In this document: piece after piece, positions 1 through 62,808 of the stretch | How positions within the stretch are numbered: the stretch's first letter is position 1 | How the letters are laid out: every line of letters begins with the position of its first letter | DNA from: a virus | Lineage: Duplodnaviria; Caudoviricetes | Strand: one strand, 5' to 3' | DNA length: 62,808 bases | IMG/VR virus record: IMGVR_UViG_3300044568_000638 | Span: 1 to 62,808 of that record | Program-made: the position numbers and the translations under genes | Notes under the pieces: generated by a model | Told to the model about the DNA's origin: nothing | Database searches by the model: none | Seen by the model: only the letters and a program-made list of their open reading frames with translations

Positions 1-164
1 CTACTGGAGTTGGCGCGACAGGTTCTCAAGGTGCTACGGGTATTCAAGGATCAACAGGCATTCAAGGTTCTACAGGCATTGGCTCAACTGGAATACAAGG
101 AGCAACAGGACTTACAGGATCTGTTGGATCACAAGGAAGTACTGGTTCTACAGGCATTGGCTCA
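1..164. repeat. Terminal overlap, left copy (matches 62645-62808)
   Basis: 164 bp identical except position 27 (c) vs 62671 (a). Confidence 0.95.
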
Positions 165-2498
165 ACTGGAATACAAGGAGCAACAGGACTTACAGGATCT
201 GTTGGATCACAAGGAAGTACTGGTTCTACAGGCATTGGCTCAACTGGAGCAACAGGCGCAACTGGAGCTGGTTTAACTGGAGCTACGGGATTAACTGGAG
301 CTACTGGATCACCCGGCCCAGCGTCAACAATTGGAGCAACAGGTTCAACTGGAATTCAAGGTTTGACTGGTGCTACTGGATCAGGAGCAACAGGAGCTAC
401 TGGGGCCACAGGACTTGGATATGATGGTGTAACTTCAAATACATTTGCTGTTCCGGCATTAAATGTAACAATTGTATTAACAACAAATAAACAAGGAGCT
501 TTTGTTACAGGATCTAGGGTAAGAGCAGTAAATACAATTTCAAATTATTTTGAAGGAACTGTTACAATTACTGGATCAACGTCTTTTTCTATACTAACTG
601 ATTCTTATGTTGGTTCTACACCAGCAACGTCTTGGACTATTTCTATTGCTGGATTAAAAGGAGCTACTGGTATTCAAGGTAGTACAGGAGCAACAGGTTC
701 AACTGGAATTCAAGGTTTGACTGGTGCTACTGGATCAGGAGCAACAGGAGCTACTGGTATTCAAGGTTTAACTGGTGCTACAGGGGTTGGATCTACTGGA
801 GCTACTGGCATTCAAGGTTTAACTGGAACTCAAGGAGCAACAGGCATTCAAGGTTCTACTGGAATAGGAAGTCAGTGGCTAACAAATGGAACTTCCGTAT
901 ATTATAGTGCAGGAAACATTGGAATTGGAACATCAACTCCATCACAAAAACTTACAGTTGAAGGAAATATAACAACTGGAGCAAGTGGAATCATTCAAGC
1001 TGGAGGAGGATTAGTTTCATTAAGTGGAATTACAGCATATAACAACATTGTAACCTCTGGATCAATTGGTGCAACTGGAGCAATTACAGCAGGAGGTGGA
1101 ATTGCAGCAAGTGGCCCAATTACATCAGGAAATGATATATCTGGAATAAACATTGGAGCTTCTGGTTTTATTACAGCAGGAGGATACATTTCAGCAGTTG
1201 GTAATATAACTACATCAGGAGGTGCAATTGTAGCAAGTGGCCCAATTACATCAGGAAATAATATATCTGGAATAAACATTGGAGCTTCTGGTTTTATTTC
1301 AGCAGGAACTTATTTTAATTCTGTTTCTGATTCATCGTTTAATAGCGTTTTTGTTGGCAAGGGTGGTGGGAATATTTCTTCAAACACAGTACTTGGAAAT
1401 TCTTCGCTATCAACAAACACAACAGGTTTTCAAAATACAGCTATTGGATATGCAACAAATTTTGCAAATACAACTGGAACAAGTAATACAGCAATTGGTT
1501 ATGGATCAATGAATTCCAATACTACTGGATCAAGTAATGTTGCCATTGGAACTGGTACATTGCTTTTGAACCAAACGGGTGGATCAAATACAGCTATTGG
1601 AAGAGAATCACTATTAAACAATACAGTTGGCTCCAATAGTGCGCTTGGAGACCTTACTCTAAGACAAAATACAACAGGAGAAAGAAATTGTGCATTTGGC
1701 GCACAAGCGTTGTATAATAACACAACTGGACAAAAGAATATTGGGATTGGTGTTTCTTCCGGAAGACAAAATACAACAGGAAGTTCTAATGTTTATATTG
1801 GCGATTTTTCTGGATATTATAATCAAACAACATCAAATAACACATCAGTAGGGGATTCAGCACTTAACTCAAATACAACTGGATCAAATAATACTGCAAT
1901 TGGATATAGGGCTGCTTTTACAACTTCAAATGGGTCAAATAATACTTATGTTGGTTCTAATTCAGAAGCAAGTGCAAGTAACCAAGTACAACTTGGAGAT
2001 ACATCAACAACTGTATATGTAACAGGAACCGTTCAAACCCGTTCAGATATTCAAGACAAAACAGATATTAGAGACACGGAACTCGGACTTGATTTTATTA
2101 ACAAAATTCGTCCAGTTGATTATAAGTGGGATTATCGTGAGGATTATAAATCAGAACAACCAGACAGAAATAATTTTGAAACACAGGAATTATTTGATGA
2201 TGCAATTAAAAAATACATTGAAGACAATAAACTTTCAAACATCAAAAAAGATGGATCAAAGAAAAGGACTAGATACCATCATGGTGTAATTGCTCAAGAA
2301 GTTCAGCAAGTAATTCAAGAAACTGGAATTGATTTTGGTGGCTTCCAAGATCATTCAATAAAAGGATGGGAAACAATAATGTCTATTGGTTACGAAGAAT
2401 TCATTGCTCCAATGATTAAAGCTATTCAAGAATTGTCTGATAAAAACAAAAACCTAGAGTCTAAAATAGCTGCAATTGAATCAAACTTAAATCAGTAA
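1..2498 (+). CDS. Collagen-like tail fibre with adhesin repeats and C-terminal peptidase S74 chaperone (3' part; gene starts at 62311 across the junction, about 943 aa)
   Basis: Frame 3 open from position 3; GAT/GST triplets, NTAIG-type repeats, RSD..K cleavage motif, [18 protein letters not shown]. Confidence 0.88.
66..248 (+). repeat. 78-bp tandem repeat (about 2.3 copies) in collagen region
   Basis: ggttctacaggcattggctcaactgga starts at 66, 144, 222. Confidence 0.9.
333..757 (+). repeat. 71-bp direct repeat (333-403 and 687-757) flanking a globular insert
   Basis: Direct comparison of the two copies. Confidence 0.85.
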
Positions 2499-2505
2499 AT
2501 TAATT

Positions 2506-3138
2506 ATGTCTTGCCGATCAAATAACTCCTGTTCCGACACTCCATATCCACAAGCATCGAACGAAAGCGTTCCATCCCTAATAGAAAATCTAGTAACAGC
2601 ATTATATGGGAAAATAAGAAAAACAGTAATGCACGGGCGAGTTGTATGGAATATACCATGCGATCCAGCTAATTCATCGGAAGTTAAAAACTTCCCAAGA
2701 TACCAAGGTGAAGGATTGTTGTGTTATATTTTGCGTGTTTTTAATAATGCTCAAGATACATTTAGCACTTTTGAAAGATGGAAATATACTGGTAATGGAG
2801 TTAAAACAATATTTGAAATTACTGGAGCATCAAACCCAAACAATAACGCTTATTTAGTATATATTGATGGAGTTGTTCAAGATTCAGATGGATACCAAAT
2901 TCAAATATCATCTCCTTCTCTTATTTCATTTGACCAAGCAATTCCAAATGCAAGTGTATTAAATATTATTCAACTTTCATATTCAACTGCTGGAACATGG
3001 TATACTGGAAACGGATCTCCTGAAGGAACGATAGCTGCTCCGATTGGAAGTATTTATTCAAATACACTTGGTGGTTCAAATCAAACTTTTTGGGTAAAAG
3101 AAAGTGGATCTGGAAGTCTTGGATGGATAGCAAAATAA
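2506..3138 (+). CDS. Tail fibre adaptor / virion protein with Cys-rich N-terminus
   Basis: YTGNG..F / VYIDGVVQ module and C-terminal GSPEG..AAP.GS.Y motif typical of fibre and spike proteins. Confidence 0.6.
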   Translation: MSCRSNNSCSDTPYPQASNESVPSLIENLVTALYGKIRKTVMHGRVVWNIPCDPANSSEVKNFPRYQGEGLLCYILRVFNNAQDTFSTFERWKYTGNGVKTIFEITGASNPNNNAYLVYIDGVVQDSDGYQIQISSPSLISFDQAIPNASVLNIIQLSYSTAGTWYTGNGSPEGTIAAPIGSIYSNTLGGSNQTFWVKESGSGSLGWIAK

Positions 3139-3156
3139 CAAAACTTAATATTAAAT

Positions 3157-5028
3157 ATGTCATTAACAAAAGTAACACCAAATCTTATTCTTGGACTTGC
3201 TGCATCGGCAACAACAGACACAACAAATGCGTCAAATATTACAACAGGTACATTGCCTAACGCAAGAACTACGGCAACAAGCACAAATTCAGCAAATGCA
3301 ATTATCGCAAGAGATATTTCTGGTGATTTTAAAGCATCATCAATAAATCTAATTCCAATTTCTAGGGGAGGAAATAGCATTCTTACAAATACAGCAGTTG
3401 GATTATCTTCTTTAGCAACAAATATAACTGGTTCAGACAATGTTTCTGTTGGAGTTCAATCATTGTATTTAAACACAATTGGATCAACAAATATATCTGT
3501 TGGAAATGTTTCTTTATCTAAAAATACATCTGGAGGACAAAATGTAAGCATTGGACAGGGATCAATGTTTGCAAATACGCAAGGTTCTGCAAATGTTTCT
3601 GTTGGACTTGAAGCACTAAGCAATAACACAACAGGAAATCAAAATGTTGCTGTTGGTGCTCAAGCATTAGATAAAAATACAACAGCTTCACTTAATACTG
3701 CAATTGGAACACAAGCATTATATTCAACAACAATTGGGTCTAATAATGTTGGCATTGGTCGTACTTCAATGTATTCAAATACAACAGGAAATCAAAATGT
3801 TGCTGTTGGAAATAATTCACTTATTACAGGTGTAGCTTGCAATCAAAATGTATCTATTGGATATAATTCATTAGCTGGTTTACAAAGCGGTTTTGGTAAT
3901 ACTGCTGTTGGTTTTGAAGCAATGGGAAATGCTACAACTGCACAATTAAATATTGGAATTGGCACTCAATGCTTGGGTAATTCTTCTTCAACTGGAAACA
4001 CTATTATTGGTAATTTTTCAGCAAATGGTGCAACTACTGCTGCAAACAATGTTTCAGTTGGGTCAAATTCAAGTAAATTACTTTCAACAGGAAGTGAAAA
4101 TGTTTCGGTTGGTGTAGAAGCAATGTATGGCAACACAACAGGAGGTCGAAATGTTGCTATTGGAGCCATTGCTTTGAATAAAAATACAGCTTCAGCTAAT
4201 ACTGCAATTGGATATAGTTCTTCATACAACAATATAACAGGAACAAATAACGTATCTGTTGGATTTAGTTCGCTTAATTCTAATATAACGGAATCTGGAA
4301 ATACATCAATTGGAAATTATTCGTTGAATATATTTAATTCTGGCGAAAATAATACTGCAATTGGATATCTGGCTGGTAGTCTTTTGTATAATGCAACAAA
4401 TACAACGTGTTTAGGATATAATGCACAAGCAACCGCAAGCAACCAAGTAAGAATTGGAGACTCTAATGTAACAGCAGTTGTTTCTCAAGTCGGATCTTGG
4501 TCTGATGCAAGAGATAAATCTGATGTTAGAGATACAATTCTTGGCCTTGATTTCATTAAAAAAGTTAAACCAGTAGACTACAAGTGGGATTATAGAGAAG
4601 ATTATAGATCTGAATTTCCAGAAATTGAATTTCCAATTCAACCTTCAGAACCATCAAAAATTGGTGATTCAGATGAAGATGTCATTAAATATAACGAAGA
4701 ATATTCAAAATATCTTAAAGATTTAGAATTATATGTTTTAGAAAAACAAGAATACGATAAAAAATCAAATGAATGGAATGAATCTGTAAAATTAAAAAAC
4801 ATCGTCAAGGATGGAAGTAAAAAAAGAAACAGATACCATCATGGAGTTCTTGCTCAACAAATCCAAGAAATTATTCAAGAAACTGGAGTTGATTTTGGTG
4901 GATTTCAAGATCATTCAATGAAAGGATGGGAAGATTCAATGAGTATTGGGTATATTGAATTCATTGCTCCAATGATTAAAGCCATTCAAGAACTATCAGA
5001 AAAGATTGAAAAACTTGAAGAAAAATAA
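3157..5028 (+). CDS. Tail fibre with NxAVG adhesin repeats and S74 chaperone
   Basis: MSLTKV start, about 14-aa repeats, [26 protein letters not shown]. Confidence 0.85.
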   Translation: MSLTKVTPNLILGLAASATTDTTNASNITTGTLPNARTTATSTNSANAIIARDISGDFKASSINLIPISRGGNSILTNTAVGLSSLATNITGSDNVSVGVQSLYLNTIGSTNISVGNVSLSKNTSGGQNVSIGQGSMFANTQGSANVSVGLEALSNNTTGNQNVAVGAQALDKNTTASLNTAIGTQALYSTTIGSNNVGIGRTSMYSNTTGNQNVAVGNNSLITGVACNQNVSIGYNSLAGLQSGFGNTAVGFEAMGNATTAQLNIGIGTQCLGNSSSTGNTIIGNFSANGATTAANNVSVGSNSSKLLSTGSENVSVGVEAMYGNTTGGRNVAIGAIALNKNTASANTAIGYSSSYNNITGTNNVSVGFSSLNSNITESGNTSIGNYSLNIFNSGENNTAIGYLAGSLLYNATNTTCLGYNAQATASNQVRIGDSNVTAVVSQVGSWSDARDKSDVRDTILGLDFIKKVKPVDYKWDYREDYRSEFPEIEFPIQPSEPSKIGDSDEDVIKYNEEYSKYLKDLELYVLEKQEYDKKSNEWNESVKLKNIVKDGSKKRNRYHHGVLAQQIQEIIQETGVDFGGFQDHSMKGWEDSMSIGYIEFIAPMIKAIQELSEKIEKLEEK

Positions 5029-5029
5029 T

Positions 5030-5434
5030 ATGCCATACACTAAAGAAAAAGCTAAGATGCCAGAAGGGTTTCACGACCTTGGAGAAGAACTTAAATCCAT
5101 TTCTATTTCAATGGGGGATGATGAAGGAAATGATGAATCCCCTAGCATTCATTACCCATCGTTGTATTTTGAGAATGCTGAAGCATTGAGCAAACTTCCA
5201 AAAGAAGGAACTGCTACCATTTATTTTAAAAAAGCAATGGAAAAAAAAGAAACAGTGATGCGTGATGGAAAAGAAACAAAACGGCATTGCGTTGAGCTTT
5301 GTATTTGTGGAATTAAACCCAAAGGCGCAAGCAAAATGGAATCCACAGCAGAAAAAGAAGATCCAGAAGATGCTATTGAAATGGGACTAGCTGAAGCTGG
5401 CGAATCCGAATCCGAAGAATACGAGAAAGACTAA
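5030..5434 (+). CDS. Acidic virion protein with scaffold-like C-terminal motif (possible inner capsid/staple-like protein)
   Basis: ATG at 5030 right after upstream stop; DAIEMGLAEAG near C-terminus. Confidence 0.5.
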   Translation: MPYTKEKAKMPEGFHDLGEELKSISISMGDDEGNDESPSIHYPSLYFENAEALSKLPKEGTATIYFKKAMEKKETVMRDGKETKRHCVELCICGIKPKGASKMESTAEKEDPEDAIEMGLAEAGESESEEYEKD

Positions 5435-5436
5435 TT

Positions 5437-5766
5437 ATGGCCGATAAAACTATGCCTCCTACAGAAGCACCAACACCAACCACAGACGCTATTCCGGGGG
5501 AAATGGCAGCACCAATGCAAGAAATAGCTCCACAAGGAGGTCAAGTTATGGTTGAAATGCCATCTGATGCTTTTGATGCTATTTACGCACTTGTAACGCA
5601 ACTTGCTAGTGGTCTTGAATCACTCAAAGCTGATGTTAATGCACAGAAAGGTGCAGGAGGCCAAGAAATGGCTCCAGAAGCTTTAGAAGCTTCAATGTTA
5701 CCAGAAAGTTCAGGAACTGACGAAGAGTTTCTGAAATCTATTGCAGAACAAGGTTCAGTGCGATAG
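5437..5766 (+). CDS. Hypothetical acidic virion-associated protein
   Basis: Tightly packed ORF in structural operon. Confidence 0.6.
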   Translation: MADKTMPPTEAPTPTTDAIPGEMAAPMQEIAPQGGQVMVEMPSDAFDAIYALVTQLASGLESLKADVNAQKGAGGQEMAPEALEASMLPESSGTDEEFLKSIAEQGSVR

Positions 5767-5775
5767 TATCGCGCC

Positions 5776-8700
5776 ATGTTTGTATCCGAAATCTTCGATG
5801 AGTGCGCTGAAATTCTAGGAACTACCGATGTAACAAAGGTATTTCGGAAAATCACGCAAGCTGTTCAGACCCTTATGGAATCTGGACATTGGACTCACAC
5901 AACTGCTGAAGTTGATGTTTGCACTGGTTGGGATAAATGCACAATTACTTTACCTAGAGGAATTGATGTTCCTCTTGCTGTAAATATTGATGGATCACCA
6001 ACGTATTTCAGGAATCGTTTGTTCCAATACCATGTAAACAAAGGAGGGATGTATAATCCTGTATCTTGGGCATGGGATGATCGAGGATATGTTTCAACAA
6101 TAATGGATATTATTCGTCCATCTCAACTTATTGCAGTTGCAGAAAGTAACAATGATGTTGGAAAAATGATTCGTGTATTGGGAACGGATCAAAACAACAG
6201 GGATTTACGTTCTCAATTGCAAAATGGAACTGGCGTTGATGGGTTGTTAATACCAATACATTCTCAACAAGATTTTGCTACTGGAACAATAATTCCAGAT
6301 GATTCTCAAATCAGAACACGGGATGTATCAATTACTCCAATTACAAATTTTACAACAACAGCACCGCATGGATTATCATCTGGTCAAGAAATGGATGCTA
6401 GGCTCATTTCTGGCACTATTCCAGTCCCTCTTAATAATGGACAAACTTACTACATTGGAGTAATTGACGCATATACCGTTCAATTGTTTAGTGATTCACT
6501 TAATGCACAAGCATTGCAATATCCAATCGCATTGCAATCAATTCAAAATTTTGGCTCAATGCAGCTGGAAGATAAACGAACATCACAAGTTGAAACATCT
6601 TTAAAATTTGTTCCTCCATCTCCAATATTTTCAATTGATTCTCCAAATGAGATTGTGTTTCCAGTTCAGTCTCTTCCCGCTCCATTAGAAGCGCAAAAAA
6701 CATACTTTGCTCAACCGATTGATGCAGATCACATCCAGATTTTTCCATCTTTAGTTGATGCTACAAATAACACAAATCCAGTTTATCTGACTGGATCAAC
6801 AAGTGCTATTAGCGTTGATATTCGCAAGCCAATCATCCCAGAAACAAAACTTGTCTTTTCTGTCAAACATTATTTTAATGATGGCGACCAAGTTCAAGCA
6901 ACTACCAATGGAGGTTCTTTGCCTCAACCATTGCTTGTAAATCAAAACTATTTTGTAAATATCATTGATGATTTCTCAGTATCATTGCATTTAAATAGGA
7001 CAGATGCAATAAACTCTGATAATACAAACTTTATTAATCCAGTTCAAATAACAACATCTGGAAGTGGAATATTTTCTATTGTTAAATTAATTGCAGCAAC
7101 AGCAACAACTGGAACTCAATCACAAATAACAGCACCTACACTGTCCATTGGAACTCCATCGGGCGTTAATGCTTTATTTACTCCAGTTGTTGTTGGATCA
7201 GTTGTTGGTGTCAATGTAACTAATGCTGGAACAAATTATACAACAACACCAATAGTTACATTTGATCCGCCTCCGCAGCCTCCAGTTGGAAGTGGAAGTT
7301 TAATAGAAATAAAAACAGCTCAAGGATACGCTACTAGAAACTCAATAAATAACACAATTACAGGAATTGTTATTACTGATCCGGGAATGGGATATTCTTC
7401 AGCTCCCAATGTTTTTATTGCACCCCCAACAACAGCTCCATCTATTGCAATAAAAACACTTACAGCAAATCAAACTTTAGCTACTTGCATAACAACAAGT
7501 GCTCATGTATTTGAAACTGGAAACACCGTTGAAATTTCTGGAGCAACCCCACCAATTTATAATGGTTCTTTTTCTATAACAAAGACTGGATCTACATCAT
7601 TTACATATGCGTTGCCTTTATCCCTTGGTTCACCACTTCCAATAACAAACATCAAAAGTGGAACTATTACTGTTTCATCAATGACGCAAAATGAAGGAAG
7701 TCCAAATCAATATAGAGTAACAGTAAATGCAACCGCTCACGGATTTAACGTAGGAGATTATGTTTACATAAAAGGTGCTACTTCTAGCAATGGATTTACC
7801 ATTGATGGACGAGTTCAAATAATTTCAAGTGGATTTTCAGCAAATGTATTTAGGTATATTCCATCTACTTTAGATGATTATGGAACAATCACTGGAACAA
7901 TTAGAACATGGAAACCATTTGACCAAATAACTAATACAGAAACATCAAATACACTAGCAACAGCAGCGTGTGTAAATCATGGATTTAATATCAATCAAAG
8001 CGTATATGTTGATGGAGCTACAATACCGGGATTAAATGGACAAGTTAATGTTGAAGAGGTTGTGCCTAATGTTTCATTTAAATATCAAGTTGCTCCAGAT
8101 ATAGATTCTTATGTTGGAACTATTGCAACAGTATTTGGATCTCCAGCAACAGGAACCAATCTGCTTGCAAAAATACCAGCAAGCAGTGCTGCAACGGCAA
8201 CTTGCTCAATACAAACATCTTTTGTTTCTTATTACACACAATCAAATGGAGGTTCTGGTTATGTTGATGAACCAATCATTGAAATCAAACCTTTAATTGG
8301 TGGAACTGGGGCAACGGCAAGAGCAACAATTTCTGGAGGACAAGTTACTAAACTAACTCCAATAACTTCTGGATCAGGGTATTTAAATGGAGCAATAGTT
8401 ACAATAACTCCATCAACAAATGTTTTTGTAAACTTTTCATCAACTGGATCATTGCCAAACCCTCTTTTGTCTGGAACTGCTTATAGGGCTGAAACTCCAT
8501 TAAACCAAGGAACTGGAACATTTACTGTTAGAAATAGTGACTTCAGTGAGGTAAACATTACTTCCACTGGAAACGGAACTTTATATGTAGTTCTTTCTAG
8601 GACATTTAGTGTTGCATTTACAAATAACTGGCTTGGTGATTTTAAAAGCTTTTCAAATAGTCAACAGATTTATTTTGGAACAGATTATTTCCTTCCAATA

Positions 8701-9792
8701 ACAACGCCGTCTATTGACAACGGAATAACTCCTTTTTATTTAAAATTTATATCAAATACTGTAGCAGAAATATATGAAAATATTGGATTAACTACATTAA
8801 TTCAAATTACAGCATTTGGGACTGGTCAGACTTATTATGCACTTAGAACGCAAGTAACACCATCAGTTGAAACAAATTTAATTAAACCAACAAATTTATC
8901 ATTTTTTTCAGAAAATCAAGTTGTTCAATTTAGTTCTTCAAGCACATTGCCATCACCACTTTCTGTTTTAACTGATTACACAATAAAAATAATTGGAAAT
9001 GCAGTTGCGGTTTATTATAACTCAATAAGAGTAATATTGCTTGATTCTGGAATTGGTCAATTAAGTTTGAACGTAATTAGAAATGTAAATGTTCAAAAAT
9101 CAAATAGCATTATTGCAAATTCATCTCTTTATGAAACAGGAGCGCAAGTTGTTGTTAGACCAAAAGAAAATGATGTATTGCCAGTTGGATTAGATGAAAA
9201 TTCCGCTTATTATGTTCGTAGATTAAATAATGATTCCTTTGAACTTTATGATTCTATTGTAAATGCACAAGGAGATACAACGACTGGAATAAAAGAATTT
9301 GAAACATCTGGCAAATATGTTAATTCAACATTTTTTGTTGATGCAATATCTGATCCAATGTTTGTTAAAACGATTTCTCATATTGAAAAACCATTAACAG
9401 ATGGCTATGTTAGTTTGTATGCTTGGGATTATTTTAGGGAAACAAACATGACTCTTATTGGACAATACCATCCAACCGAGGTAAATCCTAAATATAGAAG
9501 GGTTCGTATTGGTAAAAAATGTGCATGGGCTAGGATTCTTTACAAAGTAACACCTCCAAAAGTTTCATCAATTTATGATTTCATCCCACTTGAGCAAGAA
9601 CGCGCAATTATTGCGGCAGTTCATGCTGTCGATTTGGAAGACAAAGATTTTGCAGATCAAGCTGTTCGTTACTGGGGAATTGCTTATCAATATCTTAGAA
9701 ACCAACAAGAATCCATTGATGGTCACGCAATGACTCCACCACAAATAAATAATATAACTTATGGTGATGGAACTGATTATGTAATGTGGTAA
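5776..9792 (+). CDS. Tail tubular A/adaptor-like protein with a very large repeat-domain insertion
   Basis: Position before nozzle gene; helical termini; internal HG(F/L)..G..V and P.PL...TYY repeats. Confidence 0.6.
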   Translation: MFVSEIFDECAEILGTTDVTKVFRKITQAVQTLMESGHWTHTTAEVDVCTGWDKCTITLPRGIDVPLAVNIDGSPTYFRNRLFQYHVNKGGMYNPVSWAWDDRGYVSTIMDIIRPSQLIAVAESNNDVGKMIRVLGTDQNNRDLRSQLQNGTGVDGLLIPIHSQQDFATGTIIPDDSQIRTRDVSITPITNFTTTAPHGLSSGQEMDARLISGTIPVPLNNGQTYYIGVIDAYTVQLFSDSLNAQALQYPIALQSIQNFGSMQLEDKRTSQVETSLKFVPPSPIFSIDSPNEIVFPVQSLPAPLEAQKTYFAQPIDADHIQIFPSLVDATNNTNPVYLTGSTSAISVDIRKPIIPETKLVFSVKHYFNDGDQVQATTNGGSLPQPLLVNQNYFVNIIDDFSVSLHLNRTDAINSDNTNFINPVQITTSGSGIFSIVKLIAATATTGTQSQITAPTLSIGTPSGVNALFTPVVVGSVVGVNVTNAGTNYTTTPIVTFDPPPQPPVGSGSLIEIKTAQGYATRNSINNTITGIVITDPGMGYSSAPNVFIAPPTTAPSIAIKTLTANQTLATCITTSAHVFETGNTVEISGATPPIYNGSFSITKTGSTSFTYALPLSLGSPLPITNIKSGTITVSSMTQNEGSPNQYRVTVNATAHGFNVGDYVYIKGATSSNGFTIDGRVQIISSGFSANVFRYIPSTLDDYGTITGTIRTWKPFDQITNTETSNTLATAACVNHGFNINQSVYVDGATIPGLNGQVNVEEVVPNVSFKYQVAPDIDSYVGTIATVFGSPATGTNLLAKIPASSAATATCSIQTSFVSYYTQSNGGSGYVDEPIIEIKPLIGGTGATARATISGGQVTKLTPITSGSGYLNGAIVTITPSTNVFVNFSSTGSLPNPLLSGTAYRAETPLNQGTGTFTVRNSDFSEVNITSTGNGTLYVVLSRTFSVAFTNNWLGDFKSFSNSQQIYFGTDYFLPITTPSIDNGITPFYLKFISNTVAEIYENIGLTTLIQITAFGTGQTYYALRTQVTPSVETNLIKPTNLSFFSENQVVQFSSSSTLPSPLSVLTDYTIKIIGNAVAVYYNSIRVILLDSGIGQLSLNVIRNVNVQKSNSIIANSSLYETGAQVVVRPKENDVLPVGLDENSAYYVRRLNNDSFELYDSIVNAQGDTTTGIKEFETSGKYVNSTFFVDAISDPMFVKTISHIEKPLTDGYVSLYAWDYFRETNMTLIGQYHPTEVNPKYRRVRIGKKCAWARILYKVTPPKVSSIYDFIPLEQERAIIAAVHAVDLEDKDFADQAVRYWGIAYQYLRNQQESIDGHAMTPPQINNITYGDGTDYVMW

Positions 9793-9793
9793 C

Positions 9794-11899
9794 ATGAAAT
9801 CAGCACAAATCACATCAGGAAGACAAGAAAAAACTTCCGCTGGATGGTTGCGTGGAGTTAATTCTATGCGAAATCCTTGGGCGTTACCTAATGACCAAGT
9901 AAAATGGGCTGTTAATGCTCAGTTCCGAGGTGGTGTTGTCCAGACTAGGCCGGGTCAAAAAATGAAGCTATCTCTTCCAGCCGGGAATTTTCAAGGCGGA
10001 ATTCTTTTTCTTTCAAATAAGCAATATAAAGCAGCAGACGGAACTAATCCACCACAGATTTTTGACGTTAATGGCGAAGGCGTTGAAGAAATAGAAATTC
10101 CATACATGGTATTTGCTGTAAATGGTAAAGTCTATTGGAGTCCATTTCCACTTGTTCAACCTAAATCATGGGTTCCATACCAACTTTCAGGAGTTTCTAT
10201 TGATCCAAACGTAAAACAATGTGTTTTTACATTAGCAACAAAATCTGCTAATATTTCTACTGGTGGTGATGTTTCAATTACTCCATCTCATCGTGTTTTA
10301 TTTATTCAGGATGGTATTTCTGCTCCTGTTTACTGGGATGGAAGTAACACAACGGGAGTTCAATCGTCATCAATTCCAACTGGAACATGGATGGCGTATT
10401 CTGGAAATAGGTTGTGGGTTGCAAGTGGAAATATTGTTTTAGCATCTGATCTTGGTGATCCTACATCATGGCAAGAACGCATAACTGGAACCGGCAGAGG
10501 TGACTTTTCTTTTACTCGTCCTGTAACAGCATTAGCTGATTATATTGGGCAAAACAACGACCAGAAACTTTATGTATTTACGGATCGTTCAACATATGCT
10601 CTATCAAGTGGGATTTTAGATAGAACGCAATGGGCAACTACTGCAAACTTTCAAACTATATTATTTCCAAATGTAGGTTGCATAGCTGGAAAATCTATTA
10701 CTTTTCAAGCTGGTCAGATGTGGTGGTTTTCACAAGGAGGGCTTGTTTCTGCTGACGTTGCTGGTAACGCTTATTTGTCATCTCAAGTTCTTTACAAGGA
10801 CGTTGAAATGGTTAGAGCAAAAGCATACATGGCTGGAGATCAAACTGGCATTTGTGCTACATCTTTTGAAAACTACTTGTTATATAGCATTCCATACCTT
10901 GAACCTATAAATTCAGCTACAATGGTAATGGATTGGGCGGCAGCTTCGGAAATTAATCAACAACGAACTCCAGCGTGGTGTGGATTATGGACAGGAACAA
11001 GACCTATTGAATGGACTACAGGAATAGTTGGAGGACAATCTAGATGTTTTCATTTTAGTGTTGATTATTCTGCAACTGGAGACGGATCTTACATTTCACT
11101 TTGGGAATCATTCATGTCAAATCGAGTTGATTCATATTTGAGCATTAATGCAGATGGTACAACAACTGATCTATTCAATCGAATTTACGGACAAGTTGAG
11201 ACTGCGCTTTTGGGTGATGGCATGGATTACAAACAGTTTGTGTATGCTGAACTTGAATGCTGTGAGATCGGTGGCACAGTTGACGTTAAAACGTCTTACA
11301 GGGGTTCTAAAGGAAAATACCAATCAATACTAAATACTAGAGTTCTTGCCGTAACTGAAAATTACCAATGGGAAAACACACCAGTTGCTCCAGAAGTTGA
11401 AAATTTAGGGTTTCTTAACACGCAATATCGTCGATTAATTACTGAATCAACAACGCGAAATGCGGATTCATTAACGTGCGAATCTAAACTTACAACAGAC
11501 ATTGACAAAGCATTTTCTATACTTATTGAATGGTGTGGAGAGTTTGGACTAGAAACAATCCGTATGTTTCAAGACCCGTGGAGTGAAAGGTCAACTGGAG
11601 TTCCACAAACAGATGAGGAATTATCTTGTGTTGTTGCTCAAGATGGAACAGCATTGTTAGTTGATTTATTTCAAAGCCCATATGAAACACAGGACACAAA
11701 AATACAAGCTTGGAATGCAAAAGTTTATCAAAGTGTATCATTGCTATGCAATCAACCTTTGATTTCAGTTACAGCAACTGCATCCGCTTCATTTTTATCA
11801 AATATTTCCTTTGTTCATGCTGAAGAACAAGCAACAATACTAGCTGAACAAGCTGCTCGTTCAGCAGCACAACAATACATTTTGCAAAACCCTTGTTGA
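9794..11899 (+). CDS. Tail tubular B / nozzle (P22 gp10-like beta-propeller)
   Basis: 701 aa beta-rich, N...F.GGVVQTRPG, YSGNRLWVA, synteny. Confidence 0.7.
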   Translation: MKSAQITSGRQEKTSAGWLRGVNSMRNPWALPNDQVKWAVNAQFRGGVVQTRPGQKMKLSLPAGNFQGGILFLSNKQYKAADGTNPPQIFDVNGEGVEEIEIPYMVFAVNGKVYWSPFPLVQPKSWVPYQLSGVSIDPNVKQCVFTLATKSANISTGGDVSITPSHRVLFIQDGISAPVYWDGSNTTGVQSSSIPTGTWMAYSGNRLWVASGNIVLASDLGDPTSWQERITGTGRGDFSFTRPVTALADYIGQNNDQKLYVFTDRSTYALSSGILDRTQWATTANFQTILFPNVGCIAGKSITFQAGQMWWFSQGGLVSADVAGNAYLSSQVLYKDVEMVRAKAYMAGDQTGICATSFENYLLYSIPYLEPINSATMVMDWAAASEINQQRTPAWCGLWTGTRPIEWTTGIVGGQSRCFHFSVDYSATGDGSYISLWESFMSNRVDSYLSINADGTTTDLFNRIYGQVETALLGDGMDYKQFVYAELECCEIGGTVDVKTSYRGSKGKYQSILNTRVLAVTENYQWENTPVAPEVENLGFLNTQYRRLITESTTRNADSLTCESKLTTDIDKAFSILIEWCGEFGLETIRMFQDPWSERSTGVPQTDEELSCVVAQDGTALLVDLFQSPYETQDTKIQAWNAKVYQSVSLLCNQPLISVTATASASFLSNISFVHAEEQATILAEQAARSAAQQYILQNPC

Positions 11900-11900
11900 T

Positions 11901-12236
11901 ATGCCAAGTATTATTGACGCTTCATTAAAGATAACAGAATTCCCAAATAGATTTGTATCTCCATTTAAGGATGATCCAATAATTCCACTTTATTCATCAG
12001 TACCAATAAAAAACAACATAAAAGGATGTGTTCCATGTGTTGTGTGTGGTAATTTTTATGAAAGAAACAAAATAATACAGCAAGAAGCGGATAGGTTTAA
12101 AGATTATCTACCATATGAAAGTGAAATAACTGTAGGTATTTCTCAAACTGTATTGCCGCCGCCACCGCCACCGCCACCGCCACCACCACCGCCACCGCCT
12201 GCTGATTTGTATGTATTGTTTGTTAATTGGGAGTAA
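11901..12236 (+). CDS. Small CxxCxxC protein with 15-Pro run
   Basis: GCVPCVVC; ccg/cca run at 12156-12200. Confidence 0.65.
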   Translation: MPSIIDASLKITEFPNRFVSPFKDDPIIPLYSSVPIKNNIKGCVPCVVCGNFYERNKIIQQEADRFKDYLPYESEITVGISQTVLPPPPPPPPPPPPPPPADLYVLFVNWE

Positions 12237-12238
12237 TT

Positions 12239-13519
12239 ATGATTTTAAATAGCTCATTAAAAGAACAAATACACAATATTTTTATTTCCAAAAAAGACAC
12301 TGGAATAAATAGTGTTTATATTGGTTACAAATATGTAAATGGTGTTAAAACAAATGAAATAGGTCTTGTTTTTGGTGTAAATAAAAAGATTTTAGAATCA
12401 GATTTACCAAAAGATTATATACTTCCAAAGCAAATTAATTTAAATGGGAATAATGTAAAAACAGATGTGGTTGTAACTCCTGAAGTTAAATTAATGTCAT
12501 GTTATCCATCAGGTGATCCAAATATAACAAGACTTTTATCCGTTCCAGAAGCACCAACTCCATTAAAAGGAGGAATGCTGATAAGGCAATTTCCTACAGG
12601 GTGGGTGCGTGACCCTATTAATCCTAACGCATATAGTTTTAATGTTGGAACACTAGGTTTTTTTGCAAAAGATAACATAGATGGAAGAGTTGTTGGTGTT
12701 ACAAATAGACACGTTGCTGTTTATAATGGTGAAATTGCAGGAGAAGCGGATCTTAATCAGCAATTAAATAACCCAGATAATACTGGTGAAAAAATAACAT
12801 GGATTGTTGATAGTCAAAAATATCTTCCAAGCGCATCAATTTCTGCTGGAGTTTCGTTTAATACTATTGCATTTGAGGGGATTAAAAGATATACTCCTTT
12901 TTATTATAGTCAACCAAATTATACTGATTCAGCTTTAATTATTCCAAAACTAGGATACGTTGATAATAATTCATATCAAGTATGGCAACCTATAGATCAA
13001 CCAACTTACCCAACATCATTGCCGTTTGCAACAACAGAAGAATTAGATGGAATTCTTATTTCAAATCCTAAAGTATATTGTACTGGAGTTACAAGTGGGC
13101 CTATTGGATGGGGAACTGGTAATTGTAGTATAAATATACTTGGAATTGGTTATAGCACTGTTATATCTTTAAATGGTAAAAACACAACTTGGTCAGATCA
13201 AATAACTATGCAAACACCATTAGGAATTACTCCACTGGCTTCTGGTGATTCTGGATCTTGCGTTATGGCTGATATTGGTGGTGTTAAAAAAATAATTGGA
13301 TTATTCTTTGCTGGAAATAATGATTTTGCTGTATTTAATAGAATTGACAAAGTTGCGAATGAGATGAACATATCTGCGTTTACAACACCAATAGATACAT
13401 CAATACCATCATTAAAGCTTTATTCAGCTTCATTGTCTGAATATGGAAATTCTAAAACAATTTCTGTAAATGGAAAAACATATTATCAATCTGGATTAAC
13501 AAAAAATATTTATACATAA
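12239..13519 (+). CDS. Trypsin-like (PA clan) serine protease
   Basis: GTLG, TNRHV (His), DSA (Asp), GDSGS (Ser), IIGLFFAG. Confidence 0.8.
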   Translation: MILNSSLKEQIHNIFISKKDTGINSVYIGYKYVNGVKTNEIGLVFGVNKKILESDLPKDYILPKQINLNGNNVKTDVVVTPEVKLMSCYPSGDPNITRLLSVPEAPTPLKGGMLIRQFPTGWVRDPINPNAYSFNVGTLGFFAKDNIDGRVVGVTNRHVAVYNGEIAGEADLNQQLNNPDNTGEKITWIVDSQKYLPSASISAGVSFNTIAFEGIKRYTPFYYSQPNYTDSALIIPKLGYVDNNSYQVWQPIDQPTYPTSLPFATTEELDGILISNPKVYCTGVTSGPIGWGTGNCSINILGIGYSTVISLNGKNTTWSDQITMQTPLGITPLASGDSGSCVMADIGGVKKIIGLFFAGNNDFAVFNRIDKVANEMNISAFTTPIDTSIPSLKLYSASLSEYGNSKTISVNGKTYYQSGLTKNIYT

Positions 13520-13524
13520 AATAT

Positions 13525-13911
13525 ATGAAACCCAAAATAGATTATAAACTTGTCCGCGCTGGAACAAACGAATTCTTAGAATTAGTTGATTTTGCCGAGG
13601 AATTTGAACATTCAATTATAGAACATCCAAATGTTAATGTATATGCTCATTATTCTAATGGAAAACTATTTGGATACTCTGACCATGTGTATCTTCCAAC
13701 GGTTTATCCAGCCTTTCACCCAAAACACACACGTCCACAAGATGTTATTCAAGTAATGAGTGACTGGAGATCACATACGCAACTTTCTGGATCTCCCGGA
13801 TATATCGGGGTTCCATTAATTAATGATCGTCCTAGCTTTACTAATGATGTTATGTTAAAATTAGGTTTGACTAAAATGGATAGAGAAGTTTACTCTATGA
13901 CTAATTTTTAA
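13525..13911 (+). CDS. Putative GNAT-fold acyltransferase (T7 gp13-like position)
   Basis: 128 aa, GKLFGY strand, C-terminal KLGL, immediately before ejection proteins. Confidence 0.45.
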   Translation: MKPKIDYKLVRAGTNEFLELVDFAEEFEHSIIEHPNVNVYAHYSNGKLFGYSDHVYLPTVYPAFHPKHTRPQDVIQVMSDWRSHTQLSGSPGYIGVPLINDRPSFTNDVMLKLGLTKMDREVYSMTNF

Positions 13912-13913
13912 TT

Positions 13914-14855
13914 ATGGGTGGAGCAAAAACAGTCAACGCAAGCAGCTACATTAGCAAACCTGATTCGTCTAGGGACATAGCTATTCTTATGGCTATGCAG
14001 CAAGCCCAGATGGGGCAGCAAGCACAACAAGCTGCATTGATGAAAGCTGCGTCTGAGATGCCTCCACAGCAACAGACTTATGATCCAATGCAAGAGTCTA
14101 AGCGTCTTGCAGAGATTGGGATGGGTAATATCCAAAGAGCAAGAGAGCTTGAAAAACAAACATCTCCAGCTGCCGCTGCAATGCGTCAAGCTCAAGCTAA
14201 AGAACTAGCTACATTAACTTCTCCAGAAGGAACTAATCAATACATTAATGAATGGGCTAAACGCCAAGGACTTATTCAAGGCTTTGAAACTGGTTTACAA
14301 GATTCAAGTATTGGAAGATCTGCAACATATGATTCCGCATTAAAAGCAAGGCAAAACTACGAACAACAAAATCTAGCATTGCAACAACAGTTGTTGCAGC
14401 AAATGCAAGCCCCAGTTGGTGGAATTGATCCAACATCATCTATTGCTGCCCAAGAATCCGTTAAAGGTCAAAACTTGCAATCAATGCAAAATTGGCAAAA
14501 TGCAATGTATGGTAATGTTGGTGGATACAATCAATCTGTAGCTGACCAAATGGCGCAAATTGGAACTGCCTTCCAAAATACACAGCAGACAGCAGGGCAA
14601 AATCAGCAAAATTATCAAAATGCAATGATGCAAAATCAAGCTCAAAACTATGCAGCCAAGAATGCAATGAATTCAGCATATTTACAAGCTGCTGGAAGTG
14701 TTGCTCAAGGAGCAATTAGTGGGGCTGCTGGAGCTTATGGTGGAGCTGGAACTGGAGGATTTGGATCACAATCAGAAATGTTAAAACATACTGCACCCGG
14801 AACAACTGGGTCATATAATGCTGGAATGGGATGGGTTCCCCGTGCTGCTGTATAA
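13914..14855 (+). CDS. Ejection/internal virion protein 1
   Basis: Gln/Ala-rich helical, MGG start, Gly/Ala hydrophobic tail. Confidence 0.7.
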   Translation: MGGAKTVNASSYISKPDSSRDIAILMAMQQAQMGQQAQQAALMKAASEMPPQQQTYDPMQESKRLAEIGMGNIQRARELEKQTSPAAAAMRQAQAKELATLTSPEGTNQYINEWAKRQGLIQGFETGLQDSSIGRSATYDSALKARQNYEQQNLALQQQLLQQMQAPVGGIDPTSSIAAQESVKGQNLQSMQNWQNAMYGNVGGYNQSVADQMAQIGTAFQNTQQTAGQNQQNYQNAMMQNQAQNYAAKNAMNSAYLQAAGSVAQGAISGAAGAYGGAGTGGFGSQSEMLKHTAPGTTGSYNAGMGWVPRAAV

Positions 14856-14858
14856 TTT

Positions 14859-15626
14859 ATGAAACGACCAGATCCAACATTTAGTTTACAAGGATGGTTG
14901 AATCAATCAAAAGCTCAAATGGGAGCTTTACAGAACCAAGCTAATTCGCTTCGCGCTTTTTCATCACAGGCTCCAGCAATGCAGTCTTTTGATGCCGCTA
15001 AAACGTCTCAACAGGCATCTGAGTTTGGAATGGATAACATCCAAACCTCTAAAGAATTTGAACGCTTACTTAATCCAGAAACTGCTAAAATGCGTCAAGG
15101 ATTGGGAGATCGTGTCGCTGAAGCTACTAATCTTGATGCTACAAAAAAGTGGATGGATCAATGGGCGATTAAAAGTGGACTAGGAAGTGATAGCCTTATT
15201 GGACGTTCCGCTATTTACGATCAAGCGACACAGGAAGGAAGACAAGCTAAATTACAGAACTTGCAAATCCAACAAGGGTATTTGTCACAAACTCCATCTC
15301 CTATTGGTGGACTTGATCCAGCATCTATTATTGCAGCAGAACAAGCCGCGAAAGCTCAGAATCTGCAATCAATGCAACAATATCAAGGAAACGTGATGCA
15401 GGGATCACAACAATTAAATCAATCGACAACAGATTGGATTAATAGTAACCTTGGTCAGTTGCAGAAAATAAATCAAGTTGATCAGCAGAATCAATCTAAT
15501 TACGAGCAAGCAATGTTGAAGCAAGCGCAACAAATGGCAGCAAGTGAGAATGCCTCCAAAGGAGCTATGATAACAACTGGAGGAGCTGTTGCTGGAGCAG
15601 CTATTGGTGCGGCAATTATTATATAA
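14859..15626 (+). CDS. Ejection/internal virion protein 2 (paralogue of protein 1)
   Basis: Shares IGRSA.YD and P.GG.DP.S.IAA....K.QNLQSMQ; ends GAAIGAAIII. Confidence 0.7.
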   Translation: MKRPDPTFSLQGWLNQSKAQMGALQNQANSLRAFSSQAPAMQSFDAAKTSQQASEFGMDNIQTSKEFERLLNPETAKMRQGLGDRVAEATNLDATKKWMDQWAIKSGLGSDSLIGRSAIYDQATQEGRQAKLQNLQIQQGYLSQTPSPIGGLDPASIIAAEQAAKAQNLQSMQQYQGNVMQGSQQLNQSTTDWINSNLGQLQKINQVDQQNQSNYEQAMLKQAQQMAASENASKGAMITTGGAVAGAAIGAAIII

Positions 15627-16463
15627 ATGGAACAACTAATAAATAAAACAATAAATAAAATAACAGAATGGAATAAAAGATGGCCTAGAGCAGTAGTTTT
15701 GTGGAGTGGAGGAAAAGACTCCACGGCATTGCTTCATCTTATTAAATTTAAAGCGGGAATTGATCTTCCAGTCATTCAATATCGTGAACCAAAAATGCGA
15801 GAACGATATGCGTATTCTGACAAGCTAATAAAAGATTGGAAGTTGGAAGTGTACGATTATCCACCGAATAGGGTTTCAATTGCTGACGGCCCAGACGTTG
15901 AAACTGGAGAGTTGCGTTTTGACTTTATAAAATATTACCAATGGGGAAAACAATCTGCCGTTTGCCTTTCTCTAGGAACAGAGCGTCCAAAGGATGGAGA
16001 AGATTATTTGTGTGGGCTTACAGACCTATTGCAACGTCCTACAGGAACTTTTAATTGGCCTTGGGGGGCAGTATATATCGGGACAAAATATTCAGATACA
16101 GATTTAATTAAAGGCCATGTACCACTTGCTGTTGATATTCGATATGCTGACGATTCGCCAATGTCGCTTTATCCGCTCCGAGATTGGACTGATAAAGACA
16201 TTTTTCAATATTTGGAAGAAGAAGGAGTAAAACCTGATCCAACACGATACATCAAAAGCTGGGATACTTGGGGAAACAACAAAGACAAATCGCTTAATGC
16301 TGACTTTTATCCAGTTTGCTTTAATTGCATTAACAGACATGAAGGAAAATACGTTGATTGTCCTAAGTTGAATGCTAAAATATCAAACATTTCTCACCTT
16401 GCTCCATACGAGGATTTGGTAAACGAAGACTTAGGTTTTCGTCCTGTTACATGGAACAAGTAG
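15627..16463 (+). CDS. PAPS-reductase-family PP-loop (adenine nucleotide alpha-hydrolase) protein
   Basis: SGGKDS, YPLRDWT..DIF.YL, C-terminal CxxC...C. Confidence 0.85.
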   Translation: MEQLINKTINKITEWNKRWPRAVVLWSGGKDSTALLHLIKFKAGIDLPVIQYREPKMRERYAYSDKLIKDWKLEVYDYPPNRVSIADGPDVETGELRFDFIKYYQWGKQSAVCLSLGTERPKDGEDYLCGLTDLLQRPTGTFNWPWGAVYIGTKYSDTDLIKGHVPLAVDIRYADDSPMSLYPLRDWTDKDIFQYLEEEGVKPDPTRYIKSWDTWGNNKDKSLNADFYPVCFNCINRHEGKYVDCPKLNAKISNISHLAPYEDLVNEDLGFRPVTWNK

Positions 16464-16738
16464 AATTTGACTGTAAGTCATGTGGTGCTTGCTGTGCATT
16501 TAAATGGTCATGGCCTGTTTTTAAGAGAGATAGATCAGATGCAATAAATATTCCAAATGAAATGGTAAGAACTGACTATCCATTAATGGAAACATATAAT
16601 AATAGATGCATTGCGTTAGATGGAAAAGTTGGTGAATCTGTGTGTTGCAAGATATACAATGATAGGCCAAATTCTTGCCGTAAATTTGAACCCGGCAGTG
16701 ATCTTTGCAAAGAAGCAAGAAAAAAACTTTTGACTTAG
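16451..16738 (+). CDS. YkgJ-like CxxCxxCC Zn/Fe-chelating protein
   Basis: CKSCGACC...C..L...CKIYNDRPNSCRKF. Confidence 0.85.
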   Translation: MEQVEFDCKSCGACCAFKWSWPVFKRDRSDAINIPNEMVRTDYPLMETYNNRCIALDGKVGESVCCKIYNDRPNSCRKFEPGSDLCKEARKKLLT

Positions 16739-16820
16739 TTTTAAACAACCATTACACATTGAATTTAAACATCAAATCCCGTGATTTCACAAAATAAACA
16801 AACACTAAAAGGAAAATAAT

Positions 16821-17285
16821 ATGGGAGGCAAGAAAAGCGCACCAAAACCAGAACCTAAACCAAAAATTGATCCAATGATGGTTTATTTGCAACAACAACA
16901 AGTTCAGCAAGCACAGCAAGCCGCTGCTTCTGCTGAAGCTCAACAAAAAGCGTTGATGCAATCGCAAATTCAAGCTGGAGCGCAAGCTGAACTAACTGGC
17001 GAGCAAGCTGCAAAACAAGGATTGGCAACCGCTGAATCAATGCAGTCCATTCGTGACGCAAACGCACTTCAGTCCGCTCAAACGGCTGCATCTACATCAG
17101 GACAACAAGTGACAGGTGGTGGATTTGACGTTAATGCTGCACGTCAGCAGGCTTTAACTAATCTTGGAGCTGGAACATCAATGATTCCACAAACTCCAGC
17201 AAACATTGGTGCAATGGGACAACCCAAAGCAGCTAATATGTTCTCGCTTCCTCAATCATCCGATCTAAAGTTCGGTGGATCTTAA
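16821..17285 (+). CDS. Ejection/internal virion protein 3
   Basis: MGGKKS start, Gln/Ala-rich. Confidence 0.65.
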   Translation: MGGKKSAPKPEPKPKIDPMMVYLQQQQVQQAQQAAASAEAQQKALMQSQIQAGAQAELTGEQAAKQGLATAESMQSIRDANALQSAQTAASTSGQQVTGGGFDVNAARQQALTNLGAGTSMIPQTPANIGAMGQPKAANMFSLPQSSDLKFGGS

Positions 17286-17288
17286 AAT

Positions 17289-19217
17289 ATGGCTATCAGC
17301 TATTCTTCCGAGGGTTATAAGGTAACTCCTCAATTCGCCAATCTTGGCGCATTGCAGGGATTGCAGCCACTAGACGTAACACGGAAGGCTACCTTTGAGC
17401 CTCGTCCACTTGCTCCAATTGAGGTTTATTCATCCCGTCCAGAGCTTGTGGCACAAGGACTAGCTCAAGGCATTCAGTCTGCTGTTAGTGGCGTTACTGA
17501 AGGAATTAAAGCACATTACTCAGAGAAGAGAGAACTGGCTAAGGAAGAAAGGAAATTCCAACAGCAAATTGAGCTTGAAAAAGCAAAACAATCAACTGAA
17601 AATCTTTCTTTCATAAATCAAGAAAGAGTTAAATTAGCAGCAACAAAAGGACTTGAAGCTGATTATAAAGAACAAGATGCTGCTCTTGTTGAAGCTGGAA
17701 GAAGAGTTATGGGCGTTGTTCCTAGTGGCTATAAACAAAAGGAAACTAAAAAAACAAATGAATCTTTTAAACCAGAGCCATTAGATACAGGTAAATCCTT
17801 GTCAAAACAAGGAGCGAGCGTTGATGCTCAAGGCAGAATTATAACAAACGCTACTCCACTTCCGGGCGAAGTAATTTCAACAGCAGAACAACCACTTCAG
17901 GGATTTGCATATCAACGTGAAATGCAAGAAAAAGAACAACAAGAAAACAAAACTCCAACGGAAACTTATGTAGGTGTTGATGATTCTACTATAGCTAAAG
18001 ATAAAGAATTTTTAGACAACTTACAATTAGAAGAAACAAAAGTTACATTTGCACCTCAAGCTCCAGTTGCGCCCCCTGTTGTAATTCAACCAGCGCAACC
18101 CGCTGGACAACCAACTCAAGAATTAACAGGTATTCAGCCAGTTACACCACAAGGTGGAGTTGTTCCTGCTCCAGTTGAATTTAATAGACCAGAACAACCA
18201 AAAGATCCCAAATTACCTCGTGATCTCAGGTCATATGTTTATATGCCAGATGAGTCAAGTAATGCTTATCAATCGGCGGCTGAACTTACTACTCCATATA
18301 GAAAAGTTTCTGTAGAGCAAAATCCAAGAACAAAAGAATATTTCTTAAAACAAGAAGATACTTCGGCAGATGTGCTAAAGATGCAAAGTGAAGCGCAAGC
18401 AATTGGTATAAGTGCAGAAGAGTTGGTGCTTAAAAAGCATCAGAGAGACTTAGCCAATCAAGATCAAGCAAATAAAACATTAGAAGCTAATCGGAAGATT
18501 GTAAAAGAAGATAAATCATATCGTGACTCGTTAAAGGATAGCATAAATAAGCAAGCAAATAAAATAGATTTGATCGAAGATGCAATAACTAGAATTCAAT
18601 CAAACCCTGATCTTGTTGGTATTTATAGTCAATATCTTAGAGGAAAAGAGCCTATTGGTGGATTTAATTATCAAAACATTGCTGCAATTGCAAAAGGTGC
18701 TGGGTATTCTGGCCCAATGGAAAAAATCCAAAAAATTGTAGACATTGAACAAGCTCTTAAATCAATTGAAGCTAATCTTGGTTGGGAAGAGTTTGCAAAA
18801 ATGAAACAATTGTCTCCAACTGGAACAGCTGGAGTTGGTGGTCTGACTGAAGGAGAAAGGCAATCTCTAGAAAGAATTCCCGGATCATTAGACATTACAA
18901 ATTCTTCTGAAAAACTTCTTGGAACTCTTTATAATCTTAGAAATGGATCTATAAAGACTATCACTAACGCTTCAAATGAAGTTGAGTCTGCTGATAAAAC
19001 ATTTAAACGACCAATTTACAATTCACTTAGGATGAATCCAAATGATGAATCTAGGATTAAAATTTTAAGTGATGGACTTGGAAAAGCAACTGAAGAGCAA
19101 AAAACAAACGAAAATTATTTAAATGCTATTGAAGAATTAAAAAATCTTATTAGAAAAAGAGATAGAATTAAAGAGTTTAATGCTGAATTAGGTCAAACTT
19201 TTAGAAATATTAAATGA
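17289..19217 (+). CDS. Ejection/DNA transfer protein (642 aa)
   Basis: Amphipathic GLAQGIQSAVSG, coiled coil, G.GGLTEGE motif, synteny. Confidence 0.6.
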   Translation: MAISYSSEGYKVTPQFANLGALQGLQPLDVTRKATFEPRPLAPIEVYSSRPELVAQGLAQGIQSAVSGVTEGIKAHYSEKRELAKEERKFQQQIELEKAKQSTENLSFINQERVKLAATKGLEADYKEQDAALVEAGRRVMGVVPSGYKQKETKKTNESFKPEPLDTGKSLSKQGASVDAQGRIITNATPLPGEVISTAEQPLQGFAYQREMQEKEQQENKTPTETYVGVDDSTIAKDKEFLDNLQLEETKVTFAPQAPVAPPVVIQPAQPAGQPTQELTGIQPVTPQGGVVPAPVEFNRPEQPKDPKLPRDLRSYVYMPDESSNAYQSAAELTTPYRKVSVEQNPRTKEYFLKQEDTSADVLKMQSEAQAIGISAEELVLKKHQRDLANQDQANKTLEANRKIVKEDKSYRDSLKDSINKQANKIDLIEDAITRIQSNPDLVGIYSQYLRGKEPIGGFNYQNIAAIAKGAGYSGPMEKIQKIVDIEQALKSIEANLGWEEFAKMKQLSPTGTAGVGGLTEGERQSLERIPGSLDITNSSEKLLGTLYNLRNGSIKTITNASNEVESADKTFKRPIYNSLRMNPNDESRIKILSDGLGKATEEQKTNENYLNAIEELKNLIRKRDRIKEFNAELGQTFRNIK

Positions 19218-22200
19218 CACTTGAAGAACAGATCCAGTCTGAAATAGAAAACGAAAAAAAGTTATCAGCAAAGGATTCTTCAGAAAAACCTGTTGAAGAA
19301 AAGCCTCCTCTTGCTGATGTAACAGCTCCACAACCCGTGTCTGGAATGACTCAAGTTAAATCAAAGCCACTTGAATACATGGAGCCAGCTACTGAATTGC
19401 TAGGAATGACTGGTGCTGTTACTCGTGGACTTACCGTTCCAGCAGTACAAGCTGCCGCTGGTGGAGTTTTGGGATCTATTGCTGGCCCTCCCGGCATTGC
19501 CGCTGGAGCTGCTGCTGGCCCTATTGTTTTTGGTCTTGGCGATCTAGCTATTGAGGGAGTCAATTCTTATTTTGGAACTGATTTTGGAACTTCTCGTGGA
19601 GCAATAACGCATCTTTTAGATAAACTTGGAACTCCAAAACCTGATACTGCTGCTGAGAGGGTTACTGAGGCAGTAACTGAAGGTTTAGCAAGTGGAGGTG
19701 GATCTGCTCTTGCATTTAAAAAAGGTGGAGAAATTGCAAAAGCTGGAAGTAAACTTCAAAAAGTATCTGAGTTTATGGGTCAGAAACCTTTAGAACAAGC
19801 TGTAATTGGCGGGTTAGCTGGAGGAGCATCATCTGGCGCACAGGAGGCTGGAGCTGGCCCTGTTGGATCTGCTTTGGCTGGTTTAGCTGCTGCTGGAGCT
19901 GTCCCTGCATTGAAGTATGGAACTAAAGCTGGAATGAGAACATTTTTTCCAACTAAACAGCAATTAGAGCAAGAAGCAATGCAGTCCGCACAGGGAGTTT
20001 ATCAAACACTTCTTCCAGATGAAAAATCAAGACAAGAAGCAATTTCATCATTAAAAAGAGCAGGAGAAGTAGCTGATAAAGATATTAAATTGATGACTGG
20101 TGAAATAACTGGTCAAACTGGATTATTAGCATTGCAACAAGCATTGGAAAAATCATCTATTGAAGTTGCCAATCGTAAAGTTGAAAACATTAGAGGTATT
20201 AGCACTAAGGTTAGCGAGGGTCTTGAGACTACTGGAGTAAAACCAGAAGAAGCTGAAATGTTTTTTAAGTCTAAATTAGATGAACTTGAAAATGTAGCAA
20301 ATCAGTCTTCAGATGCATTAACTTTATCTGGAGACATTGAGAGTCAGGCGATGATCAATGAATCTAAGCAAATTTTGGCAGAGCAAAAGAAACTAGCTGA
20401 AACTGGAGTTTTAACAGCAGAAGAGGCATATAAAAACGCTGAAAATAAACTTAATAATAGAATTGAAACATACAAGCTAAGTGCTGGTGCAGAAGCAAAA
20501 GATCCAGCAAGTAAAATTGCATCAAATGTTATTGAAAAACAAAATGAAGCTGGAGGCATATATGCTACTCAATTATATTCTAAAATAGGAAAAGTAGATC
20601 CATTTGAACAGCCAAATACCAAAAAAGCAATTGATAATTTAATAGCAAAAACTCCAGAAGGAGAAAACGGAACAAAAGATATTCCTAAAATAATTAAAGA
20701 CATATATGCTAATATTTCAGATCAAGATGGAAATTTAAAATTAAAGGAATTATGGGAGCCTGTTGATTGGAGACAAAAGTTAAATGATGAAATTAATAAA
20801 GCAATAAGAACTGGAAATAAAAAAGAATCAAAAAAACTTATTGAAATTAAAAAATCAATTGATGCTGACTTAGCACTTCTTGAAGAAGTTTATCCTCAAA
20901 TCAAGGAAGCAAATAAGTTTTATTCAGAATATTCTGATATTTTTAATACTGGAGCATCTGAAGAGGCATTTAAAGAAGGCGTAAGCGCAACAAAGGTATT
21001 AAAAGAATACATCCCAGCAAGTGCAGAATTAGCAACAGAAGATGATTTGTTAAGATTACGAAAAGCAATCGAGGGACATCCAAAGGTTCCAACGTCACCA
21101 GAATTAGTTAAAGAGGGATTCAGTGCTGTTGACGATTGGGTTTATAGTCAAGCATTTAATTCTATTAATAAAGGAAATCCATCTAGTTCATTAAAAACAT
21201 GGGTTAGTAAAAACGGTTCAAGAATATTTAAAGCATTTGAAGGAAGTAAATCAAATGTAAAACAAGGAATAAATGATCTTATTTCAGAATTTGAAGGACT
21301 TGAGCAAGCTAAAAAAACAGCAGAAGAAAGTCTTGAACTATCAAAAATTAAAAGAATTGAACAAGGAGAGAGTGCTGAATTGGTTAATAAGCAAAATATA
21401 GAAGCGGCTAAATTGCTTAAATCTCAAATGGAAAAAACAGCACAAAAAATCTTAACCGATTTTCAGGAACAAAATATCCCATCAAGAAATCCAGCTAATC
21501 AGTTTATTGGAGGAAATGCTGAAGATATATTTGGAAAAATCTTTGCATCAAATACATCAAGAGCAGATATGGCAAAAGTCATTGAAGCTGCATCAAAAGA
21601 TCCAACAGGAAAAGCATTAGAAGGATTAAAGAACGCTGCAAGAAAAAACTTAAAGAGTAGTGTTGACCTTCCTGCAGAACCTACTGTAAAAGCTGGAATG
21701 ACTGATGCAGTGCGGTTCAATGATGAATTAAAAGTAAGCCTTGGTAAATCAACTGAATTACTTAAGCCGGGTTCTCCTAAGAGGGATGTACTTGAGATGT
21801 TGTTTGGAAAAGATTCTAGGGAACTAAACTCACTTGATAAAACAAGAGAATTCCTTAATATGATGTCACAAAAAACAGATTTTTCTGCATCAGATGTTGC
21901 AAAGTATAAAGATATAGCTCAAAACAGCAATATTAATGATCTTTTGTCTCTTGGTGCTATTGCATTTGGAAATGTTAAAGGCTTTGTTGCTTGGAAGAGC
22001 CTTGACTTGATTAGGAAGTTCCAAAAAAGCACAAGGAAAGATGTCAGTGAAATCTTTAAAGATATTCTAGTAAAGGCTCAATTTGATCCAGAAACAGCAA
22101 TAATATTGTCTCAGCCAATTACTCCAGAAAACTTTAAACTAACTCAACGCTTGCTAAGGAACTTTGGAATTCAAGCGGAAGCTACTGACTTTGGTATTGA

Positions 22201-22264
22201 AGAGCCTACAGAAGAGGGTCAAGAAACAACACAAAACAAAAGCGGAGAATTTCCAAAACTATAA
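19214..22264 (+). CDS. Large ejection/DNA transfer protein (1016 aa)
   Basis: Gly/Ala membrane-like segments then long helical body. Confidence 0.65.
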   Translation: MTLEEQIQSEIENEKKLSAKDSSEKPVEEKPPLADVTAPQPVSGMTQVKSKPLEYMEPATELLGMTGAVTRGLTVPAVQAAAGGVLGSIAGPPGIAAGAAAGPIVFGLGDLAIEGVNSYFGTDFGTSRGAITHLLDKLGTPKPDTAAERVTEAVTEGLASGGGSALAFKKGGEIAKAGSKLQKVSEFMGQKPLEQAVIGGLAGGASSGAQEAGAGPVGSALAGLAAAGAVPALKYGTKAGMRTFFPTKQQLEQEAMQSAQGVYQTLLPDEKSRQEAISSLKRAGEVADKDIKLMTGEITGQTGLLALQQALEKSSIEVANRKVENIRGISTKVSEGLETTGVKPEEAEMFFKSKLDELENVANQSSDALTLSGDIESQAMINESKQILAEQKKLAETGVLTAEEAYKNAENKLNNRIETYKLSAGAEAKDPASKIASNVIEKQNEAGGIYATQLYSKIGKVDPFEQPNTKKAIDNLIAKTPEGENGTKDIPKIIKDIYANISDQDGNLKLKELWEPVDWRQKLNDEINKAIRTGNKKESKKLIEIKKSIDADLALLEEVYPQIKEANKFYSEYSDIFNTGASEEAFKEGVSATKVLKEYIPASAELATEDDLLRLRKAIEGHPKVPTSPELVKEGFSAVDDWVYSQAFNSINKGNPSSSLKTWVSKNGSRIFKAFEGSKSNVKQGINDLISEFEGLEQAKKTAEESLELSKIKRIEQGESAELVNKQNIEAAKLLKSQMEKTAQKILTDFQEQNIPSRNPANQFIGGNAEDIFGKIFASNTSRADMAKVIEAASKDPTGKALEGLKNAARKNLKSSVDLPAEPTVKAGMTDAVRFNDELKVSLGKSTELLKPGSPKRDVLEMLFGKDSRELNSLDKTREFLNMMSQKTDFSASDVAKYKDIAQNSNINDLLSLGAIAFGNVKGFVAWKSLDLIRKFQKSTRKDVSEIFKDILVKAQFDPETAIILSQPITPENFKLTQRLLRNFGIQAEATDFGIEEPTEEGQETTQNKSGEFPKL

Positions 22265-22265
22265 T

Positions 22266-22412
22266 ATGCCACTAAGAAAATGCGCCTCCCAAAATTGCTT
22301 TGACAGGAATGTTTCAGCAGAAGTAAAGTCAGGTAAACCTGTAAAACAAGCGGTTGCGATTGCATATAGCGTCCAACGCGAAGCTAAAGCAAAATCTAAA
22401 AAGAAAAAATAA
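22266..22412 (+). CDS. Small basic protein
   Basis: MPLRK...GKPVKQAVAIAYS...KKKK. Confidence 0.75.
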   Translation: MPLRKCASQNCFDRNVSAEVKSGKPVKQAVAIAYSVQREAKAKSKKKK

Positions 22413-22504
22413 TGAGCCTTGGTGATTGGAGTATTTTGATAATGGCAATTTCTTCATTTATTGGTGGAGGAATTTGTATTGGTGTTGCCCATTGGTGGGA
22501 GTAA
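22412..22504 (+). CDS. 30-aa membrane peptide
   Basis: TAATG overlap; hydrophobic core. Confidence 0.45.
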   Translation: MSLGDWSILIMAISSFIGGGICIGVAHWWE

Positions 22505-22508
22505 AGGT

Positions 22509-23165
22509 ATGATTACATTAAAGTCTGTTGATCCAGTATCCATGCGGTATGTGACTACTGGAGACTGGGAATGGTTGCCTAATGGAGAGTTGAAATGTTC
22601 TGTAGCAGAGTATGGCAATGAAGATGGCGAGTTTCTAGTTAGTCTTCATAAAATGGTAGAGGGTTGGTTATGCCGTAAAGATGGAATCCGCGAGGATGAG
22701 GTATCTGCGTTTGACATTTCAAATCCAGAGGCTCCACATCACAAACAGAACCAAACTGCCACAGAGGTAGAGAAGATCGTCTGTGAGGCAATGTCGATTG
22801 ATTGGGAGGCACACAAAGATTGGGTTCAACGTGCAAGTGACGAGGTAGAAGAAAAATCATTTCATGAAGTTCCATCAATGCTTATCAATGGGCCTAGATT
22901 CTGGGCTGAGTTGCATTTGCTAGGGATTCGACACAGGACAGGCAAAAACATGACAGGATGGCTTAACGATTGGCGTGATTCTATTCCATTTAATGGATGC
23001 CCATGCAAAGAACATCTTGATAATTGGTTTTCAGAAAATCCACCTGATTGGAATCGTTTTTTTGAATGGGGAATTGATTTGCACAACGCCGTAAACTTGC
23101 GTATTGGGAAGCCAACAATGGATATTGAGAATGCAAAAGAATTGTGGACTCAAAAACATTTTTAA
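22509..23165 (+). CDS. Two-domain protein with C-terminal Erv1/Alr-like sulfhydryl oxidase domain
   Basis: GPRFWAELH ... CPCKEH ... W..LHNAVNLRIGKP. Confidence 0.7.
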   Translation: MITLKSVDPVSMRYVTTGDWEWLPNGELKCSVAEYGNEDGEFLVSLHKMVEGWLCRKDGIREDEVSAFDISNPEAPHHKQNQTATEVEKIVCEAMSIDWEAHKDWVQRASDEVEEKSFHEVPSMLINGPRFWAELHLLGIRHRTGKNMTGWLNDWRDSIPFNGCPCKEHLDNWFSENPPDWNRFFEWGIDLHNAVNLRIGKPTMDIENAKELWTQKHF

Positions 23166-23172
23166 AAAGTTG

Positions 23173-23200
23173 TTGCAAGTTTTAAAATAACTTGTATATT
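23173..23200 (+). promoter_or_regulatory. Sigma70-like promoter
   Basis: TTGCAA-N16-TATATT. Confidence 0.5.
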
Positions 23201-23225
23201 TCAATTAGTTTCTTCACCGAACTAT

Positions 23226-23251
23226 AGCCTGTGTTAGCGCACAGGCTTTTT
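23226..23251 (+). terminator. Intrinsic terminator
   Basis: agcctgtgt/gcacaggct stem followed by T run. Confidence 0.7.
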
Positions 23252-23289
23252 CGTTTTTAGGTTCGGTGTAAAGTTCGGTGAAAAACATT

Positions 23290-23338
23290 TTGCATTTTTG
23301 AACTAAACGTATAAATTCACGGCATCGTTAATAACGAT
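23290..23338 (+). promoter_or_regulatory. Promoter with downstream palindromic operator
   Basis: TTGCAT-N16-TAAATT; ATCGTTA-A-TAACGAT at 23324-23338. Confidence 0.45.
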
Positions 23339-23347
23339 AATAAATAT

Positions 23348-23584
23348 ATGAATACTTTACAGATTAAACCTAAAAGAACATCAAGTAAAAGGAGCCTTTA
23401 CTCTGCTGGAAGTTTAACAACTTCTGGAACAATAGATGAAAAGGACATTTGGTTAATTAACTTAGCAGCGCAATTTGATCGTGCTTGCGATTACTTCTGG
23501 ACAAAAACTCCAGAAAGACGAAAAGTGCAAGCCGAATTTAAAAAGAATTGTAGTTATATTAATAATAGATATGCGAGTAAATAA
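23348..23584 (+). CDS. Hypothetical protein
   Basis: A-rich leader, follows promoter. Confidence 0.55.
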   Translation: MNTLQIKPKRTSSKRSLYSAGSLTTSGTIDEKDIWLINLAAQFDRACDYFWTKTPERRKVQAEFKKNCSYINNRYASK

Positions 23585-23807
23585 CCATCCAGCATTTCCA
23601 GTCACGGCATACCCCGGCGACCAAAATAGTCCCAAGGTGCGTCCTAACTCTGGTATGGGAATGCGTGATTGGTTTGCAGGACGAGCATTGGAAGGCATCC
23701 TATCCAATCCAGAAGAGCTAGCAATGGAAGCCCCACCAGAGAGTATTGCTCGTATTGCATATAAATTTGCAGACGCAATGCTAGAAGAAAGAGAACCCCA
23801 CACATGA
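23571..23807 (+). CDS. Conserved phage protein (PAFP...GM..RDWFA..A motif)
   Basis: Motif common in phage early genes. Confidence 0.75.
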   Translation: MRVNNHPAFPVTAYPGDQNSPKVRPNSGMGMRDWFAGRALEGILSNPEELAMEAPPESIARIAYKFADAMLEEREPHT

Positions 23808-23947
23808 AAAGCCAAACATCAGCCAGCTTGAAATTTGGATCTCCAATGATCGTTTCAAGTGCAGTAACAAAACCACAAAAAACAAACATCCGTGTGTCTA
23901 TGCCTAAAGCAAAGGCAAAGATGCCAAAACTACCAAAAAAGAAATAA
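23804..23947 (+). CDS. Small Lys-rich protein
   Basis: ATGA overlap, 47 aa. Confidence 0.5.
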   Translation: MKSQTSASLKFGSPMIVSSAVTKPQKTNIRVSMPKAKAKMPKLPKKK

Positions 23948-23949
23948 AT

Positions 23950-24186
23950 ATGAGCGAAGAAAACGAACTTGTCGGATTCGGTGAAGATCAACAAAAAGCA
24001 ATCGAACACGCAATAAAAGGAATTGACATTGACGCAATCAGCAAAGATGAAGTCTTTCTTGATTTCATTGGGAGATTGAAACGCTTTAACTTTGAATGCT
24101 CCGTTGCATTGCATCTCCTAGAAAAGAAGACGCTTGCTGACATGGCTGAAAAAGCTAAAGAAGTCGAAGTTGAAAGCAAAGAATAA
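23950..24186 (+). CDS. Hypothetical protein
   Basis: A-rich leader, packed ORF. Confidence 0.65.
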   Translation: MSEENELVGFGEDQQKAIEHAIKGIDIDAISKDEVFLDFIGRLKRFNFECSVALHLLEKKTLADMAEKAKEVEVESKE

Positions 24187-24189
24187 TTT

Positions 24190-24435
24190 ATGAGCATCAT
24201 CAGTGACCATGCACATGATTCCCATGATATGGGAGGAAGCTGCAAGTCTTGTGGAACTGATTGGATTGACCACATGGGTGTTCAATCCACTTGCTCTCGT
24301 CTACAGCAAGCCAGTGAGCTACTTCTAATGGCTCTTAGCTATATTAAGCAACCAGAGTATTCAAGAGATCTTGGCGAACAAGAAATGTATTTTGACTTCC
24401 GAAAAGCAGTAGAAAAGTTTTATGGAAAACATTAA
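24190..24435 (+). CDS. Hypothetical protein with CxxC..H..C
   Basis: Packed ORF. Confidence 0.6.
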   Translation: MSIISDHAHDSHDMGGSCKSCGTDWIDHMGVQSTCSRLQQASELLLMALSYIKQPEYSRDLGEQEMYFDFRKAVEKFYGKH

Positions 24436-24580
24436 GAAGTCTGAATGGTCTGGACAGGCTGGCAAAGGTGACGAAGAACGTCCTGTTGACCGCAAAAAGT
24501 ATCGCGCTAACTTTGACGAGATCGACTGGTCAGCGCATAAGAAAGCGTCTTCAAAACTTCACCCCGATAAGCGAACCTGA
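24422..24580 (+). CDS. Small phage protein (GKG...RP....Y..N.D.I motif)
   Basis: 52 aa, translated by hand. Confidence 0.65.
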   Translation: MENIKKSEWSGQAGKGDEERPVDRKKYRANFDEIDWSAHKKASSKLHPDKRT

Positions 24581-24624
24581 ATGGACAGGTGACTCCTGTG
24601 GACGCGCAGGAGAAGGGTGTCTTT

Positions 24625-24999
24625 TTAATCTATCGGCTTGTCGCTGATTTCGATTTCCGTATGTTCTTCCGTTTTGGTTTTAATTTTGACTTGCTTGAAC
24701 TGGACTTCGATGTCTTCGGGCGAGTCGTCTTTGATGAGTTTAGAGTAACGTAATTGGTCAATAATTGGTTTACAACCTCCTGCGTAGTTGTCGCAGTCGA
24801 GGGGTCTTGTACTATATCTCGTAATGCGGACGTAAGTGCGATTGCTGACCTTTTCTTTTCTTTTAGGTAGTGCGACCAGTGCTTGTTGAGCAGGATGTTT
24901 AGGGATGGGGTTAGATACCCGTGTAGGTGTAAAGTAATAGTGTCCATCTTGTGATCGTGTGTAACCTTTCTCTTTTAGTTGATCTTCAGTCCAGTTCAT
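24625..24999 (-). CDS. RusA-like Holliday junction resolvase (catalytic part)
   Basis: R.LD.DN..GG.K..ID.L....I.DD. Confidence 0.75.
   Translation of the reverse strand: MNWTEDQLKEKGYTRSQDGHYYFTPTRVSNPIPKHPAQQALVALPKRKEKVSNRTYVRITRYSTRPLDCDNYAGGCKPIIDQLRYSKLIKDDSPEDIEVQFKQVKIKTKTEEHTEIEISDKPID
24630..24947 (-). CDS. Nested alternate-frame ORF with RusA-type N-terminal motif
   Basis: TITLHL...PSLN.LL..HW....EKK; open for 105 codons. Confidence 0.5.
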   Translation of the reverse strand: MDTITLHLHGYLTPSLNILLNKHWSHYLKEKKRSAIALTSALRDIVQDPSTATTTQEVVNQLLTNYVTLNSSKTTRPKTSKSSSSKSKLKPKRKNIRKSKSATSR

Positions 25000-25253
25000 T
25001 TATTCAATTCGTCAATTATTTCGTTTAGTTTATTTATAAAAGGATCTACCAAGTGAGGCTTCCCTTGTTCAATCAGGATATCAACGAAATTCCTTGGATA
25101 ATTAGATAGAACCTCTTGTCGTTCTGGATCTGGTATTGTTTCATTTTCTATTAATGCTTCATCCAGTTCGTGACACAATGCACCAACCGTAGCGCAACAC
25201 GCCGCTGCGTATGTGATCATTGCCTGTTCAAAGTCCATTCCTTCACTTATCAT
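24996..25253 (-). CDS. Hypothetical protein
   Basis: Packed ORF. Confidence 0.6.
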   Translation of the reverse strand: MISEGMDFEQAMITYAAACCATVGALCHELDEALIENETIPDPERQEVLSNYPRNFVDILIEQGKPHLVDPFINKLNEIIDELNK

Positions 25254-25337
25254 AATATTGTCTGCGTTTTTTTGGATGCGGCAGCCCCCATTTACCCCTG
25301 CTGATCGGGAGTTCCCAACCTTAGCGAGGAAAGTTAC

Positions 25338-25541
25338 TTAAAATGGGGCTTTTTCTTCTTTTGGTAGTTTTTCTTTGAAGGAATGCGACCTGTATGTAAT
25401 TCCTTTTGATTCTTTAATCCATGTATTCATGTAATACTCTTTCCCGTCAATGTTTACTGATCCTGTTTCATCGGGATGAGTTTCTTTTTCTTTTTTGTTA
25501 TTTGGGAATGAAGCTCCGCGATTAGTGTTGTCGTATGCCAT
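25338..25541 (-). CDS. Small OB-fold ssDNA-binding protein (DUF736-like)
   Basis: G..F.N..K....HPD.TG...IDG..Y....W; ends PF. Confidence 0.7.
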   Translation of the reverse strand: MAYDNTNRGASFPNNKKEKETHPDETGSVNIDGKEYYMNTWIKESKGITYRSHSFKEKLPKEEKAPF

Positions 25542-25543
25542 AT

Positions 25544-25738
25544 TTATTCTTTTGTTTTTGGTGGGTTTAGTTTCTGCCATACTTCCGCTCCTTGTTCGGT
25601 TTGGACTAGGCAGGTTTGTTTGTTGTTTTTTCGAGCATCTTCCAATACAACATCCATCATCTGTTTTTCTTTAGGAAGATGATATGTGTTTGTAAGCTGC
25701 ACAAATCCATGTTCTTTAGCGTATTCTTTAGTTGTCAT
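25544..25738 (-). CDS. Hypothetical protein
   Basis: Packed ORF. Confidence 0.6.
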   Translation of the reverse strand: MTTKEYAKEHGFVQLTNTYHLPKEKQMMDVVLEDARKNNKQTCLVQTEQGAEVWQKLNPPKTKE

Positions 25739-25919
25739 TGTCTTGATTTTTAATTATGTCATTTATTACTTGTGAGTGTAAGGGGCAATCGCCGTTGTAG
25801 ACATGGATTCCTTCAACTCCTTGGTATCCACGTCCGTGATGGTTATCCATTATTGGGCAAGTGCAACCAAGTTCAATGGCTTCCTTTGACCCCGGATTTG
25901 GTTTGTTATTCGGTTTCAT
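25728..25919 (-). CDS. Small Cys/His protein
   Basis: PGS.EA...GCTCP.MDN...CPLH. Confidence 0.7.
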   Translation of the reverse strand: MKPNNKPNPGSKEAIELGCTCPIMDNHHGRGYQGVEGIHVYNGDCPLHSQVINDIIKNQDNDN

Positions 25920-26115
25920 CAAATGCATAATCCATAGCGATTCGCTTCCATTGTTCTACCTCTGCAACCAAAGCGTCAATTCGGTCTAAAGCCTCGTCAC
26001 GTTGCGCTGTAACTTCGCAAAGACGTTGATCGAGTTCATCAATCAAGTCGCTGTCTTCTTTCATGTATTCGCGCATTGCACAAATTAGAACTTCCTTGTC
26101 TTCTTTATTAGTCAT
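25906..26115 (-). CDS. Coiled-coil hypothetical protein
   Basis: A-rich leader; QRDEAL heptads. Confidence 0.6.
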   Translation of the reverse strand: MTNKEDKEVLICAMREYMKEDSDLIDELDQRLCEVTAQRDEALDRIDALVAEVEQWKRIAMDYAFDETE

Positions 26116-26126
26116 ATATTTATTTA

Positions 26127-26342
26127 TTAAAGTTTACCGAAATGTTGCCCGATTAAAAATGCGTAATCTTGTGGGCATAGTTCAATCTCGTCATTAGTTT
26201 GAATGAAATCCCAAATGCGATCAGCACGATCTCCAGCGGGTAAATCTTGTTGAATTCGGTCTTGTGCGTCTGCTCCATCTTGGAAGTCTGAAGGGTATTC
26301 AGCCATCCACTTTTGTGCGATTTGTGTTAATTCAAGTGTCAT
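26127..26342 (-). CDS. Hypothetical protein
   Basis: A-rich leader after promoter. Confidence 0.6.
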   Translation of the reverse strand: MTLELTQIAQKWMAEYPSDFQDGADAQDRIQQDLPAGDRADRIWDFIQTNDEIELCPQDYAFLIGQHFGKL

Positions 26343-26387
26343 ATATTTATTTATTGGTTGCTCGGCATTGCGCCTTGCTTGGTGTTA

Positions 26388-26415
26388 AATCTAGGTGGTT
26401 TTCAAAACGGGTCAA
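26388..26415 (-). promoter_or_regulatory. Sigma70-like promoter
   Basis: TTGACC-N16-TAGATT on minus strand. Confidence 0.55.
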
Positions 26416-26587
26416 TACTATTTTCTAAATATTTTTCATTGTCGCTAAAATAAATTCCGTAGATTTCTATTGCTTTTTTATATTTTTCTTCAGCGTCCGC
26501 AAACCTAGATTTGGTGCGGCTCCTCCATATAGCTGTTGCTGTATCGAGTAGAATGCAGCATTGGTCGAATGCGTTATCAGTGTTCAT
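26402..26587 (-). CDS. Hypothetical protein
   Basis: Overlaps dnaB stop. Confidence 0.5.
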   Translation of the reverse strand: MNTDNAFDQCCILLDTATAIWRSRTKSRFADAEEKYKKAIEIYGIYFSDNEKYLENSIDPF

Positions 26588-27869
26588 CAATTTGTTCAAA
26601 TCTGGAGATTGCGCCTAACATTTTTACTGGAACAAACACGTCCCTCTGTCCTCTTCTATTCTTATCGAATCTGATTCTGCTTGTCTCAATCTTCGCTGGA
26701 GCTTTGCGGAAATCCGTAACTTTCTTCTTGTCGTCTGGGTGAAGTATTATCAATAGGAAATCAGTATTCATGCCGATTGCACGGGACTCGCGCACTACGA
26801 AATCATCGTTGAGTTGTGATGCCGTAAGAACAACTGAATTGGTTTTTAATGCTGTCAGCTTTAGTCTGCGTGATAGCTCCGATACTGCCTGTTCTCTGTT
26901 ATCGGCCTTAGGCATCTCCACGATTTGAAGATAGTCTACAACGATAACATCAGCTTTACCAAGTGATGCGAGTCTTTGAGCCTCGGCAATGATCTCGCCA
27001 ACATCTGAAAGGTCATCTCGGAGCGTCAAATTCATTTTCATCAACTGCTCGATTGCGGAACTGATCTCTTTTGCATTCGCTACGTTGCGCCAGTCATTCA
27101 CCACATTAGCCTCACGCATTGGAATAATCTGCTTTCCGATTAGATTGCTAGCCATGCGTTGCAGGATGGCTTTAGAGGGCATTTCCAGCGAAAAGATGGC
27201 AACGTGCTTTCCCTGCATCAAAGCAGTCAACGCAGCTTGGTAAAGAAGGATTGACTTTCCTCCAGATGTTGCCGCACCAACAACCATCATCTCACCTCGT
27301 TGCATTCCGCCTCCAAGCAGTTTGTCGATTTTCGGTATTCCCAACGGAAACTTTTCGATTGGCTTCTTGTCATCGAGATCATCGAGGAAATCCATTAGAT
27401 GAGCTTTCACGTCTTTCGCTTGTGTCGCTTGTGGGATAGCATTGGCGATTGATTCAGCTATGCTGGACAAGTCAGCTCGCATTCCGATTATGTCTGCTTC
27501 GTTCTCCTCCCAGAGTCCGATAGCATCCCGATAACTTTTAGCTATGAGTAATTGCTGGCGATAATCCTCGGCAGTCTCAACACACATTGAACCAGCAGAC
27601 ATGAAGATGGTTTTAAGATCATCCATGACTCCTTCTTTGCCACCAGCGGCATTGAGTTTTCCGGTAGTTTCGAGGTCACTGATGGCCCCTAGTGCGTTAG
27701 TGCTGCCTGTTCTTTGATAGACTCTCTCAAGAGCCTTGAATATCAATTTGTGTTGCTCAAATGCAAATAGATCAGCAGACCATGAAAGGTGAGGTAGAAC
27801 GTCTGGATCAAGTGCGATTAACGATAGTGCCGCCTTTTCTGCCGTGATTGCGATAGGTAGGTTTTTCAT
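26577..27869 (-). CDS. dnaB: Replicative DNA helicase
   Basis: AE.A.L N-domain, GAATSGGKS, FSLEM, VVDYLQ, SQLN, RES.AI, KNRRG. Confidence 0.93.
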   Translation of the reverse strand: MKNLPIAITAEKAALSLIALDPDVLPHLSWSADLFAFEQHKLIFKALERVYQRTGSTNALGAISDLETTGKLNAAGGKEGVMDDLKTIFMSAGSMCVETAEDYRQQLLIAKSYRDAIGLWEENEADIIGMRADLSSIAESIANAIPQATQAKDVKAHLMDFLDDLDDKKPIEKFPLGIPKIDKLLGGGMQRGEMMVVGAATSGGKSILLYQAALTALMQGKHVAIFSLEMPSKAILQRMASNLIGKQIIPMREANVVNDWRNVANAKEISSAIEQLMKMNLTLRDDLSDVGEIIAEAQRLASLGKADVIVVDYLQIVEMPKADNREQAVSELSRRLKLTALKTNSVVLTASQLNDDFVVRESRAIGMNTDFLLIILHPDDKKKVTDFRKAPAKIETSRIRFDKNRRGQRDVFVPVKMLGAISRFEQIDEH

Positions 27870-28117
27870 TTAATCAAGAAAGCTGGAGTGTTTTCCCCGA
27901 CATATGCGCCTTGAACATTAAACTCAAAATACTCTTCAGCTTCCTCGCTTGTCATATCTTTCATTAAGATTTCTATGCACTTCTTTCTATCGTATACTGC
28001 AAATGCAGTTGTGAATTGATGAGCTACACCAATGAAGGCTGATTCAAATCCATCTGCCAAGATGATTGGTTCATCTTCTCCAACTAATTCAGTTATTTTT
28101 TTATTTATGTTTTTCAT
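27866..28117 (-). CDS. Conserved phage hypothetical protein
   Basis: ADGF..A.IG, AVYD..KC, EYFEFN..GAY.GE.TP. Confidence 0.7.
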   Translation of the reverse strand: MKNINKKITELVGEDEPIILADGFESAFIGVAHQFTTAFAVYDRKKCIEILMKDMTSEEAEEYFEFNVQGAYVGENTPAFLIK

Positions 28118-28119
28118 AT

Positions 28120-28833
28120 TTAACAAGCTCGTTGTGGATACTCATCCTGTTGGTTTGATTGATTTGCAACCCAGCTAGCCTTAAAGCCCTGCCATCCACG
28201 GGAGACGCATTCTGTCAAAGCATCCTCCAATGTCCAGCCTGAAATCTTCACTTCTCTCTCAATGGCATCTAATGCTGTTTGGGTCAATGGTGCTTTCTTT
28301 GCTTTTCTTAGTTTTAGAAAATCATTCCAGACTTGATCTGGAACCTCGAAAGGCTGGATTACGCTTTCAGATTTCTTTTCTATCTTATCAATCTTCTCTT
28401 CTCTTATCTTATCTTCTCTATCGGTTAGCGTTGGGCTGCCCATGGGTTCGCTATGGGTTTCGATTGGGTTAGCCATGGGTAACCCATGGGTTACGGATGG
28501 GTTAGCTTTAGGTTTCCTTCCACCTTTCTTCCCATTCTCCCAATTGGCTATCAATGAAGAGTTATACTCATCCCATTGGTGAATCTCTACATTACCACCA
28601 TCTCGCCGTATAAAACCAGCGGCAATAAATGCCGACTCAAGTTTTTCAGCGTCTCCAGCATACCTACACAATGCTTTTAAGCCAGCAGGAGGAAGATTTG
28701 TGAACACGCTTGTCTTCCTGTTTTGGCAATGCCCCCATATCCTAATTAGATATAGAGGCGCAGATTCATCGTTCAAAAGATCCACTAGCATCCTTGTCTT
28801 CCAATGGTCAGGAAAGTCTGGTGATATAATCAT
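28120..28833 (-). CDS. Replication initiator (lambda O-like organisation)
   Basis: NGKKGGR, iteron-coded linker, W.DF...RK..KAPLT...GWQG C-domain, upstream of dnaB. Confidence 0.75.
   Translation of the reverse strand: MIISPDFPDHWKTRMLVDLLNDESAPLYLIRIWGHCQNRKTSVFTNLPPAGLKALCRYAGDAEKLESAFIAAGFIRRDGGNVEIHQWDEYNSSLIANWENGKKGGRKPKANPSVTHGLPMANPIETHSEPMGSPTLTDREDKIREEKIDKIEKKSESVIQPFEVPDQVWNDFLKLRKAKKAPLTQTALDAIEREVKISGWTLEDALTECVSRGWQGFKASWVANQSNQQDEYPQRAC
28372..28506. other. Putative replication origin: 11-bp-period iterons plus pyrimidine/purine tract
   Basis: TGGGT at 28443, 28454, 28465, 28476, 28487, 28498; CT-rich tract 28372-28420. Confidence 0.7.
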
Positions 28834-28837
28834 ATTA

Positions 28838-29173
28838 TTAAATGTCTGCTATGCTTCCACGGGTGTTGAATATCCCATTCAAGTCTGGATCTTGTTCCAT
28901 GATCAACCTTGCGTAACAAGCCCTAAAATCATTTGACAACTTGTATTCCTCGACTGAATCCACGGACATATAGTAGTTCCACCTCAGAACCTCGTAAAGC
29001 ATAGCAATTCCTAGCTTGGCATCATTGCGCTTGCGATTGAATTGCCTAGCCAATGCCACTAGGTTCTCGTAAACTTGTGGATTGCTTGAATGAAACCTTA
29101 TGAACCTTGCAGGGATTGAATTGTCAATCTCGACAACGATTGGGTCTAGGTTTAGTTGTAATTGGTCGCTCAT
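28838..29173 (-). CDS. Conserved phage hypothetical protein
   Basis: FH..NP.VY, LRW, N.F.A.YAR. Confidence 0.7.
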   Translation of the reverse strand: MSDQLQLNLDPIVVEIDNSIPARFIRFHSSNPQVYENLVALARQFNRKRNDAKLGIAMLYEVLRWNYYMSVDSVEEYKLSNDFRACYARLIMEQDPDLNGIFNTRGSIADI

Positions 29174-29508
29174 TCTACTCCTTTCAAGCGATACTTGATG
29201 CGATCCATTGAATATCCAAAGGACAGCAATGCAACAACAATGTCATCAATACTTACTTCTGGGAACTCTGGAGCTTGGACATACTTATACAACCCATCCC
29301 ATCCTGTATTACAATCTTTAGTTGAGAAGAAATCCCACCAGACAATCCGTGCCGCAACGCAACGAACTTTGTAATCTGGAACTAATTCAATCTCATCAAT
29401 CCAAGTCCTTTGCGACTTTGACTTTAGATATTCAGTATCTATAAACTTGTGCCTATAGCGTTTATCTTCATCCTCTTCAATCTCTTCAATTTCAATTATA
29501 GTTTCCAT
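29170..29508 (-). CDS. Hypothetical protein
   Basis: A-rich leader, packed ORF. Confidence 0.6.
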   Translation of the reverse strand: METIIEIEEIEEDEDKRYRHKFIDTEYLKSKSQRTWIDEIELVPDYKVRCVAARIVWWDFFSTKDCNTGWDGLYKYVQAPEFPEVSIDDIVVALLSFGYSMDRIKYRLKGVE

Positions 29509-29513
29509 ATTAT

Positions 29514-29741
29514 TTATATATTCCTGCATTCCTTTATCATTTTGTTAATAGCTTCTCTTATGTGAGGCCATTCTATTGGATCAATTTGAATCTTACCTAC
29601 ATTATCATCATTGCACTGCGATACTTCAACGAACTCACCACCAGCTTCATCAGCGATTTGAACCTCAGTTACACCATCAGAAAATATTGGCTCATTTTCT
29701 GGCATCACGGCTATTTTCAATGTTCTTGTTTCGTAATTCAT
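29514..29741 (-). CDS. Conserved phage hypothetical protein
   Basis: EPIFS...T...I.DEAGGEFV. Confidence 0.7.
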   Translation of the reverse strand: MNYETRTLKIAVMPENEPIFSDGVTEVQIADEAGGEFVEVSQCNDDNVGKIQIDPIEWPHIREAINKMIKECRNI

Positions 29742-30757
29742 TTGATTTTCTTTTCTTTCTTAGGTTTATCTTCTACCATCCGAATAATGTCTTTGGATCG
29801 ATATGTCTCAAAGTCAAACGGGATACCTTTCTTTTCCGTAAACTCTCTCAAGTCGTTAGCTTTAATCTTTCCGCCGAACAAGTCGATTATCTCAAACTTG
29901 CTCAACGTCTCGGTAGCTGAATAAAGAGCTTCTGCTCCACAATACTCGATCCCCTTGGAGTTTTGTAACTTGTATCCCACAACTGGCTCTTCGTTAGTCA
30001 ATCTTTCGCGTATCAAATCCTTTGCCCAATCCACTAACTCATTAAATATATTTGCCTTTTTCACAAACACGCTTATGCGTTCTGGATCTGCCGCCAAATA
30101 CTCCTTTAATTGCGCTACGTTGGCCTTTATATCGCTGTCCACTACAACCAATGTATCGTTGACAGCTGTTGCAATTCCATTGCACGTTGAATAATTTGAA
30201 CACCATTTACAATACTCGCATGGCGTTGGCTTTTTGTCTGGATCATTAGCCTTGGCTAGAATCTCCTCTACGCCAGACTTGGCTTCCTCGTAGTTGAAGG
30301 AATGCTTAACGATTCGTTGCTGGTCGCAGAATATCAGATAGCACGTCCATTCATCACAGAACTCTCTCGCCATGTTGCCATAGGCGTATGCCATCATCTG
30401 ATTTTCGTAATCCCTGACTTGACCTGACTTCAGGTCGCAGGAAATGCACAATGATGGAATGCGACAATCTTCCGTTCCGATATGCTCAATTCCAGCAGTC
30501 TTTACCTTGAGCTTTGACTCGTCAGAAATGATCTCCTTGTCTCCAGCTATTGCTTGGACTTGATTAATAGCCCAAATGACAGCTTTCTTGTCGTCATCCG
30601 TATCCAGCAATTCAATCTTGCTTGAATCTCCAGCAAGAGCGAAGCGGAATGCCTCATCCATTTTGGTTCCCCTAGCTGCCGCTGGGGATGACTCCCCAGA
30701 AGCAGATTCGTAACAGGCACATTGCGCTAACTTAGGTAGTGAGGAATGGCGGATCAT
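29738..30757 (-). CDS. PD-(D/E)XK Cas4-like exonuclease (ERF partner)
   Basis: GT.D, DLKSG, QxxxYA, C..C.WC.....C; ATGA overlap with erf. Confidence 0.8.
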   Translation of the reverse strand: MIRHSSLPKLAQCACYESASGESSPAAARGTKMDEAFRFALAGDSSKIELLDTDDDKKAVIWAINQVQAIAGDKEIISDESKLKVKTAGIEHIGTEDCRIPSLCISCDLKSGQVRDYENQMMAYAYGNMAREFCDEWTCYLIFCDQQRIVKHSFNYEEAKSGVEEILAKANDPDKKPTPCEYCKWCSNYSTCNGIATAVNDTLVVVDSDIKANVAQLKEYLAADPERISVFVKKANIFNELVDWAKDLIRERLTNEEPVVGYKLQNSKGIEYCGAEALYSATETLSKFEIIDLFGGKIKANDLREFTEKKGIPFDFETYRSKDIIRMVEDKPKKEKKIK

Positions 30758-31416
30758 AGTGTTGTCAATACCGCTTGCACGAATGCGGATGCGCCACCTT
30801 TGGAAAGAATCCTTGAGCGATATGGGCCTTCTTTTAACTCGCGCCATGTTTGGCCTTCTTCCAATGCGCCCTTCTTGATTAACCACAATGTAGCTTCCTT
30901 GTCTATTTCCTTGATGGTAGCTTCGACCTCAGAATACCAATTATCTCCCCAAGGAGCATCTGGCATATCATCCATGTTGGCAGGAACGATTGGTTCCTTC
31001 TTTATGACTTTTGCTACAGGTTTACTAACTTGTGCAACGCTTGGGCGTGATGCCGCATTGCCATCGTCGTCCTCTGGAGCGATACCACAGGCCGCCATGA
31101 GCGAGTACCGCCTTGCATAGGTCAATGCTGACCCATAGCCTTGTGCGTCTTGCTTGGTAGCAGGAACGTGTAGTTTACCAGCAGAGAGTGATTCGCCACT
31201 CTCATGCAGGAAAAGGGTTTCCACGCAAACTCCCGACTCGCTGTCATGTGTTTGTTGGATTAATGCTATTCCGTTATCATTAAGACCTGTGATAACCGAT
31301 TCGACGCAAGCAGACAAATCTGCGTATCGCGAACGGAAGTGAGGGTTTGTGGACGTTTTCAATGCTGGCCCGAATGCCTTCTGAGCCTTTACTAGTGCTG
31401 ATGCTATGTTTTTCAT
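30754..31416 (-). CDS. erf: ERF-family single-strand annealing protein
   Basis: NPHF.S.YADL, LHESGE, QG.GSALTYARRYSL, EDDDGN. Confidence 0.92.
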   Translation of the reverse strand: MKNIASALVKAQKAFGPALKTSTNPHFRSRYADLSACVESVITGLNDNGIALIQQTHDSESGVCVETLFLHESGESLSAGKLHVPATKQDAQGYGSALTYARRYSLMAACGIAPEDDDGNAASRPSVAQVSKPVAKVIKKEPIVPANMDDMPDAPWGDNWYSEVEATIKEIDKEATLWLIKKGALEEGQTWRELKEGPYRSRILSKGGASAFVQAVLTTL

Positions 31417-31428
31417 GTATGTATTTAT

Positions 31429-31629
31429 TTATTGGTTGTTGTTGTCGTCTCCCAAGATTGTATACTTGGGAAGGTTGTTGATGGTATCTTGCATTTTTTC
31501 CGATTCAAGTTTTTTTTTCATGTAATAATACTCGAACTGATCAAGCATATTTTGCTGGCCTAGCTTGTAGCAAGCCCACATGGAAGCCATGGTGATTATT
31601 GTGAGTGATATTGCGAATGTAAGTGTCAT
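31429..31629 (-). CDS. Small membrane-anchored protein
   Basis: N-terminal hydrophobic helix. Confidence 0.5.
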   Translation of the reverse strand: MTLTFAISLTIITMASMWACYKLGQQNMLDQFEYYYMKKKLESEKMQDTINNLPKYTILGDDNNNQ

Positions 31630-31630
31630 G

Positions 31631-31732
31631 TTATCCTTTGATGTTCCAGACAAAAAGACCTAGGGCCAATACTGGAATGATGATTTCACCGACCTTGAAG
31701 GCGACGATTGCAAAGCAGATTATTGTTTCCAT
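31631..31732 (-). CDS. 33-aa hydrophobic peptide
   Basis: Fills intergenic gap exactly. Confidence 0.4.
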   Translation of the reverse strand: METIICFAIVAFKVGEIIIPVLALGLFVWNIKG

Positions 31733-32134
31733 TTAATCTACTTTCACAAGTCGCGCTAAGGTATCGAGGAATGCACAGAATGCCTCGTCAAAATCAAGCC
31801 ATCCCGAATTGTGTTTATTATGTTCGACATAATATCGAATCCTGCCTTGGTTCAGATCAGACGACACGCGAAATTGGTTTCCATGTCCCGTGTAAAGTTC
31901 AATGCGGCTTGCGGATGATGATCTCGAGCAAATGTCGCTCAGTTTCTCTTTTCGCACACTATATCCGCTTGCTGATTTTAGAGGTAAATCCTTCAGTTCT
32001 TCATAAACGTCAATGAAGGGTTTCATTGCAGTTTCCTCAGCTTCCCTTGTTGCCGCTTCCTCTGCTCTTTTAGCGTTTTCCTTTGCTGTTTCCAAATCCT
32101 GCCTTGCCTTGATTATATCTTTTATATTGCTCAT
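31733..32134 (-). CDS. Hypothetical protein
   Basis: A-rich leader. Confidence 0.65.
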   Translation of the reverse strand: MSNIKDIIKARQDLETAKENAKRAEEAATREAEETAMKPFIDVYEELKDLPLKSASGYSVRKEKLSDICSRSSSASRIELYTGHGNQFRVSSDLNQGRIRYYVEHNKHNSGWLDFDEAFCAFLDTLARLVKVD

Positions 32135-32154
32135 ATTTATTTATTTCGTGTTTA

Positions 32155-32382
32155 TTACATTACGATCAGATGATCCTTTGCCCATTCTTTGCTGATACCT
32201 AGTTTATTGATGATTTTTTTCTTGATTGATTCTTTCATATCTTGCTTGCGACAATATTCTGCCACTCCTGTTTGATATCCTTCGTTATATTCTGTCCTGT
32301 CTTGACTGGATTCAAATTGGTTATTGTCTACGCCGGATTCAATTCCGGCATCAAATCCCGCCTTGTATGCTTTAGTTTTCAT
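32155..32382 (-). CDS. Hypothetical protein (AY..G...G...N.F repeat type)
   Basis: Packed ORF. Confidence 0.6.
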   Translation of the reverse strand: MKTKAYKAGFDAGIESGVDNNQFESSQDRTEYNEGYQTGVAEYCRKQDMKESIKKKIINKLGISKEWAKDHLIVM

Positions 32383-32633
32383 TATTTATATTCTTCGAGT
32401 AGTTGATCATCTGTTTTTTCTGTTCTGATGAATGTCTGAGAATAGGTTACCTTCTGATTGGTAAATTTATTAAATCCATCGTTATAGTCATATGTTACAG
32501 CATCATCAATGTCTTCAGATGCGAGGTTTTCAAAGTCTCCTCCCCATAGCAATCCATCTAAAATAATGGCAGGAAGTTTTTCTTCGCTCGCAGTTAAAAT
32601 ATTATGTTCGATGACTAGTTTTCTTGTTTTCAT
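32382..32633 (-). CDS. Hypothetical protein
   Basis: MKT start, packed. Confidence 0.55.
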   Translation of the reverse strand: MKTRKLVIEHNILTASEEKLPAIILDGLLWGGDFENLASEDIDDAVTYDYNDGFNKFTNQKVTYSQTFIRTEKTDDQLLEEYK

Positions 32634-32640
32634 AGTGTGT

Positions 32641-32781
32641 TTATTTTTTAATTGAGTCGAGGATGGTTTGCATTTCTTTGTCCAGATGATCAGCGACAAT
32701 CTCACCATAATTGCTTCGGATCATGTTAATTGCTTGCGATAGTAAGTTTGCTAATTCTAAAACTGCATTTTCTTTGCTCAT
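32641..32781 (-). CDS. 46-aa hypothetical protein
   Basis: aaataaatATG leader, fills gap. Confidence 0.5.
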   Translation of the reverse strand: MSKENAVLELANLLSQAINMIRSNYGEIVADHLDKEMQTILDSIKK

Positions 32782-32796
32782 ATTTATTTTCTATTT

Positions 32797-33129
32797 TTAT
32801 TTGTTTAGTTGGAATATATTGCACTCTGTCATTTCATTGATTCGAGAATCTGGGCTGTCTGCCTCTTCAGTTCCGCATACTGGGCAAGTTGTGCGGTCTG
32901 CTTTGGAGTGTATATATCGCTCCTTGCACTCGCAGTCCCAATGGGTATCAAGTGTTTTTACTGATTTCGCGGCATAAGATTTCATATTGGATATCAAATC
33001 GTTTGGCAAATCGGATGAGTTAAGTAGAATTCTAAATTGATCGACGGCATAAGCCAATCTATCATCCCCGATTTGTTCGGCGAAATCAGTAAGAGCCATG
33101 ATGTAGTCGTTAATTGTTTTAGTTTTCAT
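32797..33129 (-). CDS. Zn-ribbon protein
   Basis: WDCEC...YIH...CPVC...PDSR. Confidence 0.65.
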   Translation of the reverse strand: MKTKTINDYIMALTDFAEQIGDDRLAYAVDQFRILLNSSDLPNDLISNMKSYAAKSVKTLDTHWDCECKERYIHSKADRTTCPVCGTEEADSPDSRINEMTECNIFQLNK

Positions 33130-33131
33130 AT

Positions 33132-33335
33132 TTATTTTCTATTTTTATTTGCCTTGCTGTAGTTTCGCATTATGTCTATCAATGCTTCGGTGATTATCTG
33201 TTTACTTTGTTCCATTTCCATGTCTGCAATGCCTTGAGCATCACTTGTGTCCAACCCTTCGCTTTCGAGTTGCTGAACCCTTGCAAGCCAATCTGAATGC
33301 CTTGGGCTATCTTGGTGTGATGGGGGTAATTTCAT
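33132..33335 (-). CDS. Hypothetical protein
   Basis: RV..LE.EG..TSDAQGIAD. Confidence 0.6.
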   Translation of the reverse strand: MKLPPSHQDSPRHSDWLARVQQLESEGLDTSDAQGIADMEMEQSKQIITEALIDIMRNYSKANKNRK

Positions 33336-33655
33336 GCTTTCCCCTCCGCCTTGGCAATTGCTCGCCTTGCCGATTGCATAACTTGGCACTTCGGGTTTCG
33401 TAGCATATCCTCTGTAACCATTAATGCTTTTAATGCGTCCAGCAAATCGGGAGCGGAAGCGATTAAATGAGCATTGGCAATACCTTCCTTTATGTGTGGA
33501 GCGAACGTTTGAACATTGGCAAGGGTTAAAGCCCCTTGTGGATGGATTAGGCTTTCCCTTGATCCGTCTACTATCTTGATAGTTGTAAAGCTTGAATCAT
33601 TCATATCCTCGTCAATTTGAACGATCCATGGTGCTTTGGTGTGGTTTGCTTTCAT
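33332..33655 (-). CDS. Conserved phage early protein
   Basis: HT..PW ... ANA.LIA.APDLL.AL ... AR.AIAKAEG. Confidence 0.8.
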   Translation of the reverse strand: MKANHTKAPWIVQIDEDMNDSSFTTIKIVDGSRESLIHPQGALTLANVQTFAPHIKEGIANAHLIASAPDLLDALKALMVTEDMLRNPKCQVMQSARRAIAKAEGKA

Positions 33656-33762
33656 AGTCCGTTTCTTTCGATGTATTGAGCCAATGCGCTAAAAAGCGAT
33701 AGCATGGAAATGGTGAAAATGAGGGTAATTAGTGGGGCTGAGAGTTGATCTAGTGTTTTCAT
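33652..33762 (-). CDS. 36-aa membrane peptide
   Basis: Hydrophobic core, overlaps next start. Confidence 0.45.
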   Translation of the reverse strand: MKTLDQLSAPLITLIFTISMLSLFSALAQYIERNGL

Positions 33763-33765
33763 GTT

Positions 33766-34440
33766 TTATTGATTGGAGATTGCATTTGCCTTTGCTTTGC
33801 TTGCGCCGTGTGGCAGAAAGCCAATGATCACGGAGCGATTGACCCTTGAACAGAGTTGGCAATTAGCACAGGTGATGTCCTCCCTTTGCTGGGCTGGGCA
33901 CACAACCCCCTTTCTTCCCGCTGGGGTATAAAACGTATTTGCTGTGCCATGTGGCACAATGGAAACGACAGGCCCGATATTTAAATCGGAAAGCTTATCG
34001 GCATGGGCTAGGCTATTCCCGCTTAGATTAATGGTGAAACCTCCCTTGTTTGCATCTCGCACAGCTTCGCGATTGTTTTCATTTTCCTCACACGGCTTAT
34101 GCGTATAAGTAAAACCACGCCTTCCCTTGTTCGCTTCCACAAGGGTTTTTAATGCGCTTGCGTCAATATGGTCACCTAGTCCCGCTAAGTCGCCCGCTTG
34201 GTTATGTCGCCAGACTTGGCCGCGAGGAAAGCCTTTGATCTGTTTTGCCAAGATTTGGAGCGTATCACCTCGGAGTTTTGCCGTGACTTTCTTCCAATGC
34301 ATTGCAAGTGGGCCGCCCTTAGCATAGCATCCCCCCGCCTTTAATGGGCAAGCATCTGGACACGTTTCCTGTGATGATGTCGTTACAGGTATGGGGCCTG
34401 TTTTTACGTTGCCCGATATTTTCGATAAGTGGATGTTCAT
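33766..34440 (-). CDS. Cys-rich Gp88-like protein (possible Fe-S, radical-SAM-like)
   Basis: N.KTG, CxxxC...CYA, R...AGD, YTH, CP...CxxCxxC. Confidence 0.55.
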   Translation of the reverse strand: MNIHLSKISGNVKTGPIPVTTSSQETCPDACPLKAGGCYAKGGPLAMHWKKVTAKLRGDTLQILAKQIKGFPRGQVWRHNQAGDLAGLGDHIDASALKTLVEANKGRRGFTYTHKPCEENENNREAVRDANKGGFTINLSGNSLAHADKLSDLNIGPVVSIVPHGTANTFYTPAGRKGVVCPAQQREDITCANCQLCSRVNRSVIIGFLPHGASKAKANAISNQ

Positions 34441-34450
34441 TTTTTGAATT

Positions 34451-34762
34451 CTATTGATTGACAGATGGGCATGATTGCGAAGATGGGAAGGATTGGAGTT
34501 GTCTGCCGATTGTTTTTGCGTTGCTGTTTGCATCGGAAAGGGTCATTTTCTCCTTAAAATAAAAACCTTTGCAAAATGCCGTTATTGCCAAGTCTAATTC
34601 TCTCGCTGTCACGTGGCAATGTGTCATGACGTGAGACCCATCGAGCATGACAGAATAGCCACGACCATTGCCATGACATTGGCTGGAAAGCTGAAAGCGA
34701 ACGCCTGTCACGTTGTAAATGTATTCCATGCGTCCGATGAGTTCGTTTTTTGTGATTTTCAT
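34451..34762 (-). CDS. Hypothetical protein
   Basis: A-rich leader. Confidence 0.55.
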   Translation of the reverse strand: MKITKNELIGRMEYIYNVTGVRFQLSSQCHGNGRGYSVMLDGSHVMTHCHVTARELDLAITAFCKGFYFKEKMTLSDANSNAKTIGRQLQSFPSSQSCPSVNQ

Positions 34763-34786
34763 AATGTATTTATTTTTTTGTTTTTA

Positions 34787-35005
34787 TTAATAGTTTGAGA
34801 TTAATTGCATGAATCGCTCGCGTGTTTTCGCTGGTGTACCCTGTGGATGCGCTACCCACAAAGACCGCCCTGTGGATTTCACAAAGCGGGAGGGTTTACC
34901 TCCCCCACATTTTACCCATTGCCCACATTGCAGTTTGATTTGACCCGATAGGATTGCGGACTGGATTGAATGATTCCACAGATCGAGAGTAGGAAGGTAT
35001 TTCAT
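34787..35005 (-). CDS. Hypothetical protein
   Basis: Y.PT.DLW...LQ.GQWV.CG. Confidence 0.6.
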   Translation of the reverse strand: MKYLPTLDLWNHSIQSAILSGQIKLQCGQWVKCGGGKPSRFVKSTGRSLWVAHPQGTPAKTRERFMQLISNY

Positions 35006-35029
35006 AAGATGTATTTTTTTGATTTGGTT

Positions 35030-35245
35030 TTATTCTTCAATGGATGATTCAACGCATTCGTCACAATAGCCGCCCTCATTCAAGACGCGAACAGGATATT
35101 TAGTGCGGCATTCTGTGCATTTGATTTCAAAGCCACTAATGCGCTCGTCTGCACACATTGAAGCAATACCGATAGGAAGCAAACCGCCATCCACAGACAG
35201 AAAACGTTCGCCAGTTGTTTTATTTATGAGTGATTTGATTTTCAT
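35030..35245 (-). CDS. Small Zn-finger protein, first gene of early arm
   Basis: CxxC...CxxC. Confidence 0.55.
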   Translation of the reverse strand: MKIKSLINKTTGERFLSVDGGLLPIGIASMCADERISGFEIKCTECRTKYPVRVLNEGGYCDECVESSIEE

Positions 35246-35290
35246 TGATGATTTGTTTTGACGAGAGAGTGATTTCGCTCATCTGGTAAA

Positions 35291-35318
35291 ACAATACCAC
35301 GCCAACGCTCATCACCAA
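35291..35318 (-). promoter_or_regulatory. Putative early promoter
   Basis: TTGGTG-N16-TATTGT with TGn. Confidence 0.4.
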
Positions 35319-35346
35319 GATATTTTTTCAATTATTTTTACGCTCG

Positions 35347-35413
35347 CACAAGCGCATAAACACAAGCGCAAACGATACAGGCGACAGCAGAGCCGCATAA
35401 ACACAAGCGCAAA
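35347..35413. repeat. 20-bp direct repeat CGCATAAACACAAGCGCAAA
   Basis: 35353-35372 and 35394-35413, partial third copy at 35347. Confidence 0.85.
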
Positions 35414-35741
35414 TATTTTTCACGCATTAAAAAATAAAAAAGAAAAAGATTGACACCCGCAAACCCGCACCAATGCTCGATCTGCTGACTACAAGTGATT
35501 TCAATTTATTGAAAGAGCGCATCAATATTGATCAATTTACACCATCGAATGAAAAAACGTTTTGACGCAAGATGAAATCCAATGACGATTGGATGAAATC
35601 GGAATTAATACATATGAGAGAGAAAAGCGACGAACAAGCGAGAAGGACGAGAGAGAATCCAGCGAAGAGAGACGCAACACACGTTCATTGCGTAGCTAAT
35701 TTTAACCACCCGTTTTTTTTAGTGTCAAGATGTTTCGCACC

Positions 35742-36272
35742 ATGAGTGATGAGATAACAAAGAACAAGGGAGGAAGACCCTCGACATACAGCCACGAACT
35801 GGTCACAGATTTCTGCAAATTACTTGCAATAGGCAACACGTTACGCTCGTTATGCGCCACGGATAGATTCCCGACAGCCACGACCATTTACGATTGGCTG
35901 GAGAAATTCCCAGAGTTTGCTGAACAATACGCTCGCGCACGGAGCCAACAAGCCGACCATTACGCCGAGATGATAATAGATGAGGCATTCGGAGCGAGTG
36001 ACGCAAGTATCGGCAGATTGCGAATGGATGCGCTGAAGTGGGCCGCAAGCAAGATTGCTCCGAAGAAATACGGCGACAAGATCGAGGTTGAATCGAACCA
36101 ATCGAACAACATCAAGCTTTCGTTCACGATCCCACACAGAGACGCACCGATTGACATTTTAGAGCTGGAATCCCCCGATAGTGTGGCAATACAGGACAGG
36201 GCAGGGTTACAGGCAAATAATGCCGATGCAGATATTGCCGATATTCAAGTAAACGACCAAGATAGATACTAG
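35742..36272 (+). CDS. terS: Terminase small subunit (Sf6-like)
   Basis: GRPS.Y, G.TLR..C, P...T.Y.W, F.EQYARAR, KW.ASK.APKKYGDK. Confidence 0.88.
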   Translation: MSDEITKNKGGRPSTYSHELVTDFCKLLAIGNTLRSLCATDRFPTATTIYDWLEKFPEFAEQYARARSQQADHYAEMIIDEAFGASDASIGRLRMDALKWAASKIAPKKYGDKIEVESNQSNNIKLSFTIPHRDAPIDILELESPDSVAIQDRAGLQANNADADIADIQVNDQDRY

Positions 36273-36325
36273 GCATATAATGCCGCCCGCAGTTAAACCG
36301 CAGAAAATACGCATATAAATAAACT

Positions 36326-37441
36326 ATGAGATTCCACATTCTAGGATTACCGCACACTGTAACAAGTAAAGATTTTAACGCCTGTGCCTACACTGCAAAG
36401 GTTTTAAAATTCGGAAAGATGATGACAAGCCGAGGACACGAAGTCATCCACTATGGGCATGAAGATTCCGACCTCCAATGCACAGAGCACGTTAGCGTTT
36501 TAACAAACGATGACTTCTCTAAAAGCTACGGCTCGCACGATTGGCGCAAGACATTCTTTAAATTTGATATCGGCGATCACGCATATCAGACGTTTTACGC
36601 AAACGCCATTCGTGAAGTAGGAAGACGCAAACAGAAAAACGATTTCATCCTGCCATTTTGGGGAAGCGGAGTACGCCCGATCTGTGATGCTCATCAAGAT
36701 TTGATTTGCGTGGAACCCGGGATTGGATACGCAGGAGGACACTGGGCGCGATGGAAGGTGTGGGAAAGCTACGCCATTTATCACGCATATTGCGGGATGC
36801 AAGCTGTCGGAAATTGCCAGCAGGATAACTATAGCGTGGTGATCCCAAACTATTTCGATCCCGCTGATTTCACCTTCCAATCCGAAAAGGAAAACTATTT
36901 CCTCTATCTGGGCAGGGTTTACAGCGGGAAAGGCGTTGACATTGCAATCCAAGCCACGGAACGAGCGGGAGTGAAGCTAGTGATTGCAGGACAGAAGGAA
37001 GAAGGCTACAAGCTACCGCCCCACGTTGAATATGTAGGATACGCCGACACGGAAACCCGCAGAAAGCTAATGGCAAACGCCAAAGCATCTTTCCTGCCCT
37101 CGCAATATGTGGAGCCGTTCGGTGGTGTGCAGATTGAAAATTTGCTTTCAGGAACTCCGACAATCACGACAGACTGGGGGAGCTTCGCAGAAAACAACCT
37201 CCACGGCATTACAGGCTACCGATGCCGAACGATGGGAGACTTCGTTGATGCAATCCACGCTGTCGACCGCATACGCCCCGAGAATTGCCAAGCTTTCGGA
37301 TTGAATTTTACGCTCGAACGTGTCGCGCCGATGTACGAGAAATATTTCTCCGATGTTCTGGACGTTTACAACGGGGCAGGATGGTATGCAGACGGAAATG
37401 GCATTGACGCAATGACACGTTACTTCCCAGCGATTGACTAG
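36326..37441 (+). CDS. GT-B (GT4-like) glycosyltransferase
   Basis: GHEV, YLGR....KG, EPFG.V.IE. Confidence 0.88.
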   Translation: MRFHILGLPHTVTSKDFNACAYTAKVLKFGKMMTSRGHEVIHYGHEDSDLQCTEHVSVLTNDDFSKSYGSHDWRKTFFKFDIGDHAYQTFYANAIREVGRRKQKNDFILPFWGSGVRPICDAHQDLICVEPGIGYAGGHWARWKVWESYAIYHAYCGMQAVGNCQQDNYSVVIPNYFDPADFTFQSEKENYFLYLGRVYSGKGVDIAIQATERAGVKLVIAGQKEEGYKLPPHVEYVGYADTETRRKLMANAKASFLPSQYVEPFGGVQIENLLSGTPTITTDWGSFAENNLHGITGYRCRTMGDFVDAIHAVDRIRPENCQAFGLNFTLERVAPMYEKYFSDVLDVYNGAGWYADGNGIDAMTRYFPAID

Positions 37442-37464
37442 CCTGCACGACATAAACCCTCACA

Positions 37465-37899
37465 ATGAGCCACCAAGACGACACAAGCCGAGACGAATCA
37501 CAAGACAGCTTCTCAAATATCACCGACCTAGAAGAATCGGCATTCTATGAAAGCGGATTGACGGCACATGGATGCATGGACAAGTTGGACGCATACGCCA
37601 TGGAAAGCATCAAACGCTATGGCCGCATTTTATTCAAGGCCGCATACCATGATGCAACCGCATTCAAAGCATACAAAGATTATACTGGATTGATGCTGGA
37701 ATCAGAGAGGCTAAAAAAGGAACTGGCAGAGATAAAGGAACGATGCGAAAAGCTAGAGAAGGCTATGAAATACTCCCCAGCTGGTGAATCTTTGTTGTCT
37801 AAGTTTATTCAAGCCACGCAAGACATCCACGAAGCGAGAGAAGAAATCAGACTACTAAAAGCAATCATGGACATGATGAAAGATAATGCTAATGAGTGA
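37465..37899 (+). CDS. Coiled-coil hypothetical protein
   Basis: Packed ORF. Confidence 0.55.
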   Translation: MSHQDDTSRDESQDSFSNITDLEESAFYESGLTAHGCMDKLDAYAMESIKRYGRILFKAAYHDATAFKAYKDYTGLMLESERLKKELAEIKERCEKLEKAMKYSPAGESLLSKFIQATQDIHEAREEIRLLKAIMDMMKDNANE

Positions 37900-38446
37900 T
37901 TACACATTTGAAAGTAAATATTGGGGTGATTGCTGTAACACGTTCGATGAAGATCAGAAGCATTACATTTATGCGCGATTCATGGGATTGGACAGGGTAG
38001 GCTATTCATTTGACGTTCATGGACGATCCATTGTGGACATAGGAGGAGGCCCAACGTCCATGCTATTAAAGACAAAAAACCTAGGGAAGGCACTTGTAGT
38101 TGACCCATTGTTTTACCCAGCGTGGACGTATGCAAGGTATGATGCAAAGGGAATCAACTATTCGGTGATAAGGGGTGAAGATTTGACCCGTGATGGATTT
38201 GATGAATGCTGGATTTATAATTGCTTACAGCATACGGATGACCCTGCAAAGATTATTGCCAATGGATTGAGAGCCGCAAGGACGTTGAGAATCTTTGAAT
38301 GGGTAGACATTCCAGCACATGAAGGACACCCCCAAGAGATCACCAAAAAACTTCTTGACGATGCAATAGGGAATGAAGGAAAGTTAATTCACCTATCCGA
38401 GGCAGGATGTTTTGGGTTGGCATATTTCAATACATACACACAATGA
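37892..38446 (+). CDS. Class I SAM-dependent methyltransferase
   Basis: VDIGGGP, VVDPL, FDE...NCLQH. Confidence 0.8.
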   Translation: MSDYTFESKYWGDCCNTFDEDQKHYIYARFMGLDRVGYSFDVHGRSIVDIGGGPTSMLLKTKNLGKALVVDPLFYPAWTYARYDAKGINYSVIRGEDLTRDGFDECWIYNCLQHTDDPAKIIANGLRAARTLRIFEWVDIPAHEGHPQEITKKLLDDAIGNEGKLIHLSEAGCFGLAYFNTYTQ

Positions 38447-38904
38447 GCAATACACCATATGAACAATTTGTTCAATCCATCGTTAAATCGGGACATGATA
38501 TCCTAGTTCAATTAACACCATTACAAGCCTCCATGATGCACATGGCAGTTGGCATTAGTGGAGAAGCTGGGGAGTTACTGGATGCGATTAAAAAGCATTC
38601 AATCTATCAGAAGCCGTTGGATTTCGATAACGTGAAAGAGGAAGCGGGAGATATTTTGTTTTATTTGACTGGGTTGTTGAATGACGTAGGAATTACGTTA
38701 AACGAGTGCATCGAGGCTAATCGGGAGAAGTTAAGTAAACGCTATCCAAACAAGTGCTATAGTAATGCGGCGGCGATTGCACGGGCTGATAAGCTGGATG
38801 TGATTGAGGAGCCAGTTTTTTTGAAAGATGATGATGATTTGGAAAATGTGAAAATTGAGAGGGTTTGTGGGATTGACGAGCCAGAGTGTGAGTCATGCCA
38901 ATAG
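38443..38904 (+). CDS. MazG-like NTP pyrophosphatase with Cys tail
   Basis: GEAGELLD..KK, EE.GD...Y, N.EKL..RYP; ends CGIDEPECESCQ. Confidence 0.85.
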   Translation: MSNTPYEQFVQSIVKSGHDILVQLTPLQASMMHMAVGISGEAGELLDAIKKHSIYQKPLDFDNVKEEAGDILFYLTGLLNDVGITLNECIEANREKLSKRYPNKCYSNAAAIARADKLDVIEEPVFLKDDDDLENVKIERVCGIDEPECESCQ

Positions 38905-38911
38905 ATTAAAT

Positions 38912-38989
38912 ATGGGATATAATATCGCATATATCGTATTAATCGCTCTTATACTATATATTGTATATGATTTGTGGATGTGGGATTGA
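38912..38989 (+). CDS. 25-aa membrane peptide
   Basis: Hydrophobic ORF filling gap. Confidence 0.35.
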   Translation: MGYNIAYIVLIALILYIVYDLWMWD

Positions 38990-38992
38990 GGT

Positions 38993-39244
38993 ATGAAAAA
39001 GGAAGACTTGTGGAATCAATATGCGAAAAAGAATCCTAGCTTTAATGGCAATGGAAATGTTACGTTGTCAGCTAGAGGATTGAGGAAGATGTTTGACCAG
39101 ACGTGGAAGATTGCATTTGAGTCTGGATTCAACCAAGAGTTTGAAGATGACGAAGAGGATCACGATTACCCACAAGAGATAAAAGGGAACCCATGCGCGG
39201 AGAACATTTTCAAAACAATTTTCGGAGGCTTCGGAGGCCGATGA
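38993..39244 (+). CDS. Hypothetical protein
   Basis: Packed ORF. Confidence 0.6.
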   Translation: MKKEDLWNQYAKKNPSFNGNGNVTLSARGLRKMFDQTWKIAFESGFNQEFEDDEEDHDYPQEIKGNPCAENIFKTIFGGFGGR

Positions 39245-39408
39245 ATACACTGGAACATTACATAGAGTATAAGCGACTTAACCCAGTTAAGGTGATGAAC
39301 GCTTTGCAGAACAACGGGATTATTTCGGACGAGTGTATCTTTCCTGATGATGTGAGAGATTCGGGGCAAGCTGTTTACTGGTTGGAGGATCATTTATTCG
39401 ACATATGA
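39241..39408 (+). CDS. Hypothetical protein
   Basis: ATGA overlaps at both ends. Confidence 0.6.
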   Translation: MNTLEHYIEYKRLNPVKVMNALQNNGIISDECIFPDDVRDSGQAVYWLEDHLFDI

Positions 39409-39794
39409 ACTGGGATGAATATGCAATGAGCATTGCGGAGGTTAGCGCGAAAAAAAGCAAAGACCCGTGGAGGCAAGTTGGTGCGGCCTTGTTAAGGCAT
39501 GACAATAGTATTGCTGCGTGTGGGTTTAATGGATTCCCTGCTCATATGGAGGAAAAATGGGAAAATCGCGCCACGAGACGGAAATATGTTGTCCATGCGG
39601 AGCAAAACGCGCTTCGGTATGTAAAACCTCTAGAATGCCGTTTAATCGCAACTACAACGCTTCCCTGCAACGATTGTTTGAAAGTGATTTCGAGTTATGG
39701 GATCGGGAGAGTATTGTATAACGATACTTATCCGACAGATGAATCTACATTGGAATTGGCGGAGGAATTTGGAATTGAATTAGTAAAGCTATGA
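39405..39794 (+). CDS. dCMP deaminase
   Basis: SKDP...VGA, GFNG, HAEQNA, PCxxC. Confidence 0.9.
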   Translation: MNWDEYAMSIAEVSAKKSKDPWRQVGAALLRHDNSIAACGFNGFPAHMEEKWENRATRRKYVVHAEQNALRYVKPLECRLIATTTLPCNDCLKVISSYGIGRVLYNDTYPTDESTLELAEEFGIELVKL

Positions 39795-40078
39795 GTCCTA
39801 CTGAAGTTTATGATTTGCGGAATACTATTGTGGGTTGGGAGAACAAATGGAGGTGCGCGATTGAAATGGCAGCGAGAGCAGAGCTAGAACGTGATGATGC
39901 ACTAGAGGATGCAAAAAAGTATCACATTAAAATGGTAGAATTAATAAATGAACGTAATGATGCACAGGAAGACGCAAAGCTGCTAGCTGAACGACTTACA
40001 GCATTGGAACTGCAATCAACAGCAGAATTAGCTAGGTTAGAAAAAGAATTGGCAAATATGACGGAACTAATTAGATAA
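39791..40078 (+). CDS. Coiled-coil hypothetical protein
   Basis: ER(D/N)DA repeats. Confidence 0.6.
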   Translation: MSPTEVYDLRNTIVGWENKWRCAIEMAARAELERDDALEDAKKYHIKMVELINERNDAQEDAKLLAERLTALELQSTAELARLEKELANMTELIR

Positions 40079-40091
40079 AATCAAAAATTAC

Positions 40092-40349
40092 ATGAAAGCA
40101 ACAATTGAATATCAACTACCCGAAGAAGAACACGACATGAAATATGCGTTGGCAGGGGTTGACGCATTGCTAGTGTTGGATGACATTAGCAACGAGATAA
40201 GGAGTTATTTAAAGTATGGAACTGGCGAATTACGACAGTTTGTAACAGAAGAAGGGAAGGAATGCCCTGCTTGTAGTGAGACTCTTGAAATGGTTACGGT
40301 TTGGATTTGGGAGAGACGCAGAGAAAGGAATCTTCCTGACTTAATTTGA
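40092..40349 (+). CDS. Conserved phage hypothetical protein
   Basis: MKAT.EY.LPEE...R..LKY. Confidence 0.7.
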   Translation: MKATIEYQLPEEEHDMKYALAGVDALLVLDDISNEIRSYLKYGTGELRQFVTEEGKECPACSETLEMVTVWIWERRRERNLPDLI

Positions 40350-42226
40350 AAGAAGATAACGTCCAAGTTTTACGCGCATTAAAACGTGCGGAGCATATTC
40401 GTTCTATTGTCGATAGTAATGCCGATGAGAATATGGGCATTACGCTTGCGGCGAAGTATATCTTAGAGACAATGAGTCATGCGACTGGCAAGAAGTTTAT
40501 GATTGACTTGCCATTTGCAAAAAGGGTTGTGTTAGAGTTTGTTCAGCACTTGTTGGATCACAACCACTTTGAGGCAGCGGCAACTATCTTGTGGGGTCAG
40601 AATGTTTATGATTGGAAGCCTCAATCGAGTAAAGACACATGGAGGTGCTTGTTCGATTATGATAAGGTATTGATTCAAGGTGCTGGCGCGATGGGAAAGA
40701 CGTTTGGGGCTGCTGCGTGGTTTCTGTTGGATTGGATGCGAGATCCGCACTATACTTGCATTAAGGTAGTGTCATTGACTGCGGAACACGCTCAACGCAA
40801 CGTGTTTGCAGCTATTAAGAAGTTCTATACAACTGCATTGGTCAAGCCAGAATTTGAAGGCGCAGAGACTTTAGTGAAGTCAATTCAAGCCAATAACGAC
40901 AGTAAGAATGGCATTCATCTGGTTGCTGTACCTAAAGGTGATAGTGGAACTGGAACGCTCCGGGGGTTTCACCCAAGTCCACGATCCGGCAAACCTCACC
41001 CAATCTGGGGTAAGATGTCGAGGACTCATGTTGTGCTGGACGAAGCTGAAGAAGTTCCTGCTGGAGTTTGGGAAGGTTTGCAGAATATTTTGTCTGCTGC
41101 CGATACGGAGGGCGCAAAAGGACGCATTAAAATTTTTGGCGCGAGTAACCCGAAAGATAGAACAAGCGAGTTTGGCAAGAGATGCGAACCAGACCGTGGG
41201 TGGGGAAGTGTTGATTGCGAAGATGACTTTGAATGGGAAAGTAGAGATGGATGGCACGTTTTGAGGTTAGATGCTGCACGATGCGAGAACGTCATTGAAA
41301 GAAAAATTGTATTCGCTGGGTTACAAACAAACGAAGGTTATACAGCATACGAGGCAAAGGGACGCACTGCGGAATATTTTACAATGGCTAGAGGTTGGTT
41401 CCCACAGGAAGGTATTTCTATGGCAATCATTACCCCTAGCATGGTAGATAACGCAATGGGTAACGTGCGGTTTATTGGGCCTGTAGTGCCGTTAGCAGCT
41501 TTCGATTTGGCGTTGGAGGGCAACGATCAAGTTGTCTGTTCTTTTGGAAGATTTGGGCTTTCTGATGGATGGACACCGATGAGCGGACAATTTATTGAGT
41601 TCAAGACTGCTAGAACAGTATTGCAAATGGATTCTCAGATTACGTTTCCGAAAGCGGCCACGTTAGAACAGACGTATAACATAATTAAGTTTTGCAAGAA
41701 CATGAAGATTGCACCGAATTGGTTGTGCGTTGATCGAACTGGTAATGGCGCAGGAATCCATGATTCGTTGAAGACTTTGTTTGGAAGTGAAGTTATGGGA
41801 GTGAATTACTCATGGGCTGCAACGGAGACACACATTCTTGGTGACGACTCGCAGAAAGCCAGTGAGCTTTACAATGGGGTTGTCACCGAGCTTCTTTTTG
41901 GAGTGGCAAAGTATTTGGAGTTTGAGTATCTAAAAATATCACCGGGATTCCGAAACGATGCCTTGGTTCGTCAAGCTACTGGAAGACGCTATATGCAAAA
42001 GGGTAAAGGCATGGTTCGTGTGGAAAGTAAAAAAGATTATGTTAAGCGCACTAGGCAAAATTCTCCAGATGCCTTGGATTCGTTGTCATTGCTAGTATTT
42101 TTGATGCGGCAGCGTGGTGGAGCTATCGCAACTATGATTGATGATAAGAAAAAATTGCCAATGTTAATGGATCGCGGAATGAAAAGTATTGTCGATAATA
42201 TTGAATATATTGACTTTTCTGAGTGA
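40346..42226 (+). CDS. terL: Terminase large subunit
   Basis: GAGAMGKT, VVLDEAEE, ASNP, D.A.EG.D, VD.TG.G, SPD.LD; start codon uncertain. Confidence 0.9.
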   Translation: MKEDNVQVLRALKRAEHIRSIVDSNADENMGITLAAKYILETMSHATGKKFMIDLPFAKRVVLEFVQHLLDHNHFEAAATILWGQNVYDWKPQSSKDTWRCLFDYDKVLIQGAGAMGKTFGAAAWFLLDWMRDPHYTCIKVVSLTAEHAQRNVFAAIKKFYTTALVKPEFEGAETLVKSIQANNDSKNGIHLVAVPKGDSGTGTLRGFHPSPRSGKPHPIWGKMSRTHVVLDEAEEVPAGVWEGLQNILSAADTEGAKGRIKIFGASNPKDRTSEFGKRCEPDRGWGSVDCEDDFEWESRDGWHVLRLDAARCENVIERKIVFAGLQTNEGYTAYEAKGRTAEYFTMARGWFPQEGISMAIITPSMVDNAMGNVRFIGPVVPLAAFDLALEGNDQVVCSFGRFGLSDGWTPMSGQFIEFKTARTVLQMDSQITFPKAATLEQTYNIIKFCKNMKIAPNWLCVDRTGNGAGIHDSLKTLFGSEVMGVNYSWAATETHILGDDSQKASELYNGVVTELLFGVAKYLEFEYLKISPGFRNDALVRQATGRRYMQKGKGMVRVESKKDYVKRTRQNSPDALDSLSLLVFLMRQRGGAIATMIDDKKKLPMLMDRGMKSIVDNIEYIDFSE

Positions 42227-42292
42227 TTTTTGCATAAAAATTGCAAAAAACGCTTGCAAACCTTAACATTTTAACATATTAGAATCGAACTC

Positions 42293-42874
42293 ATGGCAAA
42301 GGTTATTATTGGAATGATACCGCCCGGCGGTTGGCACTACTTTGATTCAGACGCAAAGTTGACAGCACATTCGTATGAAGGACTTCTTAAAGTTGTTGAA
42401 GACTATCGCGCAGAGAATCATTTACCTATTGGTGACGTTGAAGGTGACGTTAATAGCTACATTTGTTCTAACTGGCCTAATTTTTGTCATGGGGTTGATA
42501 TGGTTGTGGTAACAAGTGTTCATCCTGAGTCTGCACAGCAATCGTTACTAAACGACATTACAATTTGGGCAAGGAACCTCCTTAATTCAAAAACTACAAA
42601 CAATCTAGTTTCTAATGAACTTGCAGAGGAACGAGCAAAAATCTGCAAAGGTTGTCAACACAATAAAAACTGGCGCGGTGGATGTTCGTCTTGCATTGCG
42701 GCAGCAGATAGAATCAGTGCAAGCGTTCGCAATGGTAGAGACACACAATCGTCAACTAAATTAGGTGGATGTAACATCATGCGACATGATAACCGTAGCG
42801 CAATTTTCTTTGACAAGAATAAACTTTCACAAGCAACCTCCACTCCAGATAATTGCTGGATGAATATAAAATAA
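42293..42874 (+). CDS. Cys-rich protein between terL and portal
   Basis: PPGGW.Y, R..IC..C..N, CxxC, terminal CW; 8 Cys. Confidence 0.7.
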   Translation: MAKVIIGMIPPGGWHYFDSDAKLTAHSYEGLLKVVEDYRAENHLPIGDVEGDVNSYICSNWPNFCHGVDMVVVTSVHPESAQQSLLNDITIWARNLLNSKTTNNLVSNELAEERAKICKGCQHNKNWRGGCSSCIAAADRISASVRNGRDTQSSTKLGGCNIMRHDNRSAIFFDKNKLSQATSTPDNCWMNIK

Positions 42875-42877
42875 ATT

Positions 42878-45289
42878 ATGGCAGACGTTCTTAAACCGCT
42901 TCCCGCATTCGTTACTGATAGTTATGCGAATAAATCTCCAAGGATTACTAACTCACACGACAAGCCTCGCATTCTTGATCTTGATGTTATTGATCCTACT
43001 GCTGGCAATAATTCCGATACTGTTAATAAAGATACTCTTCAAGTTAAACGCACGTTCAAGGATGCCGCTCAAGCGTACTCTGCATATCGCAGGCTTAAAC
43101 AGCAGAATATCGAGAGGAACAAAAAAAACCAACTCATTCAGAAAAAATTAAACAATGAGCCTCCATATAGTGCTAAAAAACTGGAAAGCATGGGTCAAAA
43201 TTGGCGGTCTAATCGCCCTACTGGTTTTCTTTCCACGATGGTTAGCCGAATTCAACCTCCTTTTAGGCAAGTCATCGAACAGGCTGCAAGTCTCACTTTC
43301 TCAAAATATCCAGTAGAAGGAGTAGACGCTGAAAATAAAACTGAAGTATTCCGTGAGGAGATTACTAAGACGATTCGTGGATGGTCTGGACATGATGATT
43401 TGTTGTCGCAAATTGTACATGAGAACACTACTTTTGGCTTTTGTGGCGTTTGTTGGGATGATCTTCGTGATTGGAAACCAGAATTTCTAAGGCAAGATTA
43501 CACGTTTTTTTCTATTGAGACTCCACAGGAGGTTGAAGGAACTCCAATCTGGGCAAGAAAACGTAGATATCAAATTGCCGAATTGCTTCCTATTTTGGAA
43601 GATCCAATTATGTCTGCAATGGCTGGTTGGCATATTAAGAATCTAGTTAAGTCGATTAATAATGCTACTCCTGCTGGCAGAACTCTTGATTCTGATGATG
43701 ATGCTCGCCGTTATGAAGACTGGATTCGCGAAGGGAGTTATGGAGCAAGCTACGAGAATGACGCTAAGTATGTTGAGCTAGGTGAGTTGCTTATTCGTGA
43801 GCCACATGGAAAGATTAGCCGATTCGTGTTTGACGATAAGAGCGGTGACGAGATTTGTACGCAGATTGATCGCTACAATAAGATGAGCGAATGCTTGTCG
43901 TTGTTTGCTATTGAAATTGGCAATGGCAACCTAATGGGTAGCCGTGGTGCTGGACGCGATCTCTACAATACGCATATCGCTGTTGATAAAGCTCGTAACC
44001 TTGTTGTTGATAACGTATATCTCAAGGGAATGCTGTTGCTCAAGAAGGGGCCAAATGCTAAAGCTGGTGCAGCTCCGCTAACTGTTCATCACCCTATCTG
44101 CTATATTGCGGAAGGATATGAAGTTATTCCACAAAGTCTTCCTGCTGACGTTGATGATTTCTTGCGGTTAGATCAGTTCATTAGTGGACTGGCTGAAATC
44201 CAAGTTGGGACGTTTTTGCCCGGTCAAGCTATCGGGGAGAAGCAAGGTCGCGCAACTGCATCTGAAGTTAATCGTGTTGCAGCTATCGAGAATCAACTTC
44301 GCGAAGGGATCTTGATGCGCTGGACAAAACAATACTCTAAGTGCGTTGAACGTATGCAACGTGGTATCTGCCATCCAGAACACGTTAAGTCTGCCGCTGA
44401 ACTAAAGACACGTCTTGATATTGCACGTCAAATGGTTCCTAACGCAGTCTGGGCTAGGCGCGAAGTTGTCGATGCTTTTGATCGTTCCGTTATGGATCTT
44501 CCATCATTCCTAGTTCCTTTTGAAATTCCAGAACATCTCGATGAGGAGGCAATCAACTGCTGCCTTAACATGATGGAACGCAATCTTCCTCCAAGTGATA
44601 TCCTCCTCATGGCGTATAGCCCTGCCGAAGAACTACTCCCTGATACTCAAGCGCAGGACAACGCCATGTTGGATATGATGGTGCAACGCTACACTGGTAA
44701 TCCTAATGTAAACCAAGACGAGTTGTTAAAACTCGATTGGTCGCGGAAGTTGGGTGAGAGCATTGCAAGTCAAGTTATCTTGCCAAAAGATCAAGTTGAG
44801 ACGCTGGCTATTGAGGCTACACGTCAACAATTGGTTGAATTGCAATCCATCATTGCTGGGCAAGAAATTCCTGTTTCACCACGGGATAACGATATTGTTC
44901 ACTTGGATGTCATGTCTCAAAAGCTAATGCCATTGATTGAGCAAGCTCCTGCTGGCGCATTGCCACCTGAGATGGTTCAGCCATTCATGCAAGCATTGCG
45001 TCACTTTATGATGCACGTTCAACAAGCTAAGGCTAAGGGAACGGATGTTGCTAAATACGAGCAATCGGCTAAACAAGCGTTTGCACATCTTACTGCTGGA
45101 CACAACACTCCTCCACCTCCAGAACTACAACCAGCGGCAGCAATGCCATCTCAGCGTGGTGGTGGCGGAGGAAGACAAGCCGCAGCGCAATCCAGAAATG
45201 TTGCTGAAATGACAGAGGCATCATCACCAACCCAAATGGGAGCGATTAACGAGATTGCTAACCCACCTAAACCACCAACAGCAGCGTAA
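42878..45289 (+). CDS. Portal protein (P22-like size)
   Basis: 803 aa after terL; ATASEV motif; helical C-terminus. Confidence 0.8.
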   Translation: MADVLKPLPAFVTDSYANKSPRITNSHDKPRILDLDVIDPTAGNNSDTVNKDTLQVKRTFKDAAQAYSAYRRLKQQNIERNKKNQLIQKKLNNEPPYSAKKLESMGQNWRSNRPTGFLSTMVSRIQPPFRQVIEQAASLTFSKYPVEGVDAENKTEVFREEITKTIRGWSGHDDLLSQIVHENTTFGFCGVCWDDLRDWKPEFLRQDYTFFSIETPQEVEGTPIWARKRRYQIAELLPILEDPIMSAMAGWHIKNLVKSINNATPAGRTLDSDDDARRYEDWIREGSYGASYENDAKYVELGELLIREPHGKISRFVFDDKSGDEICTQIDRYNKMSECLSLFAIEIGNGNLMGSRGAGRDLYNTHIAVDKARNLVVDNVYLKGMLLLKKGPNAKAGAAPLTVHHPICYIAEGYEVIPQSLPADVDDFLRLDQFISGLAEIQVGTFLPGQAIGEKQGRATASEVNRVAAIENQLREGILMRWTKQYSKCVERMQRGICHPEHVKSAAELKTRLDIARQMVPNAVWARREVVDAFDRSVMDLPSFLVPFEIPEHLDEEAINCCLNMMERNLPPSDILLMAYSPAEELLPDTQAQDNAMLDMMVQRYTGNPNVNQDELLKLDWSRKLGESIASQVILPKDQVETLAIEATRQQLVELQSIIAGQEIPVSPRDNDIVHLDVMSQKLMPLIEQAPAGALPPEMVQPFMQALRHFMMHVQQAKAKGTDVAKYEQSAKQAFAHLTAGHNTPPPPELQPAAAMPSQRGGGGGRQAAAQSRNVAEMTEASSPTQMGAINEIANPPKPPTAA

Positions 45290-45290
45290 T

Positions 45291-46250
45291 ATGGGTGGAG
45301 CTAACACAGTAAAAGGAAATTGGGTAACAGAAAAGAAAACGCCACAAGCGTTGGGTGATGATAATCTTGCTAAAAATCCAGAATTAGCTAGACCATATAT
45401 TGATTTGACAATGTTTGGGAGAGGGAAACAAAATGTTTCTTTAAGTGAGATGATTGCTCCATATTATGGTGGAGAAGAGACATTGAAATCTGAGATTGAA
45501 AAAGCAAAAGCGTCTTCTTTAGAAGACAAGACAAATGTTTTTAATTCTCCTGCTATTTCACATAATTTAGGCATGAAGATGGATTATGATAAAATTGGAG
45601 AAAAAATTCCAGTTTCTTCAGGCGATTATAACTCATCATATAGCCGAACAAATAAAGATATTAAAATTACAGATCCATATAAGTCTGCATCCTCAATCAG
45701 GGAAATTCTTAATTTAGAAAAATCATCCAACCCACAAGATGTAAGAAATTTTAGTAAATTTTTGCAAAAAAACAATTACACAAAACAAGAGTTAGAAAAA
45801 TCAATTGAAAATCCTATAAGTGATTTCATTGGAGTCCTTGAACATGAAGTTGGACATCATTCAGCTAAAGGAAAAGATATAGAAGAAAGTTTATTTGGAG
45901 CAACGCACATGGATAAACCCGTTGAGTTGGCAAATCAATTGGGACGAATTCAAAGAGAAGCGTTTTATTTATATGGAAAGCGGTTTACTCCAGAAACACT
46001 CACTGATTTTATGGAGCAACAAAAAGTTGTTCCAGATAATGAAAGATTTCAAAACTTTTCTCCAGATACAAGACGTGGATTAAGGAAGATCTTAGATTTA
46101 CATACATCACCATCTGATTCTGATTATAGAGATTATCAGTATGTGAAAAAAGTGATTCCAGAATTTGTAAAAACTAAAACTAAACCAATGTCTTCATACG
46201 ATGCAATAAATGCAGGATTAGAAGAAAGCATTAAACCTACATCTGCGTAA
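45291..46250 (+). CDS. Putative cargo protein 1 with HExxH zincin motif
   Basis: MGGANT start, HEVGHH, KPMSSYDAINAGL. Confidence 0.65.
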   Translation: MGGANTVKGNWVTEKKTPQALGDDNLAKNPELARPYIDLTMFGRGKQNVSLSEMIAPYYGGEETLKSEIEKAKASSLEDKTNVFNSPAISHNLGMKMDYDKIGEKIPVSSGDYNSSYSRTNKDIKITDPYKSASSIREILNLEKSSNPQDVRNFSKFLQKNNYTKQELEKSIENPISDFIGVLEHEVGHHSAKGKDIEESLFGATHMDKPVELANQLGRIQREAFYLYGKRFTPETLTDFMEQQKVVPDNERFQNFSPDTRRGLRKILDLHTSPSDSDYRDYQYVKKVIPEFVKTKTKPMSSYDAINAGLEESIKPTSA

Positions 46251-46251
46251 T

Positions 46252-46815
46252 ATGGGAGGATCTAACACAGGAGTAAAAGCAAGTTATGTTCCAGAAGGAC
46301 AAAGCTCTGGATATAATAATGATTTTTATGACTGGTCAAAGAACATGGGTAAATATGAAAAGCAAAATAACCCATTAAAACCAAGTGCTTTTGTTTACGA
46401 AGAATCAAAAGCCCCACAAGTTACTGCAACAAGCCCAGTAGATAGAGCTTCGGTTTATTCAAAACCAGTTCAAGTTGACAGAGCAAGAGTTGTTCAAAAA
46501 GGATTTAATCCAGAAGAAGCGCAATACGATTACTTGACTGCTGAGAAAGCTGGAATTAAACCTAATGATTACAACAAGCATATGGGATCAGTTGCTCCAG
46601 TAACTGAAGAACTTTTCAATAAATATAAAGAATATGGACTGCCTGAAGGAGAGGCATACGTTATCCTTAAAGGAGCAAACCATCCAACACATAATTACAC
46701 GGTTAAAGCAGAAAATGAACGTGGATTTGAAATCAAGAAATTCGGAGACAGATATTTCTCTGTACCTAAACAAAAACCAACGTCATCATATGACGTAATC
46801 AACACAGAACTATAA
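46252..46815 (+). CDS. Putative cargo protein 2
   Basis: MGGSNT start, YDY..A..H..S...LKG..HPT....E, KPTSSYDVI. Confidence 0.65.
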   Translation: MGGSNTGVKASYVPEGQSSGYNNDFYDWSKNMGKYEKQNNPLKPSAFVYEESKAPQVTATSPVDRASVYSKPVQVDRARVVQKGFNPEEAQYDYLTAEKAGIKPNDYNKHMGSVAPVTEELFNKYKEYGLPEGEAYVILKGANHPTHNYTVKAENERGFEIKKFGDRYFSVPKQKPTSSYDVINTEL

Positions 46816-46819
46816 TACT

Positions 46820-47086
46820 ATGGGCGGACTAAACACAACACAAGGCGGAACTAACCAAGCAAAACGAGACAGACTAGAGTTTGAAAAAAACTTTAAAGGA
46901 AATCCTCCTCCAATGTCAGAAGAGGAATTGGCAACCTATGCTCGTTTTGATGCTCAATCTGATGGAGCTAATTCTTATAAAAGATCAGCGTCTGTAATTG
47001 ACCCTGCATCTGTGATTAAGAAAAATCAAGAATTGCTTAAAAAACCAATGTCTTCTTACGAAGCTATTGACGTTGGTCTAAAATAA
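46820..47086 (+). CDS. Putative cargo protein 3
   Basis: MGGLNT start, KPMSSYEAIDVGL. Confidence 0.65.
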   Translation: MGGLNTTQGGTNQAKRDRLEFEKNFKGNPPPMSEEELATYARFDAQSDGANSYKRSASVIDPASVIKKNQELLKKPMSSYEAIDVGLK

Positions 47087-47113
47087 GGAAACAATAAATA
47101 AATAAATAATATT

Positions 47114-47353
47114 ATGAAATGGACTAGCGCAGACAGCGTTGTTTTACGGGAATATTTAATCAAATCTAGCAATAAATTAATAGAGTATTACCGTTCACGC
47201 ATTCCATTGTGTGACGGGAAGACTATTGAGGAAGTTGCTCTTCAAGCCAAGTTCAAAGAAGGCTTTGAATTCGCTATTCGCGAACTGCGAGACTTGTCTT
47301 CTATGGACGAAGAAAACCAAGACGCATCAGTAGGAAATTTCACATCAATGTAA
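47114..47353 (+). CDS. Small helical head-module protein
   Basis: Typical position between portal and scaffold. Confidence 0.6.
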   Translation: MKWTSADSVVLREYLIKSSNKLIEYYRSRIPLCDGKTIEEVALQAKFKEGFEFAIRELRDLSSMDEENQDASVGNFTSM

Positions 47354-47359
47354 AAATAA

Positions 47360-47515
47360 ATGAGAACAAAACAACAAGGTCTATACGCAAATCTTAACGC
47401 TAAACGCGAAAGAATCGCTGCTGGCAGCAAGGAAAAAATGAGGAAGGTTGGATCTAAAGGCGCACCAACTGCTAAAGCATTTAAAGAATCAGCAAAAACA
47501 GCAAAGAAAAAATAA
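47360..47515 (+). CDS. Small basic protein
   Basis: GLYAN..AKR.RI.AGS.EKMRK.GSKGAPT.KAF. Confidence 0.75.
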   Translation: MRTKQQGLYANLNAKRERIAAGSKEKMRKVGSKGAPTAKAFKESAKTAKKK

Positions 47516-47757
47516 TGGAAAAAAGATTTGCTAAAGTAGTAAAAAATCCAGAAACAGGAAGGACTAAGACTGTCAAGTTTGGTCAGGCTGGAAAGGCTAA
47601 AGATGGAGGGGATCGAATTCGCCCCGGCACAGCTAAAGGAGACGCTTACTGCGCTCGTTCAGCTGGAATTAAAGGCGACTGGAAATCAGATCCCAATAGT
47701 CCAAATAATTTAAGTCGCAGAAAATGGAAGTGCATAGGCAGAAAATCAGCAAAGTAA
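47515..47757 (+). CDS. Small basic protein
   Basis: V.FGQ, YCARS, DPNS...LSR.KW.C. Confidence 0.75.
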   Translation: MEKRFAKVVKNPETGRTKTVKFGQAGKAKDGGDRIRPGTAKGDAYCARSAGIKGDWKSDPNSPNNLSRRKWKCIGRKSAK

Positions 47758-47804
47758 TTTTACCGAATAGTAAAAATACATAATCCCAATAAAAATATAA
47801 AAAT

Positions 47805-49073
47805 ATGACAGACACAGATGACAACGTAGTAGAACCAGACGTAACAGGCTTTGGTAATCCTAGCCTCAACTCAGATCCAATAGATGAAGATACATCCTCA
47901 CAAATTGATTCACTCCTTGATGAAGCTATCGGAGAAACTACTGAAACGATTCAACCTCAAGTGGAGGAATCCGCACAGGAACCAGATGGCATTCTGGACG
48001 AGCCTGTCGCTCCAACACCTGTTGAGCAAACAAGTGTCGCAGAAACTGCAACACCCACCCCAGTTGTTCAAGAACCTAAAGTTGAAATCGACCCCGAAAT
48101 CGCCGCTATCGAGCAGCCTCGTAATCTTTCGGAAAAAAATCAAAGTAACTGGCGAAAACTTCAAGAAACCGCATCAACATACAAACAGCAAGCCGCTGAA
48201 GCCGAAATTCTGCGTCAACGTCTCGCTGAAGCCGAAGGTAATCGTGCTGAAACCCCGAAAGACTACGACGAACTCAAAAAGTTCCGTGCGATCTTCGATA
48301 TCAAAAATGACCCAGAGTTCAAAAGCAAATACGTTGAGCCGATCCAAAACGCCAAAGAAAGCGTCTACAACATCCTCCGCAAGCATGGCGCGGGTGACGA
48401 AGTAATCAAGTCAATTGAGGCTGCTGGAGGCCCAACAAGGGTTGCTGATGATTTCTGGAGGCAAGATGCTTTTTCAAAGCTCCCACTAACGGATTCCGAA
48501 CGTCTCAAGCGTGGTCTTGTTGACGTATCTGACCTACAAGAAAAACAAGAAGCTGAAATTGCTAATGCTGCTGAACACGCTGAAGAAATTCTTGTTCAAC
48601 GTGAAACTGTAAATAAAGAATGGTATGATAATACAGTTAAAGACATTGACAATACCATTGACGAAATCACTAAAGAATTGCCGTGGGCTAGATATGCTGA
48701 ACCAGCACCTAATGCAACTCCAGAGCAACTTATTCAGATTCAGAAACACAATGAGACAGTTTCTGGTCTTGCACAGAAGTTTGAGTCAGCACTATGGCCT
48801 ACAACAGCTCAAGAACGAGCAAATGTAGCCGCATCTGCTGTGTTTTCCCATGTGCTAACAGAGCAACTTCGCACTGAACAAGCTCAGAAAAGCGCATTGA
48901 TGCAACAGATTAGTCAATTGACTAATGAAAACAATAAACTAAAGGGATCATCCAAGATTCCAAAGCCATCAATTAATACTCCAGCAAGTAACAAGCCAAG
49001 TTCTATGCACGACCGCATTAAAATGAATGCTTCTGATGCAATTGACCTCGGTTTGGATGAAGCTGGATCTTAA
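47805..49073 (+). CDS. Capsid scaffolding protein
   Basis: Acidic disordered N-terminus, coiled coil, upstream of capsid gene. Confidence 0.7.
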   Translation: MTDTDDNVVEPDVTGFGNPSLNSDPIDEDTSSQIDSLLDEAIGETTETIQPQVEESAQEPDGILDEPVAPTPVEQTSVAETATPTPVVQEPKVEIDPEIAAIEQPRNLSEKNQSNWRKLQETASTYKQQAAEAEILRQRLAEAEGNRAETPKDYDELKKFRAIFDIKNDPEFKSKYVEPIQNAKESVYNILRKHGAGDEVIKSIEAAGGPTRVADDFWRQDAFSKLPLTDSERLKRGLVDVSDLQEKQEAEIANAAEHAEEILVQRETVNKEWYDNTVKDIDNTIDEITKELPWARYAEPAPNATPEQLIQIQKHNETVSGLAQKFESALWPTTAQERANVAASAVFSHVLTEQLRTEQAQKSALMQQISQLTNENNKLKGSSKIPKPSINTPASNKPSSMHDRIKMNASDAIDLGLDEAGS

Positions 49074-49116
49074 AAGTTACTAACTTATACACAAAACTTG
49101 TTATAAATAGCTATAT

Positions 49117-49305
49117 ATGTTTATAACAGATGATGAGATTGCTGCAATTAAATCATTGAATTGCGAAGATCCGTTTTTATTAAAAAAATCACCATCTGAA
49201 TTCGTTGAGATGTTAATGATTAATAAAGATAAAAGCATCAAAGTATATAACTCAATTAAATCAATACCCAAAAGAGATTTTTCTCATTTTGATAATAAAG
49301 AATAA
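49117..49305 (+). CDS. Hypothetical protein
   Basis: Fills gap. Confidence 0.45.
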   Translation: MFITDDEIAAIKSLNCEDPFLLKKSPSEFVEMLMINKDKSIKVYNSIKSIPKRDFSHFDNKE

Positions 49306-49317
49306 TAAAAATTAAAT

Positions 49318-50394
49318 ATGACACCTAAAGTATCGCCAGATGAGCGAATCACGATGAACGCATTGGAATCTGCTGACCCGTTTGCAAGACCCGGACAGGT
49401 AATTCCACCTGTAAATCAGAATCGAGTTGCTAAAAAGCCGGGGCGTAAGCCGAAAGTTGAGGAAAAAGTCAAATCTGAGGCAAAAACTCAAAAAGTTGAG
49501 GAAAATGTCAAGATTGAAGAGGAAAAAACTCTTGAAAACATTGAAATTCCAGTTTTGACGGAAAAAAGCATACATATTTCCGACAAAACACCTGAAATTC
49601 CCATTGTAGAGGAAGTTCAAGCACAAGAACTAAACAATACATTGCCATATGAGCAACCTATAGTAGAGTCACGCTCAAGTGATGGGCTTCCATCGTATCG
49701 TTGCGAGTTTGCAGGACGTGACATCTTTGTTGGCTTTCCATGTCATAAAACAACTAACCCTGTAACGGCATTCACGATGATTGCAATGGCACTTGACTTC
49801 GGACGCGACAAGATTCGCTTCGATATGTCAATTGGTAACGCAATGATTTACCATTCTCGGAACATACTTGTGAAAAAGTTCCTAGAAACGGACGCAAAGT
49901 GGTTGTTTATGATGGATGATGACATCATTCCTTCAATTGGTCGTCCAGCATGGATGCGTTCAACTGTTCATGCAGCTCGTAATCTTCCAGATTTGCCCCT
50001 ACAACGCCATATCCTTCACAGATTGATAGGTAGCGGCAAAACACTTGTTGGAGGGGCTTATTTTGGCCGTCAGGAAGGTACGCCAATAATGTGTTCGGAT
50101 CGTTCCCTTGATTCTAAAGCTCGCGCCTATACTGATGTGATTGCCCCAGTTGATTGGATTGCTACAGGGTGTCTATTGATCCACAGAAAGGTATTCAATG
50201 ACATTAAAGAAAAATTCCCTGAATTATCGCCGCAGAATCCGAATGCTCCTGATGCGGCATTCGATTACTTCCATCCTATTAATTCTCAAACAGGACAAGA
50301 TGTTTCGTTCTGCAAGAGAGCAAAGCAAGCTGGACACCAACCCCACATTGACCTCGGAACACCAGTTTTCCATATCGGATACAAAAGCTATTAA
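49318..50394 (+). CDS. GT-A (GT2-like) glycosyltransferase with charged N-terminal extension
   Basis: SRN, LFM.DDD, GCLLIHRKVF, GQDVSFC, H.G. Confidence 0.8.
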   Translation: MTPKVSPDERITMNALESADPFARPGQVIPPVNQNRVAKKPGRKPKVEEKVKSEAKTQKVEENVKIEEEKTLENIEIPVLTEKSIHISDKTPEIPIVEEVQAQELNNTLPYEQPIVESRSSDGLPSYRCEFAGRDIFVGFPCHKTTNPVTAFTMIAMALDFGRDKIRFDMSIGNAMIYHSRNILVKKFLETDAKWLFMMDDDIIPSIGRPAWMRSTVHAARNLPDLPLQRHILHRLIGSGKTLVGGAYFGRQEGTPIMCSDRSLDSKARAYTDVIAPVDWIATGCLLIHRKVFNDIKEKFPELSPQNPNAPDAAFDYFHPINSQTGQDVSFCKRAKQAGHQPHIDLGTPVFHIGYKSY

Positions 50395-50970
50395 ATGAAA
50401 CACAAGATTTACTCTTATTACGAAAGCATTCAGACGTTGCCTCAAGCAGAGCAATTCGCTTGTGCTAATTGGTGGAAGACATCGTGGGAAAAAAATGGAT
50501 GGGATTGCGTGATGCTAAACAAGTCCCACGTTGGAGCATCCAATCTCCACACAAAACTCGTTTCAAAGCTAGGGAAAGTTCTCCATATACTTCCTGACAA
50601 CTTGCGAGGTTATTATCCACAGCTAGTCGCTCGTTATCTTCGCTGGTGCGGTCTTCACGCCGCTGGTGGTGGGTGGATGTCTGATTACGATGTCGTTAAT
50701 CTTGGATTTACTCCATCTGACGCTATTCCTTATCAAGGTGAGTTAAACATGATAACTGATCGTCCGTGCTATCTCTTTTATGCAAGTCAAGAAAATTGTG
50801 CAGCGGCTATTCACAAGTTTATCTCGGAAGAATTCATCCTTGATGGATTGTTGAAAAAAGAGTCCGATATTCTCAACATAAAAGATAGACTATCTGCTAT
50901 CAGTGATAAAGTTCGTCACATTGATAAAAGTGACATTCCTAAGTCAGAAGTGATGGCATCTTTGATGTAA
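50395..50970 (+). CDS. GT-A DxD (GT32-like) glycosyltransferase
   Basis: SW...GW, R......GG.MSDYD. Confidence 0.6.
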   Translation: MKHKIYSYYESIQTLPQAEQFACANWWKTSWEKNGWDCVMLNKSHVGASNLHTKLVSKLGKVLHILPDNLRGYYPQLVARYLRWCGLHAAGGGWMSDYDVVNLGFTPSDAIPYQGELNMITDRPCYLFYASQENCAAAIHKFISEEFILDGLLKKESDILNIKDRLSAISDKVRHIDKSDIPKSEVMASLM

Positions 50971-50974
50971 GTTA

Positions 50975-51436
50975 TACAATGCTTACTTGGTGGTGAGTTC
51001 GGTGCATAGCAGATCCCACATAATGGGATACTGCTAAAAATACACGATGCTTTCTCGTATGGAGCCGTTCGTATGCTTTTATGAATCACTCGGCCAGAGG
51101 TCGTCCTTTGCCTAGCCTTACTTTAGTTTACACCTTTCGGTGAGAGCCAGTTTGATTCGCAGACCTCTTCCTTTCGGAAGAAGCTATTAAGTTGGTAGTC
51201 TGTTACCCCTCCCAACGCCTCTCCTTCACACGGGAGTCCTTTTCAGGTTTGTTCCGCAGTCATGGGATAGAACCATGCCGTGCTACGCTCATCTTATTTT
51301 AGGGCTACTTTTGGGAACTGCCGTGAAGCTTCATACAAAAGGAAAAACCCGCCTTGATATTCACAGTATCGAGACGGGTTATTTTGCTGGAGAGTAAAAT
51401 TGTTTCGCCTGAATCCTGTGAAAATTCAAGTAAGAT
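50975..51436 (-). ncRNA. Candidate large structured ncRNA
   Basis: No long ORF; many hairpins, three with GAAA tetraloops on the minus strand; upstream promoter. Confidence 0.6.
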
Positions 51437-51442
51437 GTTAGA

Positions 51443-51531
51443 AATATTGCATTGTTTTTTTAACAGGTCAAATGTTTTTTTCATCGTGACACAATTATTT
51501 TTTCTATGTCATGGAATGTTTTTTGTTGACA
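51443..51531. promoter_or_regulatory. Divergent promoters
   Basis: Minus: TTGACC (51466-51471) N17 AATATT; plus: TTGACA at 51526 with poor -10. Confidence 0.5.
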
Positions 51532-51559
51532 TATCCGTGAATATATCGCAGTTCTAAAT

Positions 51560-51784
51560 TCACTTCGGCAGATAGGTTCCGTATACCTATGACTCCGTGG
51601 AAGTCACAGAATCCACAAACAGGCCGTATTAACAAGCCCAACGTGCCGGGGCGAACAAACAAGAAAATTGTGCAAAATTGCAATGCGATTCCATGCACAC
51701 TTGAATGTCGCCCAATAGATCTTCTAAAGGGTCGGTTCAAGCAGAACAAACCTAAACAAACAAACAAAACAGAAAACAAATATT
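51560..51784 (+). promoter_or_regulatory. Structured 5' leader of capsid gene
   Basis: Nested stems, possible pseudoknot, A/C-rich tract before ATG. Confidence 0.55.
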
Positions 51785-52984
51785 ATGGCTCAAGAATGTA
51801 TCCCACTAGCGACAATTCAAAATTTCGCTTCTAAAGACGTAAATCGTATCATCGGTCAGATCGCTAAGGTCTTGGCTCGCAAATCCCCATACATCAACTC
51901 GATTGATGGTGGAACCCTTCCATCCGTTTCGGACGTTGTTCGTAGCGTGGTTGAGGAAATGGCAGTTCCTGCCGCAAGCCTCGCTGCTCCTACCTTCGTT
52001 AACGACACGGGTCTTTGTGGTGTCGGTGCAACCCCTGACGTTGTTGGCTCGACTGAGTATCAGTTTCAACTCCAGACCCTCCGTGGTGCTGGCCCTCGCG
52101 TTTGTGTAAAACAAGCTCGCACCGCCTTTAAGGGTTCCTACCTCCAAGCTCAAGTTTCTCTTGAGAAAACAATCCTTCAGATCATCAATGCTGACATCCG
52201 TTATCAATACTTGATTCAGTCTGGTATCAAATACGTTGTCAACAGCACATTCTCGTTTGGAAATAACCTCACGGGTGATATGCAGCAGATCAACACCCAG
52301 TTCGCCGCGCATCTCCCCGATGCACAGATGAACTTCAAAACCCTCTATCGTATTGGCACGTTCCTCCGCGAAGAGATGCTTGCAGAACCTTTCGCATCGA
52401 AAGATGGAGAGTTCTTCCAAGTTCTTGCTTCCGCTGATCAGATCGAAGCCTTCCGTAACGATGCAGACGTAAAAGAAGACTTGCTCTATCTTACCGCTGG
52501 ATCGTTCAAATTGGGTGATGAGTCCATTTCTGGCTATCAGTTTATGGGTTATCGTGGTTTTGCTTTCGGTATCGACCAACAGCCACTTCGCGCAAGCGGT
52601 TTCGACGGCAGCGGCAACCTCGTCCTCGTAAACCCAATCGTCAGCACCGCTGTTACGAATGGTTTTGCCCAACGCCGCAACCCAGCTTGGGTAGCTGCTG
52701 AGTATGAAGTCATGTTCGTTATCGGTGGTGAAGCATTCAAACGTCTTGTGCCTGAACAATACGTTGGCGAAGGAACCTTCCGTTTCGCTCCTCAACTCGC
52801 TATGGGTGAGCTGGAGTGGACGTATTTCCGGGACAACGATTGCAATCTTTATGGTGATTTCGGTCAGCATATTTATCAAATCCAACGCGCTATTCAGCCA
52901 ATCCGCCCACAGAACGTGTGCGCCATTGTCTACAAGCGTTGCCCATTTGATGGCAATCCCCTTCCTTGTTCAACTGAACTGTAA
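51785..52984 (+). CDS. Major capsid protein
   Basis: 399 aa, strong codon bias, follows scaffold, own leader and downstream hairpin. Confidence 0.8.
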   Translation: MAQECIPLATIQNFASKDVNRIIGQIAKVLARKSPYINSIDGGTLPSVSDVVRSVVEEMAVPAASLAAPTFVNDTGLCGVGATPDVVGSTEYQFQLQTLRGAGPRVCVKQARTAFKGSYLQAQVSLEKTILQIINADIRYQYLIQSGIKYVVNSTFSFGNNLTGDMQQINTQFAAHLPDAQMNFKTLYRIGTFLREEMLAEPFASKDGEFFQVLASADQIEAFRNDADVKEDLLYLTAGSFKLGDESISGYQFMGYRGFAFGIDQQPLRASGFDGSGNLVLVNPIVSTAVTNGFAQRRNPAWVAAEYEVMFVIGGEAFKRLVPEQYVGEGTFRFAPQLAMGELEWTYFRDNDCNLYGDFGQHIYQIQRAIQPIRPQNVCAIVYKRCPFDGNPLPCSTEL

Positions 52985-53001
52985 TTAGGTAGGTTAATAT
53001 C

Positions 53002-53029
53002 GGTGCGGCTGGATAAAACTAGCCGCACC
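53002..53029 (+). terminator. Hairpin after capsid gene
   Basis: ggtgcggctgg/ctagccgcacc. Confidence 0.65.
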
Positions 53030-53056
53030 TAATTAGCTTATTTAATTAAAAAAAAT

Positions 53057-53320
53057 ATGGAAAATGTACCTTCAATCCTTGACACCGCAAAATTCCGTCA
53101 TTTAGTTCTTGATGGGGTTTCTAATATCGCTAACTCTATTCAAGGATTTCAAATCCCAGAATATGACGAACTCGCATTGACTTACTATGGTTCGACGAAC
53201 AATATCGCAACTGTAGCTTACAGTAAAGCATCTGTTGTTGTTGCAACATTGACATTGACATATTCCGTGCAGCCTCCTACTGTAAATGACGCAAATTTAG
53301 TAATGGTTAGCATAGCATAA
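53057..53320 (+). CDS. Putative capsid decoration/adaptor protein
   Basis: YD...LTY.....I.TV.Y......VATLTLTY. Confidence 0.55.
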   Translation: MENVPSILDTAKFRHLVLDGVSNIANSIQGFQIPEYDELALTYYGSTNNIATVAYSKASVVVATLTLTYSVQPPTVNDANLVMVSIA

Positions 53321-53321
53321 T

Positions 53322-53495
53322 ATGGCAGTTAGATTCAATCCATTTACTGGCAAGCTAGATTTTAGTCCAAGTGCCTCGCTCACAATCAGCGAAGATGGCA
53401 CATTGCCAAATGGAAATGAAGTTGCCCAAATACAAAGCGGAGAACTTATGAATGTAGCTGAAATTGATGCTGGAGAATATAGTCCATCACCTTAA
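53322..53495 (+). CDS. 57-aa linker protein
   Basis: [10 protein letters not shown] start, IDAGEY near end; hand-translated. Confidence 0.65.
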   Translation: MAVRFNPFTGKLDFSPSASLTISEDGTLPNGNEVAQIQSGELMNVAEIDAGEYSPSP

Positions 53496-53558
53496 AACTT
53501 TCTGAATAACCAGAATAACCAAAAAAACAAAACAAAACAAAAAAAACAATAAAAAACT

Positions 53559-54197
53559 ATGGCAAATCCAATCCTTCGCATTAAACGTGGTTCATCGACA
53601 CCAGCAAGTCTGTCTTCTGGAGAGTTGGCAATGGATCTCACAAATCTCAGCCTTTTCGTTGGTAAAGCTGACGGAACCCCACTCGCTATTGGTGGTTCTG
53701 GCACGTTCGCTACCAAAGTATACGCTGATGCCGCTGTTTCCGCTGCAAACTCGACTCTTACTGCTGCTATCGCCGCAGAAGAAGCCGCTCGTATTGCCGC
53801 TGACGGCACATTGACATCGGCAGTTTCAGCAGAGGTTTCCCGGGCTACTGCCGCTGAAGGTGTTATCGCTTCCGACCTCGCTACTGAGACAAGCAACCGC
53901 ACCAGTGGTGATTCGACCCTCGACGGCAAAATCACAATTGAGAAAAACCGCATCGACGCAATCCTTTCTGCCGCAAGTGCAGATAGCGACACGTTTGCTG
54001 AAATCGTTTCCCTTATCAATAGCGTTGATACGGCTAACGACTCGGCTTTCGCTGGTTATGTTATCAGCAATGACGCTCGTGTTGCCGCAGCAGAGGCATC
54101 CATCTCCGAGGAGGTGAGTGCGCTTGCCGCAGCTGATTCGGCTCTCGACACTCGCGTAACTGCTCTCGAAACCACCATTGATGGTGGAACTTACTAG
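53559..54197 (+). CDS. Coiled-coil fibre with Mtd-N-like head
   Basis: IKRG...L..GELA, E..R...D repeats, IDGGTY end. Confidence 0.7.
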   Translation: MANPILRIKRGSSTPASLSSGELAMDLTNLSLFVGKADGTPLAIGGSGTFATKVYADAAVSAANSTLTAAIAAEEAARIAADGTLTSAVSAEVSRATAAEGVIASDLATETSNRTSGDSTLDGKITIEKNRIDAILSAASADSDTFAEIVSLINSVDTANDSAFAGYVISNDARVAAAEASISEEVSALAAADSALDTRVTALETTIDGGTY

Positions 54198-54212
54198 TCC
54201 CTAAACTAAAGT

Positions 54213-54240
54213 CCTCTAGGGGGATCAAAACCCCTAGAGG
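54213..54240. terminator. Perfect 10-bp hairpin
   Basis: cctctagggg/cccctagagg; weak T tract. Confidence 0.5.
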
Positions 54241-54255
54241 CATCCCCATTCTATA

Positions 54256-54846
54256 ATGGCTAACCCAATCATAGTCCCTAAAAAAAGCACAATTGCTGCA
54301 CGGGTTCCTGCAAACGCAGACCTTGCATCTGGCGAGATTTGCATAAATCACGCAGATAAAAAACTTTATGCCAAGCATCCATCGACGGGTGCAATCCAAG
54401 AAATTGGTGGTATGTCCGTGCATTCTCACGACGAAATTTATTCCCCTGATAGCAGTCAGGTTTTAGAACTGCAAAACAACGGAAACCTCACCATAACGGC
54501 AGGAGGTACTACAAAAACTTTCACGCTTCCTAGTTCATCTGGAACTATAGCAACATTGGGTGACATTACTGCAAGTGTTGCTGGAGTTACTTCACTTAAT
54601 ACAAGAACTGGTGCAGTTACAATCGACAAGACTGATGTTGGTCTTGGAAATGTGGATAACACCTCGGATGCTAATAAACCAATTTCAACTGCTACACAGA
54701 CTGCTTTAAACGGCAAGATTGGTAGCAACATAAGCGGAGCAACAGGAGCAACTGCCTTGACTAACATGATGCAAATCACATTAGCTGGGTACAACGCACT
54801 TGGTGTTAGCATTAATTCTAACACAGTTTACATAATTGTAGGATGA
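54256..54846 (+). CDS. Fibre connector protein
   Basis: L..GEI.IN, VTS.N..TG.V, DVGLGNVDNTSD..KP.STA, NTVYIIVG. Confidence 0.7.
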   Translation: MANPIIVPKKSTIAARVPANADLASGEICINHADKKLYAKHPSTGAIQEIGGMSVHSHDEIYSPDSSQVLELQNNGNLTITAGGTTKTFTLPSSSGTIATLGDITASVAGVTSLNTRTGAVTIDKTDVGLGNVDNTSDANKPISTATQTALNGKIGSNISGATGATALTNMMQITLAGYNALGVSINSNTVYIIVG

Positions 54847-55709
54847 TTTTAACTAATTCCAGTGCGGCAAATGTAGGCGCAAGCAATGTAACTGCAATTG
54901 CATCTGCAACGGCATCCTTCCGTCAACTCATGTGCTATTTAAGCACGACTATCTCCACCGCATTGACAGGCACAAGAGGGCTAATTAAAAACGGGGTTGG
55001 TCAATTAACTCTATCTGGAGTATGCAATTATACTGGGCCAACGCAAATTAACGCTGGAACGCTTGCCGTTACAGGCGCATCAACTCTCAACGGAGTTATT
55101 AGCGGAGCAGGAACATTAAGAAAAACTGGAACGGCAGTTTTAACAATAGGTGGGAATAATACTTACTCTGGAGGAACATCGTTTGTTTCATCTGGGTTAG
55201 CTGGATTGATAGAATACAGCTCAAATAATGCTTTTGGGACAGGACTCTTTACTCTCTCTAACGCCGCAGGACGAATTGATTCGGGGGGTAGTGTAACCCT
55301 ACCTAATGACTTTCAATTAAATACTGCACTTCAGATTCGCACTCTTGGAGGAAACACAATAACTTTTACTGGCAATATTGCAGGGACTGGAAATGTCAGT
55401 AAAACAGGAAATGGGACTATTGTCCTGTCGGGAACATTAACCTACACAGGGCAAACAATTATTACAACGGGCTTTTTGCGAGCGTTCAAAACAACTGGAG
55501 CATCAACCGCGACCGCAACATTTAACGCGACTGGCTCATTCATTACTGTTTCGTTCAATGTTTCACCTCCGTCTGGTGTTACAACATTTCGCTTCTTTCA
55601 AGGTTCAACATCAGGCACTTGGGGCGTAGGAACCCTTACAGGAGTTCCAGTTGGAACAACAGCAACCTATAATTCAACAAACTCAACCCTCTCTGTAACA
55701 GTCCCATGA
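54843..55709 (+). CDS. Adhesin with autotransporter-associated beta-strand repeats
   Basis: Three K.G.G.L.L.G..TY.G.T repeats. Confidence 0.75.
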   Translation: MILTNSSAANVGASNVTAIASATASFRQLMCYLSTTISTALTGTRGLIKNGVGQLTLSGVCNYTGPTQINAGTLAVTGASTLNGVISGAGTLRKTGTAVLTIGGNNTYSGGTSFVSSGLAGLIEYSSNNAFGTGLFTLSNAAGRIDSGGSVTLPNDFQLNTALQIRTLGGNTITFTGNIAGTGNVSKTGNGTIVLSGTLTYTGQTIITTGFLRAFKTTGASTATATFNATGSFITVSFNVSPPSGVTTFRFFQGSTSGTWGVGTLTGVPVGTTATYNSTNSTLSVTVP

Positions 55710-55921
55710 TAATTACTCCAAACGCAAATGGCTGGTCATACGACGATTCTGTAGGAAAATGGAAATTGGCATATGAAGAGAAAACCATTATGTTCTACCA
55801 ACAAACAGATGAATCCATTGCCACGCCACAAACATTATTTGTAGGGACTCACGAAGAATGCGAAGAGCAGATAGTGAAAGAGGGCTTATCTTGGCCTGTT
55901 GAGGTTGAGATAACCGCTTGA
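55706..55921 (+). CDS. Hypothetical fibre-associated protein
   Basis: ATGA overlap. Confidence 0.55.
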   Translation: MIITPNANGWSYDDSVGKWKLAYEEKTIMFYQQTDESIATPQTLFVGTHEECEEQIVKEGLSWPVEVEITA

Positions 55922-55953
55922 CAAAAACGCAATGCAACGATTAATAATAAACT

Positions 55954-57528
<1,575 letters not shown>

Positions 57529-57533
57529 TTAAA

Positions 57534-57707
57534 ATGAACGATAACGCAACAAGTCACGGATTAATGGGTACTGTCATATCGACCACGGGATTTGTAATTT
57601 CAATGTTACCAGAAATAGAAGCGTCAATCAGAATGACGGGTGGGCTAATCAGCATTGTTGCTGGTATTTTGACTTGCATCTATATGGTAAAGCAAATTTT
57701 TAAATAA
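57534..57707 (+). CDS. Small membrane protein (holin/antiholin candidate)
   Basis: 57 aa, two hydrophobic segments, basic end. Confidence 0.5.
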   Translation: MNDNATSHGLMGTVISTTGFVISMLPEIEASIRMTGGLISIVAGILTCIYMVKQIFK

Positions 57708-57748
57708 AATCAAAAAAATCAAGAACTTCAAATAACACTTGACCTATT

Positions 57749-57943
57749 TTGAGAATTCTATTCACATTAATTGTATGCCTTGCATTAACAAGCTGCATAT
57801 CAATTCCCATTCCTCCAAGTGGAGATAAAATGGGTGACTATGGAAAAGTAGAAATTGGAATAAAAATTAGGTATATACCAAACGACCAACTCGATTGGTT
57901 TAATCCCATAATTCCGCAACCTAAACTATATAAAGACAAATGA
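57749..57943 (+). CDS. Lipoprotein (spanin-like candidate)
   Basis: Signal peptide with LTSC lipobox in lysis cluster. Confidence 0.55.
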   Translation: MRILFTLIVCLALTSCISIPIPPSGDKMGDYGKVEIGIKIRYIPNDQLDWFNPIIPQPKLYKDK

Positions 57944-58116
57944 AAATCGTAGATTACATCTTGGCTCGTCTCTCAGAATCGTCAACCTATCGCGGTGCGA
58001 TTTTTCTTCTAGGTGGAATTGGTATTGCCGTTGCTCCTGAACAAGCCAATGCTATCGCGGCAGCATCTATGGCGGTTGTAGGAGCTATCAACGTATTCCG
58101 AAAACAAAAGAAATAA
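57940..58116 (+). CDS. Holin
   Basis: RL.E.ST.RG, two TM segments, basic tail, TAATG-coupled to endolysin. Confidence 0.7.
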   Translation: MKIVDYILARLSESSTYRGAIFLLGGIGIAVAPEQANAIAAASMAVVGAINVFRKQKK

Positions 58117-58634
58117 TGCTTTACAAGCTAACCGTGATTGCATCCCGTGAAATTGGGGTACAAGAAACTGGTGGTAATAATTGTGGTAAACGCATTCGTG
58201 AATACCAGTCCGCAACTGAACTTACTCCAGCTGCATGGCCTTGGTGTGCAGCATTCGTTGATTGGTCTATTCGCGAATGGTTAAAAGACAAAGAAGTTGT
58301 TGATTGGCTAGGTTTAAAAAATAGCACTCCTGACAAATGGAGGCCAACAACAGCGTTAGCATATGGATTGACATCATGGGCAAAACAAAGGCCAAATACC
58401 ACTAAGGTTTACAATGAAAAAGACAGAGCAATCACTGGAGATATTGTTACCTTTGATTTTTCGCATACAGGAATTGTTTTGGAAGATTGTGGCGACCATA
58501 TTGTAACAATCGAAGGAAACACTAATGGCAGTGGAGGCAGAGACTCTGAAAGTGGTGATGGAGTCTGGAGAAAGATTCGTAAAAAATCACTTGTAAAAGA
58601 CATTATTCGCATACATCCATCGACAGCTAAATAA
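58116..58634 (+). CDS. CHAP-domain endolysin
   Basis: WCAAFV, HTGIV, IEGNT. Confidence 0.88.
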   Translation: MLYKLTVIASREIGVQETGGNNCGKRIREYQSATELTPAAWPWCAAFVDWSIREWLKDKEVVDWLGLKNSTPDKWRPTTALAYGLTSWAKQRPNTTKVYNEKDRAITGDIVTFDFSHTGIVLEDCGDHIVTIEGNTNGSGGRDSESGDGVWRKIRKKSLVKDIIRIHPSTAK

Positions 58635-58636
58635 AT

Positions 58637-59383
58637 ATGGCAAATATTACCCACAAGTGGAAAAAAGTCCTAGCAGTTTCGTGCAGTCATGCGAAATATT
58701 GTGACAAAGAATCATTAGATGCTGTTTTAAAATTTAAAAAAGACTTTAAACCACATACAACTATACATCTTGGTGATTTTGTTGATTTAACAAGTTTAAT
58801 GTCTGGAGCAAAAGGGTCAAGTGAAGCAGAACCACTCATTCCTGATATTGATACAGGATTAATGCACTTGAAAATTCTAGGAGCTAATGTTGTGTTGTGT
58901 GGCAATCACGAAGATCGAGCGTGGAGATTGCAATCAAGTAATAATGCTGTCGTAGCTCATGCCGCATATAAGATAGTTGAAGCTATTGAAGATTGTTGCA
59001 AGAAACTCCGCGCACCACTGTTTCCGTGGGATGGAGTATTCCAGATGTATAATCTCGCTGACATTGGATTCCAGCATGGTGTTCTTTATAACGAAATGGC
59101 TGCTAGAGACACCGCAGAGGCATTTTGCAATGGGACTAGGAGGAAGGTTGTGTTTGGGCATACCCATAAAGTTGCAATGCAGTCTGGGCGCAATCTTGTT
59201 GGAGGAACTGGGTACAATATTGGTTCTTTGACAAAAAGATCCTCGATGGAGTACGCTAAAACGCGCAGGGCTACCCTTGCTTGGACAAATGGATTTCTGT
59301 GGGGTGAGTATTGCGAGGAACTTAACCAATCTTCACTACATATTACATCACGGGAACAAGGGCAGATGTGGAGATTGCCATGA
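58637..59383 (+). CDS. Calcineurin-like metallophosphoesterase
   Basis: CSH (for DxH), GDFVD, GNHE, HG, GHTH. Confidence 0.85.
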   Translation: MANITHKWKKVLAVSCSHAKYCDKESLDAVLKFKKDFKPHTTIHLGDFVDLTSLMSGAKGSSEAEPLIPDIDTGLMHLKILGANVVLCGNHEDRAWRLQSSNNAVVAHAAYKIVEAIEDCCKKLRAPLFPWDGVFQMYNLADIGFQHGVLYNEMAARDTAEAFCNGTRRKVVFGHTHKVAMQSGRNLVGGTGYNIGSLTKRSSMEYAKTRRATLAWTNGFLWGEYCEELNQSSLHITSREQGQMWRLP

Positions 59384-59643
59384 CTCCAAACGATTTTCTT
59401 AAAATTCTACTTAACGCAAGCAAAAAATGCGCTGATCCAGCCCCAGATGGATGGTATTCTAGAGATCAATTAAGTAAAATATGGGGCGTTAAAAAAACAA
59501 TCTCTTGGCATAGGATTTCAAAAGGCATTGAGCTTGGTTTAATTGAAAAGAGAGTTTTTTATGTTGCAGATGTAAATGGTTCATTGATACCAATCCCTCA
59601 TTATTTTTTTAAAGATGAAAAAAAACCTAAGAGTAAGAATTAA
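59380..59643 (+). CDS. Small winged-HTH-like protein
   Basis: P.GW.S..Q....W...P.PHY. Confidence 0.45.
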   Translation: MTPNDFLKILLNASKKCADPAPDGWYSRDQLSKIWGVKKTISWHRISKGIELGLIEKRVFYVADVNGSLIPIPHYFFKDEKKPKSKN

Positions 59644-59884
59644 CGGGCAAGTATGGACTATTAGTTATGGTATTCCGGGTAAAACCAATGGAATCATCGA
59701 TGACGGATGCTGCGATTACGAAAAACGTAAAATTACAATCAATCGAAAATCAGAAAGCTCTTTTCTTAATGTATTATCGCATGAAGTACTACACGCAAGG
59801 CTTCCAGACTTCAGTGAGGAAGCTATTGAAGAGATAGGCTCGTTAATTGACGATATTTACGTTAAAATGCAGCAAGTTTCTTGA
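59615..59884 (+). CDS. Small HExxH zincin-like protein
   Basis: G.CD.....I.I...HEVLHA. Confidence 0.7.
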   Translation: MKKNLRVRINGQVWTISYGIPGKTNGIIDDGCCDYEKRKITINRKSESSFLNVLSHEVLHARLPDFSEEAIEEIGSLIDDIYVKMQQVS

Positions 59885-59934
59885 AATAATTTGACAAAAA
59901 ATGATATTTTATATTACTTTATTAAAAATGCCTT

Positions 59935-62028
59935 ATGTCTCAATATAGCTGGATTCCAAACATTACAAATTGCGATTGTGATCAATTAAATTCTATGGAC
60001 TGCAATTGGCCTAATGTGGGATCTACTGGTGCTACAGGTGCTACGGGAATCGGTTCTAGTGGAGCAACTGGGCCACAAGGTTCTACTGGCATTGGTGTAC
60101 AAGGTGGAACTGGGGCAACGGGGGTGATGGGAGCAACAGGTATTGGATCGCAAGGATTGACGGGGGCTACTGGCGCAACTGGATCTGGAGCGACTGGAGC
60201 AAGTGGAGTCCAAGGTTTAACTGGAGTGCAAGGATCGACGGGATCTACAGGAATAGGATCTACTGGCGCAACTGGAACATCTCCAGTAATTACTCGACAA
60301 AGTTTTACATCTCATCCAATTCAAGTTGGAATCAGAACATTCAATTATGGTTCTGCTGATATTGGATGGACATTTGGCTCAAGGTTACGAGCAGTTGCAA
60401 ATTCAGCATATCCTTACGACTGGGTTGAAGGAACAGCAATAAATGTTGCTTCTAATTTTGTAACTATCAATGTCGATAAAACTCAAGGTTCTGGAACTTT
60501 TTCAGTTTGGGTTATTGGATTAGCTGGAGAGGGTGGGATTGGCGCAACTGGATCTACTGGTATCCAAGGAGCCACAGGAATCGTTGGAAACACTGGAGCC
60601 ACTGGATTGACTGGATCAACAGGTTTAACGGGGTCAACAGGTTCAACTGGTTTGACGGGAGATGTTGGTAGCACTGGGCTACAGGGCTTGCAGGGTATTC
60701 AAGGCATTCAGGGTATCCAAGGAGCCACAGGAATCGTTGGAAACACTGGAGCCAGCGGATCTACTGGCGCAACGGGTGAAGGGTCTACGGGAGCAACGGG
60801 TATTCAAGGCCCAGTAGGCCCAAGCGGAGGCCCAACAGGAGCAACTGGCCCAACAGGAGCAACAGGAGCAACTGGGCCACAAGGAGCAGGAGCAACGGGT
60901 GACACTGGAGCTACTGGAATTGATGGGGCAACTGGAATTCAAGGTTCTACTGGGCCACAAGGAGTACAGGGAATTCAAGGGATTCAAGGAGACATTGGAG
61001 CCACTGGCACTGGAGCAACAGGAGCTACTGGAATTGGTTTAACTGGAGCTACGGGATTAACTGGAGCTACTGGATCAGGAGGTGGAATAACACCGGGAGT
61101 TATTGATAATGCAGTTCTTCGCGCAGATGGAACTGCTGGAACATTGCTTCAGAACTCCGATATTTTAATTGATGACGCAACTACTTCAACGCAAAACAAT
61201 GTTGCAATTAGAGTTAATCATCAAGGACAAACAACTTCATCATTAGTTTTAACACCAACAGGATTTGGCGCATTTATTCTTGGGGGAAAACCAGATTCGA
61301 CAGCTTTTGGCGGAAATGCAAGAGGCAATTTCGCTTGCGATCTTCAAATTGCCAGAACAGCGGCAAATCAAGTCGCTGCAAGTGCTTATTCAGTTATTTC
61401 TGGAGGGCAAGGAAATAGATCGGCTGGAGGGGGTTGGACGGTTGTTTCTGGGGGTAATAATAATGAGATATCTGCAAGTTTTGCGGTTGTTTCTGGGGGA
61501 AAAGGAAATAGAGCAGATTCAACTTATTCCGCAATATCTGGAGGATTTGAAGCGAAAGTGGATAGATATGCAATGACCGCATTTGCAAGTGGACAATTTT
61601 CTGCCGTTGGCGACAATCAATTTGTAAGGTTTATTCTCCGTAATAAAACAACTAATAACACACCAACAGAACTTTTCTTGGATGGCACAGCAGCACTACA
61701 AAGGTTAACTATCCCTGCTGGCAAGATATTTTCATTTCAAATGATACTTGTTGGAATTAGGTCTGATGGTGGAGATCAAGTTGGAAATGGCTGGATAGCT
61801 GCTGCGGGTGCAAGCACGACTTATACTGGAGCAATTAAAAATGTTTCAGCAACAACAACTCTAATAACATCAGGGACTTCTTCTTATACAAGAGCAGATG
61901 GTGTCGGATGGGCGATATCAGCAGATGATACAAATGACTCTCTTAAAATTGAAGTTACAGGAAAAACTGGAGAAACATGGAGATGGATTGCTCTTGTTGA
62001 TGGAACTGAATTAGCTTACGGAACATAA
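59935..62028 (+). CDS. Collagen-like fibre with SGG..N repeats and C-terminal beta domain
   Basis: GAT triplets, inserted domain homologous to that at 404-686, Cys-rich N-terminus. Confidence 0.85.
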
Positions 62029-62030
62029 TT

Positions 62031-62273
62031 ATGAAAACATTTGGCGTTATATTTCAAGATGAAACAAGAGATTTGATTTCCATCGTATTAGACGAAGAAG
62101 GCAATCCTCGCATTGGCACTCTTGCACCATATCCAAAACCTGATGATTGGGTTGATCCCGCTATTCTGCCACTGGTGAAAATTGAAAAACCAGAAGAAGG
62201 AGAATGGGAACCTGTGGTAGTTTGGTTTGATGATCGAGTTGAGCGTCAATGGCAACAAATAAATAACATTTGA
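62031..62273 (+). CDS. Hypothetical fibre-associated protein
   Basis: Packed after fibre gene. Confidence 0.55.
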   Translation: MKTFGVIFQDETRDLISIVLDEEGNPRIGTLAPYPKPDDWVDPAILPLVKIEKPEEGEWEPVVVWFDDRVERQWQQINNI

Positions 62274-62310
62274 CTTAATTAACAAAAAATGAGAAAAGGA
62301 ATAACTAGCT

Positions 62311-62808
62311 ATGTCTTGCAATTATCTATTTAACGATTACGGAAACTACAATTATTCATATGATAATAGCGGAATTAAATCTATAGGTGCAACTGGAGCA
62401 ACTGGGCCTATTGGTGCTACAGGTTTAGGGGTAAATGGAGCAACTGGAGAAATAGGAGCTACTGGGCCAAGTGGAGGGCCAACAGGTGCTACTGGAGTTT
62501 CTGGTGGTGTTGGATCAACTGGAGTCTCTGGTGGTGTTGGATCAACTGGAGCTACTGGAGTTGGCGCGACAGGTTCTCAAGGTGCTACTGGAGTCTCTGG
62601 TGGTGTTGGATCAACTGGAGCTACTGGAGTTGGTCTAACTGGAGCTACTGGAGTTGGCGCGACAGGTTCTAAAGGTGCTACGGGTATTCAAGGATCAACA
62701 GGCATTCAAGGTTCTACAGGCATTGGCTCAACTGGAATACAAGGAGCAACAGGACTTACAGGATCTGTTGGATCACAAGGAAGTACTGGTTCTACAGGCA
62801 TTGGCTCA
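62311..62808 (+). CDS. 5' part of junction-spanning collagen-like tail fibre
   Basis: MSCNYLFND... then GAT repeats, in frame with 3-2498 via the overlap. Confidence 0.85.
62645..62808. repeat. Terminal overlap, right copy
   Basis: Matches 1-164. Confidence 0.95.

Follow-up and report, generated by a model that had tools for sequence, protein, structure and literature searches.

A two-domain gene at the end of the late block

The window analysed here is the whole of IMG/VR record IMGVR_UViG_3300044568_000638 (62,808 bp, 40.5% G+C), a complete or near-complete virus record (CheckV 99%) with the gene content of a tailed phage: TerS, TerL, collagen-repeat tail fibres, DnaB, an Erf-like protein, MazG, dCMP deaminase and an endolysin. 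Its late block runs on the + strand from ~35.7 kb through the end of the record to 23.2 kb. The last gene of this block, at 22509-23165 (+), starts with an ATG at 22509 and encodes a protein of 218 aa, followed by a stop, in which an N-terminal domain of a HExxE family (22509-22862; residues 1-118) is joined to a C-terminal domain of the Erv/ALR fold (22875-23162; residues 123-218). A Shine-Dalgarno-like GGGAG can be read at 22497-22501 (+), 7 nt 5′ of the ATG. A search with the full 218-aa protein returned 40 homologues, all metagenomic and 43-95% identical, whose alignment begins at this ATG and 38 of which match Pfam PF04777; the search with the Erv domain alone returned 1 candidate. We conclude that the open reading frame is a real two-domain gene.

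All of the motifs quoted in the first-pass annotation of this DNA were located in the translation: LHKMVE at residues 46-51, GPRFWAELH at 128-136, CPCKEH at 164-169 (nt 22998-23015) and WGIDLHNAVNLRIGKP at 187-202. In the last of these, the part that had been spelled W..LH has the spacing W-x-x-x-L-H, one residue more.

Comparison with 50,697 phage records gave no match to the 218-aa protein (tblastn), to region 17000-24900 (blastn) or to the capsid candidate discussed below, and for TerL the sole match was Pseudomonas phage AF (22.5% identity). The 218-aa protein found no family in PHROGs or NCBIfam, and seven Erv proteins, including both CPC-type and CxxC-type sequences, found none in PHROGs at E≤0.1. 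One relative carries an Erv profile match with one in-frame TAG (G043:C1:5826-6500, on the same contig as locus L007), which may reflect a sequencing error or a damaged gene copy.

The C-terminal domain belongs to the Erv/ALR family

The first-pass annotation had read the protein as Erv/Alr-like from its motifs, and profile and fold searches uphold that reading. Pfam PF04777 (Evr1_Alr) matches residues 131-213 with an E-value of 6.1e-8 and 33.4 bits against a cut-off of 27.6. When a profile of 21 homologues was compared with the PDB, African swine fever virus (ASFV) pB119L ranked first (3gwl_A, E 3.1e-11), followed by human and rat ALR (5.9e-6), Arabidopsis Erv1 (AtErv1, 1.1e-5) and yeast Erv1. 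An AlphaFold (AF2) model of the 218-aa protein (pLDDT 87.7) has five helices in residues 123-214, and in a structural search against representatives the best match was again the ASFV enzyme (3gwl_B, Z 13.6, rmsd 2.0 Å, 93 aa, 29% identity). The six Erv-family entries in that search scored Z 13.6, 12.2, 12.1, 11.6, 11.5 and 11.3, and the next, non-Erv row scored 5.5. The five-helix FAD-binding fold is thus that of eukaryotic Erv1/ALR and Erv2 and of the Erv proteins of nucleocytoplasmic large DNA viruses (NCLDV), with Erv1, Erv2 and mimivirus R596 at Z 11.3-12.2. Sulfhydryl oxidases also ranked first in Foldseek searches of the PDB and of the BFVD viral models.

Conservation within the group falls on the same positions as in alignments of known family members. 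Twelve positions (G128, W132, H136, C164, P165, C166, H169, H192, N193, N196, R198 and W213) are invariant in 42 of 42 full-length relatives down to ~40% identity, and K201 is kept in 36 of the 42. The flavin-side positions among them, namely W..(L)H of helix 1, H-N-x-V-N of helix 4, the next basic residue and the C-terminal W, align with 3gwl, ALR and AtErv1, and are the signature residues that we take to be the FAD contacts of the family. Because all 12 signature positions are kept in every relative, the alignment points to an active site under purifying selection and not to a decaying domain. For the family's homodimer through helices 1-2, a complex prediction with two copies of residues 118-218 and two FAD molecules gave a median score of 0.31 against a mark of 0.42, with controls at 0.00-0.01, and we count it neither for nor against the assignment. 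The 218-aa protein is very probably an Erv-fold flavoprotein, with FAD binding predicted.

pB119L resembles the phage enzyme in more than its scores, since the two share the GP..W..LH, C-x-x-H and HN.VN.R motifs and both are viral proteins with a bare Erv core that lacks a shuttle disulfide. In contrast to the phage protein, pB119L has a CxxC (C-T-R-C), has no N-terminal domain and serves a virus of a eukaryotic host.

CPC replaces the FAD-proximal CxxC

The canonical FAD-proximal Cys-x-x-Cys is absent from the phage protein, and CPC (C164-P165-C166; 22998-23006, +) stands in its place at the N-terminus of helix 3, as located by alignments to 3gwl and ALR. In the HMMER alignments C166 is the second Cys of the family CxxC and C164 lies one residue nearer to it than usual, so that CPC has lost one of the two residues that separate the Cys of CxxC, and the downstream C-x-x-H keeps its register. 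Among 37 distinct Erv cores from the fetched loci, all 32 of the phage type have CPC, as do all 47 retrieved proteins that bear the HN.VN motif. The five remaining cores, from three giant-virus-like contigs and two planctomycete-genome contigs, have CMKC, CKNC, CPSC or CDDC, and a scan of genome contigs for Erv cores found only two Alienimonas contigs, both with CxxC. The Erv-like ORFs of the giant-virus MAGs and of Alienimonas (L042-L048) are the nearest non-phage sequences found, at 28-39% identity; they share HNAVN.RIGKP and C-x-x-H with the phage Erv but retain one or another of the same four CxxC forms and lack the N-domain. The CxC that the first-pass annotation noted in place of CxxC is therefore real, and as judged from these alignments it is a CxxC shortened by one residue that appears to be absolutely fixed by selection in this phage lineage.

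According to PMC3509050 and PMC5203823, Erv1/ALR, Erv2 and the NCLDV Ervs all have a FAD-proximal CXXC, and on a flexible arm the cellular enzymes additionally carry a shuttle disulfide of the CxC, CxxC or Cx4C type, Cys-X-Cys being an accepted shuttle motif. The phage Erv is unlike all of these in that its proximal site has CxC and a shuttle pair is missing: outside CPC, C55 is the sole conserved Cys in the 42 full-length relatives, and a second conserved Cys pair sought in the same set was not found. The same CPC tripeptide occurs in Mia40/CHCHD4, where its disulfide is the redox-active donor to substrates (PMC5203823). Mia40 has an unrelated fold and no flavin, however, so the likeness is at the level of the motif and does not imply homology. 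In a literature search that took in few subscription journals, we found neither an Erv with CxC at the FAD-proximal site nor a description of a bacteriophage Erv/ALR oxidase. Since the defining CxxC is absent and we found no described Erv with CxC at this site, catalysis is a prediction; on balance we favor an active thiol oxidase, with some reservation.

The same departure from the family could instead mean that the protein is a former oxidase, in which CPC and H169 bind a metal (Cu or Zn) or in which the domain is a structural or flavin-binding module, for example of a virion-internal protein, and the conserved residues maintain a cofactor or the fold without thiol oxidation. The loss of the canonical CxxC and the absence of shuttle cysteines fit this explanation, as do the position of the gene after large internal-virion-like proteins and the general knowledge that CxC motifs are possible metal ligands. 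However, H169 is inherited, for the CxxC relatives have C-x-x-H too; CPC sits exactly at the FAD-proximal position; and flavin-side signature residues conserved in 42 of 42 relatives are hard to explain without cofactor chemistry. We regard a metal-binding or purely structural role as improbable.

The N-terminal domain derives from a large stand-alone family

The N-domain comprises three strands and four helices and is a member of a large family of stand-alone phage proteins. When 1.84 billion representatives were searched with a profile, 4,172 matched at E≤1e-3 and 1,572 clusters passed E≤1e-10, family size being counted as clusters at 50% identity. The best 150 of the profile matches were mostly stand-alone proteins of 110-140 aa that cover only profile positions 1 to ~120. 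Family members are ~125 aa long, and a few (P0108, P0109 and P0148 of the set P0048-P0189) are fused behind HNH endonucleases. No model in Pfam, PHROGs or NCBIfam covers these proteins, and the Atlas returned only viral 'hypothetical protein' clusters for the N-domain, with an IrrE-N-like cluster, at 0.79, as the nearest named one.

The stand-alone proteins have the motif HExxExxxC ... D ... EPG ... PY..H. When 26 of them were aligned with the protein studied here (alignment A3), H47, E51, C55 and D69 were invariant and E48 and H81 were conserved in at least 90%. Across the 42 Erv fusions, E51 and C55 are each kept in 41, and the other positions are kept less often (H47 in 34, D69 in 32, H81 in 25 and E48 in 24). 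The copy in this phage reads HKMVE at H47-E51 (22647-22661, +), with Lys in place of E48; it also has N81 and lacks the EPGD loop. The description of a fused N-domain with a degenerate HE-like motif, first made from this one sequence, is supported by the family alignment, in which the conserved site appears to be relaxing or decaying in the Erv fusions.

Modelled alone, the N-domain reached a pLDDT of 95.2. Its best structural neighbours, at Z 4.5-5.6 and so below the noise guide of the tool, are nearly all zincin-like (selecase, YbeY, PprI/IrrE, CapP, SprT and abylysin), and Foldseek returned nothing at E≤1e-3. The minimal zincins (selecase/minigluzincins, IrrE/PprI, SprT and YbeY) resemble the modelled domain in having a three-stranded sheet followed by a helix with H-E-x-x-(H/E), but they differ in that the motif of the phage family is HExxE and not HExxH, the Z-scores are only 4.5-5.6 and there is no sequence-family match. 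We therefore treat a zincin-like N-domain as a lead suggested by the model and not as a finding. Because the conserved site relaxes in the fusions, the domain is most likely a recycled docking or scaffold module there. Mimivirus R596 offers a parallel in arrangement, as it too is an Erv core fused to a lineage-specific extra domain (PMC3509050).

An accessory gene in a slot that varies among relatives

The neighbours of the Erv gene are constant across 40 related viral contigs, with a 48-aa basic CxxxxC protein upstream (phrog_2423; 22266-22409, +) and, downstream, a cluster of small genes that leads to the replication module. The 48-aa gene is retained in relatives that lack the Erv gene and thus marks the slot. 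Its product is 69-100% identical among phages whose neighbouring genes are far more diverged, and both of its Cys are invariant. At nine loci (L006-L008, L016, L018, L023-L025 and L030) a ~430-aa ORF lies between the 48-aa gene and the Erv gene, and L023 and L025 also have an HNH/endonuclease VII gene in the slot. The ~430-aa ORF was considered as a flavin partner and rejected, its Dodecin match spanning 20 residues at a sub-threshold 20.1 bits versus 22.5.

Among records related through TerL, 14 of 17 carry the Erv gene, including 6 of the 8 that are at least 90% complete; among those related through the 701-aa protein described below, many of which are short fragments, the gene was found in 9 of 31 and in 1 of the 3 that are at least 90% complete. 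Taken as distinct near-complete relatives, 7 of 11 have the gene and 4 do not. In two cases, G003 and the divergent portion of G001, the slot is empty and the flanking genes are adjacent. G001 (71,431 bp; L141-L144) contains two TerL/portal/capsid-region sets, one 97-99% and the other ~70% identical to this phage, and may be a chimeric assembly despite its completeness rating of 100%. On a tree of the 701-aa protein, presence and absence of the Erv gene amount to only two changes. The Erv gene is an accessory cassette whose slot, where the late structural block ends on its 3′ side, is variable; with 7 of 11 near-complete relatives carrying it, it is not a core gene for morphogenesis of the poxvirus/NCLDV type.

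The region that precedes the slot (17289-22261, +) encodes Cys-free proteins of 642 and 1016 aa that are 33-40% identical between the phages of L002-L004, in which the flanks are 95-100% identical. From these identities it appears to be a mosaic or fast-evolving module.

Virion Cys content does not follow the Erv gene

Poxvirus E10 and related NCLDV Erv proteins make virion disulfides in the cytoplasm, and pB119L has a role in ASFV virion assembly. The first-pass annotation had proposed a bacteriophage version of such a pathway in a phage with Cys-rich virion proteins. Its hand counts of Cys are correct for the ORFs named as capsid (51785-52981; 7 Cys), nozzle (9794-11896; 12) and portal (42878-45286; 9). 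Of these names, capsid is supported indirectly by Atlas Phage_capsid_3/4 clusters (0.97) and portal, likewise indirectly, by its place after TerL, but nozzle has no family match. The 399-aa protein is plausibly the capsid protein, and this candidate is the best conserved of the group's proteins (85-98% identity). N-terminal Cys motifs, attributed to several fibres, are present at 59935-62025 (C13, C15, C23) and 2506-3135 (C3, C9) but not at 363-2495, 3157-5025 or 55954-57525. A Cys-rich virion was not borne out: the proteome has 211 Cys in the 18,496 residues of its 72 ORFs (1.14%), and four of the largest proteins of the virion block (1016, 642, 524 and 422 aa) have none.

Presence of the gene was not linked to Cys content. 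In 10 shared virion-block orthologues, Cys makes up 1.21-1.39% of residues in seven Erv-bearing genomes and 1.24-1.37% in three that lack the gene, and six Cys of the capsid candidate and 8 Cys of the 701-aa protein (the nozzle candidate) are invariant in Erv-bearing and Erv-lacking phages alike. At some individual positions Cys does go with the gene. Position 490 of the 701-aa protein (C490) is Cys in 15 of 19 Erv-bearing versus 0 of 7 Erv-lacking phages and C42 in 11 of 19 versus 0 of 7, and the portal has a total of 7-9 Cys with the gene and 5-6 without it. However, a test of Cys against Erv on the tree of the 701-aa protein yielded only 1-2 independent pairs, so that the C490 and C42 pattern is inseparable from shared ancestry and the tracking, including that of the portal Cys, is phylogenetically confounded. 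A thioredoxin- or glutaredoxin-like partner was not seen among 71 ORFs compared with PHROGs and 52 compared with Pfam, small unannotated ORFs remaining outside these matches.

These results bear on the strictest form of the virion explanation, that the enzyme makes disulfides obligatory for morphogenesis, as poxvirus E10R and ASFV pB119L do, and that a Cys-rich capsid, nozzle and portal depend on it. The ASFV enzyme as the closest solved relative, the position of the gene in the late block, the invariant Cys of the capsid candidate and the 701-aa protein, and the distribution of C490 and C42 are in keeping with it. Against it, the gene is missing from 4 of the 11 near-complete relatives, which keep all of the invariant Cys; Erv-bearing and Erv-lacking genomes have equal Cys contents; Cys is not abundant in the proteome; the C490 and C42 contrast is confounded by ancestry; and no partner oxidoreductase was seen among the ORFs matched to PHROGs and Pfam. 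An obligatory pathway is improbable, and a poxvirus-like model with a core gene and a Cys-rich particle is not supported. The broader proposal of a phage virion-disulfide pathway has the late 3′ position and the viral precedent in its favor, but the correlation of gene presence with virion Cys content, the check suggested in the first-pass annotation, does not support it; Erv may have a facultative 'pre-oxidation' role in the phage.

Several other proteins of the window have conspicuous Cys patterns. A 193-aa protein between TerL and portal (42293-42871, +) has 8 Cys, two CxxC pairs among them, and all 8 are unchanged in 7 of 7 genomes, a pattern that looks like metal binding rather than disulfides. 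At 15627-16735 (+), in the middle of the structural block, there are two overlapping genes: one encodes a 278-aa PAPS-reductase/CysD-like protein of the ATP-pyrophosphatase fold (PF01507, E 4.6e-8), and the other, whose start lies in the overlap, a 95-aa protein that contains 9 Cys (PF03692, CxxCxxCC, E 2.6e-9); the pair is conserved in relatives, including those that lack Erv. A 111-aa protein at 11901-12233 (+) has CxxCxxC followed by a run of 20 prolines.

Host, habitat and expression

The stretch is found in oxic lake-water metagenomes of several studies, and 7 other runs contain at least half of its sampled words. A two-gene cassette at 36326-38443 (+), consisting of a group-1 glycosyltransferase gene (36326-37438) and a gene for a phrog_3603 protein (37886-38443), matches Synechococcus phages only (52 and 45 records, at 71% and 59% amino-acid identity, respectively), in which the two genes are also adjacent; the cyanomyophages ACG-2014f and S-CAM7 are among those that share it. 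This one shared cassette suggests a freshwater Synechococcus-like picocyanobacterium as host.

One metatranscriptome library contains a 621-nt contig, from a relative ~94% identical, that spans 22614-23232, although carry-over of DNA could account for it. RNA libraries X22 and X24 have contigs on neighbouring genes and none on the Erv gene, a gap that proves nothing as only contigs were searched. A terminator-like hairpin with a 9-bp stem (5 GC) and a T-run lies at 23226-23257 (+), 61 nt after the stop codon; the region has about as many such sites as shuffled sequence (3 vs 2.7), so this terminator is only a lead. As its gene is the last of the late structural block, the Erv protein is probably made late, a timing that rests on gene order and one consensus-type hairpin.

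A cyanobacterial host brings a different set of targets into view, in that the oxidase could act on thioredoxin and its targets or on CP12/PRK/GAPDH, or could drain low-molecular-weight thiols, and so create a 'dark/oxidised' state in which carbon and reducing power are diverted to phage replication. Such a takeover of host redox control would suit the cassette-like presence and absence of the gene, its slot being one that in relatives also takes an HNH endonuclease and an unrelated ~430-aa ORF, and its position next to the small-gene cluster leading into the replication module. It would also suit virion Cys content that is uncoupled from the gene and the precedent of cyanophages that target the thioredoxin/CP12 switch (PMC3906501 and bioRxiv 10.64898/2026.09.10.750766). 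However, the host is deduced from a single cassette, and the end of the late block, beside a terminator-like site, is late for such a function. We consider a takeover of host redox control unlikely, but less so than either an obligatory virion pathway or a metal-binding role.

Proposed function

The explanation that we prefer, to which we give roughly even odds (about 0.5), is that the protein is a cytoplasmic FAD-dependent Erv/ALR sulfhydryl oxidase that uses CPC-to-flavin chemistry and is made late, with phage structural proteins as the substrates that we favor. The enzyme would act in the cytoplasm of the host, probably a freshwater Synechococcus-like cyanobacterium, where a substrate dithiol would reduce the strained disulfide of C164-P165-C166, located where helix 3 begins, and electrons would pass from CPC to the adjacent isoalloxazine ring and on to O2, yielding H2O2. 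The N-domain, drawn from a widespread stand-alone family (HExxE..C) and with C55 as its one conserved Cys, would serve as the docking or scaffold module, and the substrates that we favor, phage structural proteins, would be pre-oxidised before release. The choice of virion proteins as substrate is the weakest step and by itself doubtful; stated more broadly, the most likely activity is oxidation of protein thiols in the infected cytoplasm using O2, with phage structural proteins, host redox switches or small thiols as candidate targets. A more ambitious version, which we hold only tentatively, is a self-contained cytoplasmic phage disulfide enzyme whose Mia40-like CPC would hand electrons straight to the flavin, with no shuttle arm or adapter, and which is combined with a recycled zincin-like docking domain; by making the interior of a bacterial, probably cyanobacterial, cell oxidising, it would cross-link the particle or flip host thiol switches.

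Implications

Erv/ALR oxidases are classically known from mitochondria, the ER and large DNA viruses of eukaryotes, and to our knowledge the bacterial cytoplasm is regarded as a compartment without structural disulfide formation. The N-domain flags a very large phage family, with >1,500 clusters at 50% identity, that is named by no library. If the phage Erv is active, virus-encoded cytoplasmic disulfide formation would extend to bacteriophages, and a natural Erv with Cys-x-Cys beside the flavin would allow tests of ring strain and of the tuning of redox potential in the family. Production of disulfide-bonded proteins in the bacterial cytoplasm today relies on imported yeast Erv1p, for which an active phage enzyme would be a compact candidate. 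If host redox regulation is the target, the gene would represent a new class of cyanophage auxiliary gene. If the reading of a self-contained CPC-flavin enzyme is true, this would be the first Erv-type system for oxidative folding in bacterial viruses and would bring a new active-site chemistry to the Erv family.

Follow-up and report, generated by a model that had tools for sequence, protein, structure and literature searches.

Shared starts and ends on shuffled post-portal genes suggest a tagging system for loading proteins into a phage head

Which proteins does a phage enclose in its head, and how are they recognised? Short peptides shared by the starts and ends of otherwise unrelated genes suggest, to judge from their sequences, that an uncultured freshwater phage and its relatives possess a natural tagging system that loads proteins into the phage head. 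The window (the whole stretch of DNA that was analysed, a complete phage record of 62.8 kb) encodes TerL as well as tail spike and fibre genes; Rfam matched nothing anywhere in it. The first of its variable genes, here labelled cargo A, B and C, begins 2 nt past the stop codon of the putative portal gene. We propose, with about even confidence, that such genes encode head-internal cargo and that a C-terminal peptide resembling the scaffold end recruits it, the leader at the N-terminus providing a second address that is specific to the lineage. The features on which the argument draws are the following.

42878..45289, + strand: putative portal protein, 803 aa (label from its position after TerL and its size)
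45291..46250, + strand: cargo A, 319 aa; MGG leader; HEVGH is invariant in its putative zincin-like domain; C-tag
46252..46815, + strand: cargo B, 187 aa; MGG leader, domain ending ...DRYFSVPKQ, C-tag
46820..47086, + strand: cargo C, 88 aa; MGG leader, small near-core module (PN.FGRD-type), C-tag
47114..47353, + strand: gene D, 79 aa; kept in relatives and used as the end marker of the variable cassette region
47805..49073, + strand: putative scaffolding protein, 422 aa, between the portal and capsid genes (label from position, size and composition)
51785..52984, + strand: major capsid protein, HK97 fold (AF2 model, Foldseek)
5030..5434, + strand: small acidic protein, conserved; scaffold-like motif near its C-end
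13914..14855, + strand: MGG-start protein of a second cluster, 313 aa, amid large putative virion proteins
16821..17285, + strand: MGG-start protein, 154 aa, also in the second cluster; the C-end NMFSLP...FGG is conserved and of its own type

The initial annotation had described A, B and C as genes with MGG starts and similar C-termini, and the open reading frames match that description exactly. Cargo A starts with MGGANTVK and ends in KPMSSYDAINAGLEESIKPTSA, its C-tag being KPMSSYDAINAGL at 46182-46220; cargo B starts with MGGSNTGVK and ends in its C-tag, KPTSSYDVINTEL, at 46774-46812; and cargo C starts with MGGLNTTQ and ends in KPMSSYEAIDVGLK, with the C-tag KPMSSYEAIDVGL at 47042-47080. 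Common to all three are the start MGG.NT and the end KP.SSY[DE][AV]I..[GE]L. The putative scaffold ends in ...RIKMNASDAIDLGLDEAGS, with the motif SDAIDLGLDEAG at 49032-49067. The pattern S.?[DEN][AV]I[DNE].[GE]L, which was built from these same four sequences, has four matches in the six-frame translation of the window (A, B, C and the scaffold, each 0-9 residues from the stop) and none in 100 shuffles. The end-motif matches in the window thus exceed chance. The structural model of cargo A shows a disordered leader (residues 1-8) and, behind a low-confidence linker, a short helix formed by the tag.

Are these ends kept in relatives? In 47 loci, which include the window and were not dereplicated, the region from the end of the portal gene to gene D was surveyed for open reading frames of 50 aa or more. 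Sixty of the 61 post-portal frames begin with MGG, 35 carry the scaffold-like C-tag and 13 have a second end type. A locus holds between 0 and 3 post-portal MGG genes, with none in four loci; L056, L058, L086 and L100 keep their scaffold and capsid genes without any post-portal cargo gene. The modules, several of them unrelated to each other, recur in varying orders and fusions. For example, module G is fused straight to the tag in L008 and to another MGG module in L002, L005, L025 and L040; B+E+tag and G+E+tag are further architectures, and some in-frame fusions retain internal MGG starts. This diversity bears out the earlier expectation that interchangeable middles would be found between both end motifs. 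The idea of two addresses on every payload fares less evenly: the MGG start is nearly universal, but the scaffold-like end is absent from 26 of the 61 frames, about 40% of MGG genes, and this is therefore not a strict two-address system. Likewise, the small PN.FGRD near-core module, which occurs in most loci having any post-portal gene, exists with and without the C-tag, and some B-domain proteins lack the scaffold-like end, so that the C-tag is not needed by every member. PHROGs and Pfam searches gave no match to A, B, C or D, to the scaffold, portal and capsid proteins, or to eight further cargo architectures, and an Atlas search with cargo B gave no usable match.

Extensive shuffling of modules, with fusion exactly at the tag boundaries, could also be read at the level of DNA, the conserved ends serving as recombination linkers for cassette swaps between co-infecting phages and targeting no protein at all. 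The conserved stop-start junction TAAT(A)ATGGG at the cassette boundaries fits such linkers. However, synonymous sites differ between the boxes inside a single genome, and the glycine codons of MGG vary across genes (GGT, GGA, GGC and GGG); since the codons of both start and end motifs differ synonymously between genes, their conservation lies at the level of the peptide. Moreover, the C-motif is found in the scaffold and in the protein encoded at 5030-5434, neither of which belongs to the cassette, and, in other phages, the A and B homologues have another peptide leader in common. We consider linkers very improbable.

How closely do the cargo ends resemble the end of the scaffold? A pattern derived from the cargo proteins, [DEN][AV]I[DNE].[GE]L, has 11 matches among 2377 six-frame open reading frames of four genomes, all of them 0-17 residues from the C-terminus: four cargo proteins, three scaffolds (in three of the four genomes) and four homologues of the 5030-5434 protein. 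An HMM of 13 unique cargo tags, in contrast, recovered no scaffold at E<=10 among the same 2377 frames, the scaffold domains scoring 0.7-6.4 bits, and the likeness between cargo and scaffold therefore rests on about six shared residues. The resemblance noted in the initial annotation thus holds for the short pattern, which finds scaffolds and only at their C-termini, but not for the profile; on this footing the cargo C-motif appears to be related to the scaffold end. The 5030-5434 protein, which matched nothing in PHROGs or Pfam, reads ...EDAIEMGLAEAGE... near its C-end, with DAIEMGL at 5369-5389. It is a conserved core gene and constitutes a third class of protein with a scaffold-like motif, after cargo and scaffold, that had previously been overlooked.

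The C-terminal block of the scaffold is its second most conserved (0.91), and in loci with cargo genes the end of the scaffold hardly varies. In a divergent record, G006, the scaffold ends in ...VDALDEIAQQVM and the 5030 homologue in ...EDALDAIVSEKM; here DAL[DE].I has three matches in 795 open reading frames, confined to these two proteins, and the motif of the window type is absent. Between the window lineage and G006, then, the scaffold end and the 5030-type motif have changed in concert, from DAI.xGL to DALDxI. This co-variation compares two lineages and relates the scaffold to a non-cargo protein, G006 being the sole usable distant locus, reached through single distant capsid proteins that gave few loci.

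A concerted change of this kind fits any common partner of the two proteins. One such partner would be a protease or chaperone that clears the scaffold and trims the others, in which case the C-motif would be a signal for processing or removal and not for capsid binding. The motif does lie at the extreme C-ends of proteins that are expected to be transient, notably the scaffold, and the window contains a weakly protease-like open reading frame at 12239-13519 (phrog_20754, E 8.7e-10). Yet nothing points to cleavage sites, a protease is no better supported by the concerted change than other partners are, and where shared scaffold ends are already known they bind capsid (PMC6893505). We judge a processing signal to be distinctly unlikely.

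We propose instead that the portal-to-gene D genes would encode head-internal cargo assembled from shuffled modules (a putative zincin peptidase, the B domain and others), and that a C-terminal peptide, KP.SSYDAI..GL, carried on a flexible linker, would mimic the conserved motif of the scaffold end. The peptide would most likely dock the cargo where the scaffold end binds, most plausibly on the inner face of the HK97-fold capsid protein, and docking would lead to enclosure of the cargo during procapsid assembly. The C-tag may thus bind the capsid protein, as initially suggested. Co-folding of residues 40-88 of cargo C with the capsid protein scored 0.00 in two runs that had no controls, a result that speaks neither for nor against binding.

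The AF2 model of the capsid protein (pLDDT 84.5) has as its best Foldseek match the capsid of phage N4 (E 1.6e-11), and an Atlas search provided a lead as well; there are 340 PDB matches at E<=0.001, the best of them phage capsids, and a cargo-loaded encapsulin is found at rank 49. The earlier capsid label is verified by this modelled HK97 fold. Sequence comparisons of capsid and portal with PDB, by single sequence or profile, gave no real match, Pfam recognised no family in any of 71 capsid relatives, and tblastn of both proteins against the phage collection matched no cultured phage. A first homologue search returned only capsid relatives of at least 90% identity. The portal is conserved at 68-100% identity across 70 IMG/VR loci; a portal profile did not match the portal of phage AF, and no family or structure match was found for it.

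What might the payloads do? In cargo A, the HExxH motif and further candidate ligand or catalytic residues are invariant among 25 aligned sequences (E184, H185, E186, V187, G188, H189, H206 and E212). The top rows of a VIA-align comparison of A are HExxH enzymes, namely ArdC (Z 3.8), SPRTN (Z 3.5), YbeY, CapP and abylysin, all at Z < 4; Foldseek with the model gave no match at E<=0.001, and PDB sequence searches, by single sequence or profile, gave no real match. Cargo A is a putative zincin metallopeptidase. Both tags are missing from 13 of 45 A-family proteins, one of which is located far from the portal gene in another phage. Given these untagged proteins, the tags behave as add-ons to A-family modules.

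These observations also bear on whether the tagged proteins are delivered at all. They could help to build the head or the portal vertex, or form part of either, as auxiliary scaffolds or as components of a core or plug; co-assembly with the scaffold would then explain their scaffold-like ends, and they would not be delivered effectors. This reading would account for the presence of the PN.FGRD module in most loci having any post-portal gene, for the motif in the 5030 protein, a core gene, and for the finding that an enzyme-like motif is seen in no payload but A. It sits poorly with a gene number that varies from 0 to 3, with the four loci that dispense with cargo genes while keeping scaffold and capsid genes, and with cargo A, which has an invariant HExxH and untagged homologues located elsewhere in other phages. 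We regard the accessory role as unlikely.

If the C-terminal peptide addresses cargo to the shell, the N-terminal leader may constitute a second address. The MGG start is common to the cassette proteins and to the second cluster, in which the 13914-14855 protein starts with MGGAKTVN; the 16821-17285 protein is a fifth MGG-start frame that the initial annotation missed. GG is the commonest dipeptide after Met (19 cases among 356 crude open reading frames of four genomes), and all cases fall in two virion-gene clusters. MGG is missing from distant A and B homologues, and some A-family and B-family proteins in other phages share a different leader, MSWKDRAMEMI. This second leader on homologues of two payloads strengthens the earlier idea of an N-terminal address. 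The invariant MGG start may therefore be a lineage-specific address, for which portal or core docking and N-terminal processing are candidate roles. No acyltransferase family was seen among the open reading frames scanned, and a literature text search returned nothing relevant on N-terminal glycine acylation in phage virions. The frame at 42293-42874 was rejected as a candidate acetyltransferase, since it could not be aligned with the acetyltransferase that phage AF encodes at the corresponding place.

A bolder reading, which we hold to be possible but improbable, is that of a natural programmable delivery cassette, in which the C-peptide loads any post-portal module and a leader processed to Gly-Gly directs it at infection. 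MGG would expose Gly-Gly through removal of Met, and MSWKDRAMEMI(Y)GG through cleavage; the exposed leader would send the cargo to the portal and ejection path or to the membrane, and cassette exchange would swap injected effectors, for example a zincin disabling host defence. The 13914 protein may, as had been supposed, be an ejection protein, and the N-tag may route proteins through the tail. We infer capsid binding, packaging and ejection from the arrangement of the genes and their motifs.

The rules by which proteins are chosen for enclosure in the head and co-delivery with DNA are known in very few model phages. The present lineage is abundant, uncultured and freshwater (784 capsid relatives at E<=0.001, 70 IMG/VR loci), and its sequences by themselves reveal modules that are freely shuffled and labelled with short peptides; concerted change links one of these labels to the end of the scaffold. 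The outcome is a set of concrete, short candidate targeting peptides for an HK97-fold shell, and it suggests a way in which injected anti-host functions could pass between phages. If the proposal is true, the tags would be an aid in annotating head-internal proteins of metagenomic phages that have no database matches.

Among the titles and abstract openings of the literature searched, no natural system of this kind was found described, and several known systems invite comparison. In T4, a short N-terminal peptide, the CTS, is the prohead address of the unrelated head-internal proteins IPI-III and Alt (PMC7411985). This peptide attaches to the scaffolding core, and the prohead protease gp21 cuts it away. 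Similarly, MGG here and MSWKDRAMEMI elsewhere are found on unrelated modules; unlike the CTS, the leader has about 3-6 conserved residues and is accompanied by a second tag at the C-end. In SaPI1, CpmB has the C-terminal RIIK motif of the 80alpha scaffold and binds the same site on the capsid protein (PMC6893505). Here, too, non-scaffold proteins carry the C-terminal motif of the cognate scaffold, with binding predicted; but CpmB is a parasite's alternative scaffold that alters capsid size, whereas here the phage itself tags several unrelated modules. The motif is DAI[DE]xGL and not RIIK, and the system would thus work like the CpmB/80alpha family without being a member of it.

In encapsulins, diverse cargo proteins are loaded by means of a short, conserved peptide at their C-terminus, which attaches to the interior of a shell with the HK97 fold. 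The phage described here likewise combines such a shell with diverse proteins that have a C-terminal peptide in common, but it is a DNA-packaging phage with TerL and a putative portal, and its peptide resembles its own scaffold end; the encapsulin-type peptide consensus is absent. Finally, HK97 gp4 and lambda C are proteases that become enclosed in the procapsid by virtue of a C-terminal segment, and in lambda nested genes give this segment to the Nu3 scaffold as well; such targeting of the prohead protease was reportedly described by Duda et al. in 2013. The in-frame cassette fusions that retain internal MGG starts are reminiscent of the nested C and Nu3 genes. HK97 and lambda, however, load a single essential maturation protease, a serine peptidase, whereas the phages described here would load 0-3 dispensable, variable tagged proteins, among them the putative metallopeptidase cargo A.

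What sets apart the genes that directly follow the putative portal gene? The window, a complete virus record of 62,808 bases (GC ~0.40) in which no tRNA genes were found, belongs to a lineage that is common in metagenomes (784 capsid relatives; 70 IMG/VR loci); relatives are 61.7-71 kb long, some with direct terminal repeats, and no cultured one turned up in the phage collection searched. From 35.7 kb onward, the + strand block considered here reads as follows:

+ strand, in this block: large terminase, 22% identical to the Pseudomonas phage AF terminase (E 4e-7)
+ strand, between the terminase and the 803-aa ORF: 193-aa ORF
42878-45289, + strand: putative portal, 803 aa, labelled by position and size only
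45291-46250, 46252-46815 and 46820-47086, + strand: A, B and C, followed by three small conserved ORFs, D (47114-47353), E and F
47805-49073, + strand: putative scaffold, 422 aa, acidic, in scaffold position
49318-50970, between the scaffold and capsid genes: two unannotated ORFs, 358 and 191 aa
51785-52984, + strand: major capsid protein, 399 aa, by AlphaFold2 model and Foldseek

No sequence method tried on the 803-aa ORF confirmed the portal label. The capsid protein was modelled by AlphaFold2 on an alignment of 71 relatives (pLDDT 84.5, pTM 0.82), and Foldseek matched the model to 340 PDB chains at E<=0.001, the top rows being capsids of phages N4, Sf14, Pan3 and GP4, with HK97 also among the matches. 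The protein atlas (Phage_capsid_3/4 on a minority of members) points in the same direction, and the predicted fold identifies this ORF as that of the major capsid protein.

Several features of this region deserve mention in their own right. The 358- and 191-aa ORFs are conserved, with homologues in the distant record G006 and no family match, and occupy an unusual site for non-structural-looking genes; the 800 bases 5' of the capsid gene (50971-51784) contain no long + strand ORF and gave no Rfam match. The small, very basic proteins of ORFs E (51 aa; phrog_16028) and F (80 aa), together at 47360-47757, have counterparts at G007:C1 ~62352-62743 with 78% and 64% identity. In the phage that carries these counterparts, terminase, portal and capsid proteins share just 22-25% identity with the window's. 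This suggests horizontal transfer or strong constraint. Gene starts (45255-45290 and others) are A-rich upstream and lack a Shine-Dalgarno motif, and TAAT(A)ATG stop-start junctions link the cassette genes. One relative with a capsid protein 87% identical, L100, has a GC of 0.53 and no cargo genes; it lies on a 13-kb MAG contig assigned to the bin of an uncultured Chthoniobacter, which may be a weak hint of the host or a binning artefact.

The termini that the initial annotation quoted for A, B, C, the scaffold and ORF 13914 are all present where it placed them. The pattern S.?[DEN][AV]I[DNE].[GE]L, derived from the four matched sequences themselves, has four matches in the six-frame translation of the window, one each in A, B, C and the scaffold at 0-9 residues from the stop, and none in 100 shuffles. 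In both end motifs the synonymous codon positions differ between genes, so it is the peptides that are under selection; their likeness is not accounted for by recent gene conversion.

Portal and scaffold are both present in 36 loci plus the window. In 47 loci with a portal end and gene D (the window included; many near-identical and not independent), a crude calling of ORFs, with the first Met from the portal stop onward as the start and a minimum length of 50 aa, gave 61 between these two points, with none in 4 loci, one in 29, two in 10 and three in 4. The scaffold-like tag ends 35 of them, a second type of end, PNLFGRD.SAPA...NK, 13, and other sequences the remaining 13; among 63 unique MGG proteins these ends number 30, 18 and 15, one of the 15 being a tag variant. 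Post-portal proteins have a mosaic make-up, with modules (A, B, GSGFLGG, E/H, small PN.FGRD, QGMSG repeat) in varying orders and fusions, and no module matched Pfam or PHROGs. No copy of the GSGFLGG module ends in a stop; it is always fused in frame, joined straight to the tag in L008 and to the next module, with the internal MGG of the latter retained, in L002, L005, L025 and L040. Further architectures are B+E+tag and GSGFLGG+E+tag, and the E module also stands alone (139 aa, MGG start, no tag). The expectation that relatives would vary in gene number and modules between constant ends was thus borne out for number, modules and the MGG start (60 of 61), and in part for the C-terminal tag.

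Is the tag scaffold-like? By sequence comparison, the results are mixed. Among 2377 six-frame ORFs (224,782 residues) of four complete genomes, an HMM of 13 unique cargo tags retrieved no scaffold at E<=10, and scaffold domains scored 0.7-6.4 bits. The pattern [DEN][AV]I[DNE].[GE]L, derived from cargo tags only, has 11 matches, all 0-17 residues from a C-terminus: four in cargo, three in the four scaffolds (the fourth reads DAIDLGI) and four in the four homologues of ORF 5030-5434. The proposed likeness to the scaffold end is seen with the cargo-only pattern but not with the HMM. Within the scaffold, only one block is more conserved than the C-terminal 20 residues (0.91 vs mean 0.77).

ORF 5030-5434, missed by the initial annotation, encodes a small acidic protein of 134 aa with a HYPSLYF core. 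Its motif EDAIEMGLAEAG, 14 residues from the end, resembles the scaffold end SDAIDLGLDEAG more closely than do the cargo tags. The 75 homologues that 80 loci yielded keep this motif; most read [DE]AI[DE]xGL, some DEIENGL. Because the scaffold end hardly varies within the clade with cargo genes, co-variation was examined on this family instead, in G006, which lacks MGG cargo genes and has a capsid protein 43% identical and a homologous scaffold (E 3e-8). There the scaffold ends in ...VDALDEIAQQVM and the 5030 homologue carries ...EDALDAIVSEKM at the homologous place in the alignment; DAL[DE].I matches three times in 795 ORFs (scaffold two, 5030 homologue one), and the window-type motif is absent from all 795. 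In each genome the scaffold and 5030 motifs resemble one another more than either resembles its orthologue in the other genome, and this concerted change, seen in two lineages only, argues for a common partner. The scaffold's end motif also seems to recur close to its N-terminus (...SQIDSLLDEAIGE, within 47805-47950), and residues ~40-60 of the G006 scaffold include ...GDALDAILKKK, which fits DAL[DE].I.

In the A family (n=45), 32 proteins have both MGG and tag (4 of these called with an upstream start) and the remaining 13 (31-46% identity) have neither; one untagged member lies in a different 67.8-kb phage, ~5 kb beyond the capsid gene and not near the portal. The B family (n=39) has 20 MGG starts and 11 tags plus two variants, one being ...AEDAIEQGL. 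We take the tags, on these comparisons, to be add-ons to payloads. A different leader is common to the untagged A proteins and to several of the B proteins that lack the tag: P0308 (A family) and P0343 (B family) both start with MSWKDRAMEMI, and the end of this leader, MIGG or MIYGG, lines up with MGG in the window's lineage. Two unrelated payload families thus have a leader in common in each of two lineages, but not the same leader in both. Nothing else supports the proposed N-terminal address as strongly. The ejection-protein label for 13914 is a guess.

In 356 crude ORFs of the four complete genomes, the dipeptide most often found after Met is GG. All 19 such ORFs are post-portal genes or belong to a second cluster, made up of the 13914, 14859 (a paralogue of 13914) and 16821 families. 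This cluster is set among large ORFs, of which one has a weak match to phrog_511, an internal virion protein, and another to phrog_20754, a protease. The leaders have in common only M-G-G followed by small polar residues; Thr at position 6 varies. MGG has been gained or lost within one family, since the 14859 members of G002 and G003 start with MAYQKPD, those of G004 and G005 with MGG, and the window's own with MKRPDP. We know of no explanation for an MGG start in phages of bacteria; portal or core docking, leader removal exposing Gly-Gly and N-terminal glycine modification are speculative candidates.

Within this cluster, 14859-15626 ends in a hydrophobic stretch, ...GGAVAGAAIGAAIII. The 16821 family (16821-17285; G002, G004, G005) has an MGG-(polar/Lys-rich)-PDPMM N-terminus and a conserved C-terminal motif, NMF[SK]LP...L.FGG, and is tandemly duplicated in G002 and G004. 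Among these putative virion genes, 15627-16738 encodes two with Pfam matches: PF01507 (PAPS-reductase-like domain, E 4.6e-8) and PF03692 (CxxCxxCC zinc/iron-chelating domain protein, E 2.6e-9).

What might the payloads be? In an alignment of 25 A proteins, E184, H185, E186, V187, G188, H189, H206 and E212 are invariant. The A model (pLDDT 79.9) has eight disordered residues at its start and, after a low-confidence linker, a short helix at 303-312, YDAINAGLEE (helix pLDDT only ~55). Foldseek gave no significant match for this model, and VIA-align reached only Z<=3.8, with HExxH enzymes (ArdC, SPRTN, YbeY, CapP, abylysin) in the top rows. A is a putative zincin-like metallopeptidase.

We propose, as the best-supported reading and at about even odds, that these proteins are head-internal cargo. 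A peptide copying the scaffold end would recruit them during procapsid assembly, and the N-terminal leader would be a second, lineage-specific address; packaging, binding and ejection we infer. Encapsulin cargo peptides and the C-terminal targeting of prohead proteases are comparable schemes, similar in their way of working. Text searches at the title and abstract level found no description of a phage that naturally puts scaffold-like tags on several shuffled modules. The T4 capsid targeting sequence (PMC7411985) and the scaffold mimicry of SaPI1 CpmB (PMC6893505) likewise work in a similar way. The window's system is a member of none of the four; its motif is different and its shell is that of a DNA-packaging phage.

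Follow-up and report, generated by a model that had tools for sequence, protein, structure and literature searches.

The minus strand of a tailed-virus genome (the window, i.e., the complete virus record IMGVR_UViG_3300044568_000638 of 62,808 nt) carries a strongly constrained structured non-coding RNA with a predicted length of about 465 nt, and on balance we think that the region ~50972-51471 is probably a self-contained, stand-alone gene for this RNA, which would act in trans. We favor this reading because the complete unit is strongly constrained in places where no gene follows it. A preliminary description, made from the sequence letters, had interpreted the region as a large structured non-coding RNA read from the minus strand. 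Covariation, the asymmetry between G.U and A.C pairs and the conservation of GNRA loops and promoter among relatives support this interpretation. Judged by comparison with known RNAs, it is a new family within the large ornate phage RNAs.

The RNA element occupies an 814-nt gap between two plus-strand ORFs of 191 and 399 aa (Table 1). In agreement with the earlier remark that the region has no long ORF, the longest ORF in the gap, both strands counted, does not exceed 91 aa. The small ORFs of the gap lack protein conservation, as tblastn matches were scattered over several frames and both strands, and the MAFFT alignment contains indels whose lengths are not multiples of three. The terminase genes and the other positions assigned with PHROGs therefore place the gap in the packaging/head part of a long plus-strand block. 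Its assignment to a head module in the preliminary description is reasonable in that it lies between terminase and virion genes, but the capsid identity of the 399-aa neighbor was not confirmed. In 154 viral contigs this protein has 85-98% identity, and contigs from RNA libraries represent it well. Neither it nor the 191-aa protein matched PHROGs or Pfam, and for the 399-aa protein a PDB sequence search gave noise only, a search of cultured phages gave no match and an AlphaFold model from a 10-sequence alignment reached a pLDDT of 31; it is a presumed capsid protein, a guess from position and conservation.

Table 1 Features of the RNA gene and of its surroundings in the window (P0 and P1, helices; h1 and h2, hairpins).
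Feature	Position	Strand	Remarks
DnaB-like helicase	26577	minus	PHROGs
Small terminase	35730		PHROGs
Glycosyltransferase	36326		PHROGs
dCMP deaminase	39405		PHROGs
Large terminase	40346		PHROGs
191-aa ORF	50395..50970	plus	
Tail with repeat R2 (CAAGUAAGCAUUGUAUAA)	50972..50989	minus	conservation ends here
3' hairpin UAGCAG.AUCCCA / UGGGAU.CUGCUA	51007..51036	minus	11 pairs, 91.2% paired, 1 compensatory
Repeat R1 (CGAGAAAGCAUCGUGUAU)	51040..51057	minus	first bases within P1 3' strand; R2 is its imperfect repeat
Type A core, ~300 nt, ~12 helices	51048..51346	minus	covariance model R1 scores the window 362 bits
GCAG / CUGC helix	51318-51321 / 51159-51162	minus	100% paired, nearly invariant
AAGAUG, P0 3' strand	51290..51295	minus	pairs with CAUCUU 51432-51437
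Block GGCAGUUCCCAAAAGUAGC	51304..51322	minus	common to core types A-D; unique in the window
Closing helix P1, 5' strand (UUUUGUAUG.AGCU)	51327..51340	minus	directly 3' of the U run; pairs with 51053-51066
U5 run 3' of h2	51343-51347	minus	
Terminator-like hairpin h2 (ACCCGUCUCGAUA...UAUCAAGGCGGGU) with U5	51343..51379	minus	12 pairs, 97.7% paired
h2 loop CUGUGAA	51360-51366	minus	
Leader hairpin h1 (UGAAU/AUUCA)	51410..51428	minus	stem 85.6% paired, 1 covarying pair
h1 loop UUCACAG	51416-51422	minus	complementary to h2 loop
Inferred RNA 5' end, CAUCUU, P0 5' strand	51432..51437	minus	placed relative to the -10 element
Sigma-70-type promoter (predicted)	51443..51471	minus	consensus scan: -35 TTGACC (51471-51466), 17-nt spacer, -10 AATATT (51448-51443)
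399-aa ORF	51785..52984	plus	

Comparative structure of the core and the 3' module

Relatives were gathered via the loci around both flanking proteins, followed by gap comparison and pattern scans, which yielded 11, 12 and 38 stretches, plus 43 from metagenomes. The pooled set comprises 71 distinct cassettes, 62 of which have at least 430 nt downstream, and all relatives come from lake, river or freshwater-sediment data. Sorted by their core, the 62 full-length relatives consist of 32 of type A, to which the window belongs, 27 of type B, two of type C and one other (L157). L140 represents a further core type, possibly the same as that of L157, and the types number at least four. The 300-nt type A core was aligned over 302 columns, and covariance model R1 built from this alignment detected 12 copies of type A among 96 sources and 34 among 37; of types B-D it recognized nothing but the shared 5' part.

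Covariation among homologues, one of the checks named in the preliminary description, gave clear results for both core and full-length RNA. RNAalifold predicted 95 pairs from 12 copies, 15 of them with compensatory change and many with an invariant U.G. Across 28 distinct core copies 97.8% of the cells are paired, compared to 93.4% after shuffling, and compensatory change is seen in 15 of 71 pairs versus 2-6 in slid controls, with none of 500 shuffles reaching the observed values. Likewise, 96.2% of the cells are paired in the 32 full-length type A copies (90.8% shuffled) in a MAFFT alignment that was not fitted to the covariance model, and the pairs with compensatory change number 27 of 112 versus 8-14 with slid partners; here, too, 0 of 500 shuffles reach the observed values. 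Folding against shuffled sequence, a further check of that description, turned out differently, since the folding energy of the single sequence is no better than that of shuffles (z of -0.98 and -2.15 for the minus and plus strands, respectively); the case for a structured RNA therefore rests on the comparative data.

The type A core carries three GNRA-capped hairpins together with an invariant GGUUCUAUCC hairpin on a covarying stem, which may resemble a T-loop, and it is closed by P1 with 13 pairs (91% paired, two with compensatory change). Unpaired core bases show a mean pairwise difference of 0.114 and stems one of 0.129, compared to 0.476 in the leader linker, and this conservation of unpaired bases at the level of stems points to tertiary contacts or a bound partner.

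The same alignments bear on the strand. G.U cells outnumber A.C cells by 159 to 9 and the three tetraloops vary within GNRA only (GAAA/GUAA/GAGA, GAAA/GCAA), and the RNA strand is therefore the minus strand of the window, as had been argued earlier from GNRA loops and G-U pairs. We consider it highly improbable that the region acts instead as a DNA-level element (an origin, packaging or recombination site) or as plus-strand RNA of the late transcript. That late transcript must cross the region, and single-sequence folding is slightly better on the plus strand, but the consensus folding energy favors the minus strand (-102.7 versus -85.6), the GNRA loops would read UUUC on the plus strand, an invariant U.G pair in h2 would become A.C there, and the block is not repeated elsewhere in the genome. 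The block at 51304-51322 was also considered as a phage-specific promoter and rejected, being unique in the genome and taking part in a helix.

Six of the nine pairings listed in the preliminary description agree with the covariation-supported model, namely CCU-GAAA-AGG, CUUCUUCC-GAAA-GGAAGAGG (6-7 of 8 pairs covary), CACC-GAAA-GGUG, CAUGG/CCAUG, CUCC/GGAG (invariant, hence its register is open) and UAGCAG.AUCCCA/UGGGAU.CUGCUA, which is the 3' hairpin of the model. The remaining three fail: AUACGA/UCGUGU is 74.5% paired versus 74.1% shuffled with zero compensatory change, and for both CAGAC/GUCUG and GGCCG/CGGCU the relatives alter one side only and the bases belong to other covarying helices. 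Compared to the extent proposed there, 50975-51345, the unit reaches ~95 nt further in the 5' direction, to ~51437. The 5' module, the family, the alternative cores and the second genomic setting had been missed in that description.

The 3' end of the tail and the convergent 191-aa ORF's stop codon are 2 nt apart. Between repeats R1 and R2 the cognate local score is 6.9 versus 5.6 for non-cognate pairs, 17% of which reach the cognate median, and the apparent co-variation signal is accordingly modest. Pairing of CAAGUAAG in the tail with CUUACUUG in the leader (87.9% paired versus 82.7% shuffled, one covarying position) is a tentative proposal from the alignment. Candidate pairings of R1/R2 with the strand of hairpin P7 or another fixed partner gave no consistent site and were rejected, as were small ORFs starting at repeat R1, whose start, length and frame are inconsistent among copies.

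Promoter-proximal hairpins and their complementary loops

The upstream promoter mentioned in the preliminary description is well conserved: among 56 distinct regions upstream of relatives, 55 retain the pattern TTGACN-16/17-nAnnnT, and in 47 the -10 element ends 5 nt ahead of CAU. The predicted 5' end of the RNA forms helix P0, which shows 100% paired cells and covariation at two of six pairs, in three sequences of one lineage. As P0 crosses P1, it would represent a pseudoknot or an alternative fold.

Hairpin h2 has a G+C-rich stem with a folding energy of -15.4 kcal/mol and one C.A mismatch in the window copy, and its U5 run is kept in all copies; a consensus terminator scan did not list it. 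In the 32 full-length type A copies the h1 and h2 loops form a helix in which all seven pairs covary and 94.9% of the cells are paired, and both this helix and P0 emerged when the full-length alignment was scanned blindly for covarying helices. Over all types, 25 different h2 loops occur among 60 cassettes, and in 59 of these the two loops show complementarity of 6-8 nt; a perfect complement of at least 6 nt is found in 59/60 cognate, compared to 153/3,368 non-cognate, combinations. The loop bases themselves vary like the unconstrained leader linker (mean pairwise difference 0.488 versus 0.476). Among copies with at least 97% identical cores the loop sequences differ in 27 of 43 pairs, and ten loop sequences were found with both A and B cores.

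The linker between h1 and h2 is variable (25-45 nt). We regard h2 as built into the RNA, because its loop pairs with h1 and the U run adjoins, and partly lies in, P1; similarly, the leader belongs to the long RNA because P1 starts at the U run and P0 joins the 5' end to bases preceding the core. In the nested minimum-energy fold, h1 and h2 are both formed in 21 of 25 distinct leaders, whereas in the other four, including that of the window, an antiterminator-like extended fold wins by ~1 kcal/mol; in the minimum-energy fold of the window leader (-23.5 kcal/mol) the h1 5' strand and loop pair with the h2 loop and 3' strand. The loop-loop covariation fits a kissing complex and an antiterminator alike, either within one molecule or between molecules.

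Loops that stay complementary through so many sequences, with every pair covarying, are also what would be expected of a packaging or assembly RNA whose copies join via h1 and h2 into a ring or cage, either with capsid or portal as in phi29 pRNA or as RNA only as in ROOL and GOLLD. According to PMC12286853, the covarying loop pairings of ROOL and GOLLD proved to be intermolecular bridges, and the window copy of our RNA lies within the packaging/head region. Nevertheless, intramolecular pairing explains the covariation equally well, the linker length permitting, copies in the second genomic setting (see below) adjoin nucleotide-metabolism and replication genes, the Rfam models of pRNA, ROOL and GOLLD do not match, and the window is without tRNA genes, and we consider a packaging or assembly function improbable.

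Exchanged cores and two genomic settings

Core types A-D share the promoter, the leader, h2 and the block up to ...AAGAUG, and they likewise have a common 3' module consisting of ...AUACG(R)(R)A..., the hairpin and a tail repeating the sequence after AUACG; the swapped central part always lies between these shared modules. The shared 5' and 3' modules carry at least four unrelated core types, with swaps between near-identical phages. The window's nearest relatives (L083, L005 and L006; 191-aa protein 95% and 399-aa protein 98% identical) carry type B exactly at the site where the window has type A. Furthermore, contig 3300042938_001476 (68,965 nt) begins with type A and finishes with type B, both between the same neighbors; we infer that a population with two alleles was assembled in circularly permuted form, so that each contig end captured one of them. 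Type B folds in its own way, with compensatory change in 30 of 86 predicted pairs; a distant homology of the type A and B cores was considered and was not supported by covariance model R1. Where the core is kept, it is kept well: copies of 50978-51300 are 81-99% identical, while the 191-aa proteins of the same phages are only ~50% identical.

In setting 1, that of the window clade, the cassette lies between the 191-aa and 399-aa genes and antisense to both, and the window and its clade have no co-oriented ORF downstream of it. Cassette-free relatives have 232-280 nt at this site, and others hold one to four protein genes there. Setting 2 was found in 13 of 14 further loci, with the cassette divergent from a gene of 288-306 aa. 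A co-oriented ORF follows in 12 of the 14 further loci and is a homologue of the window's glycosyltransferase or dCMP deaminase, and an HNH-like ORF is sometimes also found downstream. The spacing between RNA and gene in setting 2 ranges from overlap up to ~1 kb (L138).

Since setting 2 has co-oriented genes downstream, a cis-acting leader or attenuator is a serious rival to the stand-alone gene, even though we judge it unlikely. Here, h2 and alternative pairings of leader, loops and R1/R2 would set transcription or translation downstream, and the window copy would be displaced or re-used, e.g., as an antisense RNA against the facing late genes. The layout of promoter, ~75 nt and hairpin with U5 is consistent with this explanation, as are the co-oriented ORFs (glycosyltransferase, dCMP deaminase, HNH-like) of the further loci, the position of repeat R2 over the ribosome-binding site and start codon of the dCMP-deaminase gene in L128, L129 and L141, and the antiterminator-like minimum-energy fold of the window leader. 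It has difficulties, though, with the window clade, in which every module is strongly constrained yet no co-oriented gene follows, and with the large conserved core, which lies 3' of the terminator, where a sensor would precede it. In addition, the downstream genes and their spacing vary, and most distinct leaders form h1 and h2 with no antiterminator. The conserved promoter and the occurrence of the same cassette at a different place in setting 2 also speak for an independent unit.

The HNH-like ORFs, directly 3' of the RNA in L126, L146 and L135, could alternatively be the homing partners of a self-splicing intron, a ribozyme remnant or another mobile RNA, for which the complex core with its GNRA loops and the occurrence of the cassette at two different genomic sites might speak as well. 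This is very unlikely, as the RNA matched no group I/II intron, RNase P or small-ribozyme model even at E up to 10, the window offers no minus-strand exons to join, the cassette has its own promoter, and an endonuclease gene is nearby in a minority of copies only. A scan for the h2 pattern in one genome per bacterial species found two unrelated hairpin-plus-T-run sites only, in a Thiotrichaceae MAG and in Veillonella, with the cassette absent and no clue to a host from either.

Possible roles and comparison with known RNAs

The preliminary description had suggested a search with Rfam models such as those of ROOL and GOLLD. The Rfam 15 families covered here include ROOL, GOLLD, OLE, raiA, HEARO, pRNA, group I/II introns, RNase P, tmRNA, 6S and riboswitches, and no covariance model matched anywhere in the window at gathering score. 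Relaxing the threshold to E up to 10 gave chance-level snoRNA and sRNA matches only for 50700-51900; seven loci with core types A-D gave tRNAs only, and one type B copy noise only at E up to 1. The nucleotide sequence of the gap had no match among 50,697 cultured-phage records, and full-text literature yielded no description of the ~465-nt RNA. A 2023 IMG/VR survey (PMC10690425) reports 8,495 candidates of 29-151 nt, among which single hairpins of our RNA may be present, though not the whole architecture.

Large, intricately folded RNAs of bacteria and phages are rare, and most of them (ROOL, GOLLD, OLE, raiA) are, to our knowledge, still without a function. With ROOL and GOLLD the lake-phage RNA shares a phage-borne location, a length of several hundred nt, many helices, GNRA loops and covarying loop pairings, and on either side there is no known protein partner or function. 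GOLLD moreover combines a conserved with a variable region and was initially found in lake data, as stated in PMC12286853. In contrast to ROOL and GOLLD, the RNA described here is smaller, matches neither of their Rfam models, lies in a window free of tRNA genes, and has its own promoter, an internal terminator-like hairpin and exchange of the whole core. The family thereby adds traits that are undescribed for ROOL, GOLLD, OLE and raiA: an own promoter and a terminator look-alike inside the fold as well as fast-changing complementary loops and core swaps between near-identical phages.

Other systems resemble parts of the RNA. The pRNA of phi29 is a portal-binding RNA of 120-174 nt transcribed from the genome end; as in the lake-phage RNA, two loops of one molecule are complementary and co-vary among relatives, but the loop pairing comprises 6-8 bp in the latter versus 4 in pRNA, one of its loops caps a terminator-like hairpin, and the Rfam pRNA model does not match it. 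At the late promoter of lambda, a nearby terminator leaves a short '6S' transcript unless Q acts, and lambda also has nut-type antitermination sites. A strong promoter, an intrinsic-terminator-like hairpin within ~100 nt and a conserved leader and hairpin before it are reminiscent of this arrangement, although no antiterminator protein was identified for the lake phages and a structured RNA lies downstream, with nothing coding there in the window. Riboswitches and other cis-acting 5' leaders are similar in being long, conserved structured RNAs upstream of genes, as in setting 2, with alternative pairings conceivable. Yet in our RNA the order is the opposite, with the terminator preceding the large fold, the genes downstream are not conserved and are absent in the window clade, and Rfam gave no match.

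The P4 CI RNA, P1 c4 and the pT181/pIP501 regulators are shorter than 150 nt and act by simple antisense pairing. Shared with them are a constitutive promoter, an early leader terminator, loop-loop contacts, target-like repeats (R1/R2) and type-specific sequences that may define specificity groups, as well as, in setting 2, genes related to replication downstream of the cassette. The lake-phage RNA differs in that a single transcript contains both pairing partners, on the same strand, followed by a ~300-nt core resembling a tertiary structure.

For the stand-alone, trans-acting RNA we envisage the following course. The host RNA polymerase would transcribe the gene early. The promoter-proximal position of the terminator-like h2 suggests two products, of ~95 and ~465 nt: a hairpin with U5 ~75 nt past the start should halt much transcription, and part of the transcripts would stop at the U run as the short form. 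We infer that the remaining ones would read through to the full RNA, in which the U run would be locked into the closing helix. The full RNA might then act in trans as an accessory, 'moron'-like product with the core as its working part, which would bind a partner from the host, the phage or a competitor, so that alternative cores would confer alternative specificities, and the paired loops would either hold the 5' domain together or join copies of the RNA.

Regarding its role, the swappable cores, the coexisting alleles and the site used for accessory genes resemble the behavior of accessory, anti-defence or host-takeover genes. Given a stand-alone gene, a part in anti-defence or host takeover is a possibility that we regard as less likely than not, and self-assembly from RNA only is less probable still. 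If loops or cores are specificity determinants, the RNA would be a counterpart to accessory, anti-defence or immunity genes in conflicts between phage and host and between phages in lakes. More speculatively, and with rather little likelihood, the 7-nt complementary loops could serve as a lineage 'barcode' acting between molecules, either in a lineage-specific assembly of RNA only or through kissing between finished RNA and the leader that a co-infecting relative is just transcribing. In the latter case the early terminator would fire in the relative and the exchangeable cores would be different effector heads, which would amount to RNA-based self/non-self recognition or superinfection immunity among lytic phages of lakes, akin to plasmid incompatibility or P4 immunity. 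With alignment, boundaries and helices at hand, the RNA is directly testable for transcript forms, oligomer state, control of termination and, by pull-down, partners.

Additionally, four sets of RNA-library contigs were compared at 90% likeness; such contigs carry no strand or end information and cannot show absence, which also holds for the finding that their cover fell outside 50816-51301. One contig of 874 nt covers h2 of a copy resembling L128 and extends over 250 nt beyond it in either direction, and its loose ends read like an L128-type leader and 5' block; it is a weak hint at RNA, with DNA carry-over possible. Further contigs cover the 399-aa gene together with its long leader, starting from 51489, 51578 or 51631 and continuing rightwards.

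Variable gap between the 191-aa and 399-aa genes

The gap separating the 191-aa gene from the 399-aa gene, our presumed capsid gene by position and conservation (window 50971-51784, with the same gap in loci L002-L081 from related contigs), is a cargo hot-spot. Its size ranges from 232 to 3,506 nt across relatives, and in other relatives it is occupied by one to four plus-strand ORFs of ~190-360 aa each. The 191-aa protein had no match in Pfam or PHROGs; it carries a DxD-like stretch, SDYDV, which we take to be reminiscent of glycosyltransferases.

Two of the alternative cores of the RNA cassette, the minus-strand structured RNA unit in this gap, were found on a single viral contig (3300042938_001476, 68,965 nt; both ends, L115:1-4583 and L132), with type A, the window's own, at its start and type B at its end, the flanks of the two being near-identical. 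The contig ends look like the terminal overlap of a circular assembly in which two alleles are held.

Coordinates of features within and beside the RNA cassette
Feature	Location	Strand	Remarks
HNH-endonuclease-like ORF	L126 ~2160-2754 (sub-stretch)		directly after RNA
HNH-endonuclease-like ORF	L146 ~2264-2858 (sub-stretch)		directly after RNA
HNH-endonuclease-like ORF	L135 2217-2969 (sub-stretch)		directly after RNA
Long leader of presumed capsid gene	window 51489-51784	+	~200-300 nt, conserved at nucleotide level
Hairpin CAUGG-UUCUAUC-CCAUG	window 51261-51277	-	invariant GGUUCUAUCC; closing pair covaries

Sequences adjoining the cassette

Three loci contain an HNH-endonuclease-like ORF between the RNA and the next gene, and these ORFs are free-standing homing-endonuclease-like insertions. 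In another five (L106, L107, L150, L153 and L169), where an extra ORF separates the 191-aa gene from the RNA, the tail of the RNA is immediately followed on its 3' side by a long inverted repeat (CUACAC..UUAUCAU..AUGAUAA..GUGUAG); this repeat, absent from the window, is possibly a two-way terminator between convergent units.

The leader of the presumed capsid gene is possibly a structured 5' UTR that includes a strong promoter; a TTGACA lies within it at window 51526. The starts of RNA-library contigs fall at 51489, 51578 and 51631, and all of these contigs extend into the gene. At this site, 232-280 nt are retained in relatives that lack the RNA cassette.

Hairpins of the RNA

The CAUGG-UUCUAUC-CCAUG hairpin of the core combines a 5-bp stem with a 7-nt loop whose first base is U and whose fifth is A, features by which, in our estimation, it resembles a tRNA T-arm or T-loop motif. 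As for h2, the terminator-like hairpin and U5 run of the 5' module, its pattern of hairpin plus T run was also matched in a Thiotrichaceae MAG and a Veillonella genome (L147, L148), where nothing else of the cassette was found on the contigs beside the match, so that h2 is of an ordinary terminator type.

Other regions of the window

The small-terminase gene is separated from the block of minus-strand genes by an ORF-poor stretch of ~970 nt (window 34762-35730; no ORF longer than 72 aa), which holds no cassette copy. Two plus-strand genes at window 54843-55709 and 55954-57528 probably encode fibre or adhesin proteins, one carrying three passenger-associated-transport repeats (PATR) and the other collagen triple-helix repeats with a hint of a phage tail-tip domain.
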